Shown: positions 1 to 64,000 of the stretch, in pieces | Numbering within the stretch: position 1 is the stretch's first letter | Layout of the letters: every line of letters starts with the position of its first letter | Source: an uncultured SAR86 cluster bacterium | GTDB taxonomy: Bacteria; Pseudomonadota; Gammaproteobacteria; Magnimaribacterales; D2472 | Length of the DNA stretch: 64,000 nucleotides | Assembly (NCBI GenBank): GCA_902613705.1 | Contig: CACMIG010000002.1 | Coordinates: 47,207 to 111,206, forward strand | Direction: 5' to 3' | The notes under the pieces: model-generated | Told to the model about the DNA's origin: nothing | Databases searched by the model: none | The model's input: only the letters and a program-made list of their open reading frames with translations | Program-made: the position numbers and the translations under genes

Positions 1-714
1 TGACATCGATATCGCTTTATGAAACAATCCTTTTGCTTTACTAGAAACAAGTAAAGATAAAACATTATGCCCACCGGCAGACTCACCAAAGATTGTAATA
101 TTATTCGAATCGCCGCCAAAAGAATTAATATTTTCATTTACCCATTCAAGGGCGGCGATAATATCTAATGTTCCAAAATTGGATGTTCTATCAATACCGT
201 TTTGCAAATTTTGAATTGAAGGGTGTGTAAACCATCCCAATGGTCCTAGTCTATAATTTATAGTGACTACTATTACATTATGCTTTCTTACAAAATTCGA
301 AAAATCGTATAAGTCTTTCAAACCAGATGTATTCCCACCACCATGAATCCAAAACATTACTGGGAGTAATTTTTTAGAGTTTTTTGTTGGAGCATATATA
401 TCAAGATATAGACAATCCTCAGTCCCTGAAATTAGATCATCAGAAAATTGAGAAGAGCCTCCAAGGATTGATGTTCTTTGGATACAAAAATTATTGTCTT
501 TTGGTTGAATCAAGTTTGAATTTTGATTTATCTTCCTTGGTGCTTTCCATCTCATATCACCAATCGGAGGTTCTGCATATGGAATATCATTCCAAATTAT
601 TACATTATTTTTTTTATGGCCCTCTGTTATGCCAGAAAGTGTAATAATTTTTAGATTCTCAGCATTGACTGATACAAGAAATAATAAAAGCAATAGCGAA
701 TAAAAACTCTTCAT
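1..714 (-). CDS. Carboxylesterase type B (alpha/beta hydrolase) with signal peptide; 3' end runs off the window
   Basis: Not in the ORF track. Manual translation from ATG at 714 gives MKSFYSLLLLLFLVSVNA...DIPYAEPPIGDMRWKAP...WIHGGG...NFGTLDIIAALEWVNENINSFGGDSNNITIFGESAGG, which includes the catalytic GESAG motif. Confidence 0.93.
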   Translation of the reverse strand, partial: MKSFYSLLLLLFLVSVNAENLKIITLSGITEGHKKNNVIIWNDIPYAEPPIGDMRWKAPRKINQNSNLIQPKDNNFCIQRTSILGGSSQFSDDLISGTEDCLYLDIYAPTKNSKKLLPVMFWIHGGGNTSGLKDLYDFSNFVRKHNVIVVTINYRLGPLGWFTHPSIQNLQNGIDRTSNFGTLDIIAALEWVNENINSFGGDSNNITIFGESAGGHNVLSLLVSSKAKGLFHKAISMS

Positions 715-770
715 TTTGATAGATTTTAAATATTTAAATAAATTATAAGGTTATATATTATATACAATCT

Positions 771-847
771 CGGGATGTAGCGCAGTCTGGTAGCGCACTA
801 CACTGGGGGTGTAGTGGTCGTCGGTTCAAATCCGGCCATCCCGACCA
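771..847 (+). tRNA. tRNA-Pro(GGG)
   Basis: CGGGATG acceptor stem pairs with CATCCCG; anticodon arm CTACA-CTGGGGG-TGTAG; GTTCAAATC T-loop; encoded CCA. Confidence 0.96.
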
Positions 848-940
848 TTCTTTGGTGCTAACAACTTTTATGTTTTTTAAAAAAACATAGTTAAAAAATG
901 TAATTTATAAAAAAACTTCCTAAAATTGCCTAAAAAAGTA

Positions 941-969
941 TTCATATGTAATAAAAACACGTATATAAT
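941..969 (+). promoter_or_regulatory. Putative sigma70 promoter of the Pro/Thr-rich gene
   Basis: TTCATA (941-946), 17-bp spacer, TATAAT (964-969). The AT-rich background lowers specificity. Confidence 0.5.
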
Positions 970-977
970 TGGCAATC

Positions 978-1006
978 TTAAAACAATTAAAGTATTATTG
1001 TTTTAA
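978..1006. promoter_or_regulatory. Perfect 10-bp inverted repeat (5'-UTR hairpin or operator)
   Basis: TTAAAACAAT-N9-ATTGTTTTAA, located between the -10 box and the AGGAG Shine-Dalgarno (1027-1031). Confidence 0.5.
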
Positions 1007-1038
1007 CAAAGCCTATTATAGAACAGAGGAGTTAAATT

Positions 1039-1482
1039 ATGGCTAAATTTATTAAATCAAAGTTTAAAGTTTTATGGGGAACTATATTTGCGTTTTTCTA
1101 TGGTTTCTTCGCTAATGATATTGTTGCGCAAGAATCAGACTCAGCTAATGAAGAAGTTGAAGAAAAGTCTGCTGATGGAAAACAATTAAGCCCTGGTGCA
1201 ATTGCTGCTGCTGTTGCTGCTGCTGCTGCTTTAGTAGCTGCGGATGATGGAGATGGTGGTTCAACTCCAGCTCCAGCGCCAACACCGGCTCCGACTCCAG
1301 CGCCAACTCCAGCGCCTACACCGGCTCCGACTCCAGCGCCTACACCGGCTCCGACTCCAGCGCCGACTACAACTACAAGTACTACTGAACCATCTTCAAC
1401 TACAACGACTACGTCACCTAGTACAACGACAACAACTACTAGTACTACGACAACTACAACGTCGTCTACAACAGGTACTTAA
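1039..1482 (+). CDS. YjbE/GfcA-like exported Pro/Thr-rich (mucin-like) protein
   Basis: Signal peptide, acidic linker, Ala-rich hydrophobic helix, DDGDGGS, then (PAPT)8 and a poly-Thr/Ser tail. This is the YjbE/GfcA layout, and the gene is adjacent to a YjbH/GfcD gene. Strong SD. Confidence 0.75.
   Translation: MAKFIKSKFKVLWGTIFAFFYGFFANDIVAQESDSANEEVEEKSADGKQLSPGAIAAAVAAAAALVAADDGDGGSTPAPAPTPAPTPAPTPAPTPAPTPAPTPAPTPAPTTTTSTTEPSSTTTTTSPSTTTTTTSTTTTTTSSTTGT
1273..1368 (+). repeat. Coding tandem repeat, 8 x 12 bp (PAPT), with a 24-bp higher-order unit
   Basis: CC(A/G)GC(G/T)CCNAC(A/T) occurs 8 times; ACACCGGCTCCGACTCCAGCGCC occurs three times. Confidence 0.95.
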
Positions 1483-1502
1483 TCGTTAATTAGATTTAGT
1501 TT

Positions 1503-1528
1503 AAAGCGGCTTCTAGCCGCTTTTTTTT
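1503..1528. terminator. Rho-independent terminator, probably bidirectional
   Basis: AAAGCGGC-TTCTA-GCCGCTTT followed by a T-run, between convergent genes. Confidence 0.9.
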
Positions 1529-3650
1529 AATTTAAATAATTCAACCAATTTTCTTCAATTTCAGCTCGACTAGAACCGTAGAAAGAATCAATCAATCTGT
1601 TATTTAATTCAAGTTTTTGACCTCCATCACGCGTCATTGTTCTAAACTTAAAACCATTAACTTCCTTGCTATAATCTTTAGAAAAGATATTTAATGGGAA
1701 ATTGAAATAAAAACCTTTATCAAAACTTCCTTCTCCAAATTCTTCAGCAGATACATTAGTTCTTGAAAAGAAAAAACCAGCTCTCCAGCCTGAGGGCATA
1801 CGTCTAGATAAATCTAATGTATATCCGCTATCTTTGGCGAGATATTTTCCATAACTCCATTTAGCAAGAATATTTGTTCTAGGCTCATAGTATGCAATGT
1901 TAAAATGCCTAGTGGAGGTTTTATAATCCAAGAACTCAAATTTTTGATCATAATTTCTTTTTTTAATTTTGTTAATCTCAATGCCAAACGCAAAATTCGA
2001 GTTAAATGGTTTGTATAAAACTTCAGATGCCAATCCTCCATACATTGGCTCTAACAAACCAAATGATAATTTTGAATAAATATTTTTAATTGGTGACCAA
2101 ATCCTTTCAACTTGCATATTTGCAACATAAAAATCATCTGAAGATTGTTGTAAATAATCAACGATTTCAGTTCTGACTAACTCCAATTGAGATGAAGGAC
2201 GCGAGATCTTCTCGTCAAAATTATCTTCTAGATTTCTTCCAACAGAAGAGTAAAAAACATACTCTCTATTAAACTGTATTTCTGTATCAAGCTTAATTCC
2301 TATTCCAGAATATAAGAATCTTTCAGGTGATCCAATATGGGTTCTTATATCTGGAGATATGTTGTTTATAAATATTGGGAAATTAACTCTAGGTTTAAAT
2401 TCATGATTCTCATATTTTTTAGGATCTATATCTTTAACAAGAGTATTTCTTTTTACAAGAATATTTGGATATCTTGTCTTTAAATTAAGATCAGATGATC
2501 GAAAAGTAATGCTATTTAATTGAGATCCTCTTGTAATGTGACCAACTGAAATTTTTTTAGGCTCTATTCCATTAAGTTTAGCAATCTCATTTGTAATGTA
2601 AGCAGATCTTGAGGCATAAATAATTGGATTAAAATGCTCCTCAGAATCTATAGTGATTTCAATTTCATCATCTGAAAAATTTGCAGTTTGAAGGAAAAGT
2701 TTATTTGCATTTAAGTTTTCAAGTACATCGAGATAAAATTCATTTTTCTTATCTAATTGATATTCTGTATTTTTAATATTAGGTTGAAATTTATTTTTTT
2801 TACGTAATGATTTCGATGAAGAAAACCCAAAAGAAAGACTAAGATTAAATGTATTACCATTTATATATGAAAAATCAATATTACCAAAATTTTTATAGCT
2901 ATAGCTTAAGCCAATATTATAATTAGACTCATCTCTTCTCTCTTCAAAAGAATCATTTGATAATCCCTCTCCACAACATCCAAATTTAAAATAGTCAAAT
3001 GGATCAGTTTCAATTTTAAAATTTAAATTATTTATATAAGGGACTTTAATTTCAAGACCAGCGAATAAAGCTGAGTCTCCTCTAAACCATAAGTCATAAC
3101 TAAGGTTTCCTCCAGAGCTATAATTATCTGACTGCGATAATCTTTTTTCAAATGATTCTTTGAAAACAGTCATGGGATTATTTATGGAATTTTTTCCTAC
3201 AAATTTACCCCAACCTATGCCAGAGGTAAATTTTAAATTATTAAAAGAATAAGTCGTTGCAATATATTCTTTAGTAAATTGTCCTGTGCCAGCAAAATCA
3301 TCAAGACCAACTGCGAATTTTGGCAAAAATATTGATTTTGGTTTATACGAAAATTTTACGTTAAATCCTTTATCTAGATATAGTCCTTTTGCACCACCCC
3401 ATAAAAGATCATCAGGTCTATAATAAAAATAACTTGCTTCAAGCCAGTCAAAAGGTGATACCGTAATTGTTCCAAGTTTTTTGTAACTATTTCTTGTAAA
3501 AGTAAAATATATTGATTGTTCTTCCTTGGATTCAGCGGAGGGAAGATTTATAAGTCCGGTTTGACCGAGAGAATTAAATGAAGAAGTATTTGCATAAAAC
3601 GATATAAATATAGTGCATATAGTTAAATATATATATCTATGCTTAATCAT
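1527..3650 (-). CDS. YjbH/GfcD-family outer-membrane polysaccharide export protein
   Basis: N-terminal GQTGLINLPSA, GLDDFAGTG, C-terminal FGEGSFDKGFYF and TRDGGQKL; about 700 aa, typical of YjbH. Confidence 0.88.
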   Translation of the reverse strand: MIKHRYIYLTICTIFISFYANTSSFNSLGQTGLINLPSAESKEEQSIYFTFTRNSYKKLGTITVSPFDWLEASYFYYRPDDLLWGGAKGLYLDKGFNVKFSYKPKSIFLPKFAVGLDDFAGTGQFTKEYIATTYSFNNLKFTSGIGWGKFVGKNSINNPMTVFKESFEKRLSQSDNYSSGGNLSYDLWFRGDSALFAGLEIKVPYINNLNFKIETDPFDYFKFGCCGEGLSNDSFEERRDESNYNIGLSYSYKNFGNIDFSYINGNTFNLSLSFGFSSSKSLRKKNKFQPNIKNTEYQLDKKNEFYLDVLENLNANKLFLQTANFSDDEIEITIDSEEHFNPIIYASRSAYITNEIAKLNGIEPKKISVGHITRGSQLNSITFRSSDLNLKTRYPNILVKRNTLVKDIDPKKYENHEFKPRVNFPIFINNISPDIRTHIGSPERFLYSGIGIKLDTEIQFNREYVFYSSVGRNLEDNFDEKISRPSSQLELVRTEIVDYLQQSSDDFYVANMQVERIWSPIKNIYSKLSFGLLEPMYGGLASEVLYKPFNSNFAFGIEINKIKKRNYDQKFEFLDYKTSTRHFNIAYYEPRTNILAKWSYGKYLAKDSGYTLDLSRRMPSGWRAGFFFSRTNVSAEEFGEGSFDKGFYFNFPLNIFSKDYSKEVNGFKFRTMTRDGGQKLELNNRLIDSFYGSSRAEIEENWLNYLN

Positions 3651-3687
3651 TTAAAGAAACAAATATCATGCAACTACTTCAAAAACT

Positions 3688-5490
3688 CTAATCGTTTATT
3701 GAATTAAGAGATGCTACCGATAATGCTAAACTACTAAATATAGGTGCTATTGTTGCGTAATAATTAAGACCTTCTATTTTACCTATATCTCTTGGGACAT
3801 ATATCACCGACCCTGGATAAATATCATAATCTTGAGATATGAATTTCTTGAATCCATTTGTATGAACTTTTTGGGTTTCACCATTTGGTGAAACTACAAA
3901 TATTGATTCTTGAGATGAAAACTTAGTAAATCCACCTGATTTATCTATATAATCAAGCACATTATTTTTGTTATCAAAAAATATAGCTCCAGGGTTTCCA
4001 ATTTCACCAAAAATATATACATTTGAGTCATAAGATGGGACATGAATTTGATCTTTATCACGAAGGAAAATATTTTTATCTAGATTTTCATCAAGATTAA
4101 CTAAATCAAACTCAGCTACAATCCTCCCAACTGGAACATGAGCTTTTATCTCAGACAAAATATAATTCAGACCCTCGCCTGAGCCTCCGCCTTGAAGTTG
4201 AGGATTTGTTGCAATAAAAGTTATTAAATTTTGATATGATTTTTCAATAAACATAGCCTCTAATTCTTTTGTGCTTTCTCTTAGAAGACTTGATGCAAAA
4301 GGATAAGCTGAATCATTATATCCACCTGCTCTAGCAATTATGTCTGATAGTCTGTCAGAGGAAGAAATAGAATATTTTCCTGGATAATTCACATTGCCAG
4401 AAATTGTTACAACACCTATATCTTCTTTAAGCGCGTATATAGAATCTAGGTTTTGAAGCTTATAATTTTGATATTGCTCCATATTTATATCCATTGACTC
4501 AAAGCTATTTTTACTAAAGCGGACAAGTCTAAGTTGCTCATCAAGAGCCTCAATTTTTAATCCACCCGCAAAATTAATTAGATCTTGGATTGTTTCTCCA
4601 TTTTTCATTTCAAAGACAGCGGTTTTATTAAATCCATACCCAGCTCTAACAAGATTCTTAACAGACTCTACATGAATTGAGTCTCCTGACATTAAAAACG
4701 GTATATTTTCAATATCGCCAAAAATTAGTGCTTGATATAAATCAACACTTTGGTTAGGTTTATTTTTTCTTTTAATTAAAATTTTGCGTAGACTGCCATC
4801 TTCATTTGGACCACCCGCGACATTTAATGCTTGGAGAATATTTGAATTACCACTAAGAGTATATATTCCAGGAAATTCAACATTTCCTGTAACAAGAACA
4901 TTTATATCTCTTATTTTGGATAGTGTAACAACCACATCAAGACCAATAAAAGAATCAGAGTACTTACTTTCTATTAGTTTAGTAGCTTGTTCGAAATTTT
5001 GGCCACCTATCATTAAGCTTCCTATATCTTCAAGAATGATGGTTCCATCTCTTTGAACTTCTGTGATGTATTTTTTTTGACCTATATTTTCAGTTGCTCC
5101 ATAAAACTGAAGTTGTAAAACATCGCCAAAATCAACAATATAATTATCACCAAAATTAGGTTCACTTAAAGGCATAAAAGATGATTGCATTGTGTTAAAC
5201 ATTCTTAAGCCATATCTTTCAGATTCACTTTCGAGACTTTGTATTTTTTTAAATTTTTCCCACTCTTTGATAGTATTTAATTTTGACAATTTTGTTGAAG
5301 GTCTTCTTTGTATAATCTCTTCCTCATTTGCATTATTGTCTATTTCACTCAAAACATCTTCACGTACTTCATCAGGCAAACTATTTAAAAAATCTTCGTC
5401 AATGTTGCCAATATTTTGGCTAGATTGTGCTGAAATATGAGCACTTGTTACAAATATAGTAACTAAAAAGTATCTTATAAAAATCTTCAT
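3688..5490 (-). CDS. Polysaccharide export protein with multiple SLBB domains (Wza/KpsD-like)
   Basis: Signal peptide, Poly_export-like YIVDFGDVL...VQRDGTI, repeated V-x-G-x-V-x-x-PG-x-Y and AGG beta-grasp motifs, amphipathic C-terminal helix. Confidence 0.88.
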   Translation of the reverse strand: MKIFIRYFLVTIFVTSAHISAQSSQNIGNIDEDFLNSLPDEVREDVLSEIDNNANEEEIIQRRPSTKLSKLNTIKEWEKFKKIQSLESESERYGLRMFNTMQSSFMPLSEPNFGDNYIVDFGDVLQLQFYGATENIGQKKYITEVQRDGTIILEDIGSLMIGGQNFEQATKLIESKYSDSFIGLDVVVTLSKIRDINVLVTGNVEFPGIYTLSGNSNILQALNVAGGPNEDGSLRKILIKRKNKPNQSVDLYQALIFGDIENIPFLMSGDSIHVESVKNLVRAGYGFNKTAVFEMKNGETIQDLINFAGGLKIEALDEQLRLVRFSKNSFESMDINMEQYQNYKLQNLDSIYALKEDIGVVTISGNVNYPGKYSISSSDRLSDIIARAGGYNDSAYPFASSLLRESTKELEAMFIEKSYQNLITFIATNPQLQGGGSGEGLNYILSEIKAHVPVGRIVAEFDLVNLDENLDKNIFLRDKDQIHVPSYDSNVYIFGEIGNPGAIFFDNKNNVLDYIDKSGGFTKFSSQESIFVVSPNGETQKVHTNGFKKFISQDYDIYPGSVIYVPRDIGKIEGLNYYATIAPIFSSLALSVASLNSIND

Positions 5491-5525
5491 TTTAATTTTT
5501 CTATTTTTCTTATGGTCCGATTATA

Positions 5526-5801
5526 TCAGTTTAATTGGTTTTTTAATGAACTGGATGCTCTAAAAACAACCTTTTTAAAAGGCTTTATTTTATAAATCAG
5601 TCCTGTCTTTGGATTTCTTCCTATCCTTTCCGTAGTTCTTTTAAAAAAAAAGGTACCAAAGTTATGAATTTTCACATCTTTATTATCTAAATTATTTTTT
5701 ATTATATTTATAAAGCTGTTAACTAAAATTTCAGAATCTTTTTGAGCCAGATTAATATTTCTTGATAATATTTTAGATATATTTTTTTTAGTAAGATTCA
5801 T
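5526..5801 (-). CDS. ihfA: Integration host factor alpha / HU-family DNA-binding protein
   Basis: VKIHNFGTF and RIGRNPKTG motifs; canonical position after pheT. Confidence 0.85.
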   Translation of the reverse strand: MNLTKKNISKILSRNINLAQKDSEILVNSFINIIKNNLDNKDVKIHNFGTFFFKRTTERIGRNPKTGLIYKIKPFKKVVFRASSSLKNQLN

Positions 5802-7708
5802 TGTTTTAAACCAGGAATATTTACACCAGATATACTGATTGACTGATTAATAATTTTATCCATAATAATATTCACATCGATTTCGGTAAGTGTTTTTTCT
5901 GTTGACTGAAAAGTAAACCTAAAACCAATTTTTATATCTCCATTAGATGGATTGTCAAAGAAATCAAAAATGAAAATATCTTTTAAGTTTTTATCAGAAA
6001 ATTTTAAAAATAAATTCTGCAAATCCTCTACATTCTTATATTTATCAAGAGAAAATGATAAATCCCTTACGATCTTTGGAAATTCCGATATTGGGCTATA
6101 CTTTACAAAAACTTTATCTTCAATTGATAGATCATCATTCATATTTAAATCTGTGATAAGTTCATTAAGATTAATCTCAAAATAAACAATTTGATTCTTT
6201 ATTTTTGTATCTAGATTTTGCCTAGATATTTGTTCAATTTCAATCTCATCTAAGGAGAACAATTTACTAAAAAGAGTTTTAAAGTAAGTTGTATCAATTT
6301 TTTTAGAAAAATCGATGTAGTTTTTACCTACTCTTCCACTTCCAATCACTCCAAGCATTTTTTTTGAATCAATATTGTGTTCATTTTGGGAATAAACTTC
6401 TGAAAATTCAAACAGCTTTATAGATTCATTTTGACGTCTCTCATTATATAAAAGATTATTTATTAAAGATTTTTTTAAATTTGTTCTTAAGTATTTTTTA
6501 TTCGTATCAAGGGGGTTATCAAGAATGATTGATTCTGAAGATTTATCACTTACAAATGGATTATTAATTACTTCAAAGAATCCCTCTTCGACTAAAAAAC
6601 TTCTTATCTTACTTTCATGATTGATATTATTAAATTTCTTCTTTTTAATCTTGATCTTTTTTCGATTAATATTGTCATAGCCTATTACTCGCGCAATTTC
6701 TTCTGCAATATCATTAATTGAACTAATATCGCTTCGATGTGAAGGAGCAGTTATAAAATCATCATCAATTTTAAATCCTAATTTTATGAGATAATTAATA
6801 CAATCATTTTTACTAATATCTTGACCAATTATTTTGTTTATTATTTCTTTATTAAATTCAATTTTAATACTTTTGTAAGTTTGAATATCCTGTATGTCCC
6901 ATTCAATATTAATTATATTTGAATGTTCTGAAAGTATTTGAATAAATCTTCTTAACGCCAATTCATGGCCTAATGGATCAACTCCTCTTTCAAACTTATA
7001 TGCCGCATCAGAATTAAGATCATACTTTACAGACTTACCAATGATACTTTCAGGATTAAAATATGCGCATTCTACAATAACAGATCGAGTTTTTTCAGAG
7101 CACGCAGTAGATTTACCTCCCATGATTCCAGCTAAATTAATTATTTCTCCATTTTTTTTGAAAACTAAATTTTTACCACTAAGTTGAATATTTTTATCCA
7201 TCAAAGTCTCAAATTTTTCTTCACCATCGATATATTCTAAAGTTAAGGTGTTTCCAATCTTTTGAGCATCATAACAGTGAGTTGGTTGACCAGTCTCATA
7301 TGAGATATAGTTTGATATGTCAGTAAATAGATTGTTTTTATTAATTTTTAGATCTTTAAAATAATTATCCAAATCTCCAGAGTAAGGTAATATTTTTGAA
7401 TCTATGTCAACTTTTAAAAAACTAATAAATGGACAATCATTTTTTGCATTATTTTCGAAATTAATAGTTAAATCTTTTATATCACCATCATATTTATCTT
7501 TATTAAGATCTATGTCATAGAAAACTGATAAATCTCTTAAGACTCCGTTTAAAGATAGGCAGTCTCCTCTATTAGGAGTTATTTCTATATCGTATATCTG
7601 ATTTTCTATTTCGTGCTCATGACCTAGTTGAAATAACTTATCAGATATTTCTTCTTTGCTTGGTTTGGAAAAAATATGTTTTACTAAATGTTTATATGAT
7701 ATTTTCAT
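5798..7708 (-). CDS. pheT: Phenylalanine-tRNA ligase beta subunit, shortened (no B2 OB-fold)
   Basis: ITPNRGDCLS, GQPTHCYD, FERGVDP, EEIARVIGYD and a C-terminal FDX-ACB domain (RDLSF...FQSTEKTL). Confidence 0.95.
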   Translation of the reverse strand: MKISYKHLVKHIFSKPSKEEISDKLFQLGHEHEIENQIYDIEITPNRGDCLSLNGVLRDLSVFYDIDLNKDKYDGDIKDLTINFENNAKNDCPFISFLKVDIDSKILPYSGDLDNYFKDLKINKNNLFTDISNYISYETGQPTHCYDAQKIGNTLTLEYIDGEEKFETLMDKNIQLSGKNLVFKKNGEIINLAGIMGGKSTACSEKTRSVIVECAYFNPESIIGKSVKYDLNSDAAYKFERGVDPLGHELALRRFIQILSEHSNIINIEWDIQDIQTYKSIKIEFNKEIINKIIGQDISKNDCINYLIKLGFKIDDDFITAPSHRSDISSINDIAEEIARVIGYDNINRKKIKIKKKKFNNINHESKIRSFLVEEGFFEVINNPFVSDKSSESIILDNPLDTNKKYLRTNLKKSLINNLLYNERRQNESIKLFEFSEVYSQNEHNIDSKKMLGVIGSGRVGKNYIDFSKKIDTTYFKTLFSKLFSLDEIEIEQISRQNLDTKIKNQIVYFEINLNELITDLNMNDDLSIEDKVFVKYSPISEFPKIVRDLSFSLDKYKNVEDLQNLFLKFSDKNLKDIFIFDFFDNPSNGDIKIGFRFTFQSTEKTLTEIDVNIIMDKIINQSISISGVNIPGLKQ

Positions 7709-8430
7709 TTAAATTGTGATAGGAAATCTAAATTAGACTTATAAAAATCTCTAATGTCATTTACACCAAATTTAAGCATTGCAATTCTCTCAACGCCTAT
7801 TCCAAAAGCAAGTCCACTATATTGATTACAATCTACTTTACAATTTTTAAGCACAACAGGATTTACTATTCCGCACCCAAGAATTTCAAGCCATTTATTA
7901 TCTTCAGAAAGTATGTCTACTTCAGCTGATGGTTCAGTAAATGGAAAGTATGATGGCCTAAATCTTAATTTAACTCTTTTGCCAAAAAGATCATAAATAA
8001 CTTCATAAATTAAATCTTTTAGATTTGCGAAGCTCACGTTCTCATTGACATATATGCCTTCAATTTGATGAAACATTGGCAAATGAGTTGAATCATCATC
8101 TTTGCGATATACTTTTCCACCTGAAATAAATGCAAATGGTGGTTTTTTATCTAACATGCCTCTTATTTGAACTGGGGAAGTATGAGTTCTTAACAAATAA
8201 GATTTTTTGTTAACATAAAAAGTATCATGCATTTGTCTAGCAGGATGTGTTTCCTTTATGTTTAACATGTCAAAATTAAATTTTTCAGTCTCTATTTCAG
8301 GTCCCTCAATAACCTCAAATCCAAATTTTTTAAGAATATTCATAATATATTCTTTTGTAAAATTTATTGGGTGTTGAGCACCAATACTTTTTTCAATTTT
8401 TGGAGTATTTTTATCGTTAGATGGCGGCAT
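7705..8430 (-). CDS. pheS: Phenylalanine-tRNA ligase alpha subunit, lacking the N-terminal coiled coil
   Basis: HPARQMHDTF, LLRTHTSPVQ, FRPSYFPFTEPSAE, GLAFGIGVERIAM. Confidence 0.96.
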   Translation of the reverse strand: MPPSNDKNTPKIEKSIGAQHPINFTKEYIMNILKKFGFEVIEGPEIETEKFNFDMLNIKETHPARQMHDTFYVNKKSYLLRTHTSPVQIRGMLDKKPPFAFISGGKVYRKDDDSTHLPMFHQIEGIYVNENVSFANLKDLIYEVIYDLFGKRVKLRFRPSYFPFTEPSAEVDILSEDNKWLEILGCGIVNPVVLKNCKVDCNQYSGLAFGIGVERIAMLKFGVNDIRDFYKSNLDFLSQFK

Positions 8431-8442
8431 TTTATTGCCTAA

Positions 8443-8790
8443 CTACTTTGTAGCTGTTTCTGCAACCTTTTTAAAAGTTGAGTTATCTGAAATGGCTATT
8501 TCAGAAAGAATTTTTCTATCTAATATAATATCTTTTGATTTCAGAGAATTAATTAGCCTAGAATATGGTATGCCTAATTCTTTTGAAGCGGCATTAATTC
8601 TAGCTATCCATAAAGACCTAAAATTTCTTTTTTTGTTTTTTCTATCTCTAAAAGCATATTGAAGCGCCTTAATATTTGATTGTTTAGCTGTTTTATAAAG
8701 TCTGCTTCTTGCCCCATAGTGACCTTTAGTAGAATTTAATATTTTTTTATGTCTTTTTTTAGCTATATTTGATTTAGTTACTCTTGCCAT
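8443..8790 (-). CDS. rplT: 50S ribosomal protein L20
   Basis: MARV..., YAFRDRKNKKRNFRSLWIARINAA, LDRKILSEIA. Confidence 0.97.
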   Translation of the reverse strand: MARVTKSNIAKKRHKKILNSTKGHYGARSRLYKTAKQSNIKALQYAFRDRKNKKRNFRSLWIARINAASKELGIPYSRLINSLKSKDIILDRKILSEIAISDNSTFKKVAETATK

Positions 8791-8792
8791 AA

Positions 8793-8984
8793 TTATTTTA
8801 TAAGTTTAGATGCCATTTTTAATACAACACCATTAAGTTTATTAAGGCCTCTATTATGTCTTTTACGTTTAGTAGACTGTTTAGTAAGAATATGATTCCT
8901 ATTAGCGCCTCTGCTCTTTACAGAAGTACCAGTTTTTTTGAAGCGTTTAGAAGCTCCTGAATGTGTTTTAAGTTTATATCCCAT
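8793..8984 (-). CDS. rpmI: 50S ribosomal protein L35
   Basis: [16 protein letters not shown] and HILTK; lies between infC and rplT. Confidence 0.97.
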
Positions 8985-8990
8985 TTTAAT

Positions 8991-9524
8991 TTAATTCTTT
9001 TTCTTTAGAGGAGAAAGAACCATTAATAATTGTCTACCTTCTAATGATGGTTCCTGATCTACCTGAGCTATATCTGTTAACTCATCCCTAAGTTTTTTTA
9101 ACAAATTTAAGCCCATGTCACTATTTAAAATTTCCCTACCTCTAAATCGGACGCTTATTTTAGTCTTATCTCCTCCAAGAATAAAGCTTTTAATCTTTTT
9201 TAATTTTATATTATAGTCCCCTACATCTGTGGATGGTCTAAATTTTATTTCTTTTGTAGTATTTCTTTTAACTTTAACTCTTGATGAAGAACTATTTTTT
9301 TTCTTATCAAATAAATGTTTACCATAATCAAGAAGCTTACAAACAACTGGATTTACATCTGCTTTTGAAACTTGAACTAAGTCTAAAGAAGATTCCTGAG
9401 CTGATTGAATTGCCTTATTAAAAGGCACTAATCCAATATTTTCACCTTTTGCGTTAATAAGTATTACCTCATCAGCGGTGATCATTTCATTTATAGGAGT
9501 TTTTTGTTTTTTTGAAATAGCTAT
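8991..9524 (-). CDS. infC: Translation initiation factor IF-3, probable non-canonical ATA start at 9524 (alternative ATT at 9518)
   Basis: LDLVQV, PVVCKLLDYGK, KEIKFRP, RFRGRE. The frame stays open upstream of the ATG at 9485 through the conserved INE-x-I motif, and AAGGT lies 7 nt before the ATA. Confidence 0.93.
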   Translation of the reverse strand: MAISKKQKTPINEMITADEVILINAKGENIGLVPFNKAIQSAQESSLDLVQVSKADVNPVVCKLLDYGKHLFDKKKNSSSSRVKVKRNTTKEIKFRPSTDVGDYNIKLKKIKSFILGGDKTKISVRFRGREILNSDMGLNLLKKLRDELTDIAQVDQEPSLEGRQLLMVLSPLKKKN

Positions 9525-9649
9525 ATGCGATACCTTTTTATTTATATTGAAAAGAAATTCATTAATTAAAAAGCTCTAGACTTGTAAGATGTATATTTAC
9601 GACCATATTTTGAAAGAATTTTAAACTAATTAATAAATTACGCAAATTT

Positions 9650-10246
9650 TTATGGTTGAATATTGTATTTTGTCCATACATTTTCTTCGATCTCATAAAT
9701 ATCTCTCTTATTTATCCTAGATTTGTGACCATGCCAAAATTCAAAGTAATATGGTGTAAATGAAAAACCTCCCCAATATTCTGGACATTTAGTTAAATCA
9801 TCTGATTCTAGTGATTTTTCATAATTTTTAATTACTTCGTCATATGAGTCTATTGGCTCTGATTGTCTTGAAGAAATTGCGAGTGCGTTTTTATCTGAAG
9901 ATCTTTGTTTAAAATAACTATCATTAAATTCAGATGAAGTTTGTTGGATTTTAGCCTTCATTCTTATTTGTGTGTTTATACTATTCCAATAAAATAGTGC
10001 TGTTATTTGAGAATGATTACGAAATTGAATTGATTTTGGAGAATTATAATTACTAAAAAAAATGAATTGGTCTCCTTTGATTAATTTTAAATTAACAAAT
10101 CTTGAGTGGACTTCATCAGTACGTTTGCAAAAAGAAGATATTGATATCGCTTCAATTGTTTGTTGATCAGCCTCGATGGCCTCTGCATATTTCTCCTCAA
10201 ACAACTTGTAAGGTATCTCGTTGCTTATATTTTCAAAAATTATCAT
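9650..10246 (-). CDS. pdxH: Pyridoxine/pyridoxamine 5'-phosphate oxidase family protein
   Basis: SRFVNLK, FFSNYNSPKS, ALFYW, PEYWGGF, FEFWHG...RINKR. Confidence 0.85.
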   Translation of the reverse strand: MIIFENISNEIPYKLFEEKYAEAIEADQQTIEAISISSFCKRTDEVHSRFVNLKLIKGDQFIFFSNYNSPKSIQFRNHSQITALFYWNSINTQIRMKAKIQQTSSEFNDSYFKQRSSDKNALAISSRQSEPIDSYDEVIKNYEKSLESDDLTKCPEYWGGFSFTPYYFEFWHGHKSRINKRDIYEIEENVWTKYNIQP

Positions 10247-10304
10247 ATCGAATTATAGTTAAATATATTTTAAGTAAGGTTTACTAATAAGGTCAAAGTA
10301 GAGT

Positions 10305-11093
10305 TCAGTTTTTAACTCCAAAATAATCAAGCACTGTTTTATTAATATTTGAAACATGAGAATTGGGTTCTGGTCTGTACTTTGAAATTCCATTTGAAAA
10401 ATATGTAAATCCCTTGCTATGGTGTTCACCATTTTTTACTGCTACAAATACGACCTGATCATATAATGGAATCTTAATTCCATCTATGTTTATAGTAGTT
10501 TCCTCAAATACTTCAAACGGGTATGTAAGAACAACAAATATATCCTTACCTCTGTTATCAATTTCTTCAAATAATTTTCTTTCTGAATCTACTAATATCC
10601 TTGAGAGTTTCTCTTTTGCAGCTATTGCCTCATCAGAAGACTCAAAAGAGATTAAAAAGTCTCTTGTCATTCTAGGCGATACTTCTGAATAATGTATGCC
10701 GATAAGGTCTAAAAATGCTTTATGGTCTTTCAATCTATAATAAAATTTTAAGTGTGTATATGGTTTTTGAGAAAGTCCGGTGGCAATTATAATCTCTGTG
10801 TCTTGAACACTGATAAGTTCTCCAATTAACTTGTCATATACGACTAACATCTCGAGCATAGGATCTTCGTTTTTATCAATATACCAAGTCGGATTTTTTA
10901 ATTCTTTTAAATTTACGTACGGAGAATTAAAAAAATAATGATGCTGTATATGCGCACCTGCATTTAAAAAAAGAGTTGAAAAATTTGGTTTCTTCTTTTT
11001 GAATAATGTCTTGTGAATTTCATATAAAAACATATCCAAAAATAATGCTTTTCTCCATGGCTTACCTAAGGCTTGAAATGCATATTTAATCAT
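10305..11093 (-). CDS. C-terminal half of a probable alkaline-phosphatase/phosphodiesterase-superfamily protein
   Basis: AHIQHHYF and NGEHHSKG motifs; separated from the upstream half by a 1-nt shift at a T6 run. Confidence 0.5.
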   Translation of the reverse strand: MIKYAFQALGKPWRKALFLDMFLYEIHKTLFKKKKPNFSTLFLNAGAHIQHHYFFNSPYVNLKELKNPTWYIDKNEDPMLEMLVVYDKLIGELISVQDTEIIIATGLSQKPYTHLKFYYRLKDHKAFLDLIGIHYSEVSPRMTRDFLISFESSDEAIAAKEKLSRILVDSERKLFEEIDNRGKDIFVVLTYPFEVFEETTINIDGIKIPLYDQVVFVAVKNGEHHSKGFTYFSNGISKYRPEPNSHVSNINKTVLDYFGVKN

Positions 11094-11602
11094 AAAAAAT
11101 ATTTTCTTGGATCAACCATTATAAAAAAAGCAAAAATCAAGCTCAAAATAGTTTTGAAAGTTAATCTAGATTGAGAGTTATCATTTACAGACTGAGCAAT
11201 AGCTTCAGAAATGATTTTGCTCAAAAAAGATTTATCCGATTTAGTTTGTGTCCAAGGGTCAGGAATAAAATATGAAGGGTTTTTTAGTCTATTTGCTGCA
11301 TTCATTGGACTTATTGCTCCAACATTAAAACCGGCTTTTTCAACTTTTTCAAAAAACTGTTCTTCTTTTGAATTAACAAAATCTCCAAGCCTAAATACAT
11401 TATGTTCTTCATATTCTTTTCCAGTATGAACAGACACCCATTGGATCCATGGCTCTAAATTATCATACTCAGATTCTGCCTTTGTAGTAATCAGTCCAGA
11501 TTTTAATACATGATTCATTGCTGGTAAGGAAATACCACGATCGATGTAGTATTTTACTACATCAAAATTTATTTCATTGAGCTCTAAAAGTATTAACTTC
11601 AT
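11090..11602 (-). CDS. N-terminal half of a probable alkaline-phosphatase/phosphodiesterase-superfamily protein (possible frameshift)
   Basis: LILLELNEIN first strand and EPWIQWVSVHTG, resembling the P-x-W-x-S-x-x-TG core of the NPP/AlkP fold. Confidence 0.5.
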   Translation of the reverse strand: MKLILLELNEINFDVVKYYIDRGISLPAMNHVLKSGLITTKAESEYDNLEPWIQWVSVHTGKEYEEHNVFRLGDFVNSKEEQFFEKVEKAGFNVGAISPMNAANRLKNPSYFIPDPWTQTKSDKSFLSKIISEAIAQSVNDNSQSRLTFKTILSLIFAFFIMVDPRKYFL

Positions 11603-11651
11603 TTAAGTGATTCCAAAGTTTAGTTATTATACATTTAAATTTTTTAAAGAT

Positions 11652-12767
11652 TTAAGTATCTTTATTGACTTCATATGTATATAAATCTAAAACAATATTT
11701 TCATCATACTCGTTTTCAACTTTAAGTCGGCTATTCATGCCCATAGTTAACCTTGATTCATGGGGTAGCATAATCATTTTTTCAATTTTATCAGCAAGAT
11801 CTAAATGATCTTTGACCTTACACAAGTAACCGGATTTTGAATCATCTATTATTTCCCTACAGCCTGGAACATCTGAAGCTATTAATGGTCTACCCACAGC
11901 AGCTGCTTCCAATAGAGCTCTTGAAGTACCTTCTCTATATGATGGCAATACTATACAAGTTGCTTTATTTAAAAAAAATAAAGTATCGTTTGTTTCACCA
12001 AGATATTTTATTACTTTTTCTTTTTTCCATCCCTCAAGCTCATTTTGCTTTATTGCAGATCTATTTTCTGAGCCCATAGGTCCTAATACCTGAAAATCAA
12101 CATCTGGGAATTTTCTTTTGATAATTCTTGCAGCATCAACAAATTCTCTTATGCCTTTATCTTTAATTAATCTTCCTACGAATAAAAATTTAAGGTTCTT
12201 TTCATTCGGAAAATCACTTTGTTTGAACTTTTCTAAATCTATTCCTGATCCAGGAGTTATAGCGCATGATGAAGGCTCCACTATTTTATTATCTATAAAA
12301 ATCTTCAAATCATCCTTATTTTGGAAAAAATTTATTTGAGATGATTTAAGCGCAATTTTATATAGTCTTTTAACGATTTTTGTAAGCCAAGTGTTTGTTA
12401 TAAATGATGTCCCTAGACCAGTTATCATCGATATTGAATTTACATTAGTTAATCTAGCTGCAATTGATCCATAAATTACTGGTTTAATCGTAAATAGAAG
12501 AATATTGCTAGGTTTAAAAATGAGAAAAGTTTTTATGTAATGAAATAAGGTAATTAAATCAATTAATGGATTTATGCCTTTTCTCGATATAAATAAATTT
12601 TTAATGACGTCTACTTCTTTTTTTATTTCAAGTTCATAACCATCAAATTGAGTAAAAACAATTATCTTAAAGCCTTCTTTTTTGAGTCTTTTAATTAGAT
12701 TCATTCTAAAATTAAAGATTGTCCAAGCATAATTGGAAGAAATTAATATAACTTTATCTTTATTCAT
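11652..12767 (-). CDS. Glycosyltransferase family 4 (CapM/PglA-like)
   Basis: FTIKPVIYG, ITGLG, PGSGID, VGRLIKDKG, LPSYREG...LLEAAAVGRP, DVPGCRE. Confidence 0.92.
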   Translation of the reverse strand: MNKDKVILISSNYAWTIFNFRMNLIKRLKKEGFKIIVFTQFDGYELEIKKEVDVIKNLFISRKGINPLIDLITLFHYIKTFLIFKPSNILLFTIKPVIYGSIAARLTNVNSISMITGLGTSFITNTWLTKIVKRLYKIALKSSQINFFQNKDDLKIFIDNKIVEPSSCAITPGSGIDLEKFKQSDFPNEKNLKFLFVGRLIKDKGIREFVDAARIIKRKFPDVDFQVLGPMGSENRSAIKQNELEGWKKEKVIKYLGETNDTLFFLNKATCIVLPSYREGTSRALLEAAAVGRPLIASDVPGCREIIDDSKSGYLCKVKDHLDLADKIEKMIMLPHESRLTMGMNSRLKVENEYDENIVLDLYTYEVNKDT

Positions 12768-12819
12768 ATAAGTAACATTTAGTTATATTCATTTTAAAAT
12801 TGAAGTTATAAGCTATATC

Positions 12820-13857
12820 CTAAGTTTTTAAATTTTGAATGTACCAACCTATTGCATCATTAATACCTTTTTCTATATCGTGCGTAGGTGAATAATTTAG
12901 TTTATTAACACTTTTTGATATATTGGCCTTAGAATGCCTAATATCACCTGCTCTAAAATCTTTATAAGAGGGCTCTCCGGATATATTTATATTATTTTTA
13001 ATCAATGCTTTCTTAAGAAGAAAAAATAATTCTGTAAGAGATGTTTGATTGCCGCAAGCAACATTGTAAACATCATCTTTTGCATTACTATCAGCAATAG
13101 CAGAAAGTATGTTCATTTGAACAACATTTTCTACAAAACAGAAATCTCGACTGGTTTCACCATCACCATAAATTTCGACTTCTTCATTTTTAATAAGAAG
13201 TTTTATCCATTTTGGAATTACTGCTGCATAAGGCCCTTTAGGGTCTTGACGTGGTCCAAATACATTGAAGTATCTTAAACCAATAGACTTAAAGTCATAT
13301 GTTCTTGAAAAAACTCTAGCATATATTTCATTTACATATTTCGTAGCCGCATACGGTGAGAGAGGCTCACCTATATTCTCCTCTGTTTTAGGCAAATCAG
13401 GATGATTGCCATATACAGAACTGCTGGAGGCATAAGTAAAACTTTTGACATTAGCTAATCTTGAAGCTTCTAAAATATTTAGAAAACCAGTTATATTTGA
13501 GGAATTCGTATCTAGGGGTTGTTTAATGGAACGGGGAACAGATCCCAAGGCGGCCTGATGTGATACAAAATCAATATCCTTTACAACGTTTAGGCAATCA
13601 TCATAGTTACAAATGTCGCCATTATAAAAATTAAAATTATTCCATTCTTTTGAGGAAACATTTTTTTGGACTTCCTTTAGGTTGCGATCATGTCCAGTAG
13701 AAAAATTATCTATTCCAACAACTTGTTGATTTAATTTAAGAAGATTTTCTAAAATATTTGATCCTATAAAACCGGCTACTCCTGTTATTAACCATTTTTT
13801 TGAGTTATTTTTTAAAGATTCTTGAAGATCTTTATAGCTTGATAAAGATTTATTCAC
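12820..13857 (-). CDS. UDP-GlcNAc(A) 4-epimerase (WbpP/TviC-like)
   Basis: [46 protein letters not shown]. Confidence 0.92.
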
Positions 13858-15131
13858 AGCCTAATCACCGAATCATTCCTATCGAGCACATATTTTAAAT
13901 CATAAATAATATTGTTATTCTTTAAGAATTTACTAATTCCATCAAAACCTAGTTCTTTAAAAGAATTATGTCCAACAGCTATAATTGCTGCATCATAGTG
14001 ATTTTCGTGAGGCTTATCAATAAGCTTTAAATTATAAATTTTAGCTGCATCATTCTGATTTACTAATGGATCAAAAACATCAACGTCTATCGATTGACTA
14101 TTAAGCTCATTATAGATATCTATAATTTTGGTATTTCTTATATCAGGACAGTTTTCTTTAAAAGTAAATCCAAGAATTAAAACTTTTGCTTTTTTTATAT
14201 CAATGTTGCGATTGTTTAAATTCTTAATTAAGTTTTTAGCAACATAAATACTCATATTGTCATTAATTTTTCTTCCAGAAAGAATCATTTCAGGCGTATA
14301 TCCTTTTGCTTGTGCTTGATGGGTCAAATAATAAGGGTCAACGCCAATACAATGACCGCCAACTAACCCAGGACGAAATGAGAGAAAATTCCATTTTGAA
14401 CCTGCTGCTTGTAATACTTCCTCAGTATCTATATCTAATGTATTAAAAATCATTGCAAGTTCATTAATTAGAGCAATGTTGACATCTCTTTGAGTATTTT
14501 CTATGACCTTTGCTGCTTCCGCAACAGCTATTGATGTTGCTCTAAATGTACCTGCATCAATAATTGATTTATACAAATTGTCAATAAAAACAGAGATTTC
14601 TTCTGTTGATCCAGAGGTAACTTTAACAATATCTTTCAGCCGATGTTCTTTATCTCCTGGATTAATTCTTTCAGGGCTGTATCCAACATAAAAATCCTTG
14701 TTAAAAATAAGATTGGATCTCTTTTCTAGAATTGGAACACATATCTCTTCGGTAGCTCCAGGGTAAACAGTAGATTCATAGATGACTATGTCATTCTTAG
14801 ATAAAACTGATCCTACTGTGTTGCTTGCTTCGGTAAGCGGAGATAAATCAGGGGTTTTATCAGTATTAATTGGGGTAGGAACCGTAACAATAAAACAATT
14901 ACATTCAGACAAAATATTAATATCACATGTTAAATCTAAATGTTTTGCTTGCTCTAATTCACTTTTATTTAATTCTAAAGTTGAATCATTATGATCTTTT
15001 AATTCTTCAATACGATCTAAGTTAGTATCAAATCCAACTACATGATATTTTTTAGAAAATTCAACAGCTAAAGGCAGGCCAACATATCCGAGACCTATGA
15101 CAGCAATTTTTATTTTATTAAGATCATTCAC
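13854..15131 (-). CDS. UDP-HexNAc 6-dehydrogenase (WbpO/TviB/CapL-like)
   Basis: [55 protein letters not shown]. Confidence 0.93.
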
Positions 15132-15145
15132 TATCTAGTGTTCCC

Positions 15146-15628
15146 CTAACCTATTAATAGATCTATTTTGTTTTTACCAATATACCTTATTCTTCCAGCT
15201 TTGCTTTTTAAGTAGTTTATAACTTCTAAATAAAAAAGGGTTTCACCATTTTCAGTATTATATGAAAGATCATCAATAACTATTAGTAATCCATCTAAAC
15301 TATTAAGAAAATTGTCAAATATCTTTATCTTTGCAGTAGCTTTAGGAACCAATATTAAGCGATGAGGACTAAAAAATCCAACATGCCTAATCAAATAGAA
15401 GTAGGTAAAAATCCACAATGACCAGTGGCGTGCGCTCAAGAAAAAAACTTCAGAATTACCTCTTTTCATTCTGTTTTCCACACTAATTATCATACTCTTA
15501 AAAGATGGGATAAAGGATACTCTCCATGCTTCAGAAAAAAATCTTAATGAGTAACTTTTATTTGATTTTAAAGTTGGCCATGTATTGCAAAGAGTATTAT
15601 CGATATCAAAGATATAAGTTTTAATCAT
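15146..15628 (-). CDS. Small HAD-superfamily phosphatase
   Basis: FDIDNT motif I, FLSAR motif II, IDD motif IV; start moved to the ATG at 15628. Confidence 0.7.
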   Translation of the reverse strand: MIKTYIFDIDNTLCNTWPTLKSNKSYSLRFFSEAWRVSFIPSFKSMIISVENRMKRGNSEVFFLSARHWSLWIFTYFYLIRHVGFFSPHRLILVPKATAKIKIFDNFLNSLDGLLIVIDDLSYNTENGETLFYLEVINYLKSKAGRIRYIGKNKIDLLIG

Positions 15629-15632
15629 TAAA

Positions 15633-18017
15633 TTATAAGATTTCCTCCAAAGCCGAAACAAATATTTTCATCATATTTTCGTCACCAAGTGTTACTCTAA
15701 GGTAACCCTCTAAGTTTTCTACCTCGTTTCGGTTTCTGATAAAAATATTTTTACTTTTTAAGCTCTCCTCAACAAAATTAGGATTATTAACTTTAAAAAG
15801 AACATAATTGCCTTTACCAGCAAGGTATTCAATATTTTGATTATCAAAAAAATTAGTAACAACCTTTCTTCCCCTAGTAATAGACTCTACAAAATCATAC
15901 ATATATTTTGGATTTTTTATTGCCAAGGTACCTGCGATTTGGGCAAAAACGTCCACCTCCTTATTGTCTTTCGACAATGCAATTTTATTTGCTAATTCCT
16001 CATTAGAAATGCAGTATCCTAAGCGAACTCCAGCAAGACCAAATGCTTTAGAAAAAGTCCTCAAAATTATTACATTTGATGGAATATTTTTTACAGAAAG
16101 TGAATTCTCTCCAAATTCTACATAAGCCTCATCTATTACAAAACATGTTGTTGGAAAAGTTTCAGCTAAATTAAATAAAGTATCTCTTGAATATTCAACA
16201 CCAGTTGGATTATTTGGGTTAGTAAAAAATACAAGTTTATGCTTATCTTGTTTTAAAAAATTGGTGAAGTGTTCTATGTCTATTTCAAATGGATAAGTTA
16301 ATTTATAAGGCTTTACATCCGCAGTATATCTTGAGGCAATTGCTTTATAGTTCCCATAAGTTGGTTCAATTGTTACAACTGAATCTGTATCTTCAAGAAA
16401 TAATCTACAAATTGTTGCAATACCAGCATCAGAACCATTAAAAATAGTTAAACATTTTGGCTTGATATCCAACCATTCACCAATTGCTGATTTAAGTTTA
16501 GAGACTTGGAGATCTGGATATATGTTTAATGGTATCTCTGATAACTCTTTGAGAGCTTCTTCTTTTAATTTTGATGGAAAATCATTTGTAGATTCATTCC
16601 AATCAAGCTTTAAAACATTTGGTTCATTTTGTTTTGATTGAGATTCTGAGATTTCTAAGTAAGGCTTATATCCATCATAAGTTTTTCGAGGTAGAGGAAC
16701 TTCATTTACACTCAATATCACTGGTTTTTTACCATTCTCTAGTAATATAAAATCCTTATCTGAACAATAAAAGTTTACGTCATTAAATCTTTTGTTTAAA
16801 AGTTTTGAAAATTCATCTGCATTAAAAGATTTTTTAGATAAATATCTTATTTCTATTGAGTCTGTCCCAATAAAATGAATAATTTGATATTCGCTAATTA
16901 ATTTATCTTTATCAAGCTGTAAAATAAGCATATTTAAATCAGGATGAGTAATAACACGACCTGAAGGAAGTTCAATTTTCTCATTTATCCTACCTAGAAT
17001 ATCTGTAACTACCGTAGTATGTTTTCCACATTTGCATCTTGATTGAGGATCGCTAAGTTTTATTAAATCACCCATTTGATAATTTACAATAGGCATATAA
17101 GGGCTTTCAAAAACAGTTAAAATAGCAGAGTTATCACTTTTTGATTTCAAATCACAAGACCTCATGTTTACATGCATTACGCCATATGGACACTCTGATG
17201 CCATATGACACTCGGCAGAACCATAGACCATTGCTACAGGTGCACCAAAGACTTTTTCTAGTTTCTTTCGTTGATTAAAACTTATGCCCTCTGCATTAGG
17301 ATGAACTAATTTTGTTTTCCAATTAAGAGTAACATTTCTTTTATCAACGTAATCCGCAATCCTGAGCAATGCCGATGAAAAACCATGCAAGTATTTTGGT
17401 TTAATTAGTTCGTAAGTCCTTAAAAAATCTTCATAATGTTCGTCAGTTATCATATCTGATGCAACAAATTTACAGGTACCGGTTATTTTAGATAAACAAA
17501 AATCAAAGAAACGACTTACAAAGGAGAATTTATTTTTTCTGGCTCCGCCAACATAGATATTTTTATCAAAACGATTAATTTTGAATTGATTTAAAAATAA
17601 GTAAAAAGATATTTGACTATTTAAAAAAGACTTCGGAGACCTAATAATTTTTAATGAAACACCGGATGATCCAGAAGTATTAGATGATTTCCTCCAAATA
17701 CCCCTTTTAGTACTCCATGAATTTATATTTCTGTAAAATTTTTTTGTTATTGGATCTTCGATATTTTGTTTGCCATTATTATCAATAAGGCTTATTTTAG
17801 AAAATTCTGGATAGCTCAAAGCCTTATTAAAAATTTCATCACGTAAAATATCTTGAACTTTTTTTTGTTCTTCTAAATTATTTTCAATATTTATTCCAGT
17901 TATTTTTTCATCCTTCAAACAGGAATTAAATGTCCTACCAACAACTAAAAGAAAATAAAGGTTATATAACTGTGCCAAACTGAAAAACGGGATTAAATTT
18001 GAATTATTTATTTTCAT
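15633..18017 (-). CDS. Fusion of a CapK/PaaK-like adenylate-forming ligase and a HisC/CobD-like PLP enzyme
   Basis: N-half: TSGSSG, YGSAE, MPIVNYQMGD, ILGR. C-half: LDWNES, NPNNPTG, DEAYVEF, RTFSKAFGLAGVRLGY. Confidence 0.88.
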   Translation of the reverse strand: MKINNSNLIPFFSLAQLYNLYFLLVVGRTFNSCLKDEKITGINIENNLEEQKKVQDILRDEIFNKALSYPEFSKISLIDNNGKQNIEDPITKKFYRNINSWSTKRGIWRKSSNTSGSSGVSLKIIRSPKSFLNSQISFYLFLNQFKINRFDKNIYVGGARKNKFSFVSRFFDFCLSKITGTCKFVASDMITDEHYEDFLRTYELIKPKYLHGFSSALLRIADYVDKRNVTLNWKTKLVHPNAEGISFNQRKKLEKVFGAPVAMVYGSAECHMASECPYGVMHVNMRSCDLKSKSDNSAILTVFESPYMPIVNYQMGDLIKLSDPQSRCKCGKHTTVVTDILGRINEKIELPSGRVITHPDLNMLILQLDKDKLISEYQIIHFIGTDSIEIRYLSKKSFNADEFSKLLNKRFNDVNFYCSDKDFILLENGKKPVILSVNEVPLPRKTYDGYKPYLEISESQSKQNEPNVLKLDWNESTNDFPSKLKEEALKELSEIPLNIYPDLQVSKLKSAIGEWLDIKPKCLTIFNGSDAGIATICRLFLEDTDSVVTIEPTYGNYKAIASRYTADVKPYKLTYPFEIDIEHFTNFLKQDKHKLVFFTNPNNPTGVEYSRDTLFNLAETFPTTCFVIDEAYVEFGENSLSVKNIPSNVIILRTFSKAFGLAGVRLGYCISNEELANKIALSKDNKEVDVFAQIAGTLAIKNPKYMYDFVESITRGRKVVTNFFDNQNIEYLAGKGNYVLFKVNNPNFVEESLKSKNIFIRNRNEVENLEGYLRVTLGDENMMKIFVSALEEIL

Positions 18018-18113
18018 ACAAAAAATATTTTATATGGCATCGATAAAAAACAATGAATATGTTCATAAATTCCAAAATTAAGTTATAACCAAGATTAATA
18101 TTAGCTAGAATTA

Positions 18114-18935
18114 TCATGAATTTCGACCAAAAACCTTATATTTTAAAATACGTAAATAGTGTATAAATTGTAAAATCAAGTATTTATTGATAGTAATTTT
18201 ATTTTCAAGCAATAATGCGCTATATAGATTAAATCCCTTTAAATACTGTTTCAAGCCATCAATTTTTGAAATAGATGATTCATGCATTCTGTAAGAAACA
18301 AGGTTTTGATTAATTTTTGTAAACTTTTTTTCTTTCAAAGAGAGATCAATCCAAAGAAACCAATCTTCAATTGCATGGAATGTTTTGTCAGTTCTAAATT
18401 GAATATCTTTAGAGTTTTTTACAACACATGATGATAAAACTATTGGATTTATTGCAAGAGTTGCAAAAGAACTTCCAAAAAAAGTTTTAAGTATTCTATA
18501 AAAAATTGATATTCTCATTATTCCATATTTATTATTCATGGAATCAATATATTCCGCGTCACAATGAAGTAAATCTAATTCAGTATTTTTTAAATAGTCG
18601 GTCTGAATTTTTAGCTTATTCTCATTCCATATATCATCTGCGTCGAGAAATGCTATGTAATCTCCTCTAGCTTGATCAATACCAACATTCCTTGGATATG
18701 CTGGTCCACCTGAGCTATTTTTTAGGGCAATATATTTTATTCGTTTATCTTTAATGACAAAATCTTTTATTATTTTAGGAGTGCTGTCTGTCGATCCGTC
18801 ATCAATTAAAATAAGCTCCCAATTTGAGTAAGACTGAGATATAACACTCTTTATGGTTTCCTCAAGATAATCTTGCCCATTGTAAACAGGAATAATTACA
18901 CTTATAAATGGAGTTTCGCTCAAATTAACCATCAA
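18114..18935 (-). CDS. Glycosyltransferase family 2
   Basis: SVIIPVYN, IDDGSTD, RNVGI, FLDADD, EDW. Confidence 0.93.
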   Translation of the reverse strand: MMVNLSETPFISVIIPVYNGQDYLEETIKSVISQSYSNWELILIDDGSTDSTPKIIKDFVIKDKRIKYIALKNSSGGPAYPRNVGIDQARGDYIAFLDADDIWNENKLKIQTDYLKNTELDLLHCDAEYIDSMNNKYGIMRISIFYRILKTFFGSSFATLAINPIVLSSCVVKNSKDIQFRTDKTFHAIEDWFLWIDLSLKEKKFTKINQNLVSYRMHESSISKIDGLKQYLKGFNLYSALLLENKITINKYLILQFIHYLRILKYKVFGRNS

Positions 18936-18941
18936 AACCTA

Positions 18942-19817
18942 TCATTTTAAATTCTTAATGAATTCATTAATATGCTCTTCAATATCAACTTTAGCTGACC
19001 AACCGAGTGCTTTTGTATTTTCTGTAACTAAGTCTGCAGTTTTTCTGTTGCCTCTTCGACTTGGTATTATTTTATGAGAAGATCCAAAGAATTTTACAAC
19101 ATCTAAAATTGAAACTGATTTATCTGAACCAATTCCAAACCCATCACCATGTCCATTTATAGCAACTGCTTCAAGTCCATTAACAATATCAGAGTAATGG
19201 GTAAAGTTTCTTAATTGTGTTCCTGGTTCGACAACCGGCAACTCTCTTACACCCTCTCTGTATAGTCTTTTATATATTCCAATTAATGTAGAATAGATTC
19301 CAGATTCTATCTCGTTGCCGCCATAAGCATTATAAAAATAAACAATTGCATACTCTAGCGAAAACCATTCGGCATAATTAATAAGATGCTCTGTATTCTT
19401 TGATTTTACCCAAGCGTATGGGCTATGAATTTCATCGCCAGAATACTTTGCAAATTTTGTACTTGAACCAGAATATATAAGCTTAGCATTATGTTCTTTT
19501 GCAAAAACAAGAACTTTTGAAAAAGGTAGTAAATTATTTTCAATTACAAGTTCGTAATCATCAAAGCTACTCTCAACTCTAGAATATTCTCCAAGATGAA
19601 ATATAAAATCAGGCGAAAAGTTTTTGATTAGTTTTGAAATGTCCTTGGAAGATCCTTCAATATATTCAACGCCACTTATATGATTTTTTTTGCTGCCCGA
19701 TAAGTAATTATCCAATGAAATAATCTTGTTATTAGAAGAAAGTTTTTCACATAAATGTGACCCTATAAATCCTGCGCCTCCGATTATAATGATATTTTTA
19801 CCTTCAATCGTATTCAT
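18942..19817 (-). CDS. NAD-dependent nucleotide-sugar epimerase/dehydratase (extended SDR)
   Basis: GGAGFIGSHL and the YxxxK motif YAWVK. Confidence 0.85.
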   Translation of the reverse strand: MNTIEGKNIIIIGGAGFIGSHLCEKLSSNNKIISLDNYLSGSKKNHISGVEYIEGSSKDISKLIKNFSPDFIFHLGEYSRVESSFDDYELVIENNLLPFSKVLVFAKEHNAKLIYSGSSTKFAKYSGDEIHSPYAWVKSKNTEHLINYAEWFSLEYAIVYFYNAYGGNEIESGIYSTLIGIYKRLYREGVRELPVVEPGTQLRNFTHYSDIVNGLEAVAINGHGDGFGIGSDKSVSILDVVKFFGSSHKIIPSRRGNRKTADLVTENTKALGWSAKVDIEEHINEFIKNLK

Positions 19818-19875
19818 ATTTATATCAATTAAAATTTAAACTTTATAAATAAACAAAATAGCTTGCATTAATTAT

Positions 19876-20640
19876 TTACTTAATAATATTAACAACTTCG
19901 TGGTATGCATCTCTCATTACATCGCAATCAACCTTATAAACTAAATAGTTTGCACCCATATCTCTAAACGTCTTTAGAGTATCATGAGAGGTTGCAATCG
20001 TACCTACAGATTTTTTAGCTTGCTTTGATTTATTTATTATTTCTTGAAGATTATTTAACACCAATGGATTATTGACGTCTCCAGGAATTCCTAAAGATTT
20101 TGACAAATCAAATAGACCAACAAATATTACATCAAAGTCTTTTACTTCTAGAATCTCATCTAAATTTTCTATTGCTCCTTTACCCTCAATATTGAATACA
20201 ACTAAAGTATTTTCATTTGCTTTATCGGTCAGTGCTTTTGCATTTTTAGCATCAAAATTGCCAGCTCTGGTGTATGGAGAAAGACCCCTATCTCCCATTG
20301 GAGGATATTTAGAATATTCGATAACTCTATTAGCATCTTTTTTGGATTCAATGTTAGGAATTTGAATGCCATGAGCTCCTATATCTAACGCGTTTTGTAT
20401 AAAAGCTTTATTTATATCACCAATTCTCATTAAAGGTGATGTTCCATGCAGCTCACAAGATGAGCACATTGCTTGAGCAGTCTCAAAATTAATTGGTCCA
20501 TGCTCTTGATCAATTATTACGAAGTCTAGCCCTGCTGAGCTAAATATTTCTACATTAGTTTGCGATGGAACAACTATCCAAGTTCCAATTGTAGTTTCTC
20601 CTGAAATTAGTTTTTGTTTTAAAAAATTCTCTTTTAACAT
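19876..20640 (-). CDS. HpcH/HpaI-family class II pyruvate aldolase
   Basis: DFVIIDQEHG, ALDIGAHGIQIP, YPPMGDRG, NIE, FVGLFDLS. Confidence 0.9.
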   Translation of the reverse strand: MLKENFLKQKLISGETTIGTWIVVPSQTNVEIFSSAGLDFVIIDQEHGPINFETAQAMCSSCELHGTSPLMRIGDINKAFIQNALDIGAHGIQIPNIESKKDANRVIEYSKYPPMGDRGLSPYTRAGNFDAKNAKALTDKANENTLVVFNIEGKGAIENLDEILEVKDFDVIFVGLFDLSKSLGIPGDVNNPLVLNNLQEIINKSKQAKKSVGTIATSHDTLKTFRDMGANYLVYKVDCDVMRDAYHEVVNIIK

Positions 20641-20641
20641 C

Positions 20642-21319
20642 TTATTTTAAAATATTAGAGTTTTGCATTAATATTTGCGCAAGTTTAAAATCATACTCCG
20701 TATCAATATCTACTGCCTCAAAGGGGGAGACTTCATATAAAAAAGGATTTTTTGAAATAACGTATCTATTTTTTATCATTTGATTAATTGAAGTAATAAA
20801 AAGTGCGCCAGTGATATAGAAATAATTATCAAGAAATTGAGAATATTTATGCCAAGGTCCCCACGCATAATTTAAAGGTTGTTTTTTTTCAGAAATTATA
20901 AAATCAGTTGATTTTAGAACAGTAATAAGACCATCATGGCCATTTTTACAAATTTCATAATATTTATCGACTGCAGATTTATAAGAATTAAAAGTTGGTG
21001 AAGTTGTATGACACCAGGCTAGATTAGTTTCAGATTTCTCAGGCAAACTAGACGCAACATGTGCAATAACATCACTCCATGGAATTTCATTGTTACAGTA
21101 TTCATCATCTCTTCTAATAAACTTTATACCTTTTGATAATATTTTTTTTTCAAGTGAAATAGAGTTTGATGAAACATATATATCATCAAAAGCTTCTGAA
21201 TCTAGCAGTTGATTGATAAGCAAATCAAAAAGAGACATGTCATTAAAAAAATTCCTAAAATTTTTACTTTCGACTCTTTCAGATACGCTTTTGACCGGTA
21301 TAACTGCTACTGTTCTCAT
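20642..21319 (-). CDS. NeuA-like CMP-ulosonate cytidylyltransferase
   Basis: AVIPVKSVSERVESKN, HTTSP, DIDTEYDF. Confidence 0.85.
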   Translation of the reverse strand: MRTVAVIPVKSVSERVESKNFRNFFNDMSLFDLLINQLLDSEAFDDIYVSSNSISLEKKILSKGIKFIRRDDEYCNNEIPWSDVIAHVASSLPEKSETNLAWCHTTSPTFNSYKSAVDKYYEICKNGHDGLITVLKSTDFIISEKKQPLNYAWGPWHKYSQFLDNYFYITGALFITSINQMIKNRYVISKNPFLYEVSPFEAVDIDTEYDFKLAQILMQNSNILK

Positions 21320-21380
21320 AATATGTAATATTTTTGAGAATTATATCACTATAAAAAAAATTAATTCATTTCAAAGTGGT

Positions 21381-22040
21381 CTAGATATAGTTTATTATTT
21401 CTTTCAAGTCGAAAGCAGACTCAAATTTTTCTTTTTTTGCTAGCTCTATCATCTTTTTATCAACCGAATAACGACTAATGAATAAAAAATTTATATTAGA
21501 ATTTTCTGACGCTTCTAAGTCAGCCTCAGAATCTCCAATCATAAGAATTTTTTTATTTTTATGTTCAGAACATATATCTTTTACTAATTTATTTTTTTCA
21601 ATTGGAGAACCATAAACTGACATGAAATATTTGCCAATGCCTCTATTTTTAAAGACCATTCTAAGTTCACTTTGGTCGCTTCCTGATGCAACATATTTAT
21701 ACTTATCTTTTGTTTTCTCTAAAATTTCTACAACGCCAGCACATAATTCAGCATTATCATAAATTTTTTTGCAACGACTGCTAAAGTCTTCAATAATCTT
21801 ATTGTACAAATCTACTTGAAATGATTTATTTAGAATATTTTCAATAAAATACCTAGCATGAGAAAAACGAGAACGTCCAAAATTTTCTTTAAAATAATTA
21901 GTAAACTCCTCAATATGTTTGGTATCAAATTCACTTAATGTTTCCTGAAAAGCTTTTAATTTTAGATGAGTTGTGTCAAAGATGATTCCATCACAATCAA
22001 AGATTAATACATCATATTTATTATTATTTAGGTTATGCAT
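21381..22040 (-). CDS. HAD-superfamily hydrolase (phosphatase)
   Basis: IFDCDG, YVASG, YGSP..K, MIGDSEAD. Confidence 0.88.
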   Translation of the reverse strand: MHNLNNNKYDVLIFDCDGIIFDTTHLKLKAFQETLSEFDTKHIEEFTNYFKENFGRSRFSHARYFIENILNKSFQVDLYNKIIEDFSSRCKKIYDNAELCAGVVEILEKTKDKYKYVASGSDQSELRMVFKNRGIGKYFMSVYGSPIEKNKLVKDICSEHKNKKILMIGDSEADLEASENSNINFLFISRYSVDKKMIELAKKEKFESAFDLKEIINYI

Positions 22041-22084
22041 TTATGTGAATCAAATATTATTTTTTAATTAAGGAAGTCTAAGTT

Positions 22085-23137
22085 TTAAGAGTCTTTGAAA
22101 CAATTTTCTACGTATCTGATTTGATCTAAAACTCTTAAAGAATATCCAGCTTCATTATCGTACCAGAGAACAAGTTTTAATAAATTTCCACCAGTAACAT
22201 CAGTCCACCTTGAATCTACAACTGCTGAATGTCTATTTTTTACAAAGTCTAACGAAACTAAAGGCTCATTCATAAGATCAAAAATTTCCCATGTTTGAGT
22301 ACTCCTATATTCATTTATAATTTTATGCACTTCTTCCGTTGATGAATCTTTGTTTAGCTGAAGTGTTAAGTCAGCGCTTCCAACTATAGCAGTTGGTGTT
22401 CTATATGAGAAAGAACCAATATCATCTTCAGTTAAGCGACTTAATACCTGTGCTGTAGCAGTAATTGCTGATGTTGGTTTTGGAATTAAATTACCTATAA
22501 CTGATCGCCCTAATGCATAATGATGATATATCTCTCCTGGTACAGACCAACTACTAGAAGCCCCATCCATTAAATTTTGGTAATTAAGCCAAGGATGAAG
22601 AGTTGTAACTTGACCACACTTTATTCCAATCTTTTTATCAAGTAATTCTAATAAGGGTGCAATAGCAGTTGCATCACAAATACTTGTTGCAATGACAAAA
22701 TGATTATCAATATCAAGATTGTTTTCATTGCATCCTAATACCATAGTAAAATCAACATCATGATCAGGCGCATGGGTAACAAAAACTCTTTTGCAAATAT
22801 CTTTTTCAATTAAGACTTTTGAGTCTATAAGATTTTGTTTGATGCCAGTTGCTTCAATAACATAATCTACACCTGAATCTTTCCAAGGAACATCATAAAT
22901 TGAGTTGCAGTTCGAGACAGCTATTTTCTTTCCACTTGATAACTCAAGATTATTATCAGAAACTTTAATAGGTTCTTCTAAAGATCCATAAATAGTATCA
23001 TAATTCAACGTGTAACAAATATTCCCAATATCTGGATTTGCTTCATTGATTGCGCATATTTCAATTTCTTCAATTTCAAGAGAGCGTCTAAAAATCGCTC
23101 TACCAATTCTGCCTAATCCATTTATTCCTATTTTCAT
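22085..23137 (-). CDS. Divergent GAPDH/erythrose-4-phosphate-dehydrogenase-family enzyme
   Basis: GINGLGRIGR, VIEATG and WYDNE are present; the catalytic loop reads SICDATAIAP instead of ASCTTNCLAP. Confidence 0.85.
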   Translation of the reverse strand: MKIGINGLGRIGRAIFRRSLEIEEIEICAINEANPDIGNICYTLNYDTIYGSLEEPIKVSDNNLELSSGKKIAVSNCNSIYDVPWKDSGVDYVIEATGIKQNLIDSKVLIEKDICKRVFVTHAPDHDVDFTMVLGCNENNLDIDNHFVIATSICDATAIAPLLELLDKKIGIKCGQVTTLHPWLNYQNLMDGASSSWSVPGEIYHHYALGRSVIGNLIPKPTSAITATAQVLSRLTEDDIGSFSYRTPTAIVGSADLTLQLNKDSSTEEVHKIINEYRSTQTWEIFDLMNEPLVSLDFVKNRHSAVVDSRWTDVTGGNLLKLVLWYDNEAGYSLRVLDQIRYVENCFKDS

Positions 23138-23154
23138 TTTTCCTTCTTAAAGTT

Positions 23155-24135
23155 TCAAACTATTCTATTTTGTTTTTGAATACCATCCAATGCATTCAGT
23201 GACATCTTAGAGGCTTTATATCGCATTTCCTCATAACTATCTGGAGAATAATATGCTGTATGGGGATTTATAATGATTCTATCAGAAAATTCTGAATTTA
23301 AATCAATCCATGATGATAGAAATATATTTTGCTTATCGATCTCAGGAGGCTCCTCTGGAAGAACATCTAGACCAACAGCACCAATTCTGCCAGATAGAAT
23401 TCCTTTGGCTAGACAATCATATGAGGATAAGAGACCACCTCTTGCTGTATTTATTAATATACTTCCAGTCTTCATAGAGTTTATAAAATCATCATTAATC
23501 ATCCCTTCTGTCTCAGACGATAATGGTACATGAACAGAAATAATATCAGAAGTACCCAATAGCTCTTTTAAACTATCATGTCGAGTTGCATCTAATACTT
23601 TTTCATACCCAGCATCCACATAAGGATCATAAAAATTTATATCCCCAATGATGTTTTTCATTTTTAAAGCTAATGAGCTTCCTATCCTGCCAGCTCCAAC
23701 TAATCCTAGTTTTAAACTTTTAAGTCTTAATGACTGATGATTGATATTTTCTTGCCACGGATTTTTTAAATTCGGCTTAATGACCAAACTTCTTGCTTTA
23801 TTATTATAGTATCCTATGCAACGACTTAAATTCATAATCATTGCTAGCGCTGTGTCACTAACCTCATCAACCCCATAATCTGGATTATTAAAAACCTTAA
23901 TTCCTTTATTATTGCAATAATTTATGTCAATGTTATCAAAGCCAACGCCGTATCTAACAATAGCTTTAACATTTGGAAAGTCTTTTAAACTTTCTTCATC
24001 TACTAAAAAATGCCAAACCAATAATACCTCTACAGATTTTTTATCAACATTCTTATCCAAAAAAGTACATAATTTATTTCCTAAAATATTTTTTTCAAGA
24101 CTAGGTTCACTTACATAATCAGTTAGATAAATCAT
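23155..24135 (-). CDS. D-2-hydroxyacid dehydrogenase (CtBP-like)
   Basis: RYGVGFDNID, PDYGVDEV, GAGRIG, INTARG, LDV..EP, PHTAYYS. Confidence 0.9.
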   Translation of the reverse strand: MIYLTDYVSEPSLEKNILGNKLCTFLDKNVDKKSVEVLLVWHFLVDEESLKDFPNVKAIVRYGVGFDNIDINYCNNKGIKVFNNPDYGVDEVSDTALAMIMNLSRCIGYYNNKARSLVIKPNLKNPWQENINHQSLRLKSLKLGLVGAGRIGSSLALKMKNIIGDINFYDPYVDAGYEKVLDATRHDSLKELLGTSDIISVHVPLSSETEGMINDDFINSMKTGSILINTARGGLLSSYDCLAKGILSGRIGAVGLDVLPEEPPEIDKQNIFLSSWIDLNSEFSDRIIINPHTAYYSPDSYEEMRYKASKMSLNALDGIQKQNRIV

Positions 24136-24898
24136 TTATGTGCTCCTTTATAATTTCTAGTATATCTTGAGTATTGTCGTCTAGGTCATTGTATCCCCAT
24201 CCTGCTTGTAAAGTAATAACATTAATTTTTTGCCAATTATGTATGTCAAACTCTGAAATCATATCATCAATAAAAAAAGCCTTATTCTTTTGATTTTTTA
24301 GCTGCAAACTTTCTATTAAGTTATATTTATTATTATCGTATTTATTTAGTGCTTCATTTCCGTATATCTCTTTTACAGGCAATCTTGAACCAAGAAACCA
24401 TTTTTTTATTGCCATATAATTTTTTCTTGAAACTACAATCACCTCTACAGAATTATTTTTTATAATTTTGTAGAATTGATTTATAAATAAAGTTTCAGGA
24501 TTTTCTCTGACCCAGTCTTCATCTGAAAGTGTTACAAATTTTTTATCTCGAAGACTGAAAAAATTTTTCTTAAATGTTTTTAAAATCTTTGGGCATACGG
24601 ATTGTATTTTGGAAAAAAATAAATTTGGTACCTGATTATCCTCAGGAATCTTGTTTTTACTAAGGAACTCCTGGAATATTGCATCAATCAGACAAAAATA
24701 ATGTTCTGGAGGAATAACTAAATATCTATTAGATATACAACAGTCAATAATTTTAGACTTCGCGTTAGAAATGGTAGAACTATCAATATTGTTAAAAAGA
24801 TCATTTTCAGTTTCTTGCCATACACTAAACGCATTATTTACACACTCAATTGCAGAATGAGCGATTACACCATCAAAATCTAAATAAAACCTACCCAT
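24119..24898 (-). CDS. HAD-like hydrolase
   Basis: LDFDGVI motif I, VVSRK, FIDD, WGYN; start moved to the ATG at 24898. Confidence 0.7.
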   Translation of the reverse strand: MGRFYLDFDGVIAHSAIECVNNAFSVWQETENDLFNNIDSSTISNAKSKIIDCCISNRYLVIPPEHYFCLIDAIFQEFLSKNKIPEDNQVPNLFFSKIQSVCPKILKTFKKNFFSLRDKKFVTLSDEDWVRENPETLFINQFYKIIKNNSVEVIVVSRKNYMAIKKWFLGSRLPVKEIYGNEALNKYDNNKYNLIESLQLKNQKNKAFFIDDMISEFDIHNWQKINVITLQAGWGYNDLDDNTQDILEIIKEHINDLSN

Positions 24899-25124
24899 CA
24901 AATAAACTCTTAAAGACAATGAAAATTTAAAAGATGTTAAGTATATCAAATATAAAAAAAGTGGCCTCATGATTCATTTAGAGATTTTTCTATAATAATC
25001 TTTGTATTTTTATTTTTTCTCACTTAAAGAAAATACTTAATTCAAGTATGAAGTGTTTTATTTAAAAAAATTATTCCATATAAACCTTGCTGATATAAAA
25101 TATTAGATTAATTTATGAAAAATA

Positions 25125-26072
25125 ATGAATAATAATTTATCTAATATCAATCCTACTCTTTCGATTCTTATACCATCATATAATGATGAAAACTACATCA
25201 AAGAATGTTTGGATAGTATTCTCTCAAATATATCTAGTGATTTTGAAGTTATTCTAAATGATGATTGGTCTGATGATAGGACTTTACAAATTGCAAATTC
25301 ATATAATGATTCTAGATTAATATGTAGAAAGGCGAGCAAGAAATTAGGAACTGTAGATAATTGGAAAAGATGTTGTGAATTAGCCAAGGGAAGCTACATA
25401 TATATTGTTGGATCAGATGATTATATTTCTCCTCAAGGTATCGATAAGATACTTCCAAAACTTGATGGGAATTCTATAGTAACGGCTCCAATGAGATGTT
25501 TTGAAGACAAAGATAATTCAACAATAGAAATACAAAGCACCCCAGAGCTAATATCTAAAATATTTTTAAATATTGATAAAGCTGATGGTGGTAATTTATT
25601 ATTATTTTCAAATCATGATGAACTCGTACACAATTTTTTTCCAAGAAAAAATATGAAACAAGTCCTTGATTTGGCTTCTGGTTCCGGTAACACTGTTTTT
25701 TTCTACTGGGTTTTAATTCTTTTCCACAAATCTAAAATAATTTGTACAGAAGATATATTTCTCAATAAAAGATATCTTAAAAAAAGCAACAGGGTTGCGT
25801 GGAATTCTGAATATCATAAAACCAGCCTCAAAAACCCAATGAAATACGTAAATAAAGCTATAAAGGACGTTTACAACACTTTTATAGTTCTCAAAGTTCT
25901 AAAAGACATTAATATCTTTCTTAGGATTTTACTTCTGCCAATTAGGCAAACTGAAAAAGGAGGAGGATTTCACGGTTTAACAAGACAAAATATAAGCTTC
26001 TATCATTTAGGAACCTTGCCGACCCTAATTCTCTCCCCATTTTATGAATTATATAAATTGATAAAAAAATAA
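25125..26072 (+). CDS. Glycosyltransferase family 2 (the only plus-strand gene in the island)
   Basis: SILIPSYN, NDDWSDD, GSDD. Confidence 0.85.
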   Translation: MNNNLSNINPTLSILIPSYNDENYIKECLDSILSNISSDFEVILNDDWSDDRTLQIANSYNDSRLICRKASKKLGTVDNWKRCCELAKGSYIYIVGSDDYISPQGIDKILPKLDGNSIVTAPMRCFEDKDNSTIEIQSTPELISKIFLNIDKADGGNLLLFSNHDELVHNFFPRKNMKQVLDLASGSGNTVFFYWVLILFHKSKIICTEDIFLNKRYLKKSNRVAWNSEYHKTSLKNPMKYVNKAIKDVYNTFIVLKVLKDINIFLRILLLPIRQTEKGGGFHGLTRQNISFYHLGTLPTLILSPFYELYKLIKK

Positions 26073-26077
26073 ATTTA

Positions 26078-26929
26078 TTATTTTGATCTTAAAACTTTTA
26101 TTTCATCAAGCCTTGATTTTAAGTGTTGATTGAATGATTTTGTCCTAGATGATGGGAATATATTTTCTGGAATATTGTCTTTATTTAAGTTAGCAAAGTA
26201 ATCGATATTATTGTGAAGCACCTCAATATCAACATTATTGCCAACTAGTGTCATAATTTTTTCAGCTATTTCTCTTAAAGATAGGGTATTTTCACTCATA
26301 ATGCAGTAGTTATTCGCTGGAAAATTTATAGAATCAATTATCGCCTCGCAGACATCAGAAACATGTGAAATATTTATATATACATCTGTTTTAGGCAATT
26401 CAATTGATTTATTGTCAATTATTTTATTCAGGAAGGTATCAATGACTCTATTTCTATTATCTCCTGTACCGAATGTATCAAACAAGTATATAAATGAAAC
26501 GTTATCATAGTTTTTCTCCATGTATTTCATTCCTAAGCTTTTAGTTAGGGAATACGGAGTTTGTAATTCTAAATCTAATAACTGAAAGTAACTTGCAAGT
26601 TGAATTATTTTTAAATTTTTAGATCCTAAATAATTTTCAATTATATTTATTGGAAGTATAGTATTGGACATATACAAGTTCTCGAGCTCTATTGTTGTTT
26701 TAGGAGCAGCATTATATAAAGCCGCAATATTTATAAATAATTTGTCGCTATTAGATATAGTAAGATCCTTATTATCTGCTATTTCAATCTTGCCATCTTG
26801 GGTATAGACTTCATGAACATTATAACGTCTAAAATTAATTATTTTTGGAAATTTTTTAAGAAGAAGTGGGAGTAAGTTTTTCCCTATAAAGCCCGATAAT
26901 CCAGTCGTATATACTACTTCAAAATGCAT
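26078..26929 (-). CDS. NDP-4-keto-sugar reductase-like extended SDR (abequose/paratose synthase-like)
   Basis: TGLSGFIG, SYFQ, PYSLTK, LFDTFGTGD.R. Confidence 0.65.
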   Translation of the reverse strand: MHFEVVYTTGLSGFIGKNLLPLLLKKFPKIINFRRYNVHEVYTQDGKIEIADNKDLTISNSDKLFINIAALYNAAPKTTIELENLYMSNTILPINIIENYLGSKNLKIIQLASYFQLLDLELQTPYSLTKSLGMKYMEKNYDNVSFIYLFDTFGTGDNRNRVIDTFLNKIIDNKSIELPKTDVYINISHVSDVCEAIIDSINFPANNYCIMSENTLSLREIAEKIMTLVGNNVDIEVLHNNIDYFANLNKDNIPENIFPSSRTKSFNQHLKSRLDEIKVLRSK

Positions 26930-28107
26930 TCTTCGGCTTCAGCAATCTTAGATATCAAATAGTCTAATTTTTCAGCAGTCATCTTATTATGGCATCCAAG
27001 TAGTACACCGTTTTCCATAATTTGATCTGAAGCATTGAATTCGCCATGTGACTCCCATTTAAACTTCTGAGATACTGGCTGTCTGAGAATATTTCCTGTA
27101 AAAACTGTTCTTGTTTGAATACCAGATTTTTCAAGAAAAATTTGAAAATCTTTGCGTTTTCCTTTCAGTTTGTTGGTTAACATCAAAGGGAAAGACATCC
27201 ATCCTGTTTTTACATTATCATACGCTGAAAAACCCCTCATATTATCTGATAATGAAATAGCATCTTTTATATAATGGAAGTTATTTAATCTATTTTCTAC
27301 TTTTTGTTCAATTTTATTTAGTTGCTCTAAAGCAAAAGCTGCCGAAATTTCAGAAGGAAGAAGGTTATAGCCTAAGTCATCGAAAATAAATTTATCATCA
27401 TAATCCATACCATCTAATTTACAATCAAATCTCCTATCATAATCTTCAGTCTCTCCATACAAAGCAGATCTTCTACCCCATCCCCGTAAAGATTTAGCAT
27501 TAAGGTAATGCTTTTCTTCTTTGAAAGCTGTTAACCCGCCATTACCTGCACCGGTGATGACATGTGAAGCGAAAAAGCTTGTAGTTGATACATCAGACCA
27601 GTCACTGAGTTCTGTATCATAAGAATATCCAATTGTGTCAGCAGAATCTTCAATTACCATTAAATCATTGTTTTTTGCAAAATTATATATCTCTTCCCAA
27701 TTAGCAACGTTTCCAATTAAATTTGGAACTTTTATTGCTGACACATCTGTTAAATCTATTTCTTTTAATATGTCAGGGTCCATTTGAAGAGTATCTATAT
27801 CTGCATCAATAAAATAAGGAACCAAGCCAGACTGAACAATTGGGGCTACAGTTGTTATAAAAGTTAATGCTGGAGTTATTACTTTTGAGCCTTTGGGCAA
27901 ATCCAAGGCTTTCATTGCTAAAAGATTAGCTGAGGAGCCACTATTGCTCATTACACCATATTCTTTTCTAAATATATTTGCCACTTTGGACTCTAGTTCA
28001 AATACATTCTCACTACACATAAGTGCAAGGGGTTTATTTTTTAAGACATCAGTTGCAGCATTTATCTCTTCTTGACCGTAATCAGCTTCACAATACCAAA
28101 CTCTCAT
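26914..28107 (-). CDS. RfbH/DdhC/ColD-type PLP/PMP-dependent NDP-4-keto-sugar 3-dehydratase
   Basis: NSGSSANLLA, EDSAD, SFFASHVITGAG (His at the DegT Lys position), TGNILRQP. Confidence 0.8.
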   Translation of the reverse strand: MRVWYCEADYGQEEINAATDVLKNKPLALMCSENVFELESKVANIFRKEYGVMSNSGSSANLLAMKALDLPKGSKVITPALTFITTVAPIVQSGLVPYFIDADIDTLQMDPDILKEIDLTDVSAIKVPNLIGNVANWEEIYNFAKNNDLMVIEDSADTIGYSYDTELSDWSDVSTTSFFASHVITGAGNGGLTAFKEEKHYLNAKSLRGWGRRSALYGETEDYDRRFDCKLDGMDYDDKFIFDDLGYNLLPSEISAAFALEQLNKIEQKVENRLNNFHYIKDAISLSDNMRGFSAYDNVKTGWMSFPLMLTNKLKGKRKDFQIFLEKSGIQTRTVFTGNILRQPVSQKFKWESHGEFNASDQIMENGVLLGCHNKMTAEKLDYLISKIAEAEECILK

Positions 28108-28179
28108 AGGGCTATCTCCTATAGTTTAAGATTATATATGTATAATAAAAGAACGATTATATACCTAAAAAGTATATTA

Positions 28180-29076
28180 TTATGAACTTAAAGCAATTTT
28201 TTGAAGATAACTTCCATATTTTGTGTCTTTCATAGACTCAGCTTGAGCTATCAATTGTTTTTTTGAAATCCAGCCTTTTTGAAAAGCAATTTCTTCTATG
28301 CATGCGACCTTCAAACCCTGTCTATGTTCAATTGTTTGAACAAATTGACTTGCCTCAAGAAGAGAGTCATGAGTACCTGTATCAAGCCAAGCAAAGCCCC
28401 TTCCTAATAACTCAGCATTTAGTTCACCTTTAGAAAAATAATATTTGTTTACATCAGTTATTTCGAGTTCTCCTCTTGCAGATGGGCTTATTGATTTGGC
28501 AATTGACACAACATCATTATTATAAAAATATAATCCTGTAACAGCATAATTTGATTTTGGATTACGAGGTTTTTCTTCTATAGAAAGAACATTTCCTTGA
28601 TTATCAAACTCAATGACTCCAAATCGCTCAGGATCATTAACATGATAGCCAAAAACTGTAGCTCCATTATTTTTTTGAACAACTTTCGCTAAGTGTTCAG
28701 AAAAACTTTGACCGTAAAAAATATTATCTCCCAACACAAGAGCAACAGGGCTATCCTCAATAAAATCCTCTCCAAGAATAAATGCACTTGCAAGACCGTC
28801 AGGTTTTTTTTGAACAATATAAGTCAACTCAATACCAAATTGCCTTCCATCACCGAGTAGATTTTTATAAGAACCAATATCTTCTAGAGTGGTGATGATA
28901 AGAACTTCCCTTATGTTTGCAAGCATAAGAACAGACAATGAATAATATATCATAGGCTTGTCATATACAGGTAAAAGCTGTTTTGATACGCCTTTTGTAA
29001 GTGGATATAACCTAGTTCCTGATCCGCCTGCTAATACAATGCCTTTATATGAATTAGTGATTAAATCTTCTTTCAT
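28180..29076 (-). CDS. rfbA: Glucose-1-phosphate thymidylyltransferase
   Basis: [55 protein letters not shown]. Confidence 0.96.
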
Positions 29077-30053
29077 TGCAGATACCAATTATTAAGTTTT
29101 GCCCAATCAACTGTCTTTTGAACACCATTTTCCATTGTTGTTTTTGGACTCCAATCTAACAAATCAAAGGCCTTAGAAATATCCGGCACTCTTCTTGGAA
29201 TATCTTCATAAACATTTCCATATTTTTGCATTGTTGAGACATTTTTTGGTTTAAGATCAGAATCGGCTGCTTTTATGACTGCATCTATTACTTCCATCAT
29301 TGTATTTTCAACTGGATTTCCTAGATTAATTATCTCTCCAATTGCGTTATCTTTTGTAGCAGCCAAAATAATTCCATCAATAACATCTTCTATGTATGTA
29401 AAACATCTTGTTTGAAGTCCATCATCATAAAGCTCAGGTCTTTTATTGTTTAGCACCCTATGTACTGATTTTGAAACAACATAAATTGGATTCTGCCTAG
29501 GCCCATAAACATTAAAGAAGCGAACTATTGACATGGGCCAACCATCATTATGATGTAATCCAAATAACATGTGCTCACATAAAGCTTTTGCAGTTGAGTA
29601 GGACCAGCGGTCAACATTAGTGGCACCCAAAACTCTATCATCATTTTCAGCCCAAGGTATAACTTCATTACGACCATAAACCTCAGATGTTGAGGCAAAA
29701 AGCATCCTTACATTATTTTTATGACATAACCCAATTAAAGTCCTAGTTCCAATAACTCCTATATCTATAAGTTTTAGTGGGTCTTCCATATATCTGTTAA
29801 CACCTACTACTGATGCCATATGATATAAAACAGTTGCATCGTTTTGAAAAAAATTATTTAGATCATTGTTATTTGTTATGTCACCTTGATAATATATAAA
29901 TCCTTTATTATTTATGATGTTTGAAAGATTCTTGCTTAATTCAGCGTCAACGATATCAAAACCATATACTTGATAGTTTAAATCTAATAATTTTTCTGCT
30001 AAATGGCTGCCTATTAGACCAGCAACACCTGTTATCATTACTTTCTTATTCAT
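29073..30053 (-). CDS. NDP-glucuronate decarboxylase-like SDR (UXS/ArnA-C type)
   Basis: ASTSEVYG (not the TDE of 4,6-dehydratases), [25 protein letters not shown]. Confidence 0.75.
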
Positions 30054-30084
30054 AAATTACTTAGTTTTACTTAAATTAAAAAAA

Positions 30085-31404
30085 TTATCGACCCACTCCT
30101 TTATATTTAAAATTCATGGATTTTAATTCTTTAATATCATTTTGTGAAAAATATCTTCTTCCATCGTAAATAAATTTTTTTCCAATCATAAGTTCATTTA
30201 AATCTGATGGTTGTATTTCTTTTATATCATCATGGGCTGTTCCATATACAACGCAATTTGCCTCAGACAGACATTCTTGCCATGTGTCTGATTTTATAGC
30301 CTCAGATTGTGATAATGCCTCCTCGTCAATAGTTGAGTCATAAACATATATTTTTTTAGCTCCTTTTTTGAACAATTCTTCAATGAAATATTGCATTGGA
30401 GAAAATCTTATATCACCAGAATTTGTTTTAAAAGAGTAGCCCAATATAGCAATCTTAACATCTTCAAGATTAATATTATTTTTTGTAACGTAAAACTCAT
30501 TTATTAAATTTGCAGCATTTATTGGCATCTTATCGTTTACACTTCTGCTTGTTTTTGGTATTTCAAGGTCTAAACCATTATTTTTAGCTAGAGCAGACAC
30601 AAACCATGGATCTTTAGTTAAACAATAACCTCCAACTCCAATAGATGGCTGAAGAATATTTACGTGATGCAGACCTTTTTTTAGGGAGTTAGCGCCCTCA
30701 ATAATTTCAAGTATATCTAGATCATATGGAAGAGAGTCACACAACAAAGCTAATTCATTTGCCAAAGCAATATTTAAATCTATCCATTGATTATTTGCCA
30801 ATTTGACTAATTCTGCAGACTCACATGAAGACATTTTAATAACATCAACGCCAAGTGTAGCTTCCCAAAATTCGGAACATTTTTTAGTACTTTTCTCATC
30901 AACTCCTCCAACAATAATTGGTAGCTCGATTAATTCTTTTAAAGCATTTCCTTCAGCGAGTCTCTCGGGAGAAAATCCAACATAAACATTTTTTATATCC
31001 TTCAAAAAATTATCATACATTTGCCTTGTGACACCTGGAGGGACGGTACTTTTAAGCATAATGATTTGATTATCAATTACATTTTGAGAGAGTTGAGAAA
31101 ATACATTACTTATTGCATCCAGGTCTGCATCAAAGTTCTCAGACAAGGGTGTGCCAACTGTAACTAAAACAACTTCGCTCGTTGACACTTCCTCAAAATT
31201 ATGGGAACCCCTCAAGTTTCCATCTTTAACTTGCTGAGAAATTAGATCTTTTAATTGCGGTTCTGGAATATTACATTTTCCTAAATTTAAGTCATTGATT
31301 ACTTTCTCGTTAGTATCAATGGCAATAACTTTGTGCCCCATTTCAGAGAAAGTTGCACCAATTACAGCACCTATGTAACCAAATCCGATGATAGTAATTT
31401 TCAT
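30085..31404 (-). CDS. Nucleotide-sugar 6-dehydrogenase
   Basis: GFGYIG, KSTVPPG, FSPERLAEG, GVGGYCLTKDP. Confidence 0.9.
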   Translation of the reverse strand: MKITIIGFGYIGAVIGATFSEMGHKVIAIDTNEKVINDLNLGKCNIPEPQLKDLISQQVKDGNLRGSHNFEEVSTSEVVLVTVGTPLSENFDADLDAISNVFSQLSQNVIDNQIIMLKSTVPPGVTRQMYDNFLKDIKNVYVGFSPERLAEGNALKELIELPIIVGGVDEKSTKKCSEFWEATLGVDVIKMSSCESAELVKLANNQWIDLNIALANELALLCDSLPYDLDILEIIEGANSLKKGLHHVNILQPSIGVGGYCLTKDPWFVSALAKNNGLDLEIPKTSRSVNDKMPINAANLINEFYVTKNNINLEDVKIAILGYSFKTNSGDIRFSPMQYFIEELFKKGAKKIYVYDSTIDEEALSQSEAIKSDTWQECLSEANCVVYGTAHDDIKEIQPSDLNELMIGKKFIYDGRRYFSQNDIKELKSMNFKYKGVGR

Positions 31405-31463
31405 AAAATTTCACTCCAAGTTAAGGTAATCAAATCAATAATAACAAGATTGTATGATCAAAA

Positions 31464-33308
31464 TTATAAATCAAGAACTTCCTTCCAAGATGTCATATCT
31501 TGATCTAAATTAAAAAATTGAATATTTTGTTGATTTTCATTATTAAGTAAAGCTTCGTTTAAGGTTAGCTTTAAATTTTCTTCATCAGAAACAAATTTTA
31601 CATTTTTAACTCCTCTCAAAGGACTCATATCTAAATTTTCAAGATCTCTGACAGATATTATTGTTTTTCCAAGAGAATATGCTTCAACTGCAGCTGAGGA
31701 AACATTGCCAGTAAAAACTATATCTGCTTTTAAAATTAAGTTACCTATAAAAGAGTCCTCAATTTTTGCATTTATATTAACAATGTCCTCTGATTTTATA
31801 GGACAGGCTGGGTGGGGCTTTATTATTACATTAGTGCACTCAAGAATTCTAGATACTTTATTTGATTTCAAGAATGAAAGCATGAACATCGTATTGGATT
31901 TCAAATAATCACCTAAAACAAGCAATGTTTTTGTTTCGTTTTTTTCTGATTTCTCCTTCTTTGAGATTAAATTATTTAAGTATAAGTATCTCAATGACTC
32001 AACCTCTTGAATCTTATTATCTGGATAGCCAAATTTAATCATCATTGACTTATCATTAAGACCGTTTACCGCAAAATTGTCTGGAATAGGTTTTGAATAA
32101 ATCCCAGTATTTTGGTAATTTTTTATATCATTAAAATATCGCAGGTCCCAATATCTTATAGTTGAGTGAGCAAAACCGGTTAGCTTTCTTCTTTCCGACT
32201 TAAAAGATGAAATTAGACCTTGTTCCCATGAGTGATTTTCAGATAAATAAATTATCTTAGAATCTTCATCAGAAACGCTCTCTACTTCTTCAAAGAGTGC
32301 TAAATAAAACAAAGAGCTGACCATATCAGAGCTTAATAAAGACCTTGAAAAATCGTTTTTTAATAGTGGCCATAAAAAATCACTACCTTTCAATAACTCC
32401 TTCTTAGCTTTAGAAAATTTTGTAAGAATAATAAATATATCTTTTAAAGTTTTATAAATAACTTTTAAATTAAAAAATGATGAAATAATAATATGAGCGT
32501 GAGAACTATCTTTTTGACTTTTAAGTCTAAAAAAAATATTAAGAGTCTCATAAAATCTAAATCTCTTTGAGGGCAGGTATAACCAGTTAGTACAAACTTG
32601 TTTTTTTGCTAAATAGCTTGGTAACGGCCCCCAGAAAACATTATTAAATCTTTTATCTTTGGCATCATCCAAATTAACTGTAGAGAGGTATGAGACAAAA
32701 ATTAATTTTGAGTTTTTTAAATTCCAGCTTTTTTTTCCTAATAGCTTGAAAGGTATAGAAAAAAGAATTTCTCTTATCAGCCACAATGCACCCTTAAGTA
32801 AGTAAAATGCATTAAAAATATAGTCCTTTAAATTAAGATAATTTATTTTACTTGTATTTTTTGAAATTATTTTTATATTAATTTCTAGATTTTCGCACAA
32901 CAACTTAATCGAACTAAGAAGGTCTTTATTGTCGGATTTTACAACAACTTGTTTGCATTCATCATTTAAAAAAAATGATTTTAAAGCCATTAGTTTTAAA
33001 ATATTTGATATATTTGGGGACTTTGCCCAGTTATTTTTTTCAGCAATTGCAGTCATCCACCAAAAACTAAAATTATCTCTAATTTGTAATAAATCAATTA
33101 GAGATTCTCCGTAGTATCTTGAATTACCAAGATTATAAATAAAATGAAGGTATTCGGATTTTAATTGATCAGAATTAGATTCTAATATTTCAACAATTGA
33201 ATAAGATTCATTTGAAACTTCGTGAGATGTGCTCCAAAAAATAACTGAAAATTTTGAGTCTATTTTGGGCTTATCCTTACTATCCCAAATATAAATCAAT
33301 TTTTGCAA
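31464..33308 (-). CDS. Surface-carbohydrate biosynthesis protein, putative CMP-sugar transferase (TIGR04326/LIC13510-like)
   Basis: SFWWMT.IAEK.N, HSTIRYWDLRYF, VESLRY.YL, IKPHP, SSAAVEAY; TTG start with GGAG SD. Family assignment is from memory. Confidence 0.7.
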   Translation of the reverse strand: MQKLIYIWDSKDKPKIDSKFSVIFWSTSHEVSNESYSIVEILESNSDQLKSEYLHFIYNLGNSRYYGESLIDLLQIRDNFSFWWMTAIAEKNNWAKSPNISNILKLMALKSFFLNDECKQVVVKSDNKDLLSSIKLLCENLEINIKIISKNTSKINYLNLKDYIFNAFYLLKGALWLIREILFSIPFKLLGKKSWNLKNSKLIFVSYLSTVNLDDAKDKRFNNVFWGPLPSYLAKKQVCTNWLYLPSKRFRFYETLNIFFRLKSQKDSSHAHIIISSFFNLKVIYKTLKDIFIILTKFSKAKKELLKGSDFLWPLLKNDFSRSLLSSDMVSSLFYLALFEEVESVSDEDSKIIYLSENHSWEQGLISSFKSERRKLTGFAHSTIRYWDLRYFNDIKNYQNTGIYSKPIPDNFAVNGLNDKSMMIKFGYPDNKIQEVESLRYLYLNNLISKKEKSEKNETKTLLVLGDYLKSNTMFMLSFLKSNKVSRILECTNVIIKPHPACPIKSEDIVNINAKIEDSFIGNLILKADIVFTGNVSSAAVEAYSLGKTIISVRDLENLDMSPLRGVKNVKFVSDEENLKLTLNEALLNNENQQNIQFFNLDQDMTSWKEVLDL

Positions 33309-33338
33309 ACAAAACTCCGTTTATTGCTTAAAAAAAAT

Positions 33339-34082
33339 TTAATCATCTTTCATTAGGAATTGAACTTTCTCGAGATCTTCTTTGGTATCAACTGCTGATG
33401 TATTAAAACTGGTGTGTATCATTTTTACCTTGTAGCCATTTTCTAATATTCTCATCATGTCAACGGATTCAATAATTTCTAGAGAAGTTGGTTCCATATT
33501 TTGATAAGCAAACAAGAATTCTCTTCTGAACGGAATAATACATACCTGTTTTTTCATTGGCACTTTCTCGGATAAATGTCGAGTGGGAATTGGCTCACGA
33601 GAAAAGTACATAGCATTATTCTCTTTATCAAGTACAACTTTTATACAGTTTCTGTCTTCAAATTCTTCTTGTGAATTAATATCAGCAACTAAATTAACAA
33701 CATTAATGGAGCTATCATTAATCATAGGCTGAACTGCTTCTGATATCATAAGTGGATTTGTCATTGGCTCATCGCCCTGCACCATTATGATAATATCGTA
33801 TTGTATTTTATCTTGATCTTCTAAAATATTCAGTGCTTCAGCAGCTCTATCAGATGCTCTTTCATGATTCTTGCTTGTCATAACAGCTTGCCCACCAATA
33901 CTTTCAACATAGTCAAAAATAATATCATCGCAGGTTGCAACAATTGTTTTAGTGAGTAGCTCACACTTCTTAACCCTTTCATATACATGTCCAATCATAG
34001 GCTTATCATTAATTCTTGCCATAGGTTTACCTGGAAACCTTGAACTTCCCATTCTTGCTGGAATGATTGCTAATATATTCAT
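33339..34082 (-). CDS. KdsB-like CMP-ulosonate cytidylyltransferase
   Basis: IIPARMGSSRFPGKP, VQGDEP, MYFSREPIP, AVDT.EDL. Confidence 0.9.
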   Translation of the reverse strand: MNILAIIPARMGSSRFPGKPMARINDKPMIGHVYERVKKCELLTKTIVATCDDIIFDYVESIGGQAVMTSKNHERASDRAAEALNILEDQDKIQYDIIIMVQGDEPMTNPLMISEAVQPMINDSSINVVNLVADINSQEEFEDRNCIKVVLDKENNAMYFSREPIPTRHLSEKVPMKKQVCIIPFRREFLFAYQNMEPTSLEIIESVDMMRILENGYKVKMIHTSFNTSAVDTKEDLEKVQFLMKDD

Positions 34083-34100
34083 ACTCTAATCAAACTACTC

Positions 34101-35081
34101 TTAGTTTTTTTTACTAACAACCATGATATGCGAACTTGAGCATGTGTCTGTAATAGCTTTTTGCATTGAAAGCTTATCCTCCTCTGATGCTAACTTTAGA
34201 AAACTTTTCCAAAACTTATCTTCTATATGCATGCTACCATTGCTCATGATATCAATGTCTAATTTACCCGGAGTTGTAATTTCTAAAGAACTCAAACCAA
34301 CTCTATTTAAGAGAATAGGTATTGATTTTGGGTTTAAAAAATTTAAATGGTGTGGCGGAGATACTGACTTTGAATTGTTCCAAAGAGTTCTTATATCAAC
34401 ACCTGTCCCAGAAAGAGTTGTAAAAATAAATAAATCATTAGGCTCCATTACGTCATACAAACTTTTTAGAAATAGCTGAGGAGAATGTAGGTGTTCAAAT
34501 AGTTCAAAACTTACAAATACTTTTCTGCCATTTGGTAAATCAGTCTTAGTTACCGATTCTAAGAACTTCTCGATAACGGTCAAATTTTTGTCTCTACAGA
34601 TTTGAGCTAATCTAGGACCTGGCTCTATAACTACTGATTTCTTGTTGGTAAGAAGTTCTATTTCTTCACTAAAGATTCCATAACCTCCCCCAATATCAAC
34701 TACAACATAATCTTTGTCAGTCAACCATCGATCAATGGTTTTCTTAACAAGCTTTGCCTTTGGTTTCCATAAAAGCTCTCTTCTAGATTCAGCAGTTTCT
34801 TTATAGAAAGTAGTTGCCCAGTATTCAGCCGAAGGTGCTTCTGTGTAATATTTATCAAATGAGGACGCTATTGGTCTGGGATTTACAAATAAAGTTAAAC
34901 ATTCTTTGCATTCTTCATAATCAAATCCTGATTTATTAAATGAGAATTCGCCATCATTGCCGCAAGCAGGACATTTTATTGACTCTCTTTCACAGTTTCC
35001 AAAATATGTTTTAGTATCTTTTATCGTTAAAGCTAAATACTCATCAAATATATGTTGGGGTCTTATATCTTCTTCTTTCAT
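34101..35081 (-). CDS. Class I SAM-dependent methyltransferase with N-terminal zinc ribbon
   Basis: CPAC...CKEC, DIGGGYG, FELFEHL. Confidence 0.85.
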   Translation of the reverse strand: MKEEDIRPQHIFDEYLALTIKDTKTYFGNCERESIKCPACGNDGEFSFNKSGFDYEECKECLTLFVNPRPIASSFDKYYTEAPSAEYWATTFYKETAESRRELLWKPKAKLVKKTIDRWLTDKDYVVVDIGGGYGIFSEEIELLTNKKSVVIEPGPRLAQICRDKNLTVIEKFLESVTKTDLPNGRKVFVSFELFEHLHSPQLFLKSLYDVMEPNDLFIFTTLSGTGVDIRTLWNNSKSVSPPHHLNFLNPKSIPILLNRVGLSSLEITTPGKLDIDIMSNGSMHIEDKFWKSFLKLASEEDKLSMQKAITDTCSSSHIMVVSKKN

Positions 35082-35147
35082 TAAAATACCTAATTAAGGT
35101 ACTATTTTACAGTCTTTAATATTAAATTGAGAGAAATATGATTAATA

Positions 35148-35927
35148 TTATTTTTTTATAATTCTTTGATTGACATATATGACGTCAACCCAATCTGTTC
35201 TTCCGTTCATAGGGTTCTTAGAAATATGACTGATGTCATAAATACTGAAATTATATTCATGAAGGTATTTTTCAATATCTGAGAATGATAAGCTCTTTTC
35301 ATAAAAATCAAAAAACATGAGTTCTGTTAAAACTACATCTACGTTTCCTAGATGTTTTCCAAGGCCATCTAAAACCTCTACTTCATGGCCCTGAGTATCA
35401 ATTTTTAAAAAATCAATATGTGAATTTAAATTGAGAGATTCTATGTATTCGTCTAATCTAATGACCCTAACTTTCCTATTTTGGTTAAGTGAATTAATGT
35501 AATTTTGTACTTCAGCTTCACTCATTTGCTTAAGATTCTCTAGCTTTATTGAGTCACTACTATTTATATTTATTTTATTAAATCCTGATACGCCAGAGTT
35601 GATGTCATGAGTGTAAAAGGTTTGATTTTTTGAAGAAATATTACCTGCAGCGCACATGTTTATGTGTATTTTTCCTTTATTAAAATTTGATGCTGTTTCC
35701 TTTATACTTTCATAACACTCTTCTTGAGGTTCAAAGCAATGGATTGATGAATCTGGCCACCAACTTTTAAAATCATATATGGAACTACCATTATTAGAAC
35801 CAACATCAAAAATGCATGGATTATTTTTCTTTATCAGATTCTTTAAAGTTTTTTCAGTATCCCAATTATTTATATACTCAGAAGTACGTTTTTCATTTGA
35901 ACCTTGATTCTTGGGTATTATTTTCAT
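35148..35927 (-). CDS. FkbM-family methyltransferase
   Basis: FDVGSNNG, CFEP, FLKIDTQGHE. Confidence 0.9.
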   Translation of the reverse strand: MKIIPKNQGSNEKRTSEYINNWDTEKTLKNLIKKNNPCIFDVGSNNGSSIYDFKSWWPDSSIHCFEPQEECYESIKETASNFNKGKIHINMCAAGNISSKNQTFYTHDINSGVSGFNKININSSDSIKLENLKQMSEAEVQNYINSLNQNRKVRVIRLDEYIESLNLNSHIDFLKIDTQGHEVEVLDGLGKHLGNVDVVLTELMFFDFYEKSLSFSDIEKYLHEYNFSIYDISHISKNPMNGRTDWVDVIYVNQRIIKK

Positions 35928-35941
35928 AATTAATCGTGCAT

Positions 35942-36703
35942 CTAATTATCTTTATAATCTGCTTGCGATCTCAACATCACAGAATCCATAGAAAATGCAA
36001 TAAATTGATATCCTTCGTCTATGCGGGTTTGAAGTTCTTTATAGGAAGCTTCAACTATATGGATGCCTAATGGAATTTTTTTTGCTCTCGTTAAATTAAA
36101 AATTTTATCAATAGCATTTAAAAACTCGCTTGAATAAAATTGGGCTGTTTTACCAATAGATGCAGATAAATCATACGGCCCGATAATTACTGCGTCTAGT
36201 CCGTCTACATCAAGAATTTCATCAATATTCTCTATACCCTCGGTGGTTTCAATCATTGCTACTAATAATGGAGACTGAGCCTCATCTTGATATTCTTTAA
36301 ATCGACCGCCAAAGAGATTTGCTCTATTGAAAGCAACCCCTCTTTTACCGGATGGCGGCCAACAACAATTCTGACGAATGCTTTCAAGTTGAGAGGCAGA
36401 TTCTATCATTGGAACAATAACTCCGCCTGCTCCAGCATCTAAAGCCTCTTTGCAATCTTTTGGGCTTCCTTCAGATATTCTTACAAGTGGAAGTGTATTA
36501 CCAAGCTCTAATGCTCTAAATATATCAGGCAGTTGATGAAGAGACATTGAGCCATGCTCCATATCTACAGCAACCCAATCATAACCTGAAGAACCCATAA
36601 TTTCAGCAACAGAAGAGTTAGGTATTTGTATCCAGCTACCGACTGACTGATTGCCAGATTTTAATTTTTTTCTTATTGTTTCAATTGCTTTAGCTCTATT
36701 CAT
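35942..36703 (-). CDS. HpcH/HpaI-family class II pyruvate aldolase (second copy)
   Basis: DWVAVDMEHG, ALDAGAGGVIVPMI, MIE, IGPYDLSAS. Confidence 0.9.
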   Translation of the reverse strand: MNRAKAIETIRKKLKSGNQSVGSWIQIPNSSVAEIMGSSGYDWVAVDMEHGSMSLHQLPDIFRALELGNTLPLVRISEGSPKDCKEALDAGAGGVIVPMIESASQLESIRQNCCWPPSGKRGVAFNRANLFGGRFKEYQDEAQSPLLVAMIETTEGIENIDEILDVDGLDAVIIGPYDLSASIGKTAQFYSSEFLNAIDKIFNLTRAKKIPLGIHIVEASYKELQTRIDEGYQFIAFSMDSVMLRSQADYKDN

Positions 36704-36732
36704 AAGACACCATAAAATAATCGTAAAATCTA

Positions 36733-37608
36733 TTAATCTTTATGTCTATCACAATCTTTTATAATTTCTAAAAGCCCCTCACCAAGATCAATATATGTTT
36801 CAGGAATATATTTCTCTGCTAATTCAGGCTCATAATGGTATGGGGTTCTTATGTAATGACCTTCATATTCCTTGTTGCTAAATTTAATTGATGATTTAGG
36901 CAATCCAATGATTTCAGCGAGCATATTTAGTAAGTCAGTAATATTTGTTGGTTGATGTCCCGTTAAGATTAATCTCTTATTTTTAAATTTATTCTCTAAG
37001 GCTTCTACTGAAGCTAAGGCTGCATCTCTCACATGAATATACTCTCTTGAAGCATCTTTATCTCCCTCATATGTTAGGGTTGCATTTTTAACCGCGCCAG
37101 CAACAATTCTTTTCAAGCCATTTCTTGAATCTGCTCGAGGCCCATAAAGAGAGCCATATCTTAATATTGTGAAATCTAACCCAAAAGTTTGATGGTATTG
37201 TTCAATAAACATTTCAGCTACTTTTTTGCTACAACCATAAAATCCACCCTCTCTGCTATTGACATAAACAGAACTTGCATAAACAAATCTATCCACTTTG
37301 TTCTTAATGCATCCTTCTAAAATATGGCAATTACCTAATATATTTATATTTATTGATGAAATTGGCTCAGTTAAAGCCTCATTTAAATCAGAAAGTGCTG
37401 CAAAGTTATAAACAGCTGTAGCACCTTGGATTGTTTTTGAAACTAAATCAATGTCAGATAAATCACCAACTATCATTTCTTGATCAGAACGTAAATAAAC
37501 TGATGATTTTGCATCATAGATGATTACATTATATCCAGAATCTGAAAGTTGGTCTGCAACATGAGAACCCAGAAAACCACTTCCACCAAATACCACAACT
37601 TTTTTCAA
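36733..37608 (-). CDS. NAD-dependent epimerase/dehydratase
   Basis: GGSGFLGSH, YGCSK, RYGSLYGPR; probable TTG start at 37608 after GGAGG. Confidence 0.85.
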   Translation of the reverse strand: MKKVVVFGGSGFLGSHVADQLSDSGYNVIIYDAKSSVYLRSDQEMIVGDLSDIDLVSKTIQGATAVYNFAALSDLNEALTEPISSININILGNCHILEGCIKNKVDRFVYASSVYVNSREGGFYGCSKKVAEMFIEQYHQTFGLDFTILRYGSLYGPRADSRNGLKRIVAGAVKNATLTYEGDKDASREYIHVRDAALASVEALENKFKNKRLILTGHQPTNITDLLNMLAEIIGLPKSSIKFSNKEYEGHYIRTPYHYEPELAEKYIPETYIDLGEGLLEIIKDCDRHKD

Positions 37609-37612
37609 AAAA

Positions 37613-38593
37613 CTAAGCCTCCCTATGCATAGTATATTCTGAATCAGGAACAATATTCTTTAATTCACATCCAGAAAAATATCTTACCACTTCCTCAGTA
37701 GCCTCAATCTCCATTCGATTTCTACAATCTATAGACATAGACCCCATATGAGAAGTTAATAAACATGACTCTATTTCACTAAGGGTTCCATTATATGGTT
37801 CCTCATTAAAACAATCTATTGCTGCGCCACCAATTATCTTTGAATATAGCGCATTTTCTAAATCAGACTCGTTAATAATACCGCCTCTAGCAGTATTAAT
37901 TATTAGTGAATCATCTTTCATCATTTTTAATTCTTTTTCAGTAATCATATTCCTAGTCAAATCTGTTAATGGCACATGCAAAGATATAACATCTGACTCT
38001 TTATAGATTGTTTCTTTATCGACCCACTCTATTTGTAAATTTGGTGCTATATTTTCTTTTGGAGATATATCATTTACCAAAACACGTTTAGCTCCAAGAG
38101 CTGATAATCTTCTGAGAACCATACCTCCAATCCTTCCTGCACCAATAATTCCTATTGTTACCTCAGGAATTCTTCTGCCAAAAATACGCTCCCATTTCTT
38201 ATCATGCATCATTAAATTAGATATATGAACGCCCCTTAACAAAGTTAACATATTTCCAATTGCTAGTTCAGCAACCGCTGGCGCAGGAGCATCTGGTGTA
38301 TATGTAACAATTATATTCTTACTTTTTGCAGCGTTAAGATTAACACTATCAAGACCGACTCCTACTCGTGAAATAATCTTCAAATTAGTAGCGCTATTAA
38401 TAACTTCTTTATTAATCTCCTCAGTTCCAGCAATCACTGCATCATATTCTGGAATCATTTCTTGTAATTCATCTGAGGTGAGCTTTCTATCATATGGATT
38501 CATAGAATAGTTAAGATTTGCTTTGTCTAACATATCTAAAGCCAGCCTATTAGTTTTTGCAAAAGGTACAGTTGTTATTAGAACTTTCTTCAT
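37613..38593 (-). CDS. Phosphoglycerate-dehydrogenase-like D-2-hydroxyacid dehydrogenase (no ACT domain)
   Basis: SRVGVGLD, AVAEL, GAGRIG, INTARG, EEPY, TSHMG. Confidence 0.88.
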   Translation of the reverse strand: MKKVLITTVPFAKTNRLALDMLDKANLNYSMNPYDRKLTSDELQEMIPEYDAVIAGTEEINKEVINSATNLKIISRVGVGLDSVNLNAAKSKNIIVTYTPDAPAPAVAELAIGNMLTLLRGVHISNLMMHDKKWERIFGRRIPEVTIGIIGAGRIGGMVLRRLSALGAKRVLVNDISPKENIAPNLQIEWVDKETIYKESDVISLHVPLTDLTRNMITEKELKMMKDDSLIINTARGGIINESDLENALYSKIIGGAAIDCFNEEPYNGTLSEIESCLLTSHMGSMSIDCRNRMEIEATEEVVRYFSGCELKNIVPDSEYTMHREA

Positions 38594-39921
38594 TAAATAG
38601 CCCTAAGTGAATTATTTGAATTTAAATAATTTTCTGATGATAGCATACGTCTCTGCTCAAGAATATAATCTGGAAGAAGTATAATTGTTAAGATAATTAA
38701 TACTCCGAACATATTAAATATATCACTAAAGAAATAGATATTAAAAACTACATAGGTGTTCAGTAATAGTGCTAAGCCAAAACGATTTGAAAACTCAATT
38801 TCATTATTTTTTAATAGATTAAATAAAGGTTTGGTTACAAAGTATATAAAAACCCAATAAATGCTAAAACCAACCAAACCGTATACTTCTGTTACATTGC
38901 CAACAAGTCCAATATCTCTACACAAAGCTTTTTCACATTCTTGTGTGGACTGACCAAATATTGAAATGGCTTGAATTTGTCCATCGCCCATACTACTAAA
39001 TGCGCTCGCAACTCTGTTAAGCAAGAAACCATCAATTCCAGTTAAACTAATAATCAAATAAAAAGCTATAGGTAATATAAATATGGGTAATAAAAATATG
39101 CTTGTGGTATAAATTTTAGGTCCTATAAAACGAGTAATAACTAGGCCCGCTGAAATTATCAAAACAATTATTGCAGAGGCAGATGCTGAAGCTAGAAATG
39201 CTAGAGCGTGCATCAATAAAAAAAATCGTTTTGCTAAAGAATTTGTTTTTGACAATATTAACGAAGCAAATGTAATTAAGATTATTGAAGAAAAATACTT
39301 TGGTTCAGTTGAGAAAAAAATTGAGCGGTTAAACTTAAGTTCACCTATGTAAACATCGTATCCCCAAATACATCTTTCCATTAGTCCAAGGCCATATGGA
39401 TTTACAAAATCACAACCAAGCCATCTTGCCCACTCATCACCTTGAATTGCAACTTCAAATTTAGACAAGTCGCCACCATCAATTGTAAGGAGCAAAAATT
39501 GTTGAAGAACAACAATTAAAGAGATTAATCCACCCGCATACCCTATTATCTTAAAAATGAAATAAGAGTTGTATCTGACCATCAATGCCAAATTAATTAA
39601 TAAAATATATATTGAATATTTTAATGACGTAAAACCGTCTCCGAATATGAATTCATGTGCAGCAAAATATATTGCTAATATGATAGATACAACTATTAAT
39701 CTTCTGTGAGAATGACGAACGATTAAACGGCCTCTCAAAGCAAGAATATAAAATAAGAAAAATAAAGCTAATAAGATAAAGGGTATTGTTATTAATCCTG
39801 CATTTTGACTACCCCCTAAAATATAATGAGTAACTAACAAATTTCTATCAGATGAAAAAAGAATGACCACCACTAGCGCAACAAAGAACTTATCAACGTA
39901 GGTAAATTTAATATTATTCAT
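38593..39921 (-). CDS. Polytopic membrane protein, putative Wzy-like polymerase or O-glycan ligase
   Basis: About 10-12 hydrophobic segments, R...FSTEP loop motif, island context. Confidence 0.6.
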   Translation of the reverse strand: MNNIKFTYVDKFFVALVVVILFSSDRNLLVTHYILGGSQNAGLITIPFILLALFFLFYILALRGRLIVRHSHRRLIVVSIILAIYFAAHEFIFGDGFTSLKYSIYILLINLALMVRYNSYFIFKIIGYAGGLISLIVVLQQFLLLTIDGGDLSKFEVAIQGDEWARWLGCDFVNPYGLGLMERCIWGYDVYIGELKFNRSIFFSTEPKYFSSIILITFASLILSKTNSLAKRFFLLMHALAFLASASASAIIVLIISAGLVITRFIGPKIYTTSIFLLPIFILPIAFYLIISLTGIDGFLLNRVASAFSSMGDGQIQAISIFGQSTQECEKALCRDIGLVGNVTEVYGLVGFSIYWVFIYFVTKPLFNLLKNNEIEFSNRFGLALLLNTYVVFNIYFFSDIFNMFGVLIILTIILLPDYILEQRRMLSSENYLNSNNSLRAI

Positions 39922-39942
39922 CTATAAAACATTTAATGATAA

Positions 39943-42615
39943 TTACGACTTAATAATTGATGATATCCAATCCTTAGTATTTTCAATTTTGTGTTTATTC
40001 CAATTAATTTGCAATTCAGAGCTACCTATATCTAAGTGATTATTTTTTATCCAATTCAGACTCCATAATAAATTTTTATATTGTGAAACATAATAAATTG
40101 GAGAAATCTTTGATTTAGATTCAATACCCAGAATTTCTGCAGGAATATGCGAATATCTATCAAATGGATCATATTGTAGGACTGGAATTTTTACCTGAAG
40201 AGCTTCCTCTATGGTGGTTGAGGAAAAACTAACTAATAAATCTGAAGCCAATAAATAATCTTCGAAAGTTCCTTCAAAGTATAATTCATAGCAATCAGAT
40301 TCAACGAATAATCTCCTGATATCATCCTGAGACATATCTTTCCAACCAAAACTTTTTAATCGAACCCTTATTGCAAGAAATACATCACTCATCTTTTCAA
40401 TAGATTTAATTAAATCGTTGATATGAGATATATATTCATCATGAGTTAGGCTTACAAAAGGTTGAAATGAATTCCATCCAAAAGGAGTTGCTGCATGAAG
40501 AATAATTTTTTTATGAAAGTTATTTGGGAATAAAGATTCTTTTAATTTCACCTTATCTTTATTTCCTCCATTTGCATATAGTAATGGTCCAGTTAATACT
40601 GGAGTCGAAGGATTATCTATACAGTTATTCAAAAACTTTTCCGTCCATGGTGTTTGGATTGAGACAAGTGGAAAATGAGTTTTAATCATAAAGCGTGCAT
40701 GCTCATTCCATTCTTTCTGTACCAATTTTTCTTTATGTGGAACATGTGTACCATGTGAAATAATCATTGCGTTTATATTTTCATTTTTACATTGTTCACC
40801 AATTGCATAATGATAACCAACTGCTTGATTTGTAAATACAAATGAAGGTCTTTTTGTTCTAATTATCCTTTGAAAGGCCATTGAGCCAAAAAAGGCTGTT
40901 TTAACTTTATTCTTTAAACCGTTATTTAAGTAATCTACTGTCAAGTTTTTAAGTGAAACACCATGAATTGAATAAATATCTCTATTTTCGTCAACACTTT
41001 TGAAAACTTTTTGTATAGCGATGTTGTAGTTATTAAGAAATTCATCTAATTTATTTTTTCTTAAAGGTGGAGGAAACCTTAGGAATTGTCCATTTTTCCC
41101 AAGTAAAATTGACAAAAATAAACTAAGTCCCTTTAAATTTGTTCCTCCAACACTAAATGGATTTTTAATTTTCTTTTTTAAGTAGTCCATAACTCTTGGT
41201 ATGTTGTATGTTGAGCTTGTTGCAAAAATGACGTTCTTATTATTACTGTAGAATTTATATAAAAATATTTGTACATTAAACATAAATTTATGAAATAAAT
41301 TAGAAATCTTTTGAGTTAACTTATTTTGTTTTCTTACATATGTTTTATCTACATCTCCCTCATATTCATATTCAAATTTTTTTACTTTTGCATAAAGTTC
41401 TCCCAAAAGGCCTATTAATGATGAATTAGGCTTTAAATGATCAATGATATCACTAGGGTTAATAGATCTTGGGAGAATAATTTTTTTAGGTTTAAAATAC
41501 TCTATGGAATTATGGAGTATAAAAATCAAAGAAGAGCAATAAAGGTAGTAATATCTTAAAAAACTCGAAAACTCTCTTTCATATGCATGCTCAACGCCAA
41601 CAAAATCCGTCAATTGAAAATTATCTCTAACATTAGAAATTATTTCATTTATTTTGGTCATAATAGCTATGTGGTCCTCATTTTTGAAGAAATTATTAGT
41701 GTTTAAGAATGGAATGCCTATTCTAATAAGCTCACTTTGAGCAGATGGCCCTATTGCAATAATTTGGTAGTTTTTCTGAAAATCACTTTTAATATAATAT
41801 TTCTTAAAAATTTCTACTTGAGCAGCCGTTTCAATATAAATAAGATTCTTTCCTTTTAAATAATTTGCATTCTCTCGATTGATTAAGTCATACTCCTTTT
41901 TGTAAGTTTTATTCTCTAATAATCTATTCAGTAAATTTAATTCTTTATTTGTGAGATGTCTTTTTTTACGAAAGCCCGATTTTAATCTTGGAAGATCAAG
42001 TTTTGAGCCTATAATATCTTCTAGATCTTTTACTAATTTATCCAGCTCTGAATATGAATAAACTTTATCAATAATAATTTCGTCGTTAACTGTGTATCTA
42101 TTCCAGTTTCTTGCGTATGCATGCTTTCGATCCTCTTCAAGCCATCTTGATAATGAAATTGTTTTTGCTAGAGATGGGTGTGGAAAAGGAAAATTAATAA
42201 AATTTGGTAAAAGGCTTTGAAATCTATTGATTAAGTTACGATATCTTGGCCATTTTATGCCATTCTTATTATGATAATAAACCGATAAGCTTTTCTCCCT
42301 TGGGTCTCTTTCTATTGAAAATTTATAATATGAATTCCAAATTGAAGACGGTATTTGCCCTTTAATTTCATATGCTTGTGCGTGCTCATAAAAAATACCA
42401 ATATTCCCTCTTGATACCATTTCATCATAATTACTACTATTTCGATAATTTCTTGCGCCTGATATTTTATCAACAACATTAATGTCTTTATCTTCAGCAA
42501 CAGGGGTAATAACATCATCGTTTCCAAGATGAGGTCTAAGAGCCATCTCTAAAGACGATCCAGCAACCTTTCCTGATTTAATAAATATAAATTTATGCTT
42601 GTGAGAAATTATCAT
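39943..42615 (-). CDS. Fusion of a sulfotransferase (family 2-like) and a GT-B-type transferase domain
   Basis: N-terminal FIFIKSGKVAGSS (5'-PSB loop) and KFSIERDPREKSLSVY (3'-PB); C-terminal SHG and DLLVSFSSTTIEEAL. Confidence 0.75.
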   Translation of the reverse strand: MIISHKHKFIFIKSGKVAGSSLEMALRPHLGNDDVITPVAEDKDINVVDKISGARNYRNSSNYDEMVSRGNIGIFYEHAQAYEIKGQIPSSIWNSYYKFSIERDPREKSLSVYYHNKNGIKWPRYRNLINRFQSLLPNFINFPFPHPSLAKTISLSRWLEEDRKHAYARNWNRYTVNDEIIIDKVYSYSELDKLVKDLEDIIGSKLDLPRLKSGFRKKRHLTNKELNLLNRLLENKTYKKEYDLINRENANYLKGKNLIYIETAAQVEIFKKYYIKSDFQKNYQIIAIGPSAQSELIRIGIPFLNTNNFFKNEDHIAIMTKINEIISNVRDNFQLTDFVGVEHAYEREFSSFLRYYYLYCSSLIFILHNSIEYFKPKKIILPRSINPSDIIDHLKPNSSLIGLLGELYAKVKKFEYEYEGDVDKTYVRKQNKLTQKISNLFHKFMFNVQIFLYKFYSNNKNVIFATSSTYNIPRVMDYLKKKIKNPFSVGGTNLKGLSLFLSILLGKNGQFLRFPPPLRKNKLDEFLNNYNIAIQKVFKSVDENRDIYSIHGVSLKNLTVDYLNNGLKNKVKTAFFGSMAFQRIIRTKRPSFVFTNQAVGYHYAIGEQCKNENINAMIISHGTHVPHKEKLVQKEWNEHARFMIKTHFPLVSIQTPWTEKFLNNCIDNPSTPVLTGPLLYANGGNKDKVKLKESLFPNNFHKKIILHAATPFGWNSFQPFVSLTHDEYISHINDLIKSIEKMSDVFLAIRVRLKSFGWKDMSQDDIRRLFVESDCYELYFEGTFEDYLLASDLLVSFSSTTIEEALQVKIPVLQYDPFDRYSHIPAEILGIESKSKISPIYYVSQYKNLLWSLNWIKNNHLDIGSSELQINWNKHKIENTKDWISSIIKS

Positions 42616-42621
42616 ATTTAA

Positions 42622-44397
42622 CTAAAGCTTTTCTGGTCCTAATATTTCATCTGGAGTCCCAGATTCAATAATCAAACCATTTTCAATTTTATATATACGA
42701 TCACAGAATCGTAAAGTTTCTGTTCTATGTGCGACAATAATCATTGTCTTAATACCTTTCATTTGGGTAATTTCACTAACCACTTCGGATTCTGTTTGTG
42801 AATCTAGGGCACTTGTAGCTTCATCAAACACTAATAAATCTCGAGAATGATAAATTGCTCTTGCAAGGGCAACCCTTTGTCTTTGTCCCCCAGATAACCT
42901 AATACCGCCTTCACCAATATTTGTCATAACTCCATTAGACAAATTATCTACTACATTTGATAATTGGGCTTTAGAAATACTTTTATTAAGATCGATATTG
43001 TCTTCATTATTGAATTCATCTAATTGAATATTTACACTTAATGTATCGTTTATCATAAGTGATTCTTGTGGTATGTATGCAATCAATTTTCCTAATTTTT
43101 GATTAATTTTTTCCAATGGCTCTCCATTAAGCTTAATTTCTCCAGTGTTTGGTTTTAAAAGCCCTAACAAAATATCAATCAGAGTTGTTTTACCAGATCC
43201 AGAAGAGCCGATTATTCCAATTGATTCTCCTTGATATATTTCAAGATTTATTCCATCTAGTACATTTTTATTAGTGTTTGGATATGAATATTTAATATTT
43301 TCTAAGGAAATTGATTCAAAGCTAACCTTGCTATCATTATTTTTTCTAAAGTCTATTTCTATCTTTTTAGTTGAATCGATTTCAATTTCTAAATCTATAA
43401 CAGCTTTATAGAGTCTATCTACAGTATTTTTTTGAGAGCGCAACTGTAAAATTGCAGTAGAGAGTACATTTATACCTGGAAGTAGTCTAATAGCTGCAAA
43501 TGCAAACATACCAAGTGTTCCAAAAATATCTGATGAATCTCCCGCCATAATTAGACTTGATGCAGAAATACTAAATACAAAAAAACTTATAATTGCAAGC
43601 TCAATGAAATATCTCGAACCAGTAATAATTAATTGTGAGTTTGCATGAAGGTCTCCATATATTTCAGCATTTCTAATAAACCTTTTGAAAAAAAAATTTT
43701 CTTTTCCAAGAACTCTCACTTCTTTAATTCCTTCCATAGATTGTTTTACAGATTGAACCAAATTAGCATTTGCAGTGTTAATTTTTTGGCCGTATGAAAC
43801 CATTCTAGATTTAAAGAAATTACCGTAAAGAGTTACAAGCAATCCAAGCACTGAAACTAAAATTAAGACCAATAATCCATTTATAAATAACAAGAAACAA
43901 AATAAAAATATAGCAAGAACAACTTCAGCAAATGCCTTCAATGTGTTGTATAGAACATTATTTGTAAAATACATAGAAAGAACAGTGGTGTTTGCTATCG
44001 CATCTGAACTATCATTTCCTATGAATTCTTCATAAGTCATATTTTGATATGTTTTCATTAAATCAGATCTCAAAGCAACTTGCATATCACGACAAAAAAA
44101 CAATATTTTTTTATTAATTAAGATTGCAAGTATGAATCTTAAAGAAAAAATTAGAATCATGCAGATACCAATAAATGAAAGTGGTGAAGTATTTATATTA
44201 AGTTCTTCAATTAATAATGATATGGAAGTTATTTCTGCTATTTTTGATTGATCCATGGCAATACCAATGTAAGGACCAAGAAGGCCTATACCTAATAAAT
44301 CCACCACAGCCAATATACAAAAATAAAATAAAAATAAAGGTAACTTTCTTTTATTTACTTGCAATATCGCTAATGATTTTTTAATTGTCGAAAAAAT
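42622..44397 (-). CDS. ABC-type glycan flippase (PglK/Wzk/MsbA-like), probable ATT start
   Basis: Transmembrane domain plus GSSGSGKTT, LSGGQRQR, DEATSALD. GAGGA lies 7 nt before an in-frame ATT at 44397; the ORF track starts at TTG 44364. Confidence 0.9.
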   Translation of the reverse strand: MFSTIKKSLAILQVNKRKLPLFLFYFCILAVVDLLGIGLLGPYIGIAMDQSKIAEITSISLLIEELNINTSPLSFIGICMILIFSLRFILAILINKKILFFCRDMQVALRSDLMKTYQNMTYEEFIGNDSSDAIANTTVLSMYFTNNVLYNTLKAFAEVVLAIFLFCFLLFINGLLVLILVSVLGLLVTLYGNFFKSRMVSYGQKINTANANLVQSVKQSMEGIKEVRVLGKENFFFKRFIRNAEIYGDLHANSQLIITGSRYFIELAIISFFVFSISASSLIMAGDSSDIFGTLGMFAFAAIRLLPGINVLSTAILQLRSQKNTVDRLYKAVIDLEIEIDSTKKIEIDFRKNNDSKVSFESISLENIKYSYPNTNKNVLDGINLEIYQGESIGIIGSSGSGKTTLIDILLGLLKPNTGEIKLNGEPLEKINQKLGKLIAYIPQESLMINDTLSVNIQLDEFNNEDNIDLNKSISKAQLSNVVDNLSNGVMTNIGEGGIRLSGGQRQRVALARAIYHSRDLLVFDEATSALDSQTESEVVSEITQMKGIKTMIIVAHRTETLRFCDRIYKIENGLIIESGTPDEILGPEKL

Positions 44398-44413
44398 TTT
44401 AGGTTCCTCTCAT

Positions 44414-46183
44414 TTACTCCATGATTAAATTATTGGCAATTTTGCCAATAACTTGAGGATTATACTTGGAATATTGATTATTAAAATCATTTATGACACT
44501 TTGCACTTTTTCGCTAAACCACCATTCATCTACATTATCCCATATCGCTGTTAAATGCTTTGCAGCATCTTCTGGAGAAAAATGTAATACTCCAACACTT
44601 TTTAAGCCCATAAAAAAATCATTAGCTTGATTATTAATCTCCCAATGTTCAGGATTCCAAAATAATATACTTGGCATATTAGCACTAAAGGTTTCTAAAT
44701 ATGTTGTAGCATTGTATGTTCCAATAAAAATGCGGGATTTTTTTAATGAATCTCTTAAAGAGTTTTTATTGTCATCAAAATTGATATCATGGAACTTGGA
44801 TTTCCATCTGTTTTTTTGGTCCCACTCACGATCTTTTGGGTAAACCCTTACTTTTAAGTTATTTCTTATGTGATTTGGAAGTGCTTCAGCAAATTTAAAC
44901 TGATCATTAAAATAATTTTCTACTTGTCCTGCAATTGGTACGCTATACAAATAGTAACTATATTTTGGTAACGTCATTAAGGCCATCAGCGCATCTCCAT
45001 TAGATTTATTTCTAATTTTTGTATGCTTTGATTTAAAATTTCCTACAGGCATTACCTTACTTTCATATTTATCATTCCAACCCCAAGAAAGCCATTTATT
45101 AGATATTTTGATTTGATGAGATTCATGAATTGCCATTGGAGTCATACCAAAATTCCCTCCATGTTGACCTATTACTAGTTTAGATCCAGATTCAATTTGT
45201 TGAGCAGACCAACACTTAAATACTTCATCCGAGGCATATGCGTTACTTGTAAATATGGATACTGGTGATTTTGGCCAACCCTGCGATTTTGAAGATTCCA
45301 CAAGAGTCTTAAATCCTTCAAGATAAATTTTTGGAATTAATTTAAAAATAATTTGGCCTAGTACATCTTCAAATCCATCAATTAATCCAGGCTTACAAAT
45401 AAAAAGAGTATTTTCTCGAAGTGGAGAGGTTTCATTGTAGTCAAAATCAGTATCATCTCTATACCATATAGCCGGGAATTGTTTTAATTTAATTTGTAAA
45501 AATATCAATTTAAAAATCGACATATGAGGAGCAATAATAAAAACACTCTTATCACCTAAAAAGATACTTGAAATAGTATTACTAAACTTTTTAATTAGTT
45601 TCTTTATAGAAAATTTTTTTGTTTTTACATTTTTAATGCTTTCTTCTAATAAATCGTATTCACCTGTTGAAGAAATTATAAATTTTGTACTAAAAAATTT
45701 ATCAGCTATTAAACTATAAAGTGCTTCATTCCAGATATCAGTTTCAATAGCTTGATTAAATCCGTCCATATCATTTACAAGTAATGACTGTGTATAATTT
45801 TGTAAAATATTTAATTTTAAAGATTCATCTTTCTTTGAGACTTCATTAAGCATATACCATCTATCAAATATTACTTGAATACATGTGAACAACCATGGGC
45901 CTATCAATATTCTCCAGAATCTTTCAGAAAAATCAGTGCCGTGAATATTGTTTAATTTTGAAACGAATTCTGTTAAATATTGCTCATATATTTGCTCAAG
46001 ATTTTTGTAATCATGGTATAACTTTTTACGATCGTCCCAATGATATTGAGAAATTTTAAAGTCTAAAGAAAACCAATAAGATTTTCGAGAAAACGAACAG
46101 CACCATGATCCCAAAAATAAAATTGGACCTTCTTTTGGCCACGTGGATTCTAATGCCGTAGTTACTAAAGTTTTATTGATCAC
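44414..46183 (-). CDS. LIC12162/TIGR04331-like putative transferase
   Basis: TTALESTWP, FLGSWC, YHWDDRKK, QHGG, YNATTYLE; GTG start overlaps the upstream TGA. Family assignment is from memory. Confidence 0.75.
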   Translation of the reverse strand: MINKTLVTTALESTWPKEGPILFLGSWCCSFSRKSYWFSLDFKISQYHWDDRKKLYHDYKNLEQIYEQYLTEFVSKLNNIHGTDFSERFWRILIGPWLFTCIQVIFDRWYMLNEVSKKDESLKLNILQNYTQSLLVNDMDGFNQAIETDIWNEALYSLIADKFFSTKFIISSTGEYDLLEESIKNVKTKKFSIKKLIKKFSNTISSIFLGDKSVFIIAPHMSIFKLIFLQIKLKQFPAIWYRDDTDFDYNETSPLRENTLFICKPGLIDGFEDVLGQIIFKLIPKIYLEGFKTLVESSKSQGWPKSPVSIFTSNAYASDEVFKCWSAQQIESGSKLVIGQHGGNFGMTPMAIHESHQIKISNKWLSWGWNDKYESKVMPVGNFKSKHTKIRNKSNGDALMALMTLPKYSYYLYSVPIAGQVENYFNDQFKFAEALPNHIRNNLKVRVYPKDREWDQKNRWKSKFHDINFDDNKNSLRDSLKKSRIFIGTYNATTYLETFSANMPSILFWNPEHWEINNQANDFFMGLKSVGVLHFSPEDAAKHLTAIWDNVDEWWFSEKVQSVINDFNNQYSKYNPQVIGKIANNLIME

Positions 46184-47013
46184 CAAATTGATCTTCCGCC
46201 ATCTACAACAATATTTTGCCCATTCATATACGAAGATGCATCTGAGCACAAATATTGCACGGTACCTCTATACTCATCAGAATTTGCCATCCTATTTAAA
46301 GGAATAAGTTCAGTTATTCTTTTAATAAATTGATCATCTTGATCATTAAAAACACCACCTGGTGACAATGAATTGCATCTAACGCCACTATTTGCCCAAT
46401 AAGTAGATAAATATCTAGTTAGTCCTATCAAACCAGTCTTTATTACAGAATATGTAACGGGCTTTACTTTCTGCATATTTTCAGCGACTCCATCCTGTTT
46501 ATAAAGCCTTTGATCAGGAGATATTACTGATAGATCTGATGCAATATTTAGTATAACTCCACCTTTATGATCTTCAGCCATTTTTGATCCAAATATCTGA
46601 CTGCATAAAAAAGCTCCTGCTAATCCTACATTTAATTCCAAATTCCATTGTTCAATATCAAAGTTTTCAAAACGTGTACTTTCATCCAATTCTTTTCCTT
46701 TTCTAACTTTTGGATCTATGGCTGCATTATTGATTAAAATATCAATACGAATATTTTCATTAGATAAATCCTCATAAACTTTCTGTATATCACTCTTTTT
46801 TGACACATCCATCTTTTTTAAAACAATATCTTCTTCTTTATAAAATTTAATTAACTTTTCTTTTGCTATTTCGAGACCTTTTTCAGAAATATCTGTTAAT
46901 ACAACTTTAGCTCCTAATTCAAGTAAGGCATGAGCATGTTCAATACCCAACAAACCGGATGCTCCTGTAATTAGAGCTGATTTTGTATTAAGATCAAATT
47001 TGGAAAGTGTCAT
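46180..47013 (-). CDS. Short-chain dehydrogenase/reductase (PtmA-like)
   Basis: TGASGLLG, INNAA, YSVIK, NSLSPGG, VVDGG. Confidence 0.88.
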   Translation of the reverse strand: MTLSKFDLNTKSALITGASGLLGIEHAHALLELGAKVVLTDISEKGLEIAKEKLIKFYKEEDIVLKKMDVSKKSDIQKVYEDLSNENIRIDILINNAAIDPKVRKGKELDESTRFENFDIEQWNLELNVGLAGAFLCSQIFGSKMAEDHKGGVILNIASDLSVISPDQRLYKQDGVAENMQKVKPVTYSVIKTGLIGLTRYLSTYWANSGVRCNSLSPGGVFNDQDDQFIKRITELIPLNRMANSDEYRGTVQYLCSDASSYMNGQNIVVDGGRSIW

Positions 47014-47024
47014 AGTATATTATT

Positions 47025-47780
47025 TTATGATCGGGTTTGACCTCCATCTGTGGTCACCACAGATCCTGTAACAAAATTAGACAAATCTGAACTCAACCAT
47101 ACAACCAAATTAGCAACATCCTCCGGAGTACCAAATTTTTCTAAAGGAACATTGTCTTTTAGCATTGATTTCACCGAATCAGGATTTTTTTCCATCTTCT
47201 TAGACCAAACAGAGTCCTCAAAATATATATTTCCTGGAGATACTGAATTTATTCTTATTTTATCTTTAGCTAATGGAAGTGAGATTGATCTCACGTAAGC
47301 ATTTAATGCTGATTTTGCAACTGAATATGTTACAGGTGCACCTGGTATAGTTTCATTTCCACAAATTGATGATATGCATACTATTGAACCTTGAGAATCA
47401 GCTAAAAATTTTTTTGATGCCTCTATTATATTTGTAGCACTAAAAAAATTAATATCAAAGATACGCAACCATTCTTCATATGTTTCCTCTCCAGGAGGAA
47501 CTGATGACCCGCTTCCAAGGTTACAAATAAGGATATCTAAACCTCCGAGTATTTCTACAGACTTATTAATTACAGTTTTAGCTTCTTTAGTTTCGGTAAG
47601 ATCTCCTGCTACTGCAAAGCAATTATTTATTGAACTAACAACATCTTCTAATTCATCTGTATTTCTTGAATTTATTACTACTTTAGCTCCCTCTTCCGAA
47701 AATCTTTTTGCTATTGAAAGTCCAATACCTCTTGAAGATCCTGAAATAAATACTTTCTTATCTTTTAAATTAAAGTCCAT
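47025..47780 (-). CDS. Short-chain dehydrogenase/reductase
   Basis: SGSSRGIG, YSVAK, NSVSPG, DGGQ. Confidence 0.88.
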   Translation of the reverse strand: MDFNLKDKKVFISGSSRGIGLSIAKRFSEEGAKVVINSRNTDELEDVVSSINNCFAVAGDLTETKEAKTVINKSVEILGGLDILICNLGSGSSVPPGEETYEEWLRIFDINFFSATNIIEASKKFLADSQGSIVCISSICGNETIPGAPVTYSVAKSALNAYVRSISLPLAKDKIRINSVSPGNIYFEDSVWSKKMEKNPDSVKSMLKDNVPLEKFGTPEDVANLVVWLSSDLSNFVTGSVVTTDGGQTRS

Positions 47781-48612
47781 AAATATCAACCCAATTTTCA
47801 GTCATTTTCTTATAGTAACCTAAAACTTTAGAATGTTCTTCATTAGTTGCTCTAGCAGTCTGTAAAATTAAATTACCTGCATATTTGAATTTACTTAAAT
47901 TTTTAAATACTTGATCAAATTTTGCATCACCGTCACCCAACGGAACAGTGCTGCCATTTAGAACCCTATCTTTGACATGAACATTAAGAATTCTATCACC
48001 ATATTCATTAAATTCATTGTTAACATCAAACCCTAATGAAGCACTATTGCCAATATCGTAATTAATCCCAAAAGTTTTTTTATCTAGCTGATTAATAAAG
48101 GATTTGAGTTCGGTGGGACTAAAATCAGACTCAAAAATTACTTGCAAGCCTCTACTGTTAATAGAGTCTTCTTTTTGTTGTAAAAAATTTATTAGTTCAT
48201 CTGATTGATTAGTATTTTCTATACGCCCGTTATCAACTAGAGGTAGAACAATCTTTGATATTCCTAGGTTTGCACATGCATCTAAAATATTCATAAAATC
48301 ATCTTGTAACATATTTTTTTCGGAGCCTTTTATCTTCCAAAATGGCGCCTGCATAAAACAATCTCCAGTTAAAGATAATATTCTTATATCGTTTTCCAGA
48401 CACAATTTCTTAATTTCCAATCGACCGGTTTCTATCATTAACGGATTTTCGTAAAGTCTTTCTTGATCAAGTGTCCACTCCATAATACTAAATCCTAGTT
48501 TATTGGCTAATTGAAATTCTTGACGCCAATTTTTCCAAGGAAATTCTTGAATTTTACCGTTAGTAATAGGCGATAATCTTCCTTGCATGAAGCCTATTCG
48601 AGAATTATTCAT
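47770..48612 (-). CDS. Sugar-phosphate epimerase/isomerase, AP-endonuclease-2 TIM barrel (UlaE-like)
   Basis: GFMQGRLS, FESD, NYDIGN, NVHVKDR, VPLGDG. Confidence 0.8.
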   Translation of the reverse strand: MNNSRIGFMQGRLSPITNGKIQEFPWKNWRQEFQLANKLGFSIMEWTLDQERLYENPLMIETGRLEIKKLCLENDIRILSLTGDCFMQAPFWKIKGSEKNMLQDDFMNILDACANLGISKIVLPLVDNGRIENTNQSDELINFLQQKEDSINSRGLQVIFESDFSPTELKSFINQLDKKTFGINYDIGNSASLGFDVNNEFNEYGDRILNVHVKDRVLNGSTVPLGDGDAKFDQVFKNLSKFKYAGNLILQTARATNEEHSKVLGYYKKMTENWVDIYGL

Positions 48613-48617
48613 TTTTT

Positions 48618-49292
48618 CTATAAAGGTTTATATGCGCATCCAACCAACATTAGTTCTCTAGACCATCGTAAAAACTTATTTTGAACACGCACAGGTATGA
48701 AAGGGCTTATTGCAGCACAAAAATAATTTAATATTGGATATTTCCATACAATAGGTAATTGGCGAAATTTAAAAACATTTATATTTTCGAAGTCACATAT
48801 TTTATAAATATCTTCTAATGATGGTTTTGTAAAAGGAGAAACATGGGTAAAGTCATCGAAATATGTTTTATAGTTTGATTCCCAGTCTGGTATTAAACAA
48901 AGTATCATGCCTCCTGGTTTAAGTATTCGATGAGCTTCACGTAAAAAAGTGTCAGGATGCCTTAAATGTTCCATAAAACTCTTGTTATAAATTACATCGA
49001 AGTGATTATCTGGAAAAGGTAAGCCCTCATCTGCTTCAACATCACAAACAACTAAATCTATATCATCTTCACTTAATAAATCTTTACATTCTTCGGATAT
49101 ATCAAGAGCAACCGCATCCATACCTAAATGCTTGAATACTCTTAAAAATTCACCACGACCAGATCCTGGTTCTAAAATTTTCATACCCTCTTTCATATTA
49201 AATCTATCAAATAAATGTTTTACCATTTTTGCAGGATAATCAGTAAAAGGACGAACGCCTTCTCCATATACAACTTTTAAATAATCTGCCAC
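48618..49292 (-). CDS. Class I SAM-dependent methyltransferase
   Basis: LEPGSGRG, LPFPDNHFDV, EHL, RILKPGG. Confidence 0.9.
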   Translation of the reverse strand: MADYLKVVYGEGVRPFTDYPAKMVKHLFDRFNMKEGMKILEPGSGRGEFLRVFKHLGMDAVALDISEECKDLLSEDDIDLVVCDVEADEGLPFPDNHFDVIYNKSFMEHLRHPDTFLREAHRILKPGGMILCLIPDWESNYKTYFDDFTHVSPFTKPSLEDIYKICDFENINVFKFRQLPIVWKYPILNYFCAAISPFIPVRVQNKFLRWSRELMLVGCAYKPL

Positions 49293-49723
49293 TATAACTC
49301 CTCAACTATTTCCATTAAAATACCGTCAATATCATGACAATACATGACTAGGAAACAACCATTATCAGACAACGCAGGTGGATTTACTATAGATCCTCCT
49401 AATTTTTTTATTTTTAAAGAGGTTTCTTCAATGTTTTTTACAGTAAATGCTACATGAGAACAGCCATGCTTATTTGAAGAATAATTTTCATTAGAAGGTG
49501 ATGTTGGGTGAGACTTATATTCTAATAATTCTAACAAAGATCCGTCATCTATCTTTAGTTTAGCTGTTTCAATTTCAGCACCGTTAATTCCAACTACTTT
49601 TGATAAAAATTCACCTTTTTCAAATTCGCGCTTCCATACCTGAAGACCGAGCTCCTCATAGAACTTTATGGATTTTTCTATGTCTTTGACGACTAGCCCA
49701 GTATGTCTTGTTTTAATGATCAT
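49292..49723 (-). CDS. VOC/glyoxalase-superfamily protein
   Basis: RHTGLVV, LELLEY, HVAFTV, D.DG..MEIVE metal ligands. Confidence 0.88.
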   Translation of the reverse strand: MIIKTRHTGLVVKDIEKSIKFYEELGLQVWKREFEKGEFLSKVVGINGAEIETAKLKIDDGSLLELLEYKSHPTSPSNENYSSNKHGCSHVAFTVKNIEETSLKIKKLGGSIVNPPALSDNGCFLVMYCHDIDGILMEIVEEL

Positions 49724-49725
49724 AA

Positions 49726-51108
49726 CTACAAATTAGATATTGCTTCTGAAATACACTCATCTAAGACATTTAAGCCCTCAAAAAGAGCTTCCTCATTTAT
49801 TGATAAAGGAGGGGCTAATTTAATTGATTCTCTTCCTGTATGAACTACTAAAAGACCTTTTTGCATACATAATTCAGATATAGAATCACACAAAGAAGAC
49901 AAAGGTTCATCATCGCTATTCTTAAATATTAAGGCTGCAAGCAGGCCTTTTCCTTCAACCCAATTTAAATGTTCTATATATTTATCCTTAATTTTATTTA
50001 ATTCTTTGTGGAATTTTTCACCAAGTTTGTTTGAATTTTCTATTAGTCCATCTTCAAAAAGCGCTTCCAAATTTGCTTTACCTGCTGCACAAACAACTGG
50101 ATTAGCTGAATGTGTTGAACTCATTGATCCTATATTAGGGATGTCTAACACTTCAGCGGATCCTAGTACTAAAGCTAAAGGAAAGCCTGAGCTAGCTCCC
50201 TTTCCACAACATAAAATATCAGGCTCAATACCATAATGCATATACCCAAACAATTCACCTGTTCTTCCAAAACCAGACTGCATCTCGTCAAATGCTATCA
50301 AAATATTATTTTCTTTTGAAAACTCAGAGACGGCTTGAACAAATTCTTTAGGATAAAAAACAGCTCCCCAGCCTTGGAATGTTTCAAGCATAAAACCACA
50401 TATATCTTTTTCAGGATTTAAGTCATTTTCTTTACATAAACTCTCAATACCATCGATAAAAAATTTCTTTGGGTTCCCAATTGCATCTTTATTCCAAGGA
50501 TATGGAAATGGAATATGAAAAATATTTGGATCATGATATCCAATCCAAGACTTCTGATCAGGATTCCATCCCATCATTTGAGCACCCATTGTTCTGCCAT
50601 GCCAATTCCCCTCAAAACAAATAACTCCACCTTTACTTTTTTTATTCTTAATTCCATTTTCACGCATGAGTTTTAAAGCACATTCTGTAGCTTCTGTTCC
50701 AGCAGATAGCATAAATGCTTTTTCAAACTGCTTTGGAGTCTTCTCTATCAACAATTCTAAATAATCAAGACGTTCCTTACTCATATATGTGTAAGTATGA
50801 AAAAGTGGTTTATCTATAACATCTCTAACGGCAGTTTTTATTCTAGAATTTCCATGGCCAGCATTTGAAACAAATATAGTGCTTGTAAAATCAATCCAAC
50901 AATTACCATGGGCATCATAAACTTGAAAATCATCTGCACGATTCCAAACAATTGGCATTTGTCCATGCATAGATCTTGATTCTAATTTATATGCCTTCTC
51001 AAGCATCTTTACATCATCAGGATTTGGAATCATTGTACAAATATTCCTATATTTCGTTTTAATTTTCGAAACATCCTTAGGTCTATGATTAAAATTAAAC
51101 CCTGCCAT
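49726..51108 (-). CDS. Class III PLP aminotransferase
   Basis: GTEATE, WHGRT, FDEMQSGFGRTG, PDILCCGKG. Confidence 0.9.
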   Translation of the reverse strand: MAGFNFNHRPKDVSKIKTKYRNICTMIPNPDDVKMLEKAYKLESRSMHGQMPIVWNRADDFQVYDAHGNCWIDFTSTIFVSNAGHGNSRIKTAVRDVIDKPLFHTYTYMSKERLDYLELLIEKTPKQFEKAFMLSAGTEATECALKLMRENGIKNKKSKGGVICFEGNWHGRTMGAQMMGWNPDQKSWIGYHDPNIFHIPFPYPWNKDAIGNPKKFFIDGIESLCKENDLNPEKDICGFMLETFQGWGAVFYPKEFVQAVSEFSKENNILIAFDEMQSGFGRTGELFGYMHYGIEPDILCCGKGASSGFPLALVLGSAEVLDIPNIGSMSSTHSANPVVCAAGKANLEALFEDGLIENSNKLGEKFHKELNKIKDKYIEHLNWVEGKGLLAALIFKNSDDEPLSSLCDSISELCMQKGLLVVHTGRESIKLAPPLSINEEALFEGLNVLDECISEAISNL

Positions 51109-51110
51109 AA

Positions 51111-51869
51111 TTATTCACATTCCTTTAAGTAATTTATTAATAAAGAAGTATTTTTCATCAATTGATGTTCTAGTATATCGAGTTCTTCTATAACATCTAA
51201 CTCATTACAGAAAGGAGTTTTAAATGCTAATACTCTATTTCCATGCAATAATTTTTTTTCCCTTATAAATGAACTCCTGACAATATCGACATAACCATTT
51301 GGAATAAGTACATCTGGATAGTCTTGTCTTGGGCCATTATATTTGTCTAAATCGGTATCGTCACCTATTAAATTAGTTAAAAATCCATCTTTATTTTCTC
51401 TTAACCATTTAAATGGTGACTCTGGAGAAAAATGCCCTGATCTTAATGAAGTCGCGTCTTTTCTGTCATAAATAAAAGCCATAGCTTTTTCTACTATATT
51501 CACCTCTCTTAGAGGTGTGGTTGGTCTTAAATGTATCCAAAATTCTGGGGTATCTTTTGAATTTTTATCAAACCAGTCAACGGCATGACTCATAAAATCA
51601 TAATCTGTTGAATCATCTTGAGATAGATGTTTTGGTCTTATAAAGGGGACTTCAGCTCCGTATTTTCTTGCTACTTTTACGTATTCATCTGAATCAGTAG
51701 AAACCACTACTTTTTCAATACCTTTTGTTATCTTTGCTAAAGCTATGCTATAGGATATTAAAGGGTAGCCTCCAAGATTAGCCAAGTTCTTATCCTTTAT
51801 TCCTTTTGAACCACTTCTAGCAGGAATTATTGCATAAAATTTAGGAATACTAATTTTGTTCGCTCCCAT
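51111..51869 (-). CDS. NeuA-like acylneuraminate cytidylyltransferase
   Basis: IIPARSGSKGIKDKN, VSTDS, GAEVPFIRP, LRPTTPLR. Confidence 0.9.
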   Translation of the reverse strand: MGANKISIPKFYAIIPARSGSKGIKDKNLANLGGYPLISYSIALAKITKGIEKVVVSTDSDEYVKVARKYGAEVPFIRPKHLSQDDSTDYDFMSHAVDWFDKNSKDTPEFWIHLRPTTPLREVNIVEKAMAFIYDRKDATSLRSGHFSPESPFKWLRENKDGFLTNLIGDDTDLDKYNGPRQDYPDVLIPNGYVDIVRSSFIREKKLLHGNRVLAFKTPFCNELDVIEELDILEHQLMKNTSLLINYLKECE

Positions 51870-52437
51870 AGATAGATTTCTCAACAATTCCACATATTAT
51901 ATGACCAATTAAAATATGACTTTCTTGTATTCTTGCGGTTATCGATGAGGGTACGTTAATTAAATCTATTCCATTAGGTAATTTACCTTTGCCCTTTCCT
52001 GTAAAAACAACAGAATATATTTTTTTCTTCTTAGCAGCTTTAAGAGCTTCTATAATATTAAGACTATTACCACTTGTAGTTATAGCAATTAATATATCGT
52101 TAGGATTTCCAATAGATTCTATTTCTCTAGAAAAAACATTTCTGTAACCATAATCATTTCCTATAGCAGTCATAGAGGAACTGTTAGTGCCCAAAGCAAT
52201 TGAAGCTAATCCAGGACGATCAAATAAAAATCTTGAAGTAAATTCAGCAGATATATGCTGAGCATCAGCAAAACTACCACCATTTCCACAAAAAATTATC
52301 TTGCCATCATTTTTTAGAGAAGTAATACATTTATTTGATAAATCTAAAATTTTAGTTATCAGTAAAGCATCATTAAATAATAATTTTTTTACAGCTATCG
52401 AAGCCTCAATCTCAGATTTAATTTTTTCTATTGTCAT
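51850..52437 (-). CDS. gmhA: Sedoheptulose-7-phosphate isomerase
   Basis: CGNGGSFADAQH, NDYG, TTSGNS, TARIQESHI. Confidence 0.92.
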   Translation of the reverse strand: MTIEKIKSEIEASIAVKKLLFNDALLITKILDLSNKCITSLKNDGKIIFCGNGGSFADAQHISAEFTSRFLFDRPGLASIALGTNSSSMTAIGNDYGYRNVFSREIESIGNPNDILIAITTSGNSLNIIEALKAAKKKKIYSVVFTGKGKGKLPNGIDLINVPSSITARIQESHILIGHIICGIVEKSIYGSEQN

Positions 52438-52445
52438 AAGTTAAG

Positions 52446-54332
52446 TTAAATTATATTTTCTAAATTCTCAAGCGCAATCCAAAAACCTTCTCCACCATTT
52501 TTATGACCTTGCCATATTTCAGGAATAAAGGATGCATTCGGGCAGTGCTTATTTAATATTGCTGCTAGCTTATTAAAATCAATTTCTCCCTCACCTACTT
52601 GAAGACCTTCTCCATTAACTCCTAATGCATCACCAATATGAAGATGACCTGTAATTGGTGCAATTTTTTCAGCAAATTCATAAAAATTTTGATTGAAATG
52701 ATTGCTTGTCAAAAATGAATGAGAAACATCAAAGCACATCCTTAAATCAAGCTTTTTGCACCATTCTAAACACTCATCCGCATCAACAAACATATTTTGG
52801 TACCTTTGACCTCCAAAATGCCATGGAAATGGAGCCATTGTTTGAGGAATTAACTCCACTCCGTCTAAATCCAGTTCATCAAGACTTTTTTGAAAGCGCC
52901 CATAATAATTCTTTAACTCTTCAATTGGAAGAGTTGCGTCCATTGTGAATCCACCAACATTTGCAACAATCATTGGCTTTTTTGTAGATGGAAAAAATTT
53001 TTTTATAGACCTTGTAATGTCAACAACTCTCTGAGTTTCCTTAATAGAGATTTTTCTATACTCATCATCCGGAGATGCTAAATCCATTAAATGACTTCCT
53101 GAAAAGAGTTCAGGAGCATGAACAACAAAGTCACTTTGATATTCATTATTAAAAAAATCGTCTATGTTTAAATCTAAGTCTGAATATGAGAGATGAAATT
53201 CAAATAAATCTGGACTTATCATATTGTTATATTGATTAAAATCATGATATCTAACCGGAACTCCCCATGGTCTTTTGAAATTATATTGTCGAGGCTTAAT
53301 TTTATTCTGGTTAATATCTGATAGAAAAAAATAATCGTCAACAGACATGTCTCTTTGAAGTGTTTTACCTAAAAGTTGTTCATAATTTTGTGGAGATAGG
53401 CCTTGACCAGGACTAAGGACATTGATGTGCTCAGGTGAAATAGTTGTCCCCTTTTTGATATCCATTGCGGCTACCAAACTTTTTGCAAGATTTTCTCTAT
53501 TAATCATTTCACCTTGTGATACAACTCTTTTTTTGCCATCTCCTAAAGCCTGTTCTATTTCTCTAATTCCTTTTGTCATTGATAAAAACTCTTCAGGCTC
53601 AAGGCTAGCAGCATGATCTGGTCCCTCTGCATTTCTATCAAAAGTAAAATGCCTCTCAACGACCTTTGCACCAAGCCCGACTGCTGCTAAAGAAACTGAT
53701 GTGCCTCTTTCATGCCCTGAATATCCAACATATGGATGTATTTCTTTTAGTTTATTCATCCAATTAAGATTTATGTCATAAACCGGAGCTGGGTAAGTAC
53801 TATTACAATGCAAAAGAATAAAATCAGAATTGTTTTCATTTAAAAAATCTACTGTTATTTGCACTTCATCTTTTGTGCTCATACCTGTAGATAAGATTAA
53901 TGGCTTACCAGTTTCAACCAACTTAGTTATCAGAGGTATATTTGTTAAGTCAGCCGATGCAACCTTATATGCTGGTACATCCAGACTTTCTAAGATTTTA
54001 ATACTTTTAATATCCCATGGCGTACACATATACAAAATATTCATATCTTTACAATATTTTGCAATTCTCCTGTGTTCATCTTCGGAAAGTTCAAAGCGAT
54101 CTAATAAATCTAAAATGTACTCAGTTCCTAGATCTTCTCCAGTTTTTGAGAGGCTCTTTTTTCTGTATACAGATTCCATGTTGCGCATTTGAAACTTAAC
54201 ACAATCTGCACCAGCATCTATTGCAGCATCAATCATTTTAATCGCTTGGTTAAAACTTCCGTTATGGTTATTTCCTATTTCGGCTATAACAAAAACCTTA
54301 TTTTTGCCAATATTAAAATCTGCAATCTTCAT
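52446..54332 (-). CDS. NeuB-type PEP-dependent ulosonate synthase with SAF domain and C-terminal AP-endonuclease-2/isomerase TIM barrel
   Basis: IAEIGNNHNG, VKFQ, KVASAD, LSTGM, HCNSTYP, GYSGHE, ERHFT; C-terminal domain with HAPE, FDVSH, HIGD, PEIWQGH. Confidence 0.9.
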   Translation of the reverse strand: MKIADFNIGKNKVFVIAEIGNNHNGSFNQAIKMIDAAIDAGADCVKFQMRNMESVYRKKSLSKTGEDLGTEYILDLLDRFELSEDEHRRIAKYCKDMNILYMCTPWDIKSIKILESLDVPAYKVASADLTNIPLITKLVETGKPLILSTGMSTKDEVQITVDFLNENNSDFILLHCNSTYPAPVYDINLNWMNKLKEIHPYVGYSGHERGTSVSLAAVGLGAKVVERHFTFDRNAEGPDHAASLEPEEFLSMTKGIREIEQALGDGKKRVVSQGEMINRENLAKSLVAAMDIKKGTTISPEHINVLSPGQGLSPQNYEQLLGKTLQRDMSVDDYFFLSDINQNKIKPRQYNFKRPWGVPVRYHDFNQYNNMISPDLFEFHLSYSDLDLNIDDFFNNEYQSDFVVHAPELFSGSHLMDLASPDDEYRKISIKETQRVVDITRSIKKFFPSTKKPMIVANVGGFTMDATLPIEELKNYYGRFQKSLDELDLDGVELIPQTMAPFPWHFGGQRYQNMFVDADECLEWCKKLDLRMCFDVSHSFLTSNHFNQNFYEFAEKIAPITGHLHIGDALGVNGEGLQVGEGEIDFNKLAAILNKHCPNASFIPEIWQGHKNGGEGFWIALENLENII

Positions 54333-54351
54333 AATAATATTATTCCTAAAA

Positions 54352-55740
54352 TTAAAAACCTGAACTTCCTCTAGAAGTCCAAGTTTTTAAGCCCTCTGAT
54401 TCAAAACGAAAATTTTGTATATCTAATTTTTTTGATTTTAAAAAAGCAATCAATTGATGTTTTTGAAATGGTGGGACATAAAATATAAAAAAGCCACCGC
54501 CTCCAGCACCAAGAAGTTTTCCTCCAATCGCACCATTCTTAATAGCTCCATTATATATAGAATCAATTTTTTTATTTGAAATCATGCTGCTGAAATTTCT
54601 TTTTAATTTCCAAGCTGCATCTAAACACTCACCAAATTTTTCCAATTCTCCTCTAAGCAAAGAATTTCTTGTTTCATATGTAAGATCTACATTCTTTTTC
54701 ACCATATCTTTAACTGACTTTGAGCTCATTGTTACTTTTTGATCTTTATGTATATTTCCTGAATTGTGGCCAATACCTGTATTACACAACACTAAACTCT
54801 CTTCCAATTCAAGTACAGTATTAGGATGAACTCTTATTGGATTAACAATATTTTCAGCAGAATTAAATTCTATAAAGTTAAAACCTCCGAAAACAGCAGC
54901 ATATTGATCTTGCCAACCTCCAGCAATACCTAGGTTTAATCTCTCTGCTTGAAAAGCTATTTCAGCTAACTCATACTGATTCCATTGATCTTTCCTAAGC
55001 ATATTAAAACATCCAAGTATTGCTGCTGATAAAGTTGCTGACCCACCAAGACCTGATCCCAAAGGGAAATCAGAATTCAAATATAATTCAAATCCGTATT
55101 TAGGTTGCACAACATGAAGAATTGATTGAATAAGGCCAAAATCTCCCTTTGCTGATAATGCCTCACTTAAATCATCTGCTGTTAATTCTGCATTTAAGTC
55201 TTGAGATTTTATAATAATCTTTGAATCATTTCTTACCTTCATTGCTGCATGGCTGTATAAAGATATTGCTGTATTTATTACTGCACCAGGATTAGTTTCA
55301 AAATAGTGTGTTAAGTCGGAGCCTCCGCCACCAAAACTTACCCTGACTGGAGCCCTTGAACGTATATAAACTGATTTTTCATCGTCAAGAGGTAAATATT
55401 CCCTTGAGACTATCGAAACTAACTTCTTTGAATTGTCTAAAATTGGAATATATTTTATATGGCTATCCAAAAGCTTTATAAGTTGCTCTCGTGAACTACT
55501 TGCATTAGCCCATACAAAATCAATATTTACACAATTCGAAATACTGTCATCGAGGGTTATTCCTCTTAATAATGCACGGCGAATATCTCCATCGGTAGCT
55601 AAACCAACAATTTTTCCTGAATTTTTTTTTGTAAAAATCATTCCATAATGATTGTCTTCAACTTTTAATAGCGCGTCTTTTACAGTTGCTTTTTCATCAA
55701 TTACGTATTTATCAGAATTAAAATTTGATTTTTCTTTCAT
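54352..55740 (-). CDS. CBS-pair fused to an HddA-like heptose-7-phosphate kinase (GHMP family)
   Basis: N-terminal TDGDIRRALL (CBS), APVRVSFGGGGSD, GSGLGGS, GGWQDQY, KLLGAGGGG. Confidence 0.88.
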   Translation of the reverse strand: MKEKSNFNSDKYVIDEKATVKDALLKVEDNHYGMIFTKKNSGKIVGLATDGDIRRALLRGITLDDSISNCVNIDFVWANASSSREQLIKLLDSHIKYIPILDNSKKLVSIVSREYLPLDDEKSVYIRSRAPVRVSFGGGGSDLTHYFETNPGAVINTAISLYSHAAMKVRNDSKIIIKSQDLNAELTADDLSEALSAKGDFGLIQSILHVVQPKYGFELYLNSDFPLGSGLGGSATLSAAILGCFNMLRKDQWNQYELAEIAFQAERLNLGIAGGWQDQYAAVFGGFNFIEFNSAENIVNPIRVHPNTVLELEESLVLCNTGIGHNSGNIHKDQKVTMSSKSVKDMVKKNVDLTYETRNSLLRGELEKFGECLDAAWKLKRNFSSMISNKKIDSIYNGAIKNGAIGGKLLGAGGGGFFIFYVPPFQKHQLIAFLKSKKLDIQNFRFESEGLKTWTSRGSSGF

Positions 55741-55743
55741 ATA

Positions 55744-56292
55744 TTATCCATCTAATAAAAATAGCTTAACTTCATCTAAAGACGAAACTGAATGATAAGC
55801 ATATTCTGAATCTATTTTTATTTCATCATTATTAGTATATAGAATATTGGTTCCAATTCCTGAATTTTGTCCAGCCATAATATCTGTTAATTTATCTCCA
55901 ATTAATATAGATCTTGATAAATCAATATTAAAATCATCTCTTGCTTGATAAATCATTCCAGGATTAGGTTTTCTTGAAATATGGTCTTTCTTATAAATAC
56001 CTTTTCCATGTTTAAAATGATATGGAGAAAAATATACTTTACTTAATAAAATATCTTTTTTCTTGAACTCTTGAATCATCCAGTTTGTAAGATGATTAAA
56101 ATCGTTTAAAGTGTATAAGCCTCTGCCTATACCAGCTTGATTGGTAATTACAAAGATTAGATAGCCTTTTTGTATAGCCTCTTTAGTCAAATCAAAGATG
56201 CCTTTTACAAATTCAAAATCTTCAACTTTATATACATATCCATGATCAATATTTATCACTCCATCACGATCTAAAAAAAAACCTTTATTCAT
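55744..56292 (-). CDS. gmhB: Heptose-1,7-bisphosphate phosphatase
   Basis: FLDRDGVIN, TNQAGIGRG, RKPNPGM, IGDKLTD. Confidence 0.9.
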   Translation of the reverse strand: MNKGFFLDRDGVINIDHGYVYKVEDFEFVKGIFDLTKEAIQKGYLIFVITNQAGIGRGLYTLNDFNHLTNWMIQEFKKKDILLSKVYFSPYHFKHGKGIYKKDHISRKPNPGMIYQARDDFNIDLSRSILIGDKLTDIMAGQNSGIGTNILYTNNDEIKIDSEYAYHSVSSLDEVKLFLLDG

Positions 56293-56301
56293 TATCTATA
56301 T

Positions 56302-57480
56302 TTAATTTTCTTGATAAATATCTCTTGAAAAAACTTTCTTCTTAACATCTAAGAGATCCTCTGAAATCCTATTTGCAACAATTACTTCTGATCGCTGTTT
56401 AAATTCAGATAAATTATTTACAACCTCAACACCCATGAAAGAATTTTCTTTTATAGTTGGTTCAAATACAATTACCTCACGAGCCATCTTTTTTATATTT
56501 TTAATAATATCAATTACAGCAGCAGACCTATAATTGTCGCTACCTTTTTTCATCTCAAGTTTGTAAAAACCTATTGTTTCAGGTTTTTCTTTAAAAATTT
56601 GATTCGATAAAAATGTTTTTCTAGTTTCATTAGAATGAACTATTGCTTCGATTAGATTTTGTGGTGTATCTTTAAAATTATGTAAAAGTTGCTTAGTATC
56701 TTTTGGTAAGCAGTATCCCCCATAACCCAAAGAAGGATTATTGTATGTATCTCCAATCCTCTTATCAAAAGATACTCCATCAATAATATCTTTAGTATTG
56801 AGTTGGTTATGTAATGCAAACGAATCCAATTCGTTAAAAAATGAGACTCTCATTGCGAGATACGTATTAGAAAATAACTTTACAGATTCCGCTTCTTTTG
56901 AAGGCATATGTAAAATTTTGACGTCTTTTTCTTTAGCACTGTCACTGAGAATCTTAGCAAATTTTTTAGATTTTGAGCATTGACCACCAACAATAATTCT
57001 TGATGGGTATAAGTTATCTTTAAGAGCATTTCCTTCTCTAAGAAATTCTGGAGAAAAAATAATTCTATCAGTTTTAAATCTGGACTGTAAGTAATCTGTA
57101 TGCCCTATTGGAATTGTTGATTTTATAACAATTAGTGCCTCTTTGTTGACCTTAATAGCCCTACTAACAACATTATCAACAGAGCTTGTGTCAAAGGACA
57201 TCATATTTGCGCAATAGTCAGTAGGTGTCGCAATAATTATAAACTCAGCTTCCTTATATGCATCTTCTTCATCTATTGTAGCTTTAATACATAAGTTATT
57301 ATTAAGAAAAAGTTTATCTATGAGCGCATCTTCAATTGTAGATTGATTAGAATTTATCTTGTTTACTCTATCAATATCTATATCAAGAATTGTTAGTTTA
57401 TTTTTGTCAGCAAGTAGGGCAGCAATCGACATACCTACATATCCAGAACCGACAACTGTTATTTTTGCATTTTTATCCAA
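56302..57480 (-). CDS. ugd: UDP-glucose 6-dehydrogenase
   Basis: GSGYVG, FSPEFLREG, KLFSNTYLAMRV, GYGGYCLPKD; the 390-aa type. Confidence 0.93.
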   Translation of the reverse strand: MDKNAKITVVGSGYVGMSIAALLADKNKLTILDIDIDRVNKINSNQSTIEDALIDKLFLNNNLCIKATIDEEDAYKEAEFIIIATPTDYCANMMSFDTSSVDNVVSRAIKVNKEALIVIKSTIPIGHTDYLQSRFKTDRIIFSPEFLREGNALKDNLYPSRIIVGGQCSKSKKFAKILSDSAKEKDVKILHMPSKEAESVKLFSNTYLAMRVSFFNELDSFALHNQLNTKDIIDGVSFDKRIGDTYNNPSLGYGGYCLPKDTKQLLHNFKDTPQNLIEAIVHSNETRKTFLSNQIFKEKPETIGFYKLEMKKGSDNYRSAAVIDIIKNIKKMAREVIVFEPTIKENSFMGVEVVNNLSEFKQRSEVIVANRISEDLLDVKKKVFSRDIYQEN

Positions 57481-57522
57481 AATTTCTCCTAAACAATCTG
57501 ATTAAATTTCAAAAACCAAAAA

Positions 57523-58926
57523 TCAATTAATTGATATTAGAACATCGGGGTTTAAGTTATTTTTTTTATCAATTGATTTTTTAATTTTCCTCATTAATTC
57601 ACGCTCAACCGGATCTCTTAATAAGTCAGTTAACTCAATTTTAGATCTTCCAATACCATGCTCGGCTGCAAAACTGCCTCCCATTTTTGTTACTAATTTA
57701 CCTAACTCATATGCAAATTCTTTTTCCGTATTATTAAACGATTTTTGTCCCTCAGGAGGTGAAAGATTATAGTGAATATTTCCATCACCTATATGACCAA
57801 AAGAATTAATCTTTACATTAGGCATTATCTGATTACAAATTTTATCGGCACTAATTAAAAAATCTACTAACTTACTTGGAGGAACTGAGAGATCATGTTT
57901 AAGTTGAGGTCCAAGTCTTTTTTGTCCCTCAGGTTGCTCATCTCGTAAACGCCAAAAAACTTTTTTTTGAGATTCAGAAGATGCTATTGAACCATCAGCT
58001 ATGATATTCTTTTCTATACCCTTTTCTATTTCTTTTGTAAGTATATTGTCTAGAGGAACTTCCTTCGAAATAGACCCTAATTCTACTAATAAATAATATT
58101 TTGTTCTTTTTTGTAATGGAAATATGAGATTATCAATATGATTAAGTGCGATCTCGAGCCCAATATCTGAAAAAAATTCAAGAGCTGACAAAAATTCTCC
58201 ACACTCATTTCTTAAATTATCAGCAGTACTAATAAGTTCTGAAGCATCCTCAAAAGCTAGCAAAGCAGTATAGCTTTGTTTAGGTTTAGGCACTAACTTA
58301 AGAATTGCTTTAGAAACTACTCCAAGGGTTCCTTCTGAACCACAAAAAACTTTTCTCAGCTGATAGCCTGCATTATCTTTTTGAACAGACCTCATTCCAT
58401 TCCAAATTGTTCCATCAGCAAGAACTACCTCTAAACCCAATACTAAATCTTGCATCATTCCATATCTAAAAGCGTGAGATCCACCTGCATTAGTCGCAAT
58501 TAAGCCTCCAATTTGGGCACTGCCTTCTGAACCTAGATGCATGGGAAACATTTGTTGAGTGTCATTAAGATATGAGTGTAATGTTTCAAGTATTACTCCA
58601 GACTCAACTGAGATAGTTCCACTTGTAATATCTAGATTTAAAATTGAGTTCATTCTACTCAAGGAGATAATAATACCTCCTGAGGAATTCAGAACACTAG
58701 AGCCTACTAGACCGGTATTTCCTCCTTGAGGTACAGCAAAAATATTCTCAGAATTACATAATTTAAGGACTGCTTGAAGCTCTTCACTAGATTTTGGTCT
58801 TGCGACTCCAAGAGGAATTTCGCCATATTGATCCAGCCAATCTCTTTGCCATGGCAGAGAATCTGAAGATGGAATCCAACCCTTCGGACCTAAAAGACTC
58901 TTAAATTTTTTAGACAATACGTCCAC
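57523..58926 (-). CDS. FAD-linked oxidase, D-2-hydroxyglutarate/D-lactate dehydrogenase-like
   Basis: PQGGNTGLVG, ATNAGG, KDNAGY, GSEGTLG, GHIGDGNIH, AEHGIG. Confidence 0.88.
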   Translation of the reverse strand: MDVLSKKFKSLLGPKGWIPSSDSLPWQRDWLDQYGEIPLGVARPKSSEELQAVLKLCNSENIFAVPQGGNTGLVGSSVLNSSGGIIISLSRMNSILNLDITSGTISVESGVILETLHSYLNDTQQMFPMHLGSEGSAQIGGLIATNAGGSHAFRYGMMQDLVLGLEVVLADGTIWNGMRSVQKDNAGYQLRKVFCGSEGTLGVVSKAILKLVPKPKQSYTALLAFEDASELISTADNLRNECGEFLSALEFFSDIGLEIALNHIDNLIFPLQKRTKYYLLVELGSISKEVPLDNILTKEIEKGIEKNIIADGSIASSESQKKVFWRLRDEQPEGQKRLGPQLKHDLSVPPSKLVDFLISADKICNQIMPNVKINSFGHIGDGNIHYNLSPPEGQKSFNNTEKEFAYELGKLVTKMGGSFAAEHGIGRSKIELTDLLRDPVERELMRKIKKSIDKKNNLNPDVLISIN

Positions 58927-58934
58927 TATAAATA

Positions 58935-59855
58935 TTAAGTTTTGGAGGATTCTCTATAAACCTGAACAAAAACAATAAGCAAAGACAGTATTCCGCCCAG
59001 GAGAGTACCTAAAATACAAATAACTGCTCTATTAGGTGCAGATTTTCTCTCAGGTACTATTGCCGAATCTAATGTTTTAAAAATATATTCTTTTTCAGAC
59101 GATGCAAGCATTAAAGTTTGCATTTGAGTTTCTTGAAGCTTCGCCACCACTTCTCTTATTGATTGAACATTTGTAGATTTTATTGATTCATTTAAAAAGT
59201 TGATAGAGTTTTGAGCTTTTGATTTATCTAATTCACGCATACTTTCATTAATGTTATAAATTACTATATCAACCCATTTTTTTGCAATAATTGGAGACCT
59301 GTGTTCAATTGATAACGTAACAAATCCCGTATCTGCATCATTAGTAATGTTAAGAATATTTTTATATTTTCTATAAGCTTCTTGATCTGAGGGAATAACT
59401 GTTTGAGGAAATGAAACTTTTCTTACCCACTTTCCAGTTTTATCATCAAACATTTTTTCATCATATATAAGAGTATTCCCATTTTGTATCCATTCATCAA
59501 GCGCCATTAAATTTTCAAGCTTTATATTTGACAGAAAAAACTTTGAAAAAAAGTCGAAAGACTTTATTCTTTTTATAGCTTCCTGAGATTTTGTAGCATT
59601 GCTTCCTGGTATCTCAACACCTGCAAAACTTGCTAATCCAGAAAAACTTCCAAGTTTTGAAGATAAAGAATCCTCTAGTGTTGTTGGAGCTAAAACTGCC
59701 GAGGATGTGTAAAGATTCGGTAGGCTTAAAGAATAAAATACTGAAAATATTGCTGCAATCGTTGTAAATGATAATACTAATGATTTTCTATCCCAAATAA
59801 TTAAAAATAGTTTTTTAAGATCTATCTCGTCTTCATATTTATTATTATTATTCAT
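58935..59855 (-). CDS. wzz: Chain-length determinant (Wzz/FepE family)
   Basis: EDEIDL N-terminus, two terminal TM helices, P..KSAPNRA.I..LG...GG. Confidence 0.85.
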   Translation of the reverse strand: MNNNNKYEDEIDLKKLFLIIWDRKSLVLSFTTIAAIFSVFYSLSLPNLYTSSAVLAPTTLEDSLSSKLGSFSGLASFAGVEIPGSNATKSQEAIKRIKSFDFFSKFFLSNIKLENLMALDEWIQNGNTLIYDEKMFDDKTGKWVRKVSFPQTVIPSDQEAYRKYKNILNITNDADTGFVTLSIEHRSPIIAKKWVDIVIYNINESMRELDKSKAQNSINFLNESIKSTNVQSIREVVAKLQETQMQTLMLASSEKEYIFKTLDSAIVPERKSAPNRAVICILGTLLGGILSLLIVFVQVYRESSKT

Positions 59856-59915
59856 ATTGAATTTATATATTGTAATAATTTGAATTAAAACTAATAAATA
59901 GCACTATCATTAAGG

Positions 59916-59935
59916 ATTTTAACATAATTTTAACA
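59916..59935 (-). promoter_or_regulatory. Tandem extended -10-like boxes upstream of wzz
   Basis: TGTTAAAAT occurs twice, 11 bp apart, on the minus strand. Confidence 0.3.
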
Positions 59936-59995
59936 GCGTGCTTAAGAGTCTGATTTTGGTTTAAAACATTTATTGAGAAAGGGTAGATAAATTTA

Positions 59996-60394
59996 TTATT
60001 TTTTATCAAGTTTACCCTCGTCGCGAAGCCTTTTTCTTATCTTTGTTGCGCTTATTGAGGAAATTGAATCCTCAAACGACTCTTCTTCAAATACATATCC
60101 TACACCCCTTCCATAAGTTATGTTCACTATATTGGGTACGAGCATAATTTCGTACTCAATACCTCTCTTGTAACCATCTGACAATAAGCCTGATTCTATA
60201 TTTTTGCATACTTGATCCCAATCAAAGGGATTATCATCCTGTCCTGCGCCGCCAGAAGCACCTTTTACATCTCTTACTTGGATAATAACTTGTCCGGTTT
60301 TAGCAATACATCTTTTGAAAAGTTCTTGATGACCATGATGCCATGGTTGCCATCTGCCAAGCATCTGAACAGTAGGCTTCTTCCAATCAAACAT
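59996..60394 (-). CDS. Small HIGH-motif nucleotidyltransferase (132 aa)
   Basis: GRWQPWHHGH, TYGRGVG, SISATKIR; ATG at 60394 overlaps the upstream kinase. Confidence 0.8.
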   Translation of the reverse strand: MFDWKKPTVQMLGRWQPWHHGHQELFKRCIAKTGQVIIQVRDVKGASGGAGQDDNPFDWDQVCKNIESGLLSDGYKRGIEYEIMLVPNIVNITYGRGVGYVFEEESFEDSISSISATKIRKRLRDEGKLDKK

Positions 60395-60800
60395 GTTTTT
60401 CCTTAATATCAAATGCAATATTAATATGGTTTTTATCATTCCACTCTTTTATATGGAAAGTGACATTTTTTGGGTTTTCAAATAATTTGTTCGTGTCCTT
60501 AAATCTTCCCTCTTTAATTGTATCCATCCATATGACAATGTCTGCAGCAAAATTTGATCTGGTATCTTTTGTAGGACAAACAAAGTCACAAATAACATAT
60601 CTTCCATGGCTTTTTTCAAAATCTGCAAATGTCCTCATTCTTTCAGATTGACGTAATCGTCCATTTTCAGAAAAATCCCAATCGTTAGCCATTTCCCTTA
60701 CTTTATCTGCATTATACCAAGCAGCTTTGAGCAAAGGCGCCAATCTTTCAGTAAGATATGTCTTTCCAGATCCAGGCAATCCCATTACTAAAATTTTCAT
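60387..60800 (-). CDS. Minimal adenylyl-sulfate-kinase-like (CysC-like) P-loop kinase
   Basis: GLPGSGKT, NADKVR, DFSENGR..Q..R, DFVCP...R, FENP. Confidence 0.75.
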   Translation of the reverse strand: MKILVMGLPGSGKTYLTERLAPLLKAAWYNADKVREMANDWDFSENGRLRQSERMRTFADFEKSHGRYVICDFVCPTKDTRSNFAADIVIWMDTIKEGRFKDTNKLFENPKNVTFHIKEWNDKNHINIAFDIKEKHV

Positions 60801-60886
60801 AATTTCTTTATATCATCTAATAAAAAAAAGATAGTTTATATCTTGTTAGTAATAAAAGATACTAATCTTACTGTAATAATATGAGA

Positions 60887-60973
60887 TGGTACCCGAGGCC
60901 GGACTTGAACCGGCACGATATTTCTATCGAGGGATTTTAAGTCCCTTGTGTCTACCAATTCCACCACTCGGGC
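60887..60973 (-). tRNA. tRNA-Leu(TAA)
   Basis: GCCCGAG...AGGGA-CTTAAAA-TCCCT anticodon arm, long variable arm, GTTCAAGTC, CCA end. Confidence 0.96.
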
Positions 60974-61001
60974 ACAATGATTTACATGCCATATATATTA
61001 A

Positions 61002-61075
61002 TGGAGGCTGAATCCGGAATCGAACCGGAGTGAACGGCTTTGCAGGCCGCTGCATAACCACTCTGCCATCCAGCC
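61002..61075 (-). tRNA. tRNA-Cys(GCA)
   Basis: GGCTGGA...GCGGC-CTGCAAA-GCCGT anticodon arm, GTTCGATTC, CCA end. Confidence 0.96.
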
Positions 61076-61145
61076 ATTAAAATTAAATCGCATTGTATAA
61101 CAGATTTTAACTATATGTTTTATATTTTATCTTATAAAGATAATA

Positions 61146-61901
61146 TTATTCTCTTTCAATATCATCCTCGACGCACTCCTCTCCATACTGGATTTCTATG
61201 AGATGACATTTTTCATCATAAGGATTTGATATTTTGTGCCACTCACCCATGGGCACTAAATAATGATCAAATTTATTTAATTGAATACTTTTTTTGTTCT
61301 CTGGATTTTCTTTGCTATAGCTAACTATGCATGAGCCTTTACTTACCATCCAAATTTCATGTCTTTTAAAATGTTTTTGAAAGCTCATACTTTTGCCTGG
61401 ATCAACTATAAGCTCTTTAACTTTTACATCACCGTCTTCAAAAAGATTATAGAAAGATCCCCATTTTCTTTCTTCAAAATAATACTGCCACTTTTTGAGC
61501 ATCCATGAGGAAGAATTTTTTTTATCGTCGCCTCCAACACTAAATAGAAATTCGATCTCGTCAACCTCCATCTCAGGTATATTTCCTTCTTTCCTATCTC
61601 CTCCGTTTGCAAAGGCAATTTCATCATTTGGATACATTTTTTTTACTTTAACCAATGCTTGAGATGCGCTTCCATGATCATCATCTTCAAAATCAATTAC
61701 AGAATCAACAAACGAAAGATTCTCAATAATAGATTTCCTTTCTTCAAATGGCATAAAAAACTTACCTTTCTTTTTTATTAACCAATCATCGCTATTTAAA
61801 GCAACAATAAGAATGTCTCCAAGATATCTAGCTTCTTTAAAATAAGATATATGTCCTGAATGTAAAGGATCAAACCCTCCACTTACAACTATAACTTTCA
61901 T
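61146..61901 (-). CDS. RfaE-II/TagD-like nucleotidyltransferase fused to a mannose-6-phosphate-isomerase-type cupin
   Basis: SGGFDPLHSGH, VALNSD, FANGGDR, KNSSS; then WG, SFQKHFKRHEIW, IEIQYG..C.EDDIER. Confidence 0.85.
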   Translation of the reverse strand: MKVIVVSGGFDPLHSGHISYFKEARYLGDILIVALNSDDWLIKKKGKFFMPFEERKSIIENLSFVDSVIDFEDDDHGSASQALVKVKKMYPNDEIAFANGGDRKEGNIPEMEVDEIEFLFSVGGDDKKNSSSWMLKKWQYYFEERKWGSFYNLFEDGDVKVKELIVDPGKSMSFQKHFKRHEIWMVSKGSCIVSYSKENPENKKSIQLNKFDHYLVPMGEWHKISNPYDEKCHLIEIQYGEECVEDDIERE

Positions 61902-61905
61902 GATA

Positions 61906-62448
61906 TTAAAAATGTTTAAACGAATTCATTGTATAAATTATCCCTGTATATATCGTCACAAATAATGACATAACAAGAAAAAAATCACTAATTACAACTA
62001 TAAGCATGTTATTCATCGCTAATCCTAGTAAATAAATACTAATCGTAAAAAGTTGAACGGAAGTTTTAATCTTTGCAAGAAAAATTACCTTGGTAGCCTG
62101 AATATTATTGTTTCTTGAATTCATATCTCTCAAAGCACTTACCCATATTTCTCTTGAAATAATACATGCGGAAACAAAACCTATTAAATAACTTGATAGA
62201 TTTACAGAAAGTCCAAGAAGAATAAAAACAATTAAAATTTTATCTGCTATTGGATCCATAATTTCACCAATTTGTGATGTTGCGTTATATTTTCTTGCCA
62301 AAAAACCGTCAAAGTAATCTGATAAACTAGCAATAAAAAAAAGTATCAAGGCAAATATATAATAATTATCTAGAGTCAGTAGACCGAAAATAACTATTGC
62401 AATAATAATTCTTGCAAATGTTAGTAAATTAATTAAATAAGTTATCAT
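61906..62448 (-). CDS. pgsA: CDP-diacylglycerol-glycerol-3-phosphate phosphatidyltransferase
   Basis: NLLT..R, DYFDGFLAR...G...DPIADK; follows uvrC. Confidence 0.9.
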   Translation of the reverse strand: MITYLINLLTFARIIIAIVIFGLLTLDNYYIFALILFFIASLSDYFDGFLARKYNATSQIGEIMDPIADKILIVFILLGLSVNLSSYLIGFVSACIISREIWVSALRDMNSRNNNIQATKVIFLAKIKTSVQLFTISIYLLGLAMNNMLIVVISDFFLVMSLFVTIYTGIIYTMNSFKHF

Positions 62449-64000
62449 TTTAATTTATTCATAATTCGATTTGCTATTTTCTCATTAATGCCCTCAACAG
62501 TCATCAAATCTGAAATGCTTGCTGACTTTAAGTTCTTAATACTTTTGAAATTTTTAATTAATCTTGATTTTAATACAACTCCGATTCCTTTGATTGCGTC
62601 TAACTCTGATTTATAAACTGTTTTCCTTTTTTTCTTTCTTTGTGCCTGAATAGCAAACCTATGAGATTCATTTCGCATTTCCTGTAAAACTAAAAATGCT
62701 TTAGAATTTTTATCAAGTTCTAAAATTCCCTCTTTGCTCAAAATAGTCTCTGTTGCTCTGATTCTATTGCTTCCTTTTACAATAGATATAGCTTTAAGAT
62801 TTTTATGATTTGACTTTTCTAATACAGAATTTACATACTTTAATTGAGTTTTGCCACCATCAATTAATAAAAGATCTGGTTTAATTTGAGAATCTTCAAA
62901 GTATTTTATTCTTCTTTGTAAAACATGCTCTATAGAACCAACGTCATTTCCTGATAGATAATTTGGAATATTAAAAAGTCTGTAGCTTTTCTTTTCTGGA
63001 CCTTCTTTAGAAAAAACTATACAAGATGCTACACCATTTTCACCAGATATATGACTAACATCATATGCCTCAATTTTATTTATTTCTTTTTTTCCTACAT
63101 AGCCACTTAGTTCGTTTAATGCAAATGTGTATTTATCTTGTTTACTGATATGATTTTTAATAACTTGCTTTGCATTCAATTTACACAGATTAAATATTGG
63201 CCTAATAGATTTGTTAGGGGAATGAATAATTTTTACTTTTTTTTGGTGTTTTGTCAGGAACATTTGTTCAAGAATTTTCTTATTATCTATTTCGTTTGCA
63301 CACAAAATACTTTTTGGTATGTCTATTTGGTTTTCATAAAAATTAAATAATGCGCTTTGATATACTTCGTCTAAAGAACTATAAAATGCATTTTTAATTA
63401 AATGTGTTTTTGTTCCTCTAATTTTTCCATTTCTTACAACAATAATCGAAATACCAAGATAGTTCATTTCTTTGCTTACTGAGATGATATCGGTGTCTCT
63501 CGCAAGAGTGACTACTGATTGCTCCTCCCTTAAAAGACTTAATCTTCTTAAACGATCTCTAATTTCAGCAGCTTTTTCAAATTGGAGCATTGATGATGCT
63601 TTCTCAATTTCTCGAGTTAATCTTTGAATAGTTTTAGTATCCGAAGATTTTAAAAATGATTGAGCTCCGATAATGTCTTCAAAATAATCAGCTTTATTTA
63701 TTTTTTGAACACAAGGTGCTGAGCATCTTTTCATTTGAAATTCAATACATGGCCTTGTTCTATTTTGAAATGTATTGTCGCTACAATTTCTGACTCTAAA
63801 AATTTTCTGTATTTCTTTGATGGATTTTTTTACAGCTTCGGAGCTTACAAAAGGACCAAAATATTTTTTATCAACACTTTTTTTAGTTCTTTTGGAATAA
63901 ATCCCTGGATATTCATGATCCAATGAAAAATATACATAAGGATATGTTTTGTCATCTCGCAAAAGTATATTAAATTTTGGTTTATTTTCTTTGATTAGCA
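62445..64000 (-). CDS. uvrC: Excinuclease ABC subunit C, 5' end outside the window
   Basis: PKFNILLRDDKTYPY, FGPF, FEKAAEIRD, IEAYDVSH, PDLLLIDGG, ESHRFAI, C-terminal HhH. Confidence 0.97.
   Translation of the reverse strand, partial: LIKENKPKFNILLRDDKTYPYVYFSLDHEYPGIYSKRTKKSVDKKYFGPFVSSEAVKKSIKEIQKIFRVRNCSDNTFQNRTRPCIEFQMKRCSAPCVQKINKADYFEDIIGAQSFLKSSDTKTIQRLTREIEKASSMLQFEKAAEIRDRLRRLSLLREEQSVVTLARDTDIISVSKEMNYLGISIIVVRNGKIRGTKTHLIKNAFYSSLDEVYQSALFNFYENQIDIPKSILCANEIDNKKILEQMFLTKHQKKVKIIHSPNKSIRPIFNLCKLNAKQVIKNHISKQDKYTFALNELSGYVGKKEINKIEAYDVSHISGENGVASCIVFSKEGPEKKSYRLFNIPNYLSGNDVGSIEHVLQRRIKYFEDSQIKPDLLLIDGGKTQLKYVNSVLEKSNHKNLKAISIVKGSNRIRATETILSKEGILELDKNSKAFLVLQEMRNESHRFAIQAQRKKKRKTVYKSELDAIKGIGVVLKSRLIKNFKSIKNLKSASISDLMTVEGINEKIANRIMNKLK

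What the first reader, a model, noticed from the sequence alone, without database searches (positions are those of the whole stretch)
15146..18017. CapK-ligase/HisC-PLP fusion plus HAD phosphatase: a possible new route to amidated uronic acids
Seen: one 794-aa ORF joins an adenylate-forming CapK/PaaK-like domain to an intact HisC-like PLP domain. It is followed by a HAD phosphatase, then TviB/CapL- and TviC-like HexNAcA genes and a CapM-like GT4. Known: Campylobacter jejuni capsule uronamides are built by HisC-like PLP enzymes that make serinol- or ethanolamine-phosphate, an ATP-grasp amide ligase and a HAD phosphatase. The Staphylococcus aureus type 1 capsule locus carries capK/capL/capM and its polymer has taurine amide-linked to GalNAcA. 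Inference: the PLP domain makes an amino-alcohol phosphate, the ANL domain (in place of ATP-grasp) ligates it to the GalNAcA carboxyl, and the HAD removes the phosphate. That would give the CapK family a concrete function.
Basis: partly seen in the sequence, partly recalled or inferred. Interest (0 to 1): 0.75.

Follow-up and report, generated by a model that had tools for sequence, protein, structure and literature searches.

The report
Fused ligase-aminotransferase decorating surface sugar acids
A marine bacterium's surface-sugar gene island carries one protein that joins an ATP-using ligase to a vitamin-B6 enzyme, always followed by a small phosphatase and sugar-acid genes, and it most likely attaches a small amine to an acidic surface sugar by a new mix of two known routes.

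Summary
ORF 15633..18017(-) encodes 794 aa. Residues 1-~440 are a divergent PaaK/CapK-like adenylate-forming ligase; residues ~456-794 are an intact HisC-like PLP enzyme. A 160-aa HAD-type phosphatase starts 4 nt after its stop. A TviB equivalog, a TviC-like epimerase and a GT4 follow.

The fusion is not an artefact. It is one open frame in 15 metagenome loci (42-100% identity), and an independent Logan contig bridges the junction.

The small HAD gene follows the fusion in 13 of 13 loci with room. A TviB-like dehydrogenase is linked in 9 of 9 loci with enough flank.

The PLP domain groups with PLP domains fused to amide ligases and HAD phosphatases, apart from histidine-pathway HisC. No hisB, hisD or second hisC was found in the 82%-complete genome.

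Relatives of the ligase domain occur fused to glycosyltransferases.

Best reading (about 0.6): transamination gives a phosphorylated amine, the ligase amide-links it to the HexNAcA carboxyl, and the HAD removes the phosphate. This is the Campylobacter Cj1435-1438 logic with a VpsH-type ligase in place of the ATP-grasp. The amine (serinol-P or phosphoserine) and the exact acceptor are unresolved.

A 2026 paper already links CapK-like VpsH to glycine addition, so this is a new variant, not a new kind.

The parts
16698..18017 (-). N-terminal domain of the fusion (residues 1-~440): divergent PaaK/CapK-like adenylate-forming (ANL) ligase. Invariant TSGSSG (114-119), YGSAE (265-269), GD (316-317), GR (342-343), GKK (429-431) and a CxCG (328-331). 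Hydrophobic N-terminal helix around residues 8-34.
   Evidence: PaaK hits. (invariant columns). (hhalign 99.9%, E 1.1e-36 over 381 columns to proteins carrying PF27533 CapK_C). (helix and hydrophobicity). The motif names are recalled ANL core motifs.
15636..16652 (-). C-terminal domain of the fusion (residues ~456-794): HisC-like fold-type I PLP enzyme with Schiff-base lysine K657 (SKAFGLAG), N603, D629, Y632, R665. It also keeps the equivalents of E. coli HisC Y20, Y55, D85, Y110 and the substrate-phosphate arginines R322/R335 (here R761 and R774).
   Evidence: (residue-by-residue alignment to 1fg3). (Foldseek E 6e-25; VIA Z 38.1, rmsd 2.2, 341 aligned to 8bj4). The roles of the HisC residues are recalled.
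15146..15628 (-). Small (160 aa) capless HAD-superfamily phosphatase, translationally coupled (ATG 4 nt after the fusion's stop). Motif I is D8-x-D10-x-T12, motif II is S65, motif III is K100, motif IV is D119-D120.
   Evidence: start. (invariant motifs in 11 homologues). (model and HAD phosphatase fold matches). (directly downstream in 13 of 13 loci with room).
13854..15131 (-). UDP-N-acetylglucosamine 6-dehydrogenase (TviB equivalog): the source of the HexNAcA carboxyl group.
   Evidence: NF011729, 603.9 bits, above the 592 cut-off. (linked in 9 of 9 loci with enough flank).
12820..13857 (-). TviC-like UDP-GlcNAcA 4-epimerase (SDR).
   Evidence: NF011728 is the best family, 449.9 bits, below the 760 cut-off. 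Homologues at 49% identity or more are in 6 loci. L022, L024 and L026 have only 30-33% identical epimerases.
11652..12767 (-). GT4 glycosyltransferase, candidate HexNAcA transferase.
   Evidence: Homologues at 50-57% identity are in L014, L015, L018, L019 and L021.
18114..18935 (-). GT2 glycosyltransferase directly upstream of the fusion (96-nt spacer).
   Evidence: A GT2 lies directly or within two genes upstream in most related loci, and also before the stand-alone ligase of L027.
10305..11602 (-). 432-aa ORF of unknown family (alkaline-phosphatase-family lead). It is split in the window by a 1-nt deletion and intact in L011. It co-occurs with the module in L011, L022, L024 and L026.

Best explanation
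This is a three-enzyme module, carried on two polypeptides, that decorates the C6 carboxyl of an N-acetylhexosaminuronic acid (GalNAcA or GlcNAcA, made by the adjacent TviB/TviC-like genes) in a surface glycan.

Step 1 (inferred). The HisC-like PLP domain transaminates a 2-oxo phosphoester from central metabolism. The substrate is most simply dihydroxyacetone phosphate, giving serinol phosphate, or else 3-phosphohydroxypyruvate, giving phosphoserine. The product is a primary amine with a phosphate handle.

Step 2 (inferred). The fused PaaK/CapK-like domain adenylates the uronic acid carboxylate with ATP, and the amine attacks to form an amide. By analogy with Cj1438 and VpsH, and given the hydrophobic N-terminal helix, this probably happens on the lipid-linked or growing glycan rather than on the UDP-sugar.

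Step 3 (inferred). The small HAD phosphatase removes the phosphate.

Shown here: the domain identities, intact catalytic motifs, the conserved gene triad, the linkage to uronic acid genes, and the separation from histidine biosynthesis.

Not shown: any activity, the identity of the amine, or the glycan structure.
For: Architecture. Fusion and motifs are intact and invariant across 18 sequences at 34-92% identity to the query.

Conservation.
- 17 full-length 90%-identity clusters plus 5 distant ANL+PLP fusions among 5.8 billion clusters.
- 15 metagenome loci with one open frame.
- The junction is bridged by an independent contig.

Gene linkage.
- The small HAD gene is directly downstream in 13 of 13 loci with room.
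- A TviB-like dehydrogenase is linked in 9 of 9 loci with enough flank.
- In L027 a stand-alone ligase (36% identical) is followed by a PHP-family phosphoesterase instead. That is a non-homologous phosphatase in the same position.

PLP domain.
- Both substrate-phosphate arginines of HisC are kept.
- In a tree it lies on one side of a 99% SH-aLRT branch with all ANL-fused PLP domains, with the ATPgrasp_TupA+PLP+HAD triple fusion P0038 and with the PLP+HAD fusions P0028/P0034. It is apart from HisC fused to IGPD or HisD and from the relatives' housekeeping HisC.
- No IGPD, histidinol dehydrogenase or second hisC was found in the own genome, which is 82% complete.
- IGPD was found in 4 of 24 same-genus genomes and in none of the 6 that are at least 90% complete.
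- Oxidoreductases that would make 2-oxo phosphoesters sit directly upstream in some loci: a PGDH-like 2-hydroxyacid dehydrogenase in L022/L024, and an FAD oxidase resembling L-2-hydroxyglutarate and type-2 glycerol-3-P oxidases in L012/L013.

Ligase domain.
- Profile hits to PaaK, and to AjiA1 and a 'PaaK-like ligase' chain, 6siw. From recall, not checked here, these two couple adenylates without CoA.
- Full-length homology to CapK_C-bearing proteins.
- Among the 150 best of 14,381 relatives, 3 are fused to GT4 or GT2 glycosyltransferases.

Precedents.
- Cj1437, Cj1436, Cj1438C and Cj1435 (PMC11800397, passages).
- VpsH is needed for glycine on BPP-Glc-GulNAcA (PMC13463779, passages).
Against: - No enzymology and no glycan structure exist for these uncultured marine bacteria.
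- The N-domain passes no curated family cut-off (best 51.3 bits against 251.9). Its fold was not searched on its own, because the PLP domain filled both fold-search lists.
- The HAD assignment rests on motifs and weak fold matches (rmsd 4-9 A).
- The PLP domain keeps all HisC substrate residues that I could map, including the D85 and Y110 equivalents that (from recall) contact the imidazole. Sequence alone therefore does not exclude imidazole-acetol phosphate.
- The PLP domain also scores well against CobD decarboxylase (166.5 bits), so decarboxylation is not excluded.
- I could not compare it with Cj1437, Cj1436, VpsH or S. aureus CapK directly.
- The TviC-like epimerase is not conserved in the most divergent loci.
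- The window also holds DegT/RmlA/RmlB genes that could supply an amino-sugar acceptor for the opposite polarity of ligation.
- The interdomain geometry of the model is uncertain (pTM 0.50).
- The tree is a quick search, midpoint-rooted, on sequences picked by similarity to the query.
Confidence: 0.6

Rival explanations
1. Same module and same chemistry, but a different amine. The PLP domain makes O-phospho-L-serine from 3-phosphohydroxypyruvate, or 4-phosphohydroxy-L-threonine from the product of the Epd-like/PdxB-like pair upstream. Alternatively it decarboxylates phosphoserine to ethanolamine phosphate. The final decoration would then be a serine, hydroxythreonine or ethanolamine amide rather than a serinol amide.
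For: - A PGDH-like 2-hydroxyacid dehydrogenase lies directly upstream of the fusion in L022/L024 (TIGR01327, 7.2e-60).
- One lies six genes upstream in the window (23155..24135, TIGR01327 3.1e-49), next to a GAPDH/Epd-like gene.
- The CobD decarboxylase model scores 166.5 bits.
- Cj1436 is a phosphoserine decarboxylase of the same superfamily (PMC11800397).
Against: - These dehydrogenases are missing from L015, L018, L019, L021 and L026, which still have the full fusion-HAD-TviB set.
- In the window they sit in a block with a cytidylyltransferase and an aldolase that looks like a separate pathway.
- The HisC model scores higher than the CobD model (247.2 against 166.5 bits).
Confidence: 0.25
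2. Opposite polarity. The ANL domain adenylates the carboxylate of the amino acid made by the PLP domain (for example phosphoserine) and transfers it to the amino group of an amino sugar, giving an N-aminoacyl sugar. The uronic acid genes are merely neighbours in the same repeat-unit cluster.
For: - ANL enzymes usually activate small acids.
- DegT aminotransferases occur near the fusion in the window, L017, L019 and L026.
- N-aminoacyl amino sugars exist in marine bacteria, for example Qui3N(N-acetyl-L-alanyl) (PMC3210612, passage).
Against: - A DegT-family gene is absent from the fetched DNA of L015, L018, L021, L022 and L024, while the TviB-like dehydrogenase is present in all 9 loci with enough flank.
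- The closest functional precedent in the family, VpsH, adds the amine to a uronic acid.
Confidence: 0.12
3. The ligase domain makes an acyl-CoA or acyl-adenylate of an unrelated small acid for O- or N-acylation of the glycan. The PLP domain is a sugar or amino-acid aminotransferase with no shared intermediate. The fusion reflects co-expression only.
For: - The best-named relatives are phenylacetate-CoA ligases.
- No curated family assigns a substrate.
Against: - A fusion kept from 34% to 100% identity, with a fixed phosphatase partner, argues for a shared intermediate.
- No acyl carrier protein or acyltransferase is conserved beside it.
- The PLP domain is of the HisC type, not the DegT sugar-aminotransferase type.
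Confidence: 0.08
4. The C-domain is a genuine histidinol-phosphate aminotransferase serving histidine biosynthesis. Alternatively the module attaches histidinol phosphate itself.
For: - It is the only HisC-family match in the own genome.
- All mapped HisC active-site residues are kept.
- The score is only 29 bits under the hisC cut-off.
Against: - No IGPD and no histidinol dehydrogenase were found in the own genome (82% complete), so no imidazole-acetol phosphate would be made.
- Same-genus genomes that do have IGPD carry a separate HisC-type match of about 368 aa.
- The domain groups away from histidine-pathway HisC in the tree.
- The gene sits in a variable glycan island missing from all 60 relatives searched.
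Confidence: 0.03

Closest known systems
Campylobacter jejuni HS:2 glucuronamide pathway (Cj1437 or Cj1436, Cj1438 C-domain, Cj1435)
   Same: The same three-step logic. A HisC/CobD-superfamily PLP enzyme makes a phosphorylated amine (serinol-P from DHAP, ethanolamine-P from phosphoserine). An ATP-dependent ligase amidates the C6 carboxyl of a uronic acid already in the glycan. A HAD phosphatase then removes the phosphate (PMC11800397, passages). Here too there is a PLP domain with phosphate-binding arginines, an ATP-dependent ligase, a HAD phosphatase and an adjacent uronic acid dehydrogenase.
   Different: - The ligase is an adenylate-forming PaaK/CapK-like enzyme, not an ATP-grasp.
- No ATP-grasp family was found among the ORFs of the window scanned with Pfam.
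- The PLP enzyme is fused to the ligase rather than free.
- The HAD is a 160-aa capless form.
- The sugar is HexNAcA rather than GlcA.
Vibrio cholerae VpsH (PaaK/CapK-like) in VPS biosynthesis
   Same: A PaaK/CapK-like protein is needed to add an amine (glycine) to the carboxyl of a HexNAcA (L-GulNAcA) at the lipid-linked disaccharide stage (PMC13463779, passages). It is the same superfamily as the N-domain, which is homologous over its full length to CapK_C-bearing proteins.
   Different: - VpsH stands alone and uses a free amino acid, with no PLP partner and no phosphatase.
- Its chemistry is not yet shown in vitro.
- Similarity between VpsH and this N-domain was not measured, because I held no VpsH sequence.
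Staphylococcus aureus type 1 capsule locus (capK, capL, capM) with taurine amide on GalNAcA
   Same: The polymer has GalNAcA with an amide-linked amine (PMC12043029, passage). From recall, the locus combines a CapK ligase-like gene with HexNAcA genes and a GT4.
   Different: - The role of CapK in taurine addition is, to my knowledge, unproven.
- Taurine needs neither a PLP step nor dephosphorylation.
- No sequence comparison was done here.
Triple fusion ATPgrasp_TupA + Aminotran_1_2 + HAD (P0038, 925 aa) and PLP+HAD fusions (P0028, P0034)
   Same: Their PLP domains are the nearest non-ANL relatives of this C-domain (28-31% identity; same side of the 99% branch). They combine the same three activities in one chain.
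   Different: They use an ATP-grasp ligase or none. They are uncharacterised and their genomic context was not examined.
CobD plus CbiB in cobalamin biosynthesis (recalled)
   Same: A HisC-family PLP enzyme makes an amino-alcohol phosphate that is then amide-linked to a carboxylate in an ATP-dependent step.
   Different: The acceptor (cobyric acid) and the ligase family differ. The phosphate is kept and used, not removed.

Membership tests
ANL superfamily, PaaK-like branch | Core motifs: P-loop (T/S)SG(S/T)(S/T)G, YGxxE, (Y/F)xxGD, the GR hinge, and the C-terminal catalytic lysine in GK (motif definitions recalled) | tested here: met
   TSGSSG 114-119, YGSAE 265-269, GD 316-317, GR 342-343 and GK 429-430 are invariant in 18 sequences. 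They align to the matching motifs of CapK_C-bearing proteins.
ANL superfamily, PaaK-like branch | Significant sequence similarity to solved PaaK-type ligases | tested here: met
   Profile against the PDB: 9s3l 9.5e-19, 4r1l 1.9e-12, AjiA1 6wuq 6.2e-7, PaaK-like ligase 6siw 1.5e-6. The aligned stretch covers only profile positions of about 194-359.
ANL superfamily, PaaK-like branch | Score above a curated family cut-off | tested here: not met
   The best NCBIfam hit is TIGR02304 at 51.3 bits against a 251.9 cut-off. There was no Pfam hit at E up to 1 in the local library.
ANL superfamily, PaaK-like branch | Two-subdomain ANL fold | tested here: inconclusive
   The model has pLDDT mostly 75-93 over residues 41-430.
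CapK family (Pfam PF27533 CapK_C) | Match to the PF27533 model | tested here: inconclusive
   The local Pfam copy lacks PF27533. Precomputed lists give PF27533 for the distant fusions P0021-P0024 and for P0072-P0077, but only PF00155 for the close homologues P0003-P0019.
CapK family (Pfam PF27533 CapK_C) | Full-length homology to proteins that carry PF27533 | tested here: met
   hhalign of A3 against A4 gives 99.9% probability and E 1.1e-36 over 381 aligned columns. The nearest Atlas clusters carry CapK_C in 24-54% of members (a lead only).
CapK family (Pfam PF27533 CapK_C) | Similarity to S. aureus CapK or V. cholerae VpsH themselves | not tested
   Neither sequence was available through the tools.
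Histidinol-phosphate aminotransferase HisC (TIGR01141) | Score above the equivalog cut-off | tested here: not met
   247.2 bits against 276.55; 249.7 bits in the genome search.
Histidinol-phosphate aminotransferase HisC (TIGR01141) | PLP lysine and cofactor-binding residues; substrate-phosphate arginines | tested here: met
   K657, N603, D629, Y632 and R665 are invariant. R761 and R774 align to E. coli HisC R322 and R335 (residue roles recalled).
Histidinol-phosphate aminotransferase HisC (TIGR01141) | Occurs with the rest of the histidine pathway | tested here: not met
   No IGPD and no histidinol dehydrogenase in the own genome, which is 82% complete. His_biosynth gives only a 19.3-bit partial match. 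The domain is apart from pathway-linked HisC in the tree.
HAD superfamily phosphatase | Four catalytic motifs: DxDxT, S/T, K, DD (recalled definition) | tested here: met
   D8, D10, T12, S65, K100, D119 and D120 are invariant or nearly invariant in 11 homologues at 33-87% identity.
HAD superfamily phosphatase | Rossmannoid HAD fold | tested here: met
   The model has pLDDT 83.6. The top Foldseek matches are HAD phosphatases: deoxyribonucleotidases, class C acid phosphatases, phosphoserine phosphatases, the T4 Pnkp phosphatase and YrbI. E is 5e-4 to 2e-2, TM 0.42-0.56, and rmsd is high at 4-9 A.
HAD superfamily phosphatase | Score above a curated HMM cut-off | tested here: not met
   The best hits are Acid_phosphat_B at E 0.032, HAD_2 at 0.18 and TIGR01662 at 0.086.
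Cj1435-1438-type uronamide system | ATP-grasp (Cj1438C-type) amidoligase | tested here: not met
   No ATP-grasp family appeared in the Pfam scans of window ORFs. An ANL-type ligase occupies that place.
Cj1435-1438-type uronamide system | PLP enzyme for a phospho-amine, a HAD phosphatase and a uronic acid source in one locus | tested here: met
   Conserved across loci. The activities themselves were not tested.
TviB (UDP-GlcNAc 6-dehydrogenase) | Score above the equivalog cut-off | tested here: met
   NF011729 scores 603.9 bits against 592.

The most novel reading that the evidence does not exclude
A previously undescribed class of bifunctional enzyme. An adenylate-forming uronate amide ligase is physically fused to the PLP transaminase that makes its phosphorylated amine co-substrate, and it works with a dedicated mini-HAD phosphatase. 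Streamlined marine bacteria would use it to turn acidic HexNAcA residues of their surface glycan into neutral serinol (or serine) amides. It would be the first case in which the Campylobacter-type 'phospho-amine, ligate, dephosphorylate' route runs on a CapK/VpsH-type ligase. It would also give a tractable soluble model for the chemistry of the large CapK_C family: 14,381 representative clusters match the profile.
Probability: 0.5. Interest if true: 0.65.

Novelty: new variant of a known kind. Interest (0 to 1): 0.55.

Why it matters
Amide decorations on uronic acids change the charge and antigenicity of bacterial surface glycans. The enzymes are known biochemically only for the ATP-grasp route of Campylobacter. 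For the CapK/VpsH-type ligases there is only genetic evidence, and the authors of the 2026 VpsH paper state that the activation chemistry is open.

This fusion ties such a ligase covalently to the enzyme that makes its probable amine substrate, and to a fixed phosphatase partner. That narrows the candidate substrates enough for a direct in vitro test.

It also shows that the variable glycan islands of very small marine genomes carry this chemistry. The family is rare: about 22 clusters at 90% identity among 5.8 billion. It was seen only in marine metagenomes here.

Tried and rejected
- Two scans of genome contigs (the single protein, then alignment A1) found no relative. The search of 60 related genomes found only HisC-type matches to residues 431-794 at 32% identity or less, and no fusion.
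- Foldseek and VIA-align searches with the full-length model returned only PLP enzymes, so they say nothing about the N-domain fold.
- The local Pfam library lacks PF27533, so CapK_C membership could not be scored directly.
- Three Raushel-laboratory papers on Cj1436/1437, Cj1438 and Cj1435 (PMC8524856, PMC9619395, PMC9633586) are not held. I relied on the summary passages in PMC11800397.
- A search term containing a comma was rejected as malformed and dropped.
- These literature searches found no paper linking CapK-like ligases to uronic acid amidation other than PMC13463779: CapK + polysaccharide + amide + uronic; VpsH/glycine/CapK; CapK/taurine; phenylacetate-CoA ligase + amide + galacturonic acid + polysaccharide gene cluster; CapK/O-antigen/amidation. 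None described a CapK-HisC fusion. Most subscription journals are not in the library.
- A paper on Medicago HISN6 substrate contacts was sought and not found. HisC residue roles are therefore recalled.
- The review PMC3210612 gave no example of an amino-alcohol amide of GalNAcA in the passages found.
- I considered that the upstream PGDH-like/GAPDH-like/HAD/cytidylyltransferase/aldolase block belongs to the module. I rejected it as a general part because it accompanies the fusion only in L011-L013.
- I considered the 432-aa ORF to be a Wzy polymerase and rejected that, because it has only one hydrophobic segment.
- A PDB search of the 432-aa ORF found nothing.
- Earlier findings of this scan: no look-alike of the fusion. 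The one unrelated note on this genome was not used.

Full report
**1. What is there**

All genes of the region lie on the minus strand. ORF 15633..18017 encodes 794 aa without a stop.

C-terminal domain.
- Residues 460-793 are a class I/II aminotransferase: Pfam PF00155 at 5.7e-47.
- The domain is closest to HisC: TIGR01141 at 2.2e-73 and 247.2 bits, against a cut-off of 276.55. The CobD decarboxylase model scores 166.5 bits.
- The AlphaFold2 model (18-sequence alignment, mean pLDDT 81.5, pTM 0.50, linker 440-455 disordered) superposes on solved HisC structures. Foldseek gives E 6.3e-25 and TMt 0.79 to 8bj1. VIA-align gives Z 38.1, rmsd 2.2 A and 341 aligned residues to 8bj4.

N-terminal domain.
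- It has no hit in the local Pfam.
- It matches NCBIfam TIGR02304 'F390 synthetase-related' at 8.9e-14, FlxY at 2.9e-9, BagE/FevW at 6.7e-8 and haloarchaeal PaaK at 8.8e-4. All are far below their cut-offs.
- It matches solved phenylacetate-CoA ligase 9s3l at 1.8e-7.
- A profile of 13 N-domains (A3) raises this to 9.5e-19 for 9s3l and 1.9e-12 for 4r1l. It adds the PaaK-like ligases AjiA1 (6wuq, 6.2e-7) and 6siw (1.5e-6).
- Profile-profile comparison with six stand-alone proteins whose precomputed Pfam is PF27533 gives 99.9% probability and E 1.1e-36 over 381 columns, that is over nearly the whole domain. The Atlas names PF27533 'CapK_C'.
- The ANL core motifs, as I recall them, are invariant: TSGSSG, YGSAE, GD, GR and GK.

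It is, however, a divergent branch that passes no curated threshold.

Downstream ORF.
- It most likely starts at the ATG at 15628, 4 nt after the fusion's TAA, giving 160 aa.
- HMM hits to HAD families are marginal.
- Eleven homologues at 33-87% identity keep D8-x-D10-x-T12, S65, K100 and D119-D120, the four HAD motifs.
- The model (pLDDT 83.6) finds HAD phosphatases as its top Foldseek matches, weakly (E 5e-4 to 2e-2).

Other neighbours.
- 13854..15131 passes the TviB equivalog cut-off.
- 12820..13857 has TviC as its best family but scores below the cut-off.
- 11652..12767 is a GT4, and 18114..18935 is a GT2.

**2. Is the fusion real and conserved?**

- The protein search found 17 clusters (at 90% identity) with full-length matches at 35-92% identity. 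It found five more distant ANL+PLP fusions at 26-31% identity and 72-76% coverage.
- The scan of JGI metagenomes gave 17 loci.
  - 15 of them hold a single open frame of 774-801 aa. L023 is cut at the contig start.
  - L025 is cut at the contig end.
  - L027 has a stand-alone 416-aa ligase.
- Logan contigs of an independent marine run cover 16275-17702 in one piece, with 38 substitutions and no gap, so they cross the junction. No joints or indels were reported in four runs.
- None of 60 related genomes has the fusion. Their matches are HisC-type hits to residues 431-794 at 32% identity or less.
- Two scans of species-representative genomes found nothing.

The gene therefore belongs to the variable part of the genome. 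The window from about 10 kb to 62 kb is one large glycan island, between pdxH-infC-rplT-pheST and pgsA-uvrC.

**3. What travels with it (blastp of locus ORFs against window ORFs)**

- The small HAD gene directly follows the fusion in 13 of 13 loci that have room downstream: L011, L012, L013, L015, L016, L018, L019, L020, L021, L022, L023, L024 and L026. L014, L017 and L025 end too early.
- A TviB-like dehydrogenase at 47-100% identity is within three genes in 9 of 9 loci with enough flank: L011, L013, L015, L018, L019, L021, L022, L024 and L026.
- L014 has a TviC-like fragment and the GT4 upstream.
- The TviC-like epimerase at 49% identity or more is in 6 loci. L022, L024 and L026 carry only 30-33% identical epimerases.
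- In L027 the stand-alone ligase is followed by a PHP-domain phosphoesterase. Its NCBIfam hits include the HisJ histidinol-phosphatase family at 3e-8. A different phosphatase fold thus sits in the same place.
- Directly upstream of the fusion:
  - L012/L013 have an FAD oxidase whose best models are L-2-hydroxyglutarate oxidase (209 bits) and type-2 glycerol-3-phosphate oxidase (143 bits).
  - L022/L024 have a PGDH-like 2-hydroxyacid dehydrogenase plus a HAD-IA hydrolase.

  Both oxidoreductase types turn a 2-hydroxy compound into the 2-oxo compound that a transaminase needs. This favours transamination over decarboxylation, but it is only a hint.

**4. The PLP domain is not housekeeping HisC**

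- In the own genome (1.0 Mb, 82% complete) it is the only hisC-family match.
- IGPD and histidinol dehydrogenase were not found there. His_biosynth gave only a 19.3-bit partial match.
- IGPD was found in 4 of 24 same-genus genomes, and in none of the six that are at least 90% complete.
- I built a quick maximum-likelihood tree of 67 PLP domains picked by similarity to the query. A branch with 99% SH-aLRT support separates two groups.
  - One group has 29 rows: all 18 close and 5 distant ANL fusions, the ATPgrasp_TupA+PLP+HAD triple fusion P0038, the PLP+HAD fusions P0028 and P0034, and also P0026, P0027 and P0042.
  - The other group has 38 rows. It includes every HisC fused to IGPD or histidinol dehydrogenase and the relatives' own HisC.
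- The domain architectures of P0038 and P0028 were confirmed.
- Against this: the alignment to E. coli HisC shows that Y20, Y55, D85, Y110, K214, R322 and R335 all have conserved counterparts. Sequence alone therefore cannot exclude imidazole-acetol phosphate. The two arginines do argue for a phosphorylated substrate. The residue roles are recalled.

**5. The ligase family works beside glycosyltransferases**

The exhaustive profile search found 14,381 representative clusters at E up to 1e-3, 7,256 at up to 1e-10 and 228 at up to 1e-30.
- Only P0006, P0019 and P0080, plus fragments, score like the fusion.
- The bulk are proteins of about 430-460 aa.

I scanned 19 of the 150 listed proteins with Pfam: the 16 outside the 430-460-aa bulk and three stand-alone ones.
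- P0080 and P0083 carry the aminotransferase domain.
- P0171 is ligase+GT4, P0176 is ligase+GT2 and P0179 is GT4+ligase.
- Eleven proteins of 875-967 aa are probably tandem ligases (2-3 matched stretches; 8 of the 11 have an AMP-binding hit).
- The three stand-alone proteins (P0086, P0090, P0091) had no family.

From recall of its architecture, and from the passages, Cj1438 is likewise a glycosyltransferase fused to its amidoligase.

**6. Literature**

- PMC11800397 (passages):
  - Cj1437 transaminates DHAP to (S)-serinol-P.
  - Cj1436 decarboxylates L-serine phosphate to ethanolamine-P.
  - The C-domain of Cj1438 forms the amide with the C6 carboxylate of GlcA after its incorporation into the chain.
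  - Cj1435, a HAD phosphatase, removes the phosphate.
- PMC13463779 (abstract and passages):
  - Deleting vpsH in a vpsI-deletion background traps a glycine-free BPP-Glc-GulNAcA disaccharide.
  - VpsH resembles phenylacetate-CoA ligase and CapK-like proteins.
  - Its chemistry is undetermined.
- PMC12043029 (passage): taurine is amide-linked to every fourth GalNAcA in S. aureus CP1.
- Searches found no description of a CapK-HisC fusion or of an ANL-type ligase using a phospho-amine.

**7. Reading**

The most economical explanation has three steps.
1. The PLP domain makes a phosphorylated primary amine.
2. The fused ligase adenylates the HexNAcA carboxylate and forms the amide.
3. The mini-HAD removes the phosphate.

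This combines the Campylobacter logic with a VpsH-type ligase. The fusion suggests hand-over of the amine between domains, but the model does not fix their orientation (pTM 0.50).

A moderately hydrophobic conserved N-terminal helix (residues about 8-34), together with the two precedents, suggests action at the membrane on a lipid-linked or growing glycan. That is inference.

Open points are the amine (serinol-P, phosphoserine or ethanolamine-P) and the exact sugar. I put the general mechanism at about 0.6. The rivals are given separately.

**8. Verdict**

Every in-silico test that could have broken it was passed, but nothing is shown biochemically.
- Its claim to give the CapK family its first function is partly overtaken by the 2026 VpsH paper.
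- This is a new variant of known kinds. It is rare and marine, and it is a good target for enzymology.

Noticed in passing
window 10305..11602 (-); L011:16416-17714: The two window ORFs, 11090..11602 and 10305..11093, are one 432-aa gene broken by a 1-nt deletion relative to the 99.9%-identical metagenome contig L011, where it is intact. It has no Pfam, NCBIfam or PDB hit. The Atlas lead is 'alkaline phosphatase family' (PF01663 in 13% of members). Homologues at 44-45% identity accompany the module in L022, L024 and L026.
   Followed up: partly
window 19876..24135 (-), and a second block at 33339..38593 (-): Two similar cassettes. The first has a PGDH/PdxB-like 2-hydroxyacid dehydrogenase, a GAPDH/Epd-like dehydrogenase, a HAD-IA hydrolase, a CTP_transf_3 cytidylyltransferase and an HpcH-type aldolase. 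The second has CTP_transf_3, two methyltransferases, an HpcH aldolase, an epimerase and a 2-hydroxyacid dehydrogenase. They look like routes to CMP-activated keto-deoxy acids built with a class II pyruvate aldolase instead of a KdsA/NeuB-type synthase. In L012/L013 the aldolase is replaced by an FAA-hydrolase-family protein.
   Followed up: partly
G000 and same-genus genomes: Histidine biosynthesis seems patchy in this genus of genomes of about 1 Mb. IGPD was found in 4 of 24 genomes and in none of the six that are at least 90% complete. A HisC-family match at E of 1e-20 or better was found in 8 of 36 (weaker partial matches in 3 more).
   Followed up: partly
L027:1193-3182: A stand-alone ligase (416 aa, 36% identical to the N-domain) is followed by a 248-aa PHP-domain phosphoesterase instead of the HAD. 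The contig ends before any PLP gene could be seen.
   Followed up: partly
P0171, P0176, P0179; P0085, P0087-P0089, P0099, P0112, P0127, P0153, P0180, P0188, P0199: CapK-like ligases fused to GT4 or GT2 glycosyltransferases, and a set of proteins of 875-967 aa that appear to be tandem double ligases.
   Followed up: partly
P0038 (925 aa, 54 member sequences): A triple fusion of a TupA-like ATP-grasp, a HisC-like PLP enzyme and a HAD phosphatase. It is a one-chain version of the Campylobacter-type uronamide toolkit. Its genomic context was not examined.
   Followed up: partly
window 52446..54332 (-): A 628-aa protein joins a NeuB-type nonulosonic acid synthase (with its SAF domain) to a xylose-isomerase-like TIM barrel (AP_endonuc_2). 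A separate AP_endonuc_2 protein lies at 47770..48612.
   Followed up: no
window 16153..16480: Contigs of a marine metatranscriptome library (coded run X16) match this part of the PLP domain exactly (155 and 172 nt). This hints at transcription, but DNA carry-over is not excluded.
   Followed up: no
window 39943..42615, 44414..46249, 38593..39921 (-): Three large ORFs (890, 611 and 442 aa) inside the glycan island have no Pfam family at E up to 1e-5. Homologues of the 890-aa one (49% identity) flank the fusion in L015 and L022.
   Followed up: no

Follow-up and report, generated by a model that had tools for sequence, protein, structure and literature searches.

The gene pair and its genomic location

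Two small overlapping genes were detected on the minus strand of the window, i.e. the whole stretch of 64,000 nucleotides that was analysed. The upstream gene (60387 to 60800; coding part 60390-60800, stop codon 60387-60389) is predicted to encode a mini P-loop kinase of 137 amino acids that resembles APS kinases. The downstream gene (59996 to 60394; ATG at 60394, stop codon 59996-59998) encodes a HIGH-motif protein of 132 amino acids, a putative adenylyltransferase derived from NMN adenylyltransferases (NMNATs). Both open reading frames lie where a previous reading of this DNA, made from the sequence only, had placed a CysC-like kinase and a HIGH protein. A longer open reading of the HIGH gene (147 amino acids, start at 60439) also exists; the start giving 132 amino acids produces an 8-nt overlap with the end of the kinase gene (60387 to 60394, minus strand, ATGTTTGA, read from the sequence) and fits the length of the homologues (129-130 amino acids). 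This overlap suggests a translational coupling of the two genes, and the overlapping arrangement recurs in relatives such as locus L014 (kinase gene 1098-1508, HIGH gene 1501-1893). Both genes are genuine and not chance open reading frames; more than 8000 homologues were scored, and the identity to 28 related genomes amounts to 76-84%.

The genes for tRNA-Leu(taa) and tRNA-Cys(gca), predicted by ARAGORN at 60887 to 61075 on the minus strand, are located immediately upstream of the pair and mark the locus to which it moved in this genome. Among six other congeneric loci examined, only that of G016 shares the tRNA-linked position, while the pair is located elsewhere in the remaining five. The description of the pair as the head of a genomic island therefore applies to this genome but not to most of the congeners examined. 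Its proposed role in the glycan sulfation of the island was not supported, since the pair belongs to the core of the genus, occupies another locus in most congeners, and the three clear sulfotransferases of the genome (148-158 bits) are encoded on other contigs. The pair is thus part of the core gene set of the lineage that was moved to this site and no component of the glycan island.

The island had also been assigned a sulfotransferase domain within an open reading frame of 890 amino acids (39943-42615). An Atlas language-model look-alike search with its residues 1-250 pointed to Sulfotransfer_2 (score 0.96; the family is found on 25% of the cluster members), and 27 of the 30 matches of this feature search fell within the sulfotransferase set. 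Furthermore, weak collinear motif matches were obtained by BLASTP. However, neither Pfam nor NCBIfam revealed a sulfotransferase match to this open reading frame, even at E<=1, and none of 11 sulfotransferase queries matched it in phmmer. The N-terminal part of approximately 250 residues (41866 to 42615, minus strand) may therefore represent a Sulfotransfer_2-like domain and possibly an additional PAPS consumer, which we regard as a weak lead. A promoter and terminator scan of positions 59700-61200 was uninformative (nine promoter-like sites versus 7.0 +/- 2.5 expected).

The kinase is related to APS kinases

The kinase contains the Walker A motif GLPGSGKT. Its residues 3-83 match positions 5-91 of the 152 positions of the Pfam profile APS_kinase (PF01583) with 25.5 bits (cut-off 21.1; 24.2 bits in the genome-wide search), while profile positions 92-152 are lacking; in canonical APS kinases this last third contains the C-terminal "lid". 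The protein scores below the NCBIfam equivalog TIGR00455 (19.7 versus 138.7 bits), and the best NCBIfam model, NF004041, reaches 28.4 bits compared to a cut-off of 127. The top profile matches in the PDB are APS kinases (2yvu, 3.9e-11, and many CysC and PAPSS chains).

According to the AF2 model of the kinase (pLDDT 90) the closest structure is CysC of M. tuberculosis (4rfv; Z 14.2, rmsd 1.9, 111 residues aligned). APS kinases in general match the model with Z 13.0-14.2 at an identity of 20-28%; gluconate kinase (Z 13.4) and PFK-2 (Z 12.1) are level with them to within about one Z unit. Several generic P-loop families of Pfam match the kinase as well. The Pfam match, the PDB profile search and the fold comparison bear out that the kinase is a relative of APS kinases, and based on this family relationship it is predicted to phosphorylate APS at the 3'-OH.

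The HIGH protein resembles NMN adenylyltransferases

The three motifs reported for the HIGH protein (GRWQPWHHGH, ITYGRGVG and ISATKIR) are all present and their key residues are invariant across 19 diverse homologues (G13, R14, Q16, P17, H19, G21, H22; G95, R96, Y100; I114, S115, T117, I119, R120). The protein belongs to the HIGH superfamily, as shown by its Rossmann-like fold together with the motifs HxGH and ISxTxxR. The three reported motifs had been taken to indicate an origin from ATP sulfurylases of the Sat type. They are, however, generic to the superfamily, and the profile of the HIGH-protein family retrieves NMNATs instead of Sat. Its significant matches in the PDB are exclusively NMN adenylyltransferases of the NMNAT and NadM types (E 4.9e-13 to 7.4e-8; best 1f9a with 4.9e-13 and 2qjt with 5e-12), and ATP sulfurylase is absent from the 27 PDB sequences matched at E<=10. 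The Pfam ATP-sulfurylase profile (PF01747) scores 13.9 bits, below the cut-off of 24.3, with no single stretch passing, and TIGR01527 for the archaeal/NadM type of NMNAT scores 23.8 bits, below its equivalog cut-off of 181.2. The motifs GR[FWY]QP[FW]HxGH and NPF are shared with NMN adenylyltransferases (GRFQPFHKGH versus GRwQPwHdGH in the alignment).

The structural comparison of the AF2 model (pLDDT 88) led to a similar picture. In a VIA-align search the best 33 matches are all nucleotidyltransferases of the HIGH superfamily, among them NadM (2qjt, Z 10.5), PPAT (Z 9.8) and the NMNAT of M. jannaschii (Z 9.7); the matches of Foldseek in the PDB were all weak (best 4yp7, E 6.9e-3). The catalytic domain of the ATP sulfurylase 1v47 aligns with 118 residues, i.e. 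nearly the whole model, at Z 8.2 and other Sat chains reach Z 5.3-6.1, so that all Sat structures rank below the NMNATs (Z 8.5-10.5). The HIGH protein is most closely related to archaeal/NadM NMN adenylyltransferases rather than to Sat.

Kinase and HIGH protein form one unit

The profile phrog_10255 represents a fusion of the kinase and HIGH halves. In total 6373 longer proteins match the HIGH half, and among those listed the proteins of 255-290 amino acids are kinase-HIGH fusions, most of them with PF01583. The kinase comes first and the adenylyltransferase second in the fused relatives; the domain order of metazoan PAPSS is likewise kinase, then adenylyltransferase. An open reading frame of the kinase cluster precedes the HIGH gene by one or two open reading frames in 70 of 80 genome loci and by up to three in 67 of 75 viral loci. 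The fusion in many organisms and the 8-nt overlap support the earlier assumption that both proteins act as one functional unit.

Possible sulfate activation in the SAR86-type order

The occurrence of the pair was analysed in 41 genomes of the order, comprising G000 and the families f1 (24 genomes), f2 (6), f3 (5) and f4 (5). Sulfotransferases are encoded in 32 of them, and the HIGH gene was detected in 29 of these 32, a phyletic pattern that corresponds to only two or three independent events and is nearly identical to that of PnuC, both of which count against a synthesis of PAPS. In G033 the sulfotransferase is accompanied by CysD in place of the pair; neither the HIGH gene nor CysD was found in the two other sulfotransferase-bearing genomes, G020 (77% complete) and G040 (140 contigs). 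The nine genomes without sulfotransferases revealed no HIGH gene, Sat or CysD. In a sister family the gene order sulfotransferase-kinase-HIGH is found in G031, G034, G037 and G028, and a sulfotransferase is located within 3 kb of the pair in G025.

The lack of sat and cysDN that had been noted for the window extends to the whole, 82% complete genome, and Sat was detected in only one of the 41 genomes of the order. Since these genomes encode sulfotransferases but neither Sat nor CysDN, genomic context points to the HIGH protein as the leading candidate for the sulfate adenylyltransferase that they lack. AprA was found neither in five pair-bearing SAR86 genomes tested nor in the genome studied here. 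The latter also carries a CysQ-like gene. The distribution of CysQ in the order is uninformative, as f3 has CysQ-like genes despite possessing neither sulfotransferases nor the pair.

Passages of PMC3358033 describe all SAR86 assemblies as lacking sulfate uptake and assimilatory sulfate reduction; the reported absence of sulfate uptake counts against a synthesis of PAPS. A literature search on SAR86 in combination with sulfotransferase retrieved no paper.

Occurrence in Pelagibacterales, metagenomes and phages

Among 80 SAR11-type loci a cysQ gene (288 bits, cut-off 228.8) is located directly upstream of the pair on the same strand in six, aprA is found near the pair in six and aprB in eight; taken together, cysQ, aprA and aprB account for 14 of the 80 loci. 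No Sat was found in the three genomes G041-G043 nor in 116 of 121 Pelagibacterales genomes. Over all genomes analysed, Sat and the pair occur together in G025, G044, G096, G110, G154 and G158, which counts against the proposed role of the pair.

A cross-tabulation by hand of the 121 Pelagibacterales genomes showed no association of the HIGH gene with sulfotransferases of the PF13469 type, which are encoded in 57 of 99 genomes with the HIGH gene versus 12 of 22 without it; the other 42 of the 99 lack a PF13469 sulfotransferase. In the genomes tested, however, the HIGH gene and CysD were distributed in a complementary manner. CysD and Sat are missing from all five that encode a sulfotransferase along with the HIGH gene. 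Three of five tested genomes with a sulfotransferase and no HIGH gene possess CysD and CysNC. Sat is encoded in a further genome of this kind (G074), and two (G061 and G070) encode a sulfotransferase, yet no PAPS route was found in them. Sulfotransferases were not detected as neighbours of the pair in the 80 genome loci or in the 75 viral loci examined. Near the fused forms in metagenomes a sulfotransferase lies within four open reading frames in nine of 71 loci, where sulfotransferase-like proteins make up 9 of 395 near versus 2 of 344 farther open reading frames. The proposed association of the pair with sulfotransferases was therefore seen in the SAR86-type order (29 of 32 genomes with versus none of nine without sulfotransferases) but is not apparent in the Pelagibacterales and the viral loci.

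The pair was detected in at least 564 viral contigs. There is no evident reason why the T4-like marine phages carrying it should need PAPS, an observation that counts against a role in PAPS synthesis. A viral "cysC" is tabulated as not validated in a part of PMC12713726. According to sections of PMC5069961, cysDNCHIJ and sat are absent in SAR11, although cysC, cysQ and aprA appear in its gene table, and the fate of the APS made by AprBA is left unresolved. No description of the kinase-HIGH family was found in a literature search, although supplementary gene tables might list these genes.

Proposed function and alternative explanations

We propose, with a probability of about 0.6, that the two proteins together act as a miniature PAPS synthase in split form and that the pair constitutes a previously undescribed route to PAPS in abundant bacteria of the ocean and their phages. 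The HIGH enzyme would transfer AMP from ATP onto sulfate, yielding APS and pyrophosphate, and the lid-less relative of APS kinases would presumably phosphorylate the 3'-OH of APS to form PAPS, as its family relationship indicates. In PAPS synthases the unfavourable equilibrium of the sulfurylase reaction requires that both activities are kept together. The gene overlap in this genome and the fusion in many other organisms may hold the two activities together in the same way. PAPS would then be supplied to the three conserved sulfotransferases of the genome and the CysQ-like phosphatase may clear PAP. Whether the HIGH enzyme is an ATP sulfurylase of a third, independently evolved class, which is non-orthologous to the others, arose from NMNATs and works solely in tandem with the lid-less APS kinase, appears evenly balanced to us.

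An unlikely alternative, albeit the strongest competitor, combines an APS kinase with a HIGH enzyme that either runs in reverse, converting APS and pyrophosphate into ATP and sulfate downstream of AprBA for the disposal of sulfite, or contributes to another adenylylated and 3'-phosphorylated metabolite by analogy to PPAT and dephospho-CoA kinase. It would be in line with the aprBA genes adjoining the pair in SAR11-type loci, the lack of Sat in the aprBA-linked genomes G041-G043 as in most Pelagibacterales, the fate of the AprBA-made APS being unsettled in sections of PMC5069961, the HIGH-gene genomes without a PF13469 sulfotransferase and the position of PPAT near the top of the structural neighbours. 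However, pair-bearing SAR86 genomes lack AprA, leaving the HIGH enzyme as the sole source of APS there, and the reverse reaction is an activity of the same enzyme and hence overlaps with the proposed PAPS synthesis. A third metabolite is not nominated by the genomic context, and coaD is present in the genome. Still less credible is that the two genes are merely adjacent and functionally unrelated, the kinase being a generic nucleotide or sugar-acid kinase. Despite the scores of gluconate kinase and PFK-2 and the matches to generic P-loop families, this assumption is hardly compatible with the conserved position of the kinase gene upstream of the HIGH gene, the widespread fusion and the conserved overlap.

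The pair might also serve NAD salvage as a minimal analogue of NadR, in which nicotinamide riboside taken up through PnuC would be phosphorylated by the kinase, while the HIGH enzyme would act as a true NMN adenylyltransferase and produce NAD. All significant relatives of the HIGH protein in PDB and NCBIfam are indeed NMNAT, NadM or NadR, and an intact nadD was found neither in the genome studied here nor in any of the 24 sampled congeners (the copy of G002 has two stops). Moreover, nadE and nadC were not found in two near-complete congeners tested, NAPRTase and NAMPT were found in none of the 41 genomes, PnuC nearly mirrors the distribution of the pair (present in G000, 21/24 of f1, 5/6 of f2, 0/5 of f3 and 2/5 of f4), and a part of PMC8066274 on viral metagenomes names nadM and cysC among viral genes. 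However, the ribosylnicotinamide kinase of NadR is absent from the 60 PDB sequence matches listed for the kinase and from its best 50 structural matches. All five genomes of f4 lack nadD, and the one tested (G027) also lacks nadE and nadC, but none of the five encodes the pair; conversely, f2 possesses nadD, nadE and nadC alongside it. A protein of 368-370 amino acids composed of CinA-like and NadD-like parts, which is encoded in G018 (f1) and G027 (f4), could fill the NMNAT role; the 368-aa protein had no tblastn match in the 82% complete genome studied here. The conserved neighbours are sulfotransferases, cysQ and aprBA, while nadC is a neighbour in one of the 71 metagenome loci and the scanned genome and viral neighbour clusters contain no NAD gene. 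NAD salvage seems improbable because of this gene context and the counter-example of f4, and we rank it between the two alternatives discussed above. A replacement of NAD kinase by the kinase of the pair was ruled out, since nadK is present in two congeners tested.

If the HIGH protein is such a third class of ATP sulfurylase, SAR11, SAR86 and a large part of the marine T4-like phages would possess a sulfate-activating or APS-consuming capacity that is missing from current annotation, which would also account for the presence of "cysC", cysQ and aprBA as orphans in Pelagibacter. Should the pair produce PAPS, the most abundant heterotrophs of the ocean would activate sulfate for sulfation and not for assimilation, the APS made by AprBA would have an enzyme for its fate, the phage-borne pair would become an auxiliary function of the sulfur cycle, and enzymology would gain a sulfurylase scaffold of 130 residues. 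The question is directly testable, as the pair is present in cultured Pelagibacter strains (L105, L113, L115).

Comparison with known systems

The best relatives of the HIGH protein are the archaeal NMNATs (MJ0541, 1f9a; M. thermautotrophicus, 1ej2) and NadM (2qjt, 2qjo) with Z 8.6-10.5, which have the motifs GRxQPxHxGH, NPF and SxTxIR in common with it. However, the alignment is limited to NMNAT residues 5-65 and 110-148, as about 25 residues of the middle part and the C-terminal helices are missing in the HIGH protein, and its gene is accompanied by a relative of APS kinases, sulfotransferases, cysQ and aprBA instead of NAD genes. NadR (1lw7, 6gye) likewise combines a HIGH adenylyltransferase with a P-loop kinase in genomes with PnuC, but it matches the HIGH protein only weakly (E 0.22-0.67, Z 7.9-8.1), its domain order is opposite to that of the fused kinase-HIGH proteins, and the kinase described here is APS-kinase-like.

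In the synthesis of CoA a HIGH adenylyltransferase (PPAT) is followed by a P-loop kinase, dephospho-CoA kinase, that acts on the 3'-OH of adenosine. The corresponding structures match the HIGH model (PPAT, Z 9.8) and the kinase model (dephospho-CoA kinases, Z 8.5-9.1), but the genome contains a normal coaD and no pantothenate or CoA genes were found in the scanned neighbour clusters of the pair.

Compared to PAPS synthases, the transferase is smaller (132 amino acids versus an aligned Sat region of about 200), its relatives in sequence are NMNATs and the kinase has no counterpart to the final third of the APS_kinase profile. Sat additionally carries an N-terminal PUA-like domain, which is missing from the HIGH protein. 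Nevertheless, metazoan PAPSS1/2 (1x6v) and the Aquifex protein in which Sat is fused to APS kinase (2gks) likewise consist of an APS-kinase-type domain and an adenylyltransferase of the HIGH superfamily, and both structures match the kinase model with Z 13.0-13.2 and the HIGH model with Z 5.7-6.1.

Genomic context of the gene pair

The ORF coordinates confirmed the two small overlapping genes claimed by the sequence-only reading: an APS-kinase-like gene of 137 aa (60390-60800, minus strand, stop codon at 60387-60389) and a HIGH-motif gene of 132 aa (ATG at 60394, stop codon at 59996-59998, minus strand), which overlap by 8 nt (ATGTTTGA). Directly upstream of the pair lie tRNA-Cys and tRNA-Leu (60887-61075), and downstream a Wzz-type chain-length gene followed by approximately 50 kb of polysaccharide genes. 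The source genome comprises 1.006 Mb (82% complete, approximately 32% G+C). Next to the tRNAs, on their upstream side, 61146-61901 (minus strand) encodes a 251-aa protein in which a cytidylyltransferase-like domain is fused to a mannose-6-phosphate-isomerase-type cupin, and a protein of like build (L215:7170-7934) adjoins a fused kinase-HIGH gene on an unrelated metagenome contig.

The HIGH gene was detected in 23 of the 24 sampled congeners and in 5/6 genomes of the sister family, with identities of 76-84%, and in none of the ten genomes of two further families of the order. In five of the six other congeneric loci examined the pair is located between orthologues of two genes of the source genome (locus L201), C2:14585-15679 (367 aa, methyltransferase-like motif, no Pfam hit) and C2:15710-16873 (saccharopine-dehydrogenase-like), and overlaps the preceding methyltransferase-like gene by 1 nt. 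Of the six loci, only that of G016, in which the pair sits between tRNA-Cys and tRNA-Leu, has the tRNA-linked site in common with the window. The genus thus has two alternative chromosomal sites for the pair. Since five of the six congeneric loci are elsewhere, the position at the head of the island, which is correct for the window, is local and not kept in the genus. The proposal that the pair serves the glycan sulfation of this island is not supported: these are core genes that are not tied to the island, and the three sulfotransferases of the genome are all encoded on contigs other than that of the window.

Between 46000 and 57500 the island itself carries two nonulosonic-acid-like gene sets of the NeuB/HpcH type, which include a NeuB-xylose-isomerase-like fusion (52446-54332), CTP_transf_3 genes and a CBS-GHMP kinase. 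Three of its ORFs (44414-46249, 38593-39921 and 31464-33308) belong to no family. The 890-aa ORF at 39943-42615 (minus strand), to which a sulfotransferase domain had been ascribed, has no family in Pfam or NCBIfam either; a language-model search points, as a weak lead, to a possible Sulfotransfer_2-like domain in the first ~250 residues (score 0.96), and the other ~640 residues are unassigned.

Relationships of the two proteins

The kinase passes the Pfam cut-off for APS_kinase (25.5 versus 21.1 bits), covering only positions 5-91 of the 152 in the profile, and falls far short of the NCBIfam equivalog cut-offs. A profile of the kinase half retrieved APS kinases first from the PDB (2yvu at 3.9e-11, 2gks, 3cr7, 1d6j, PAPSS1). 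The AlphaFold model (pLDDT 90) was best superposed on CysC of M. tuberculosis (Z 14.2, rmsd 1.9, 111 aligned); other APS kinases reached Z 13.0-13.8, and gluconate kinase tied with APS kinases within 1 Z unit. The protein is related to APS kinases and lacks their C-terminal lid.

For the HIGH protein, suspected to be an unrecognised Sat-like ATP sulfurylase, Pfam gave sub-threshold matches only (CTP_transf_like 15.8 bits, ATP-sulfurylase 13.9 bits), and the top NCBIfam models are NMN adenylyltransferases. An alignment of 19 sequences revealed as invariant G13, R14, Q16, P17, H19, G21, H22, P56, G95, R96, Y100, I114, S115, T117, I119 and R120; its profile matched eleven NMNAT/NadM sequences in the PDB (E 4.9e-13 to 7.4e-8) and no ATP sulfurylase at E≤10. 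The structural model (pLDDT 88) likewise placed NadM (Z 10.5), PPAT (9.8) and M. jannaschii NMNAT (9.7) above the ATP sulfurylase of T. thermophilus (Z 8.2, 118 residues aligned) and the remaining Sat chains (Z 5.3-6.1). The three Sat-like motifs are present, but they are generic motifs of the HIGH superfamily, and the lineage of the protein is NMNAT-derived.

Both proteins recur as one unit. The profile phrog_10255 consists of the two halves fused; it occurs in early or DNA-metabolism regions of phages infecting Xylella, Stenotrophomonas and Xanthomonas, and in one Clavibacter phage record. The HIGH half is matched by 6373 longer proteins; those of 255-290 aa among the matches listed are kinase-HIGH fusions, most with PF01583. 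In 70 of the best 80 genome loci the HIGH gene is preceded, at a distance of one or two ORFs, by a kinase-cluster ORF; in 67 of the 75 viral loci such an ORF precedes it by at most three.

Sulfotransferases and routes to PAPS

Sulfotransferases are encoded in 32 of the 41 genomes of the order: the source genome, 24/24 congeners, 6/6 sister-family genomes, and 0/5 and 1/5 genomes of the two further families. Among these 32, the pair was found in 29, CysD in one (G033, the only sulfotransferase-bearing genome of its family) and neither in two, both incomplete, whereas the nine genomes without sulfotransferase lack the pair, Sat and CysD altogether. Over all 41 genomes Sat occurs once (G025), as does CysD. 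AprA was found in none of five genomes by a search whose controls had no match anywhere, and it was not found in the source genome. In the sister family the gene order is sulfotransferase-kinase-HIGH-2-hydroxyacid dehydrogenase, and the best match of this sulfotransferase in the source genome is a 372-aa sulfotransferase (42% identity). On contig C7 of that genome a BCCT transporter and a TonB-dependent receptor lie between two TPR-repeat Sulfotransfer_3 proteins of 527 and 667 aa (C7:522-2105 and C7:8250-10253, L203), both of which are kept throughout the genus.

The expected co-occurrence with sulfotransferases holds in the SAR86-type order but, as a simple association, not in the Pelagibacterales. 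Of 121 genomes of the latter (≥85% complete; one, G119, unpublished) 99 carry the HIGH gene, 69 carry PF13469 sulfotransferases and five carry Sat, and cross-tabulation by hand showed no association of the first two (57/99 with versus 12/22 without the HIGH gene). Five tested genomes with sulfotransferase and without HIGH gene possess CysD and CysNC in three cases and nothing in two, and a sixth of the kind (G074) has Sat; CysD and Sat were found in 0/5 tested genomes with both sulfotransferase and HIGH gene.

The best 80 genome loci, mostly of Pelagibacteraceae, contain a true cysQ directly upstream in six, aprA nearby in six and aprB in eight (14/80 for the three taken together). Methanethiol-oxidase-like genes are found close by at 15 of these loci, and four have a nearby gene of a sulfur-transport family. 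In 71 metagenome loci of the fused form a sulfotransferase is at most four ORFs away in nine and nadC a neighbour in one; sulfotransferase-like ORFs account for 9/395 near and 2/344 farther ORFs. The 75 viral loci (from the best 80) show T4-like surroundings and no sulfotransferase neighbour. A small DUF2061 membrane protein (73-111 aa; 73 aa in the viral loci) is encoded upstream of the pair in 19/75 of these marine T4-like loci (L121-L200), and on one metagenome contig such a protein (L215:8680-9015) overlaps the 3' end of the fused form.

In a tree of 70 HIGH domains (every fourth SAR11-type, every fourth viral and every third metagenome locus) the gene of the window falls into a SAR86-like clade (support 99/97), whose sister comprises mixed viral and cysQ/aprBA-linked alphaproteobacterial sequences. 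Fused forms from metagenomes cluster with the main clade of Pelagibacteraceae. The alphaproteobacterial HIGH genes adjoining cysQ/aprBA (L048, L052, L056, L060) are placed inside a viral clade and not in the main Pelagibacteraceae clade, which suggests phage-host exchange of the module.

Predicted function

A role of the pair in NAD salvage, which we favoured first, would agree with the absence of intact nadD from the genus (the copy in G002 carries two stops), with the failure to find nadE and nadC in the two near-complete congeners tested and NAPRTase or NAMPT in any of the 41 genomes, and with PnuC, present in 21/24 congeners and distributed approximately like the pair. Members of the genus appear to depend obligately on salvage of nicotinamide riboside or NMN. 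However, the pair is also missing from all five genomes of a family in which none has nadD (f4), whose sole member tested, G027, lacks nadE and nadC as well, while the sister family has classical NAD genes alongside the pair, and the kinase is not NadR-like by PDB sequence and structural matches. Furthermore, a protein of 368-370 aa with a CinA/PncC-like N-domain and, C-terminally, a NadD-like HIGH domain (FPGSFNPLHEGH ... ISSTELR) is encoded in the congener G018 (L030:1542-2648, minus strand) and in G027 (L031:1290-2402, plus strand); it was not found in the source genome. The sampled genomes of both families are without intact nadD, and the members tested also without nadE and nadC. This protein is a candidate for the only NMN adenylyltransferase in streamlined bacteria with NAD auxotrophy. 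NAD salvage is thus an improbable role for the pair.

Its most likely function is that of a predicted miniature PAPS synthase split over two genes, with a sulfurylase of NMNAT origin, to which we assign a probability of roughly 0.6; real counter-evidence exists.

Comparison with known systems

In the main texts of the literature searched, neither a description of this HIGH-protein family nor anything joining SAR86 with sulfotransferases was found. SAR86 is described as being without sulfate uptake and assimilatory reduction (PMC3358033), Pelagibacter as lacking cysDNCHIJ and sat, with a gene table that still has cysC, cysQ and aprA (PMC5069961), and viral cysC is tabulated as not validated (PMC12713726). 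A lake virome study names "nadM" and "cysC" together as viral auxiliary genes (PMC8066274), which may be the two halves of the pair under the names of automatic annotation.
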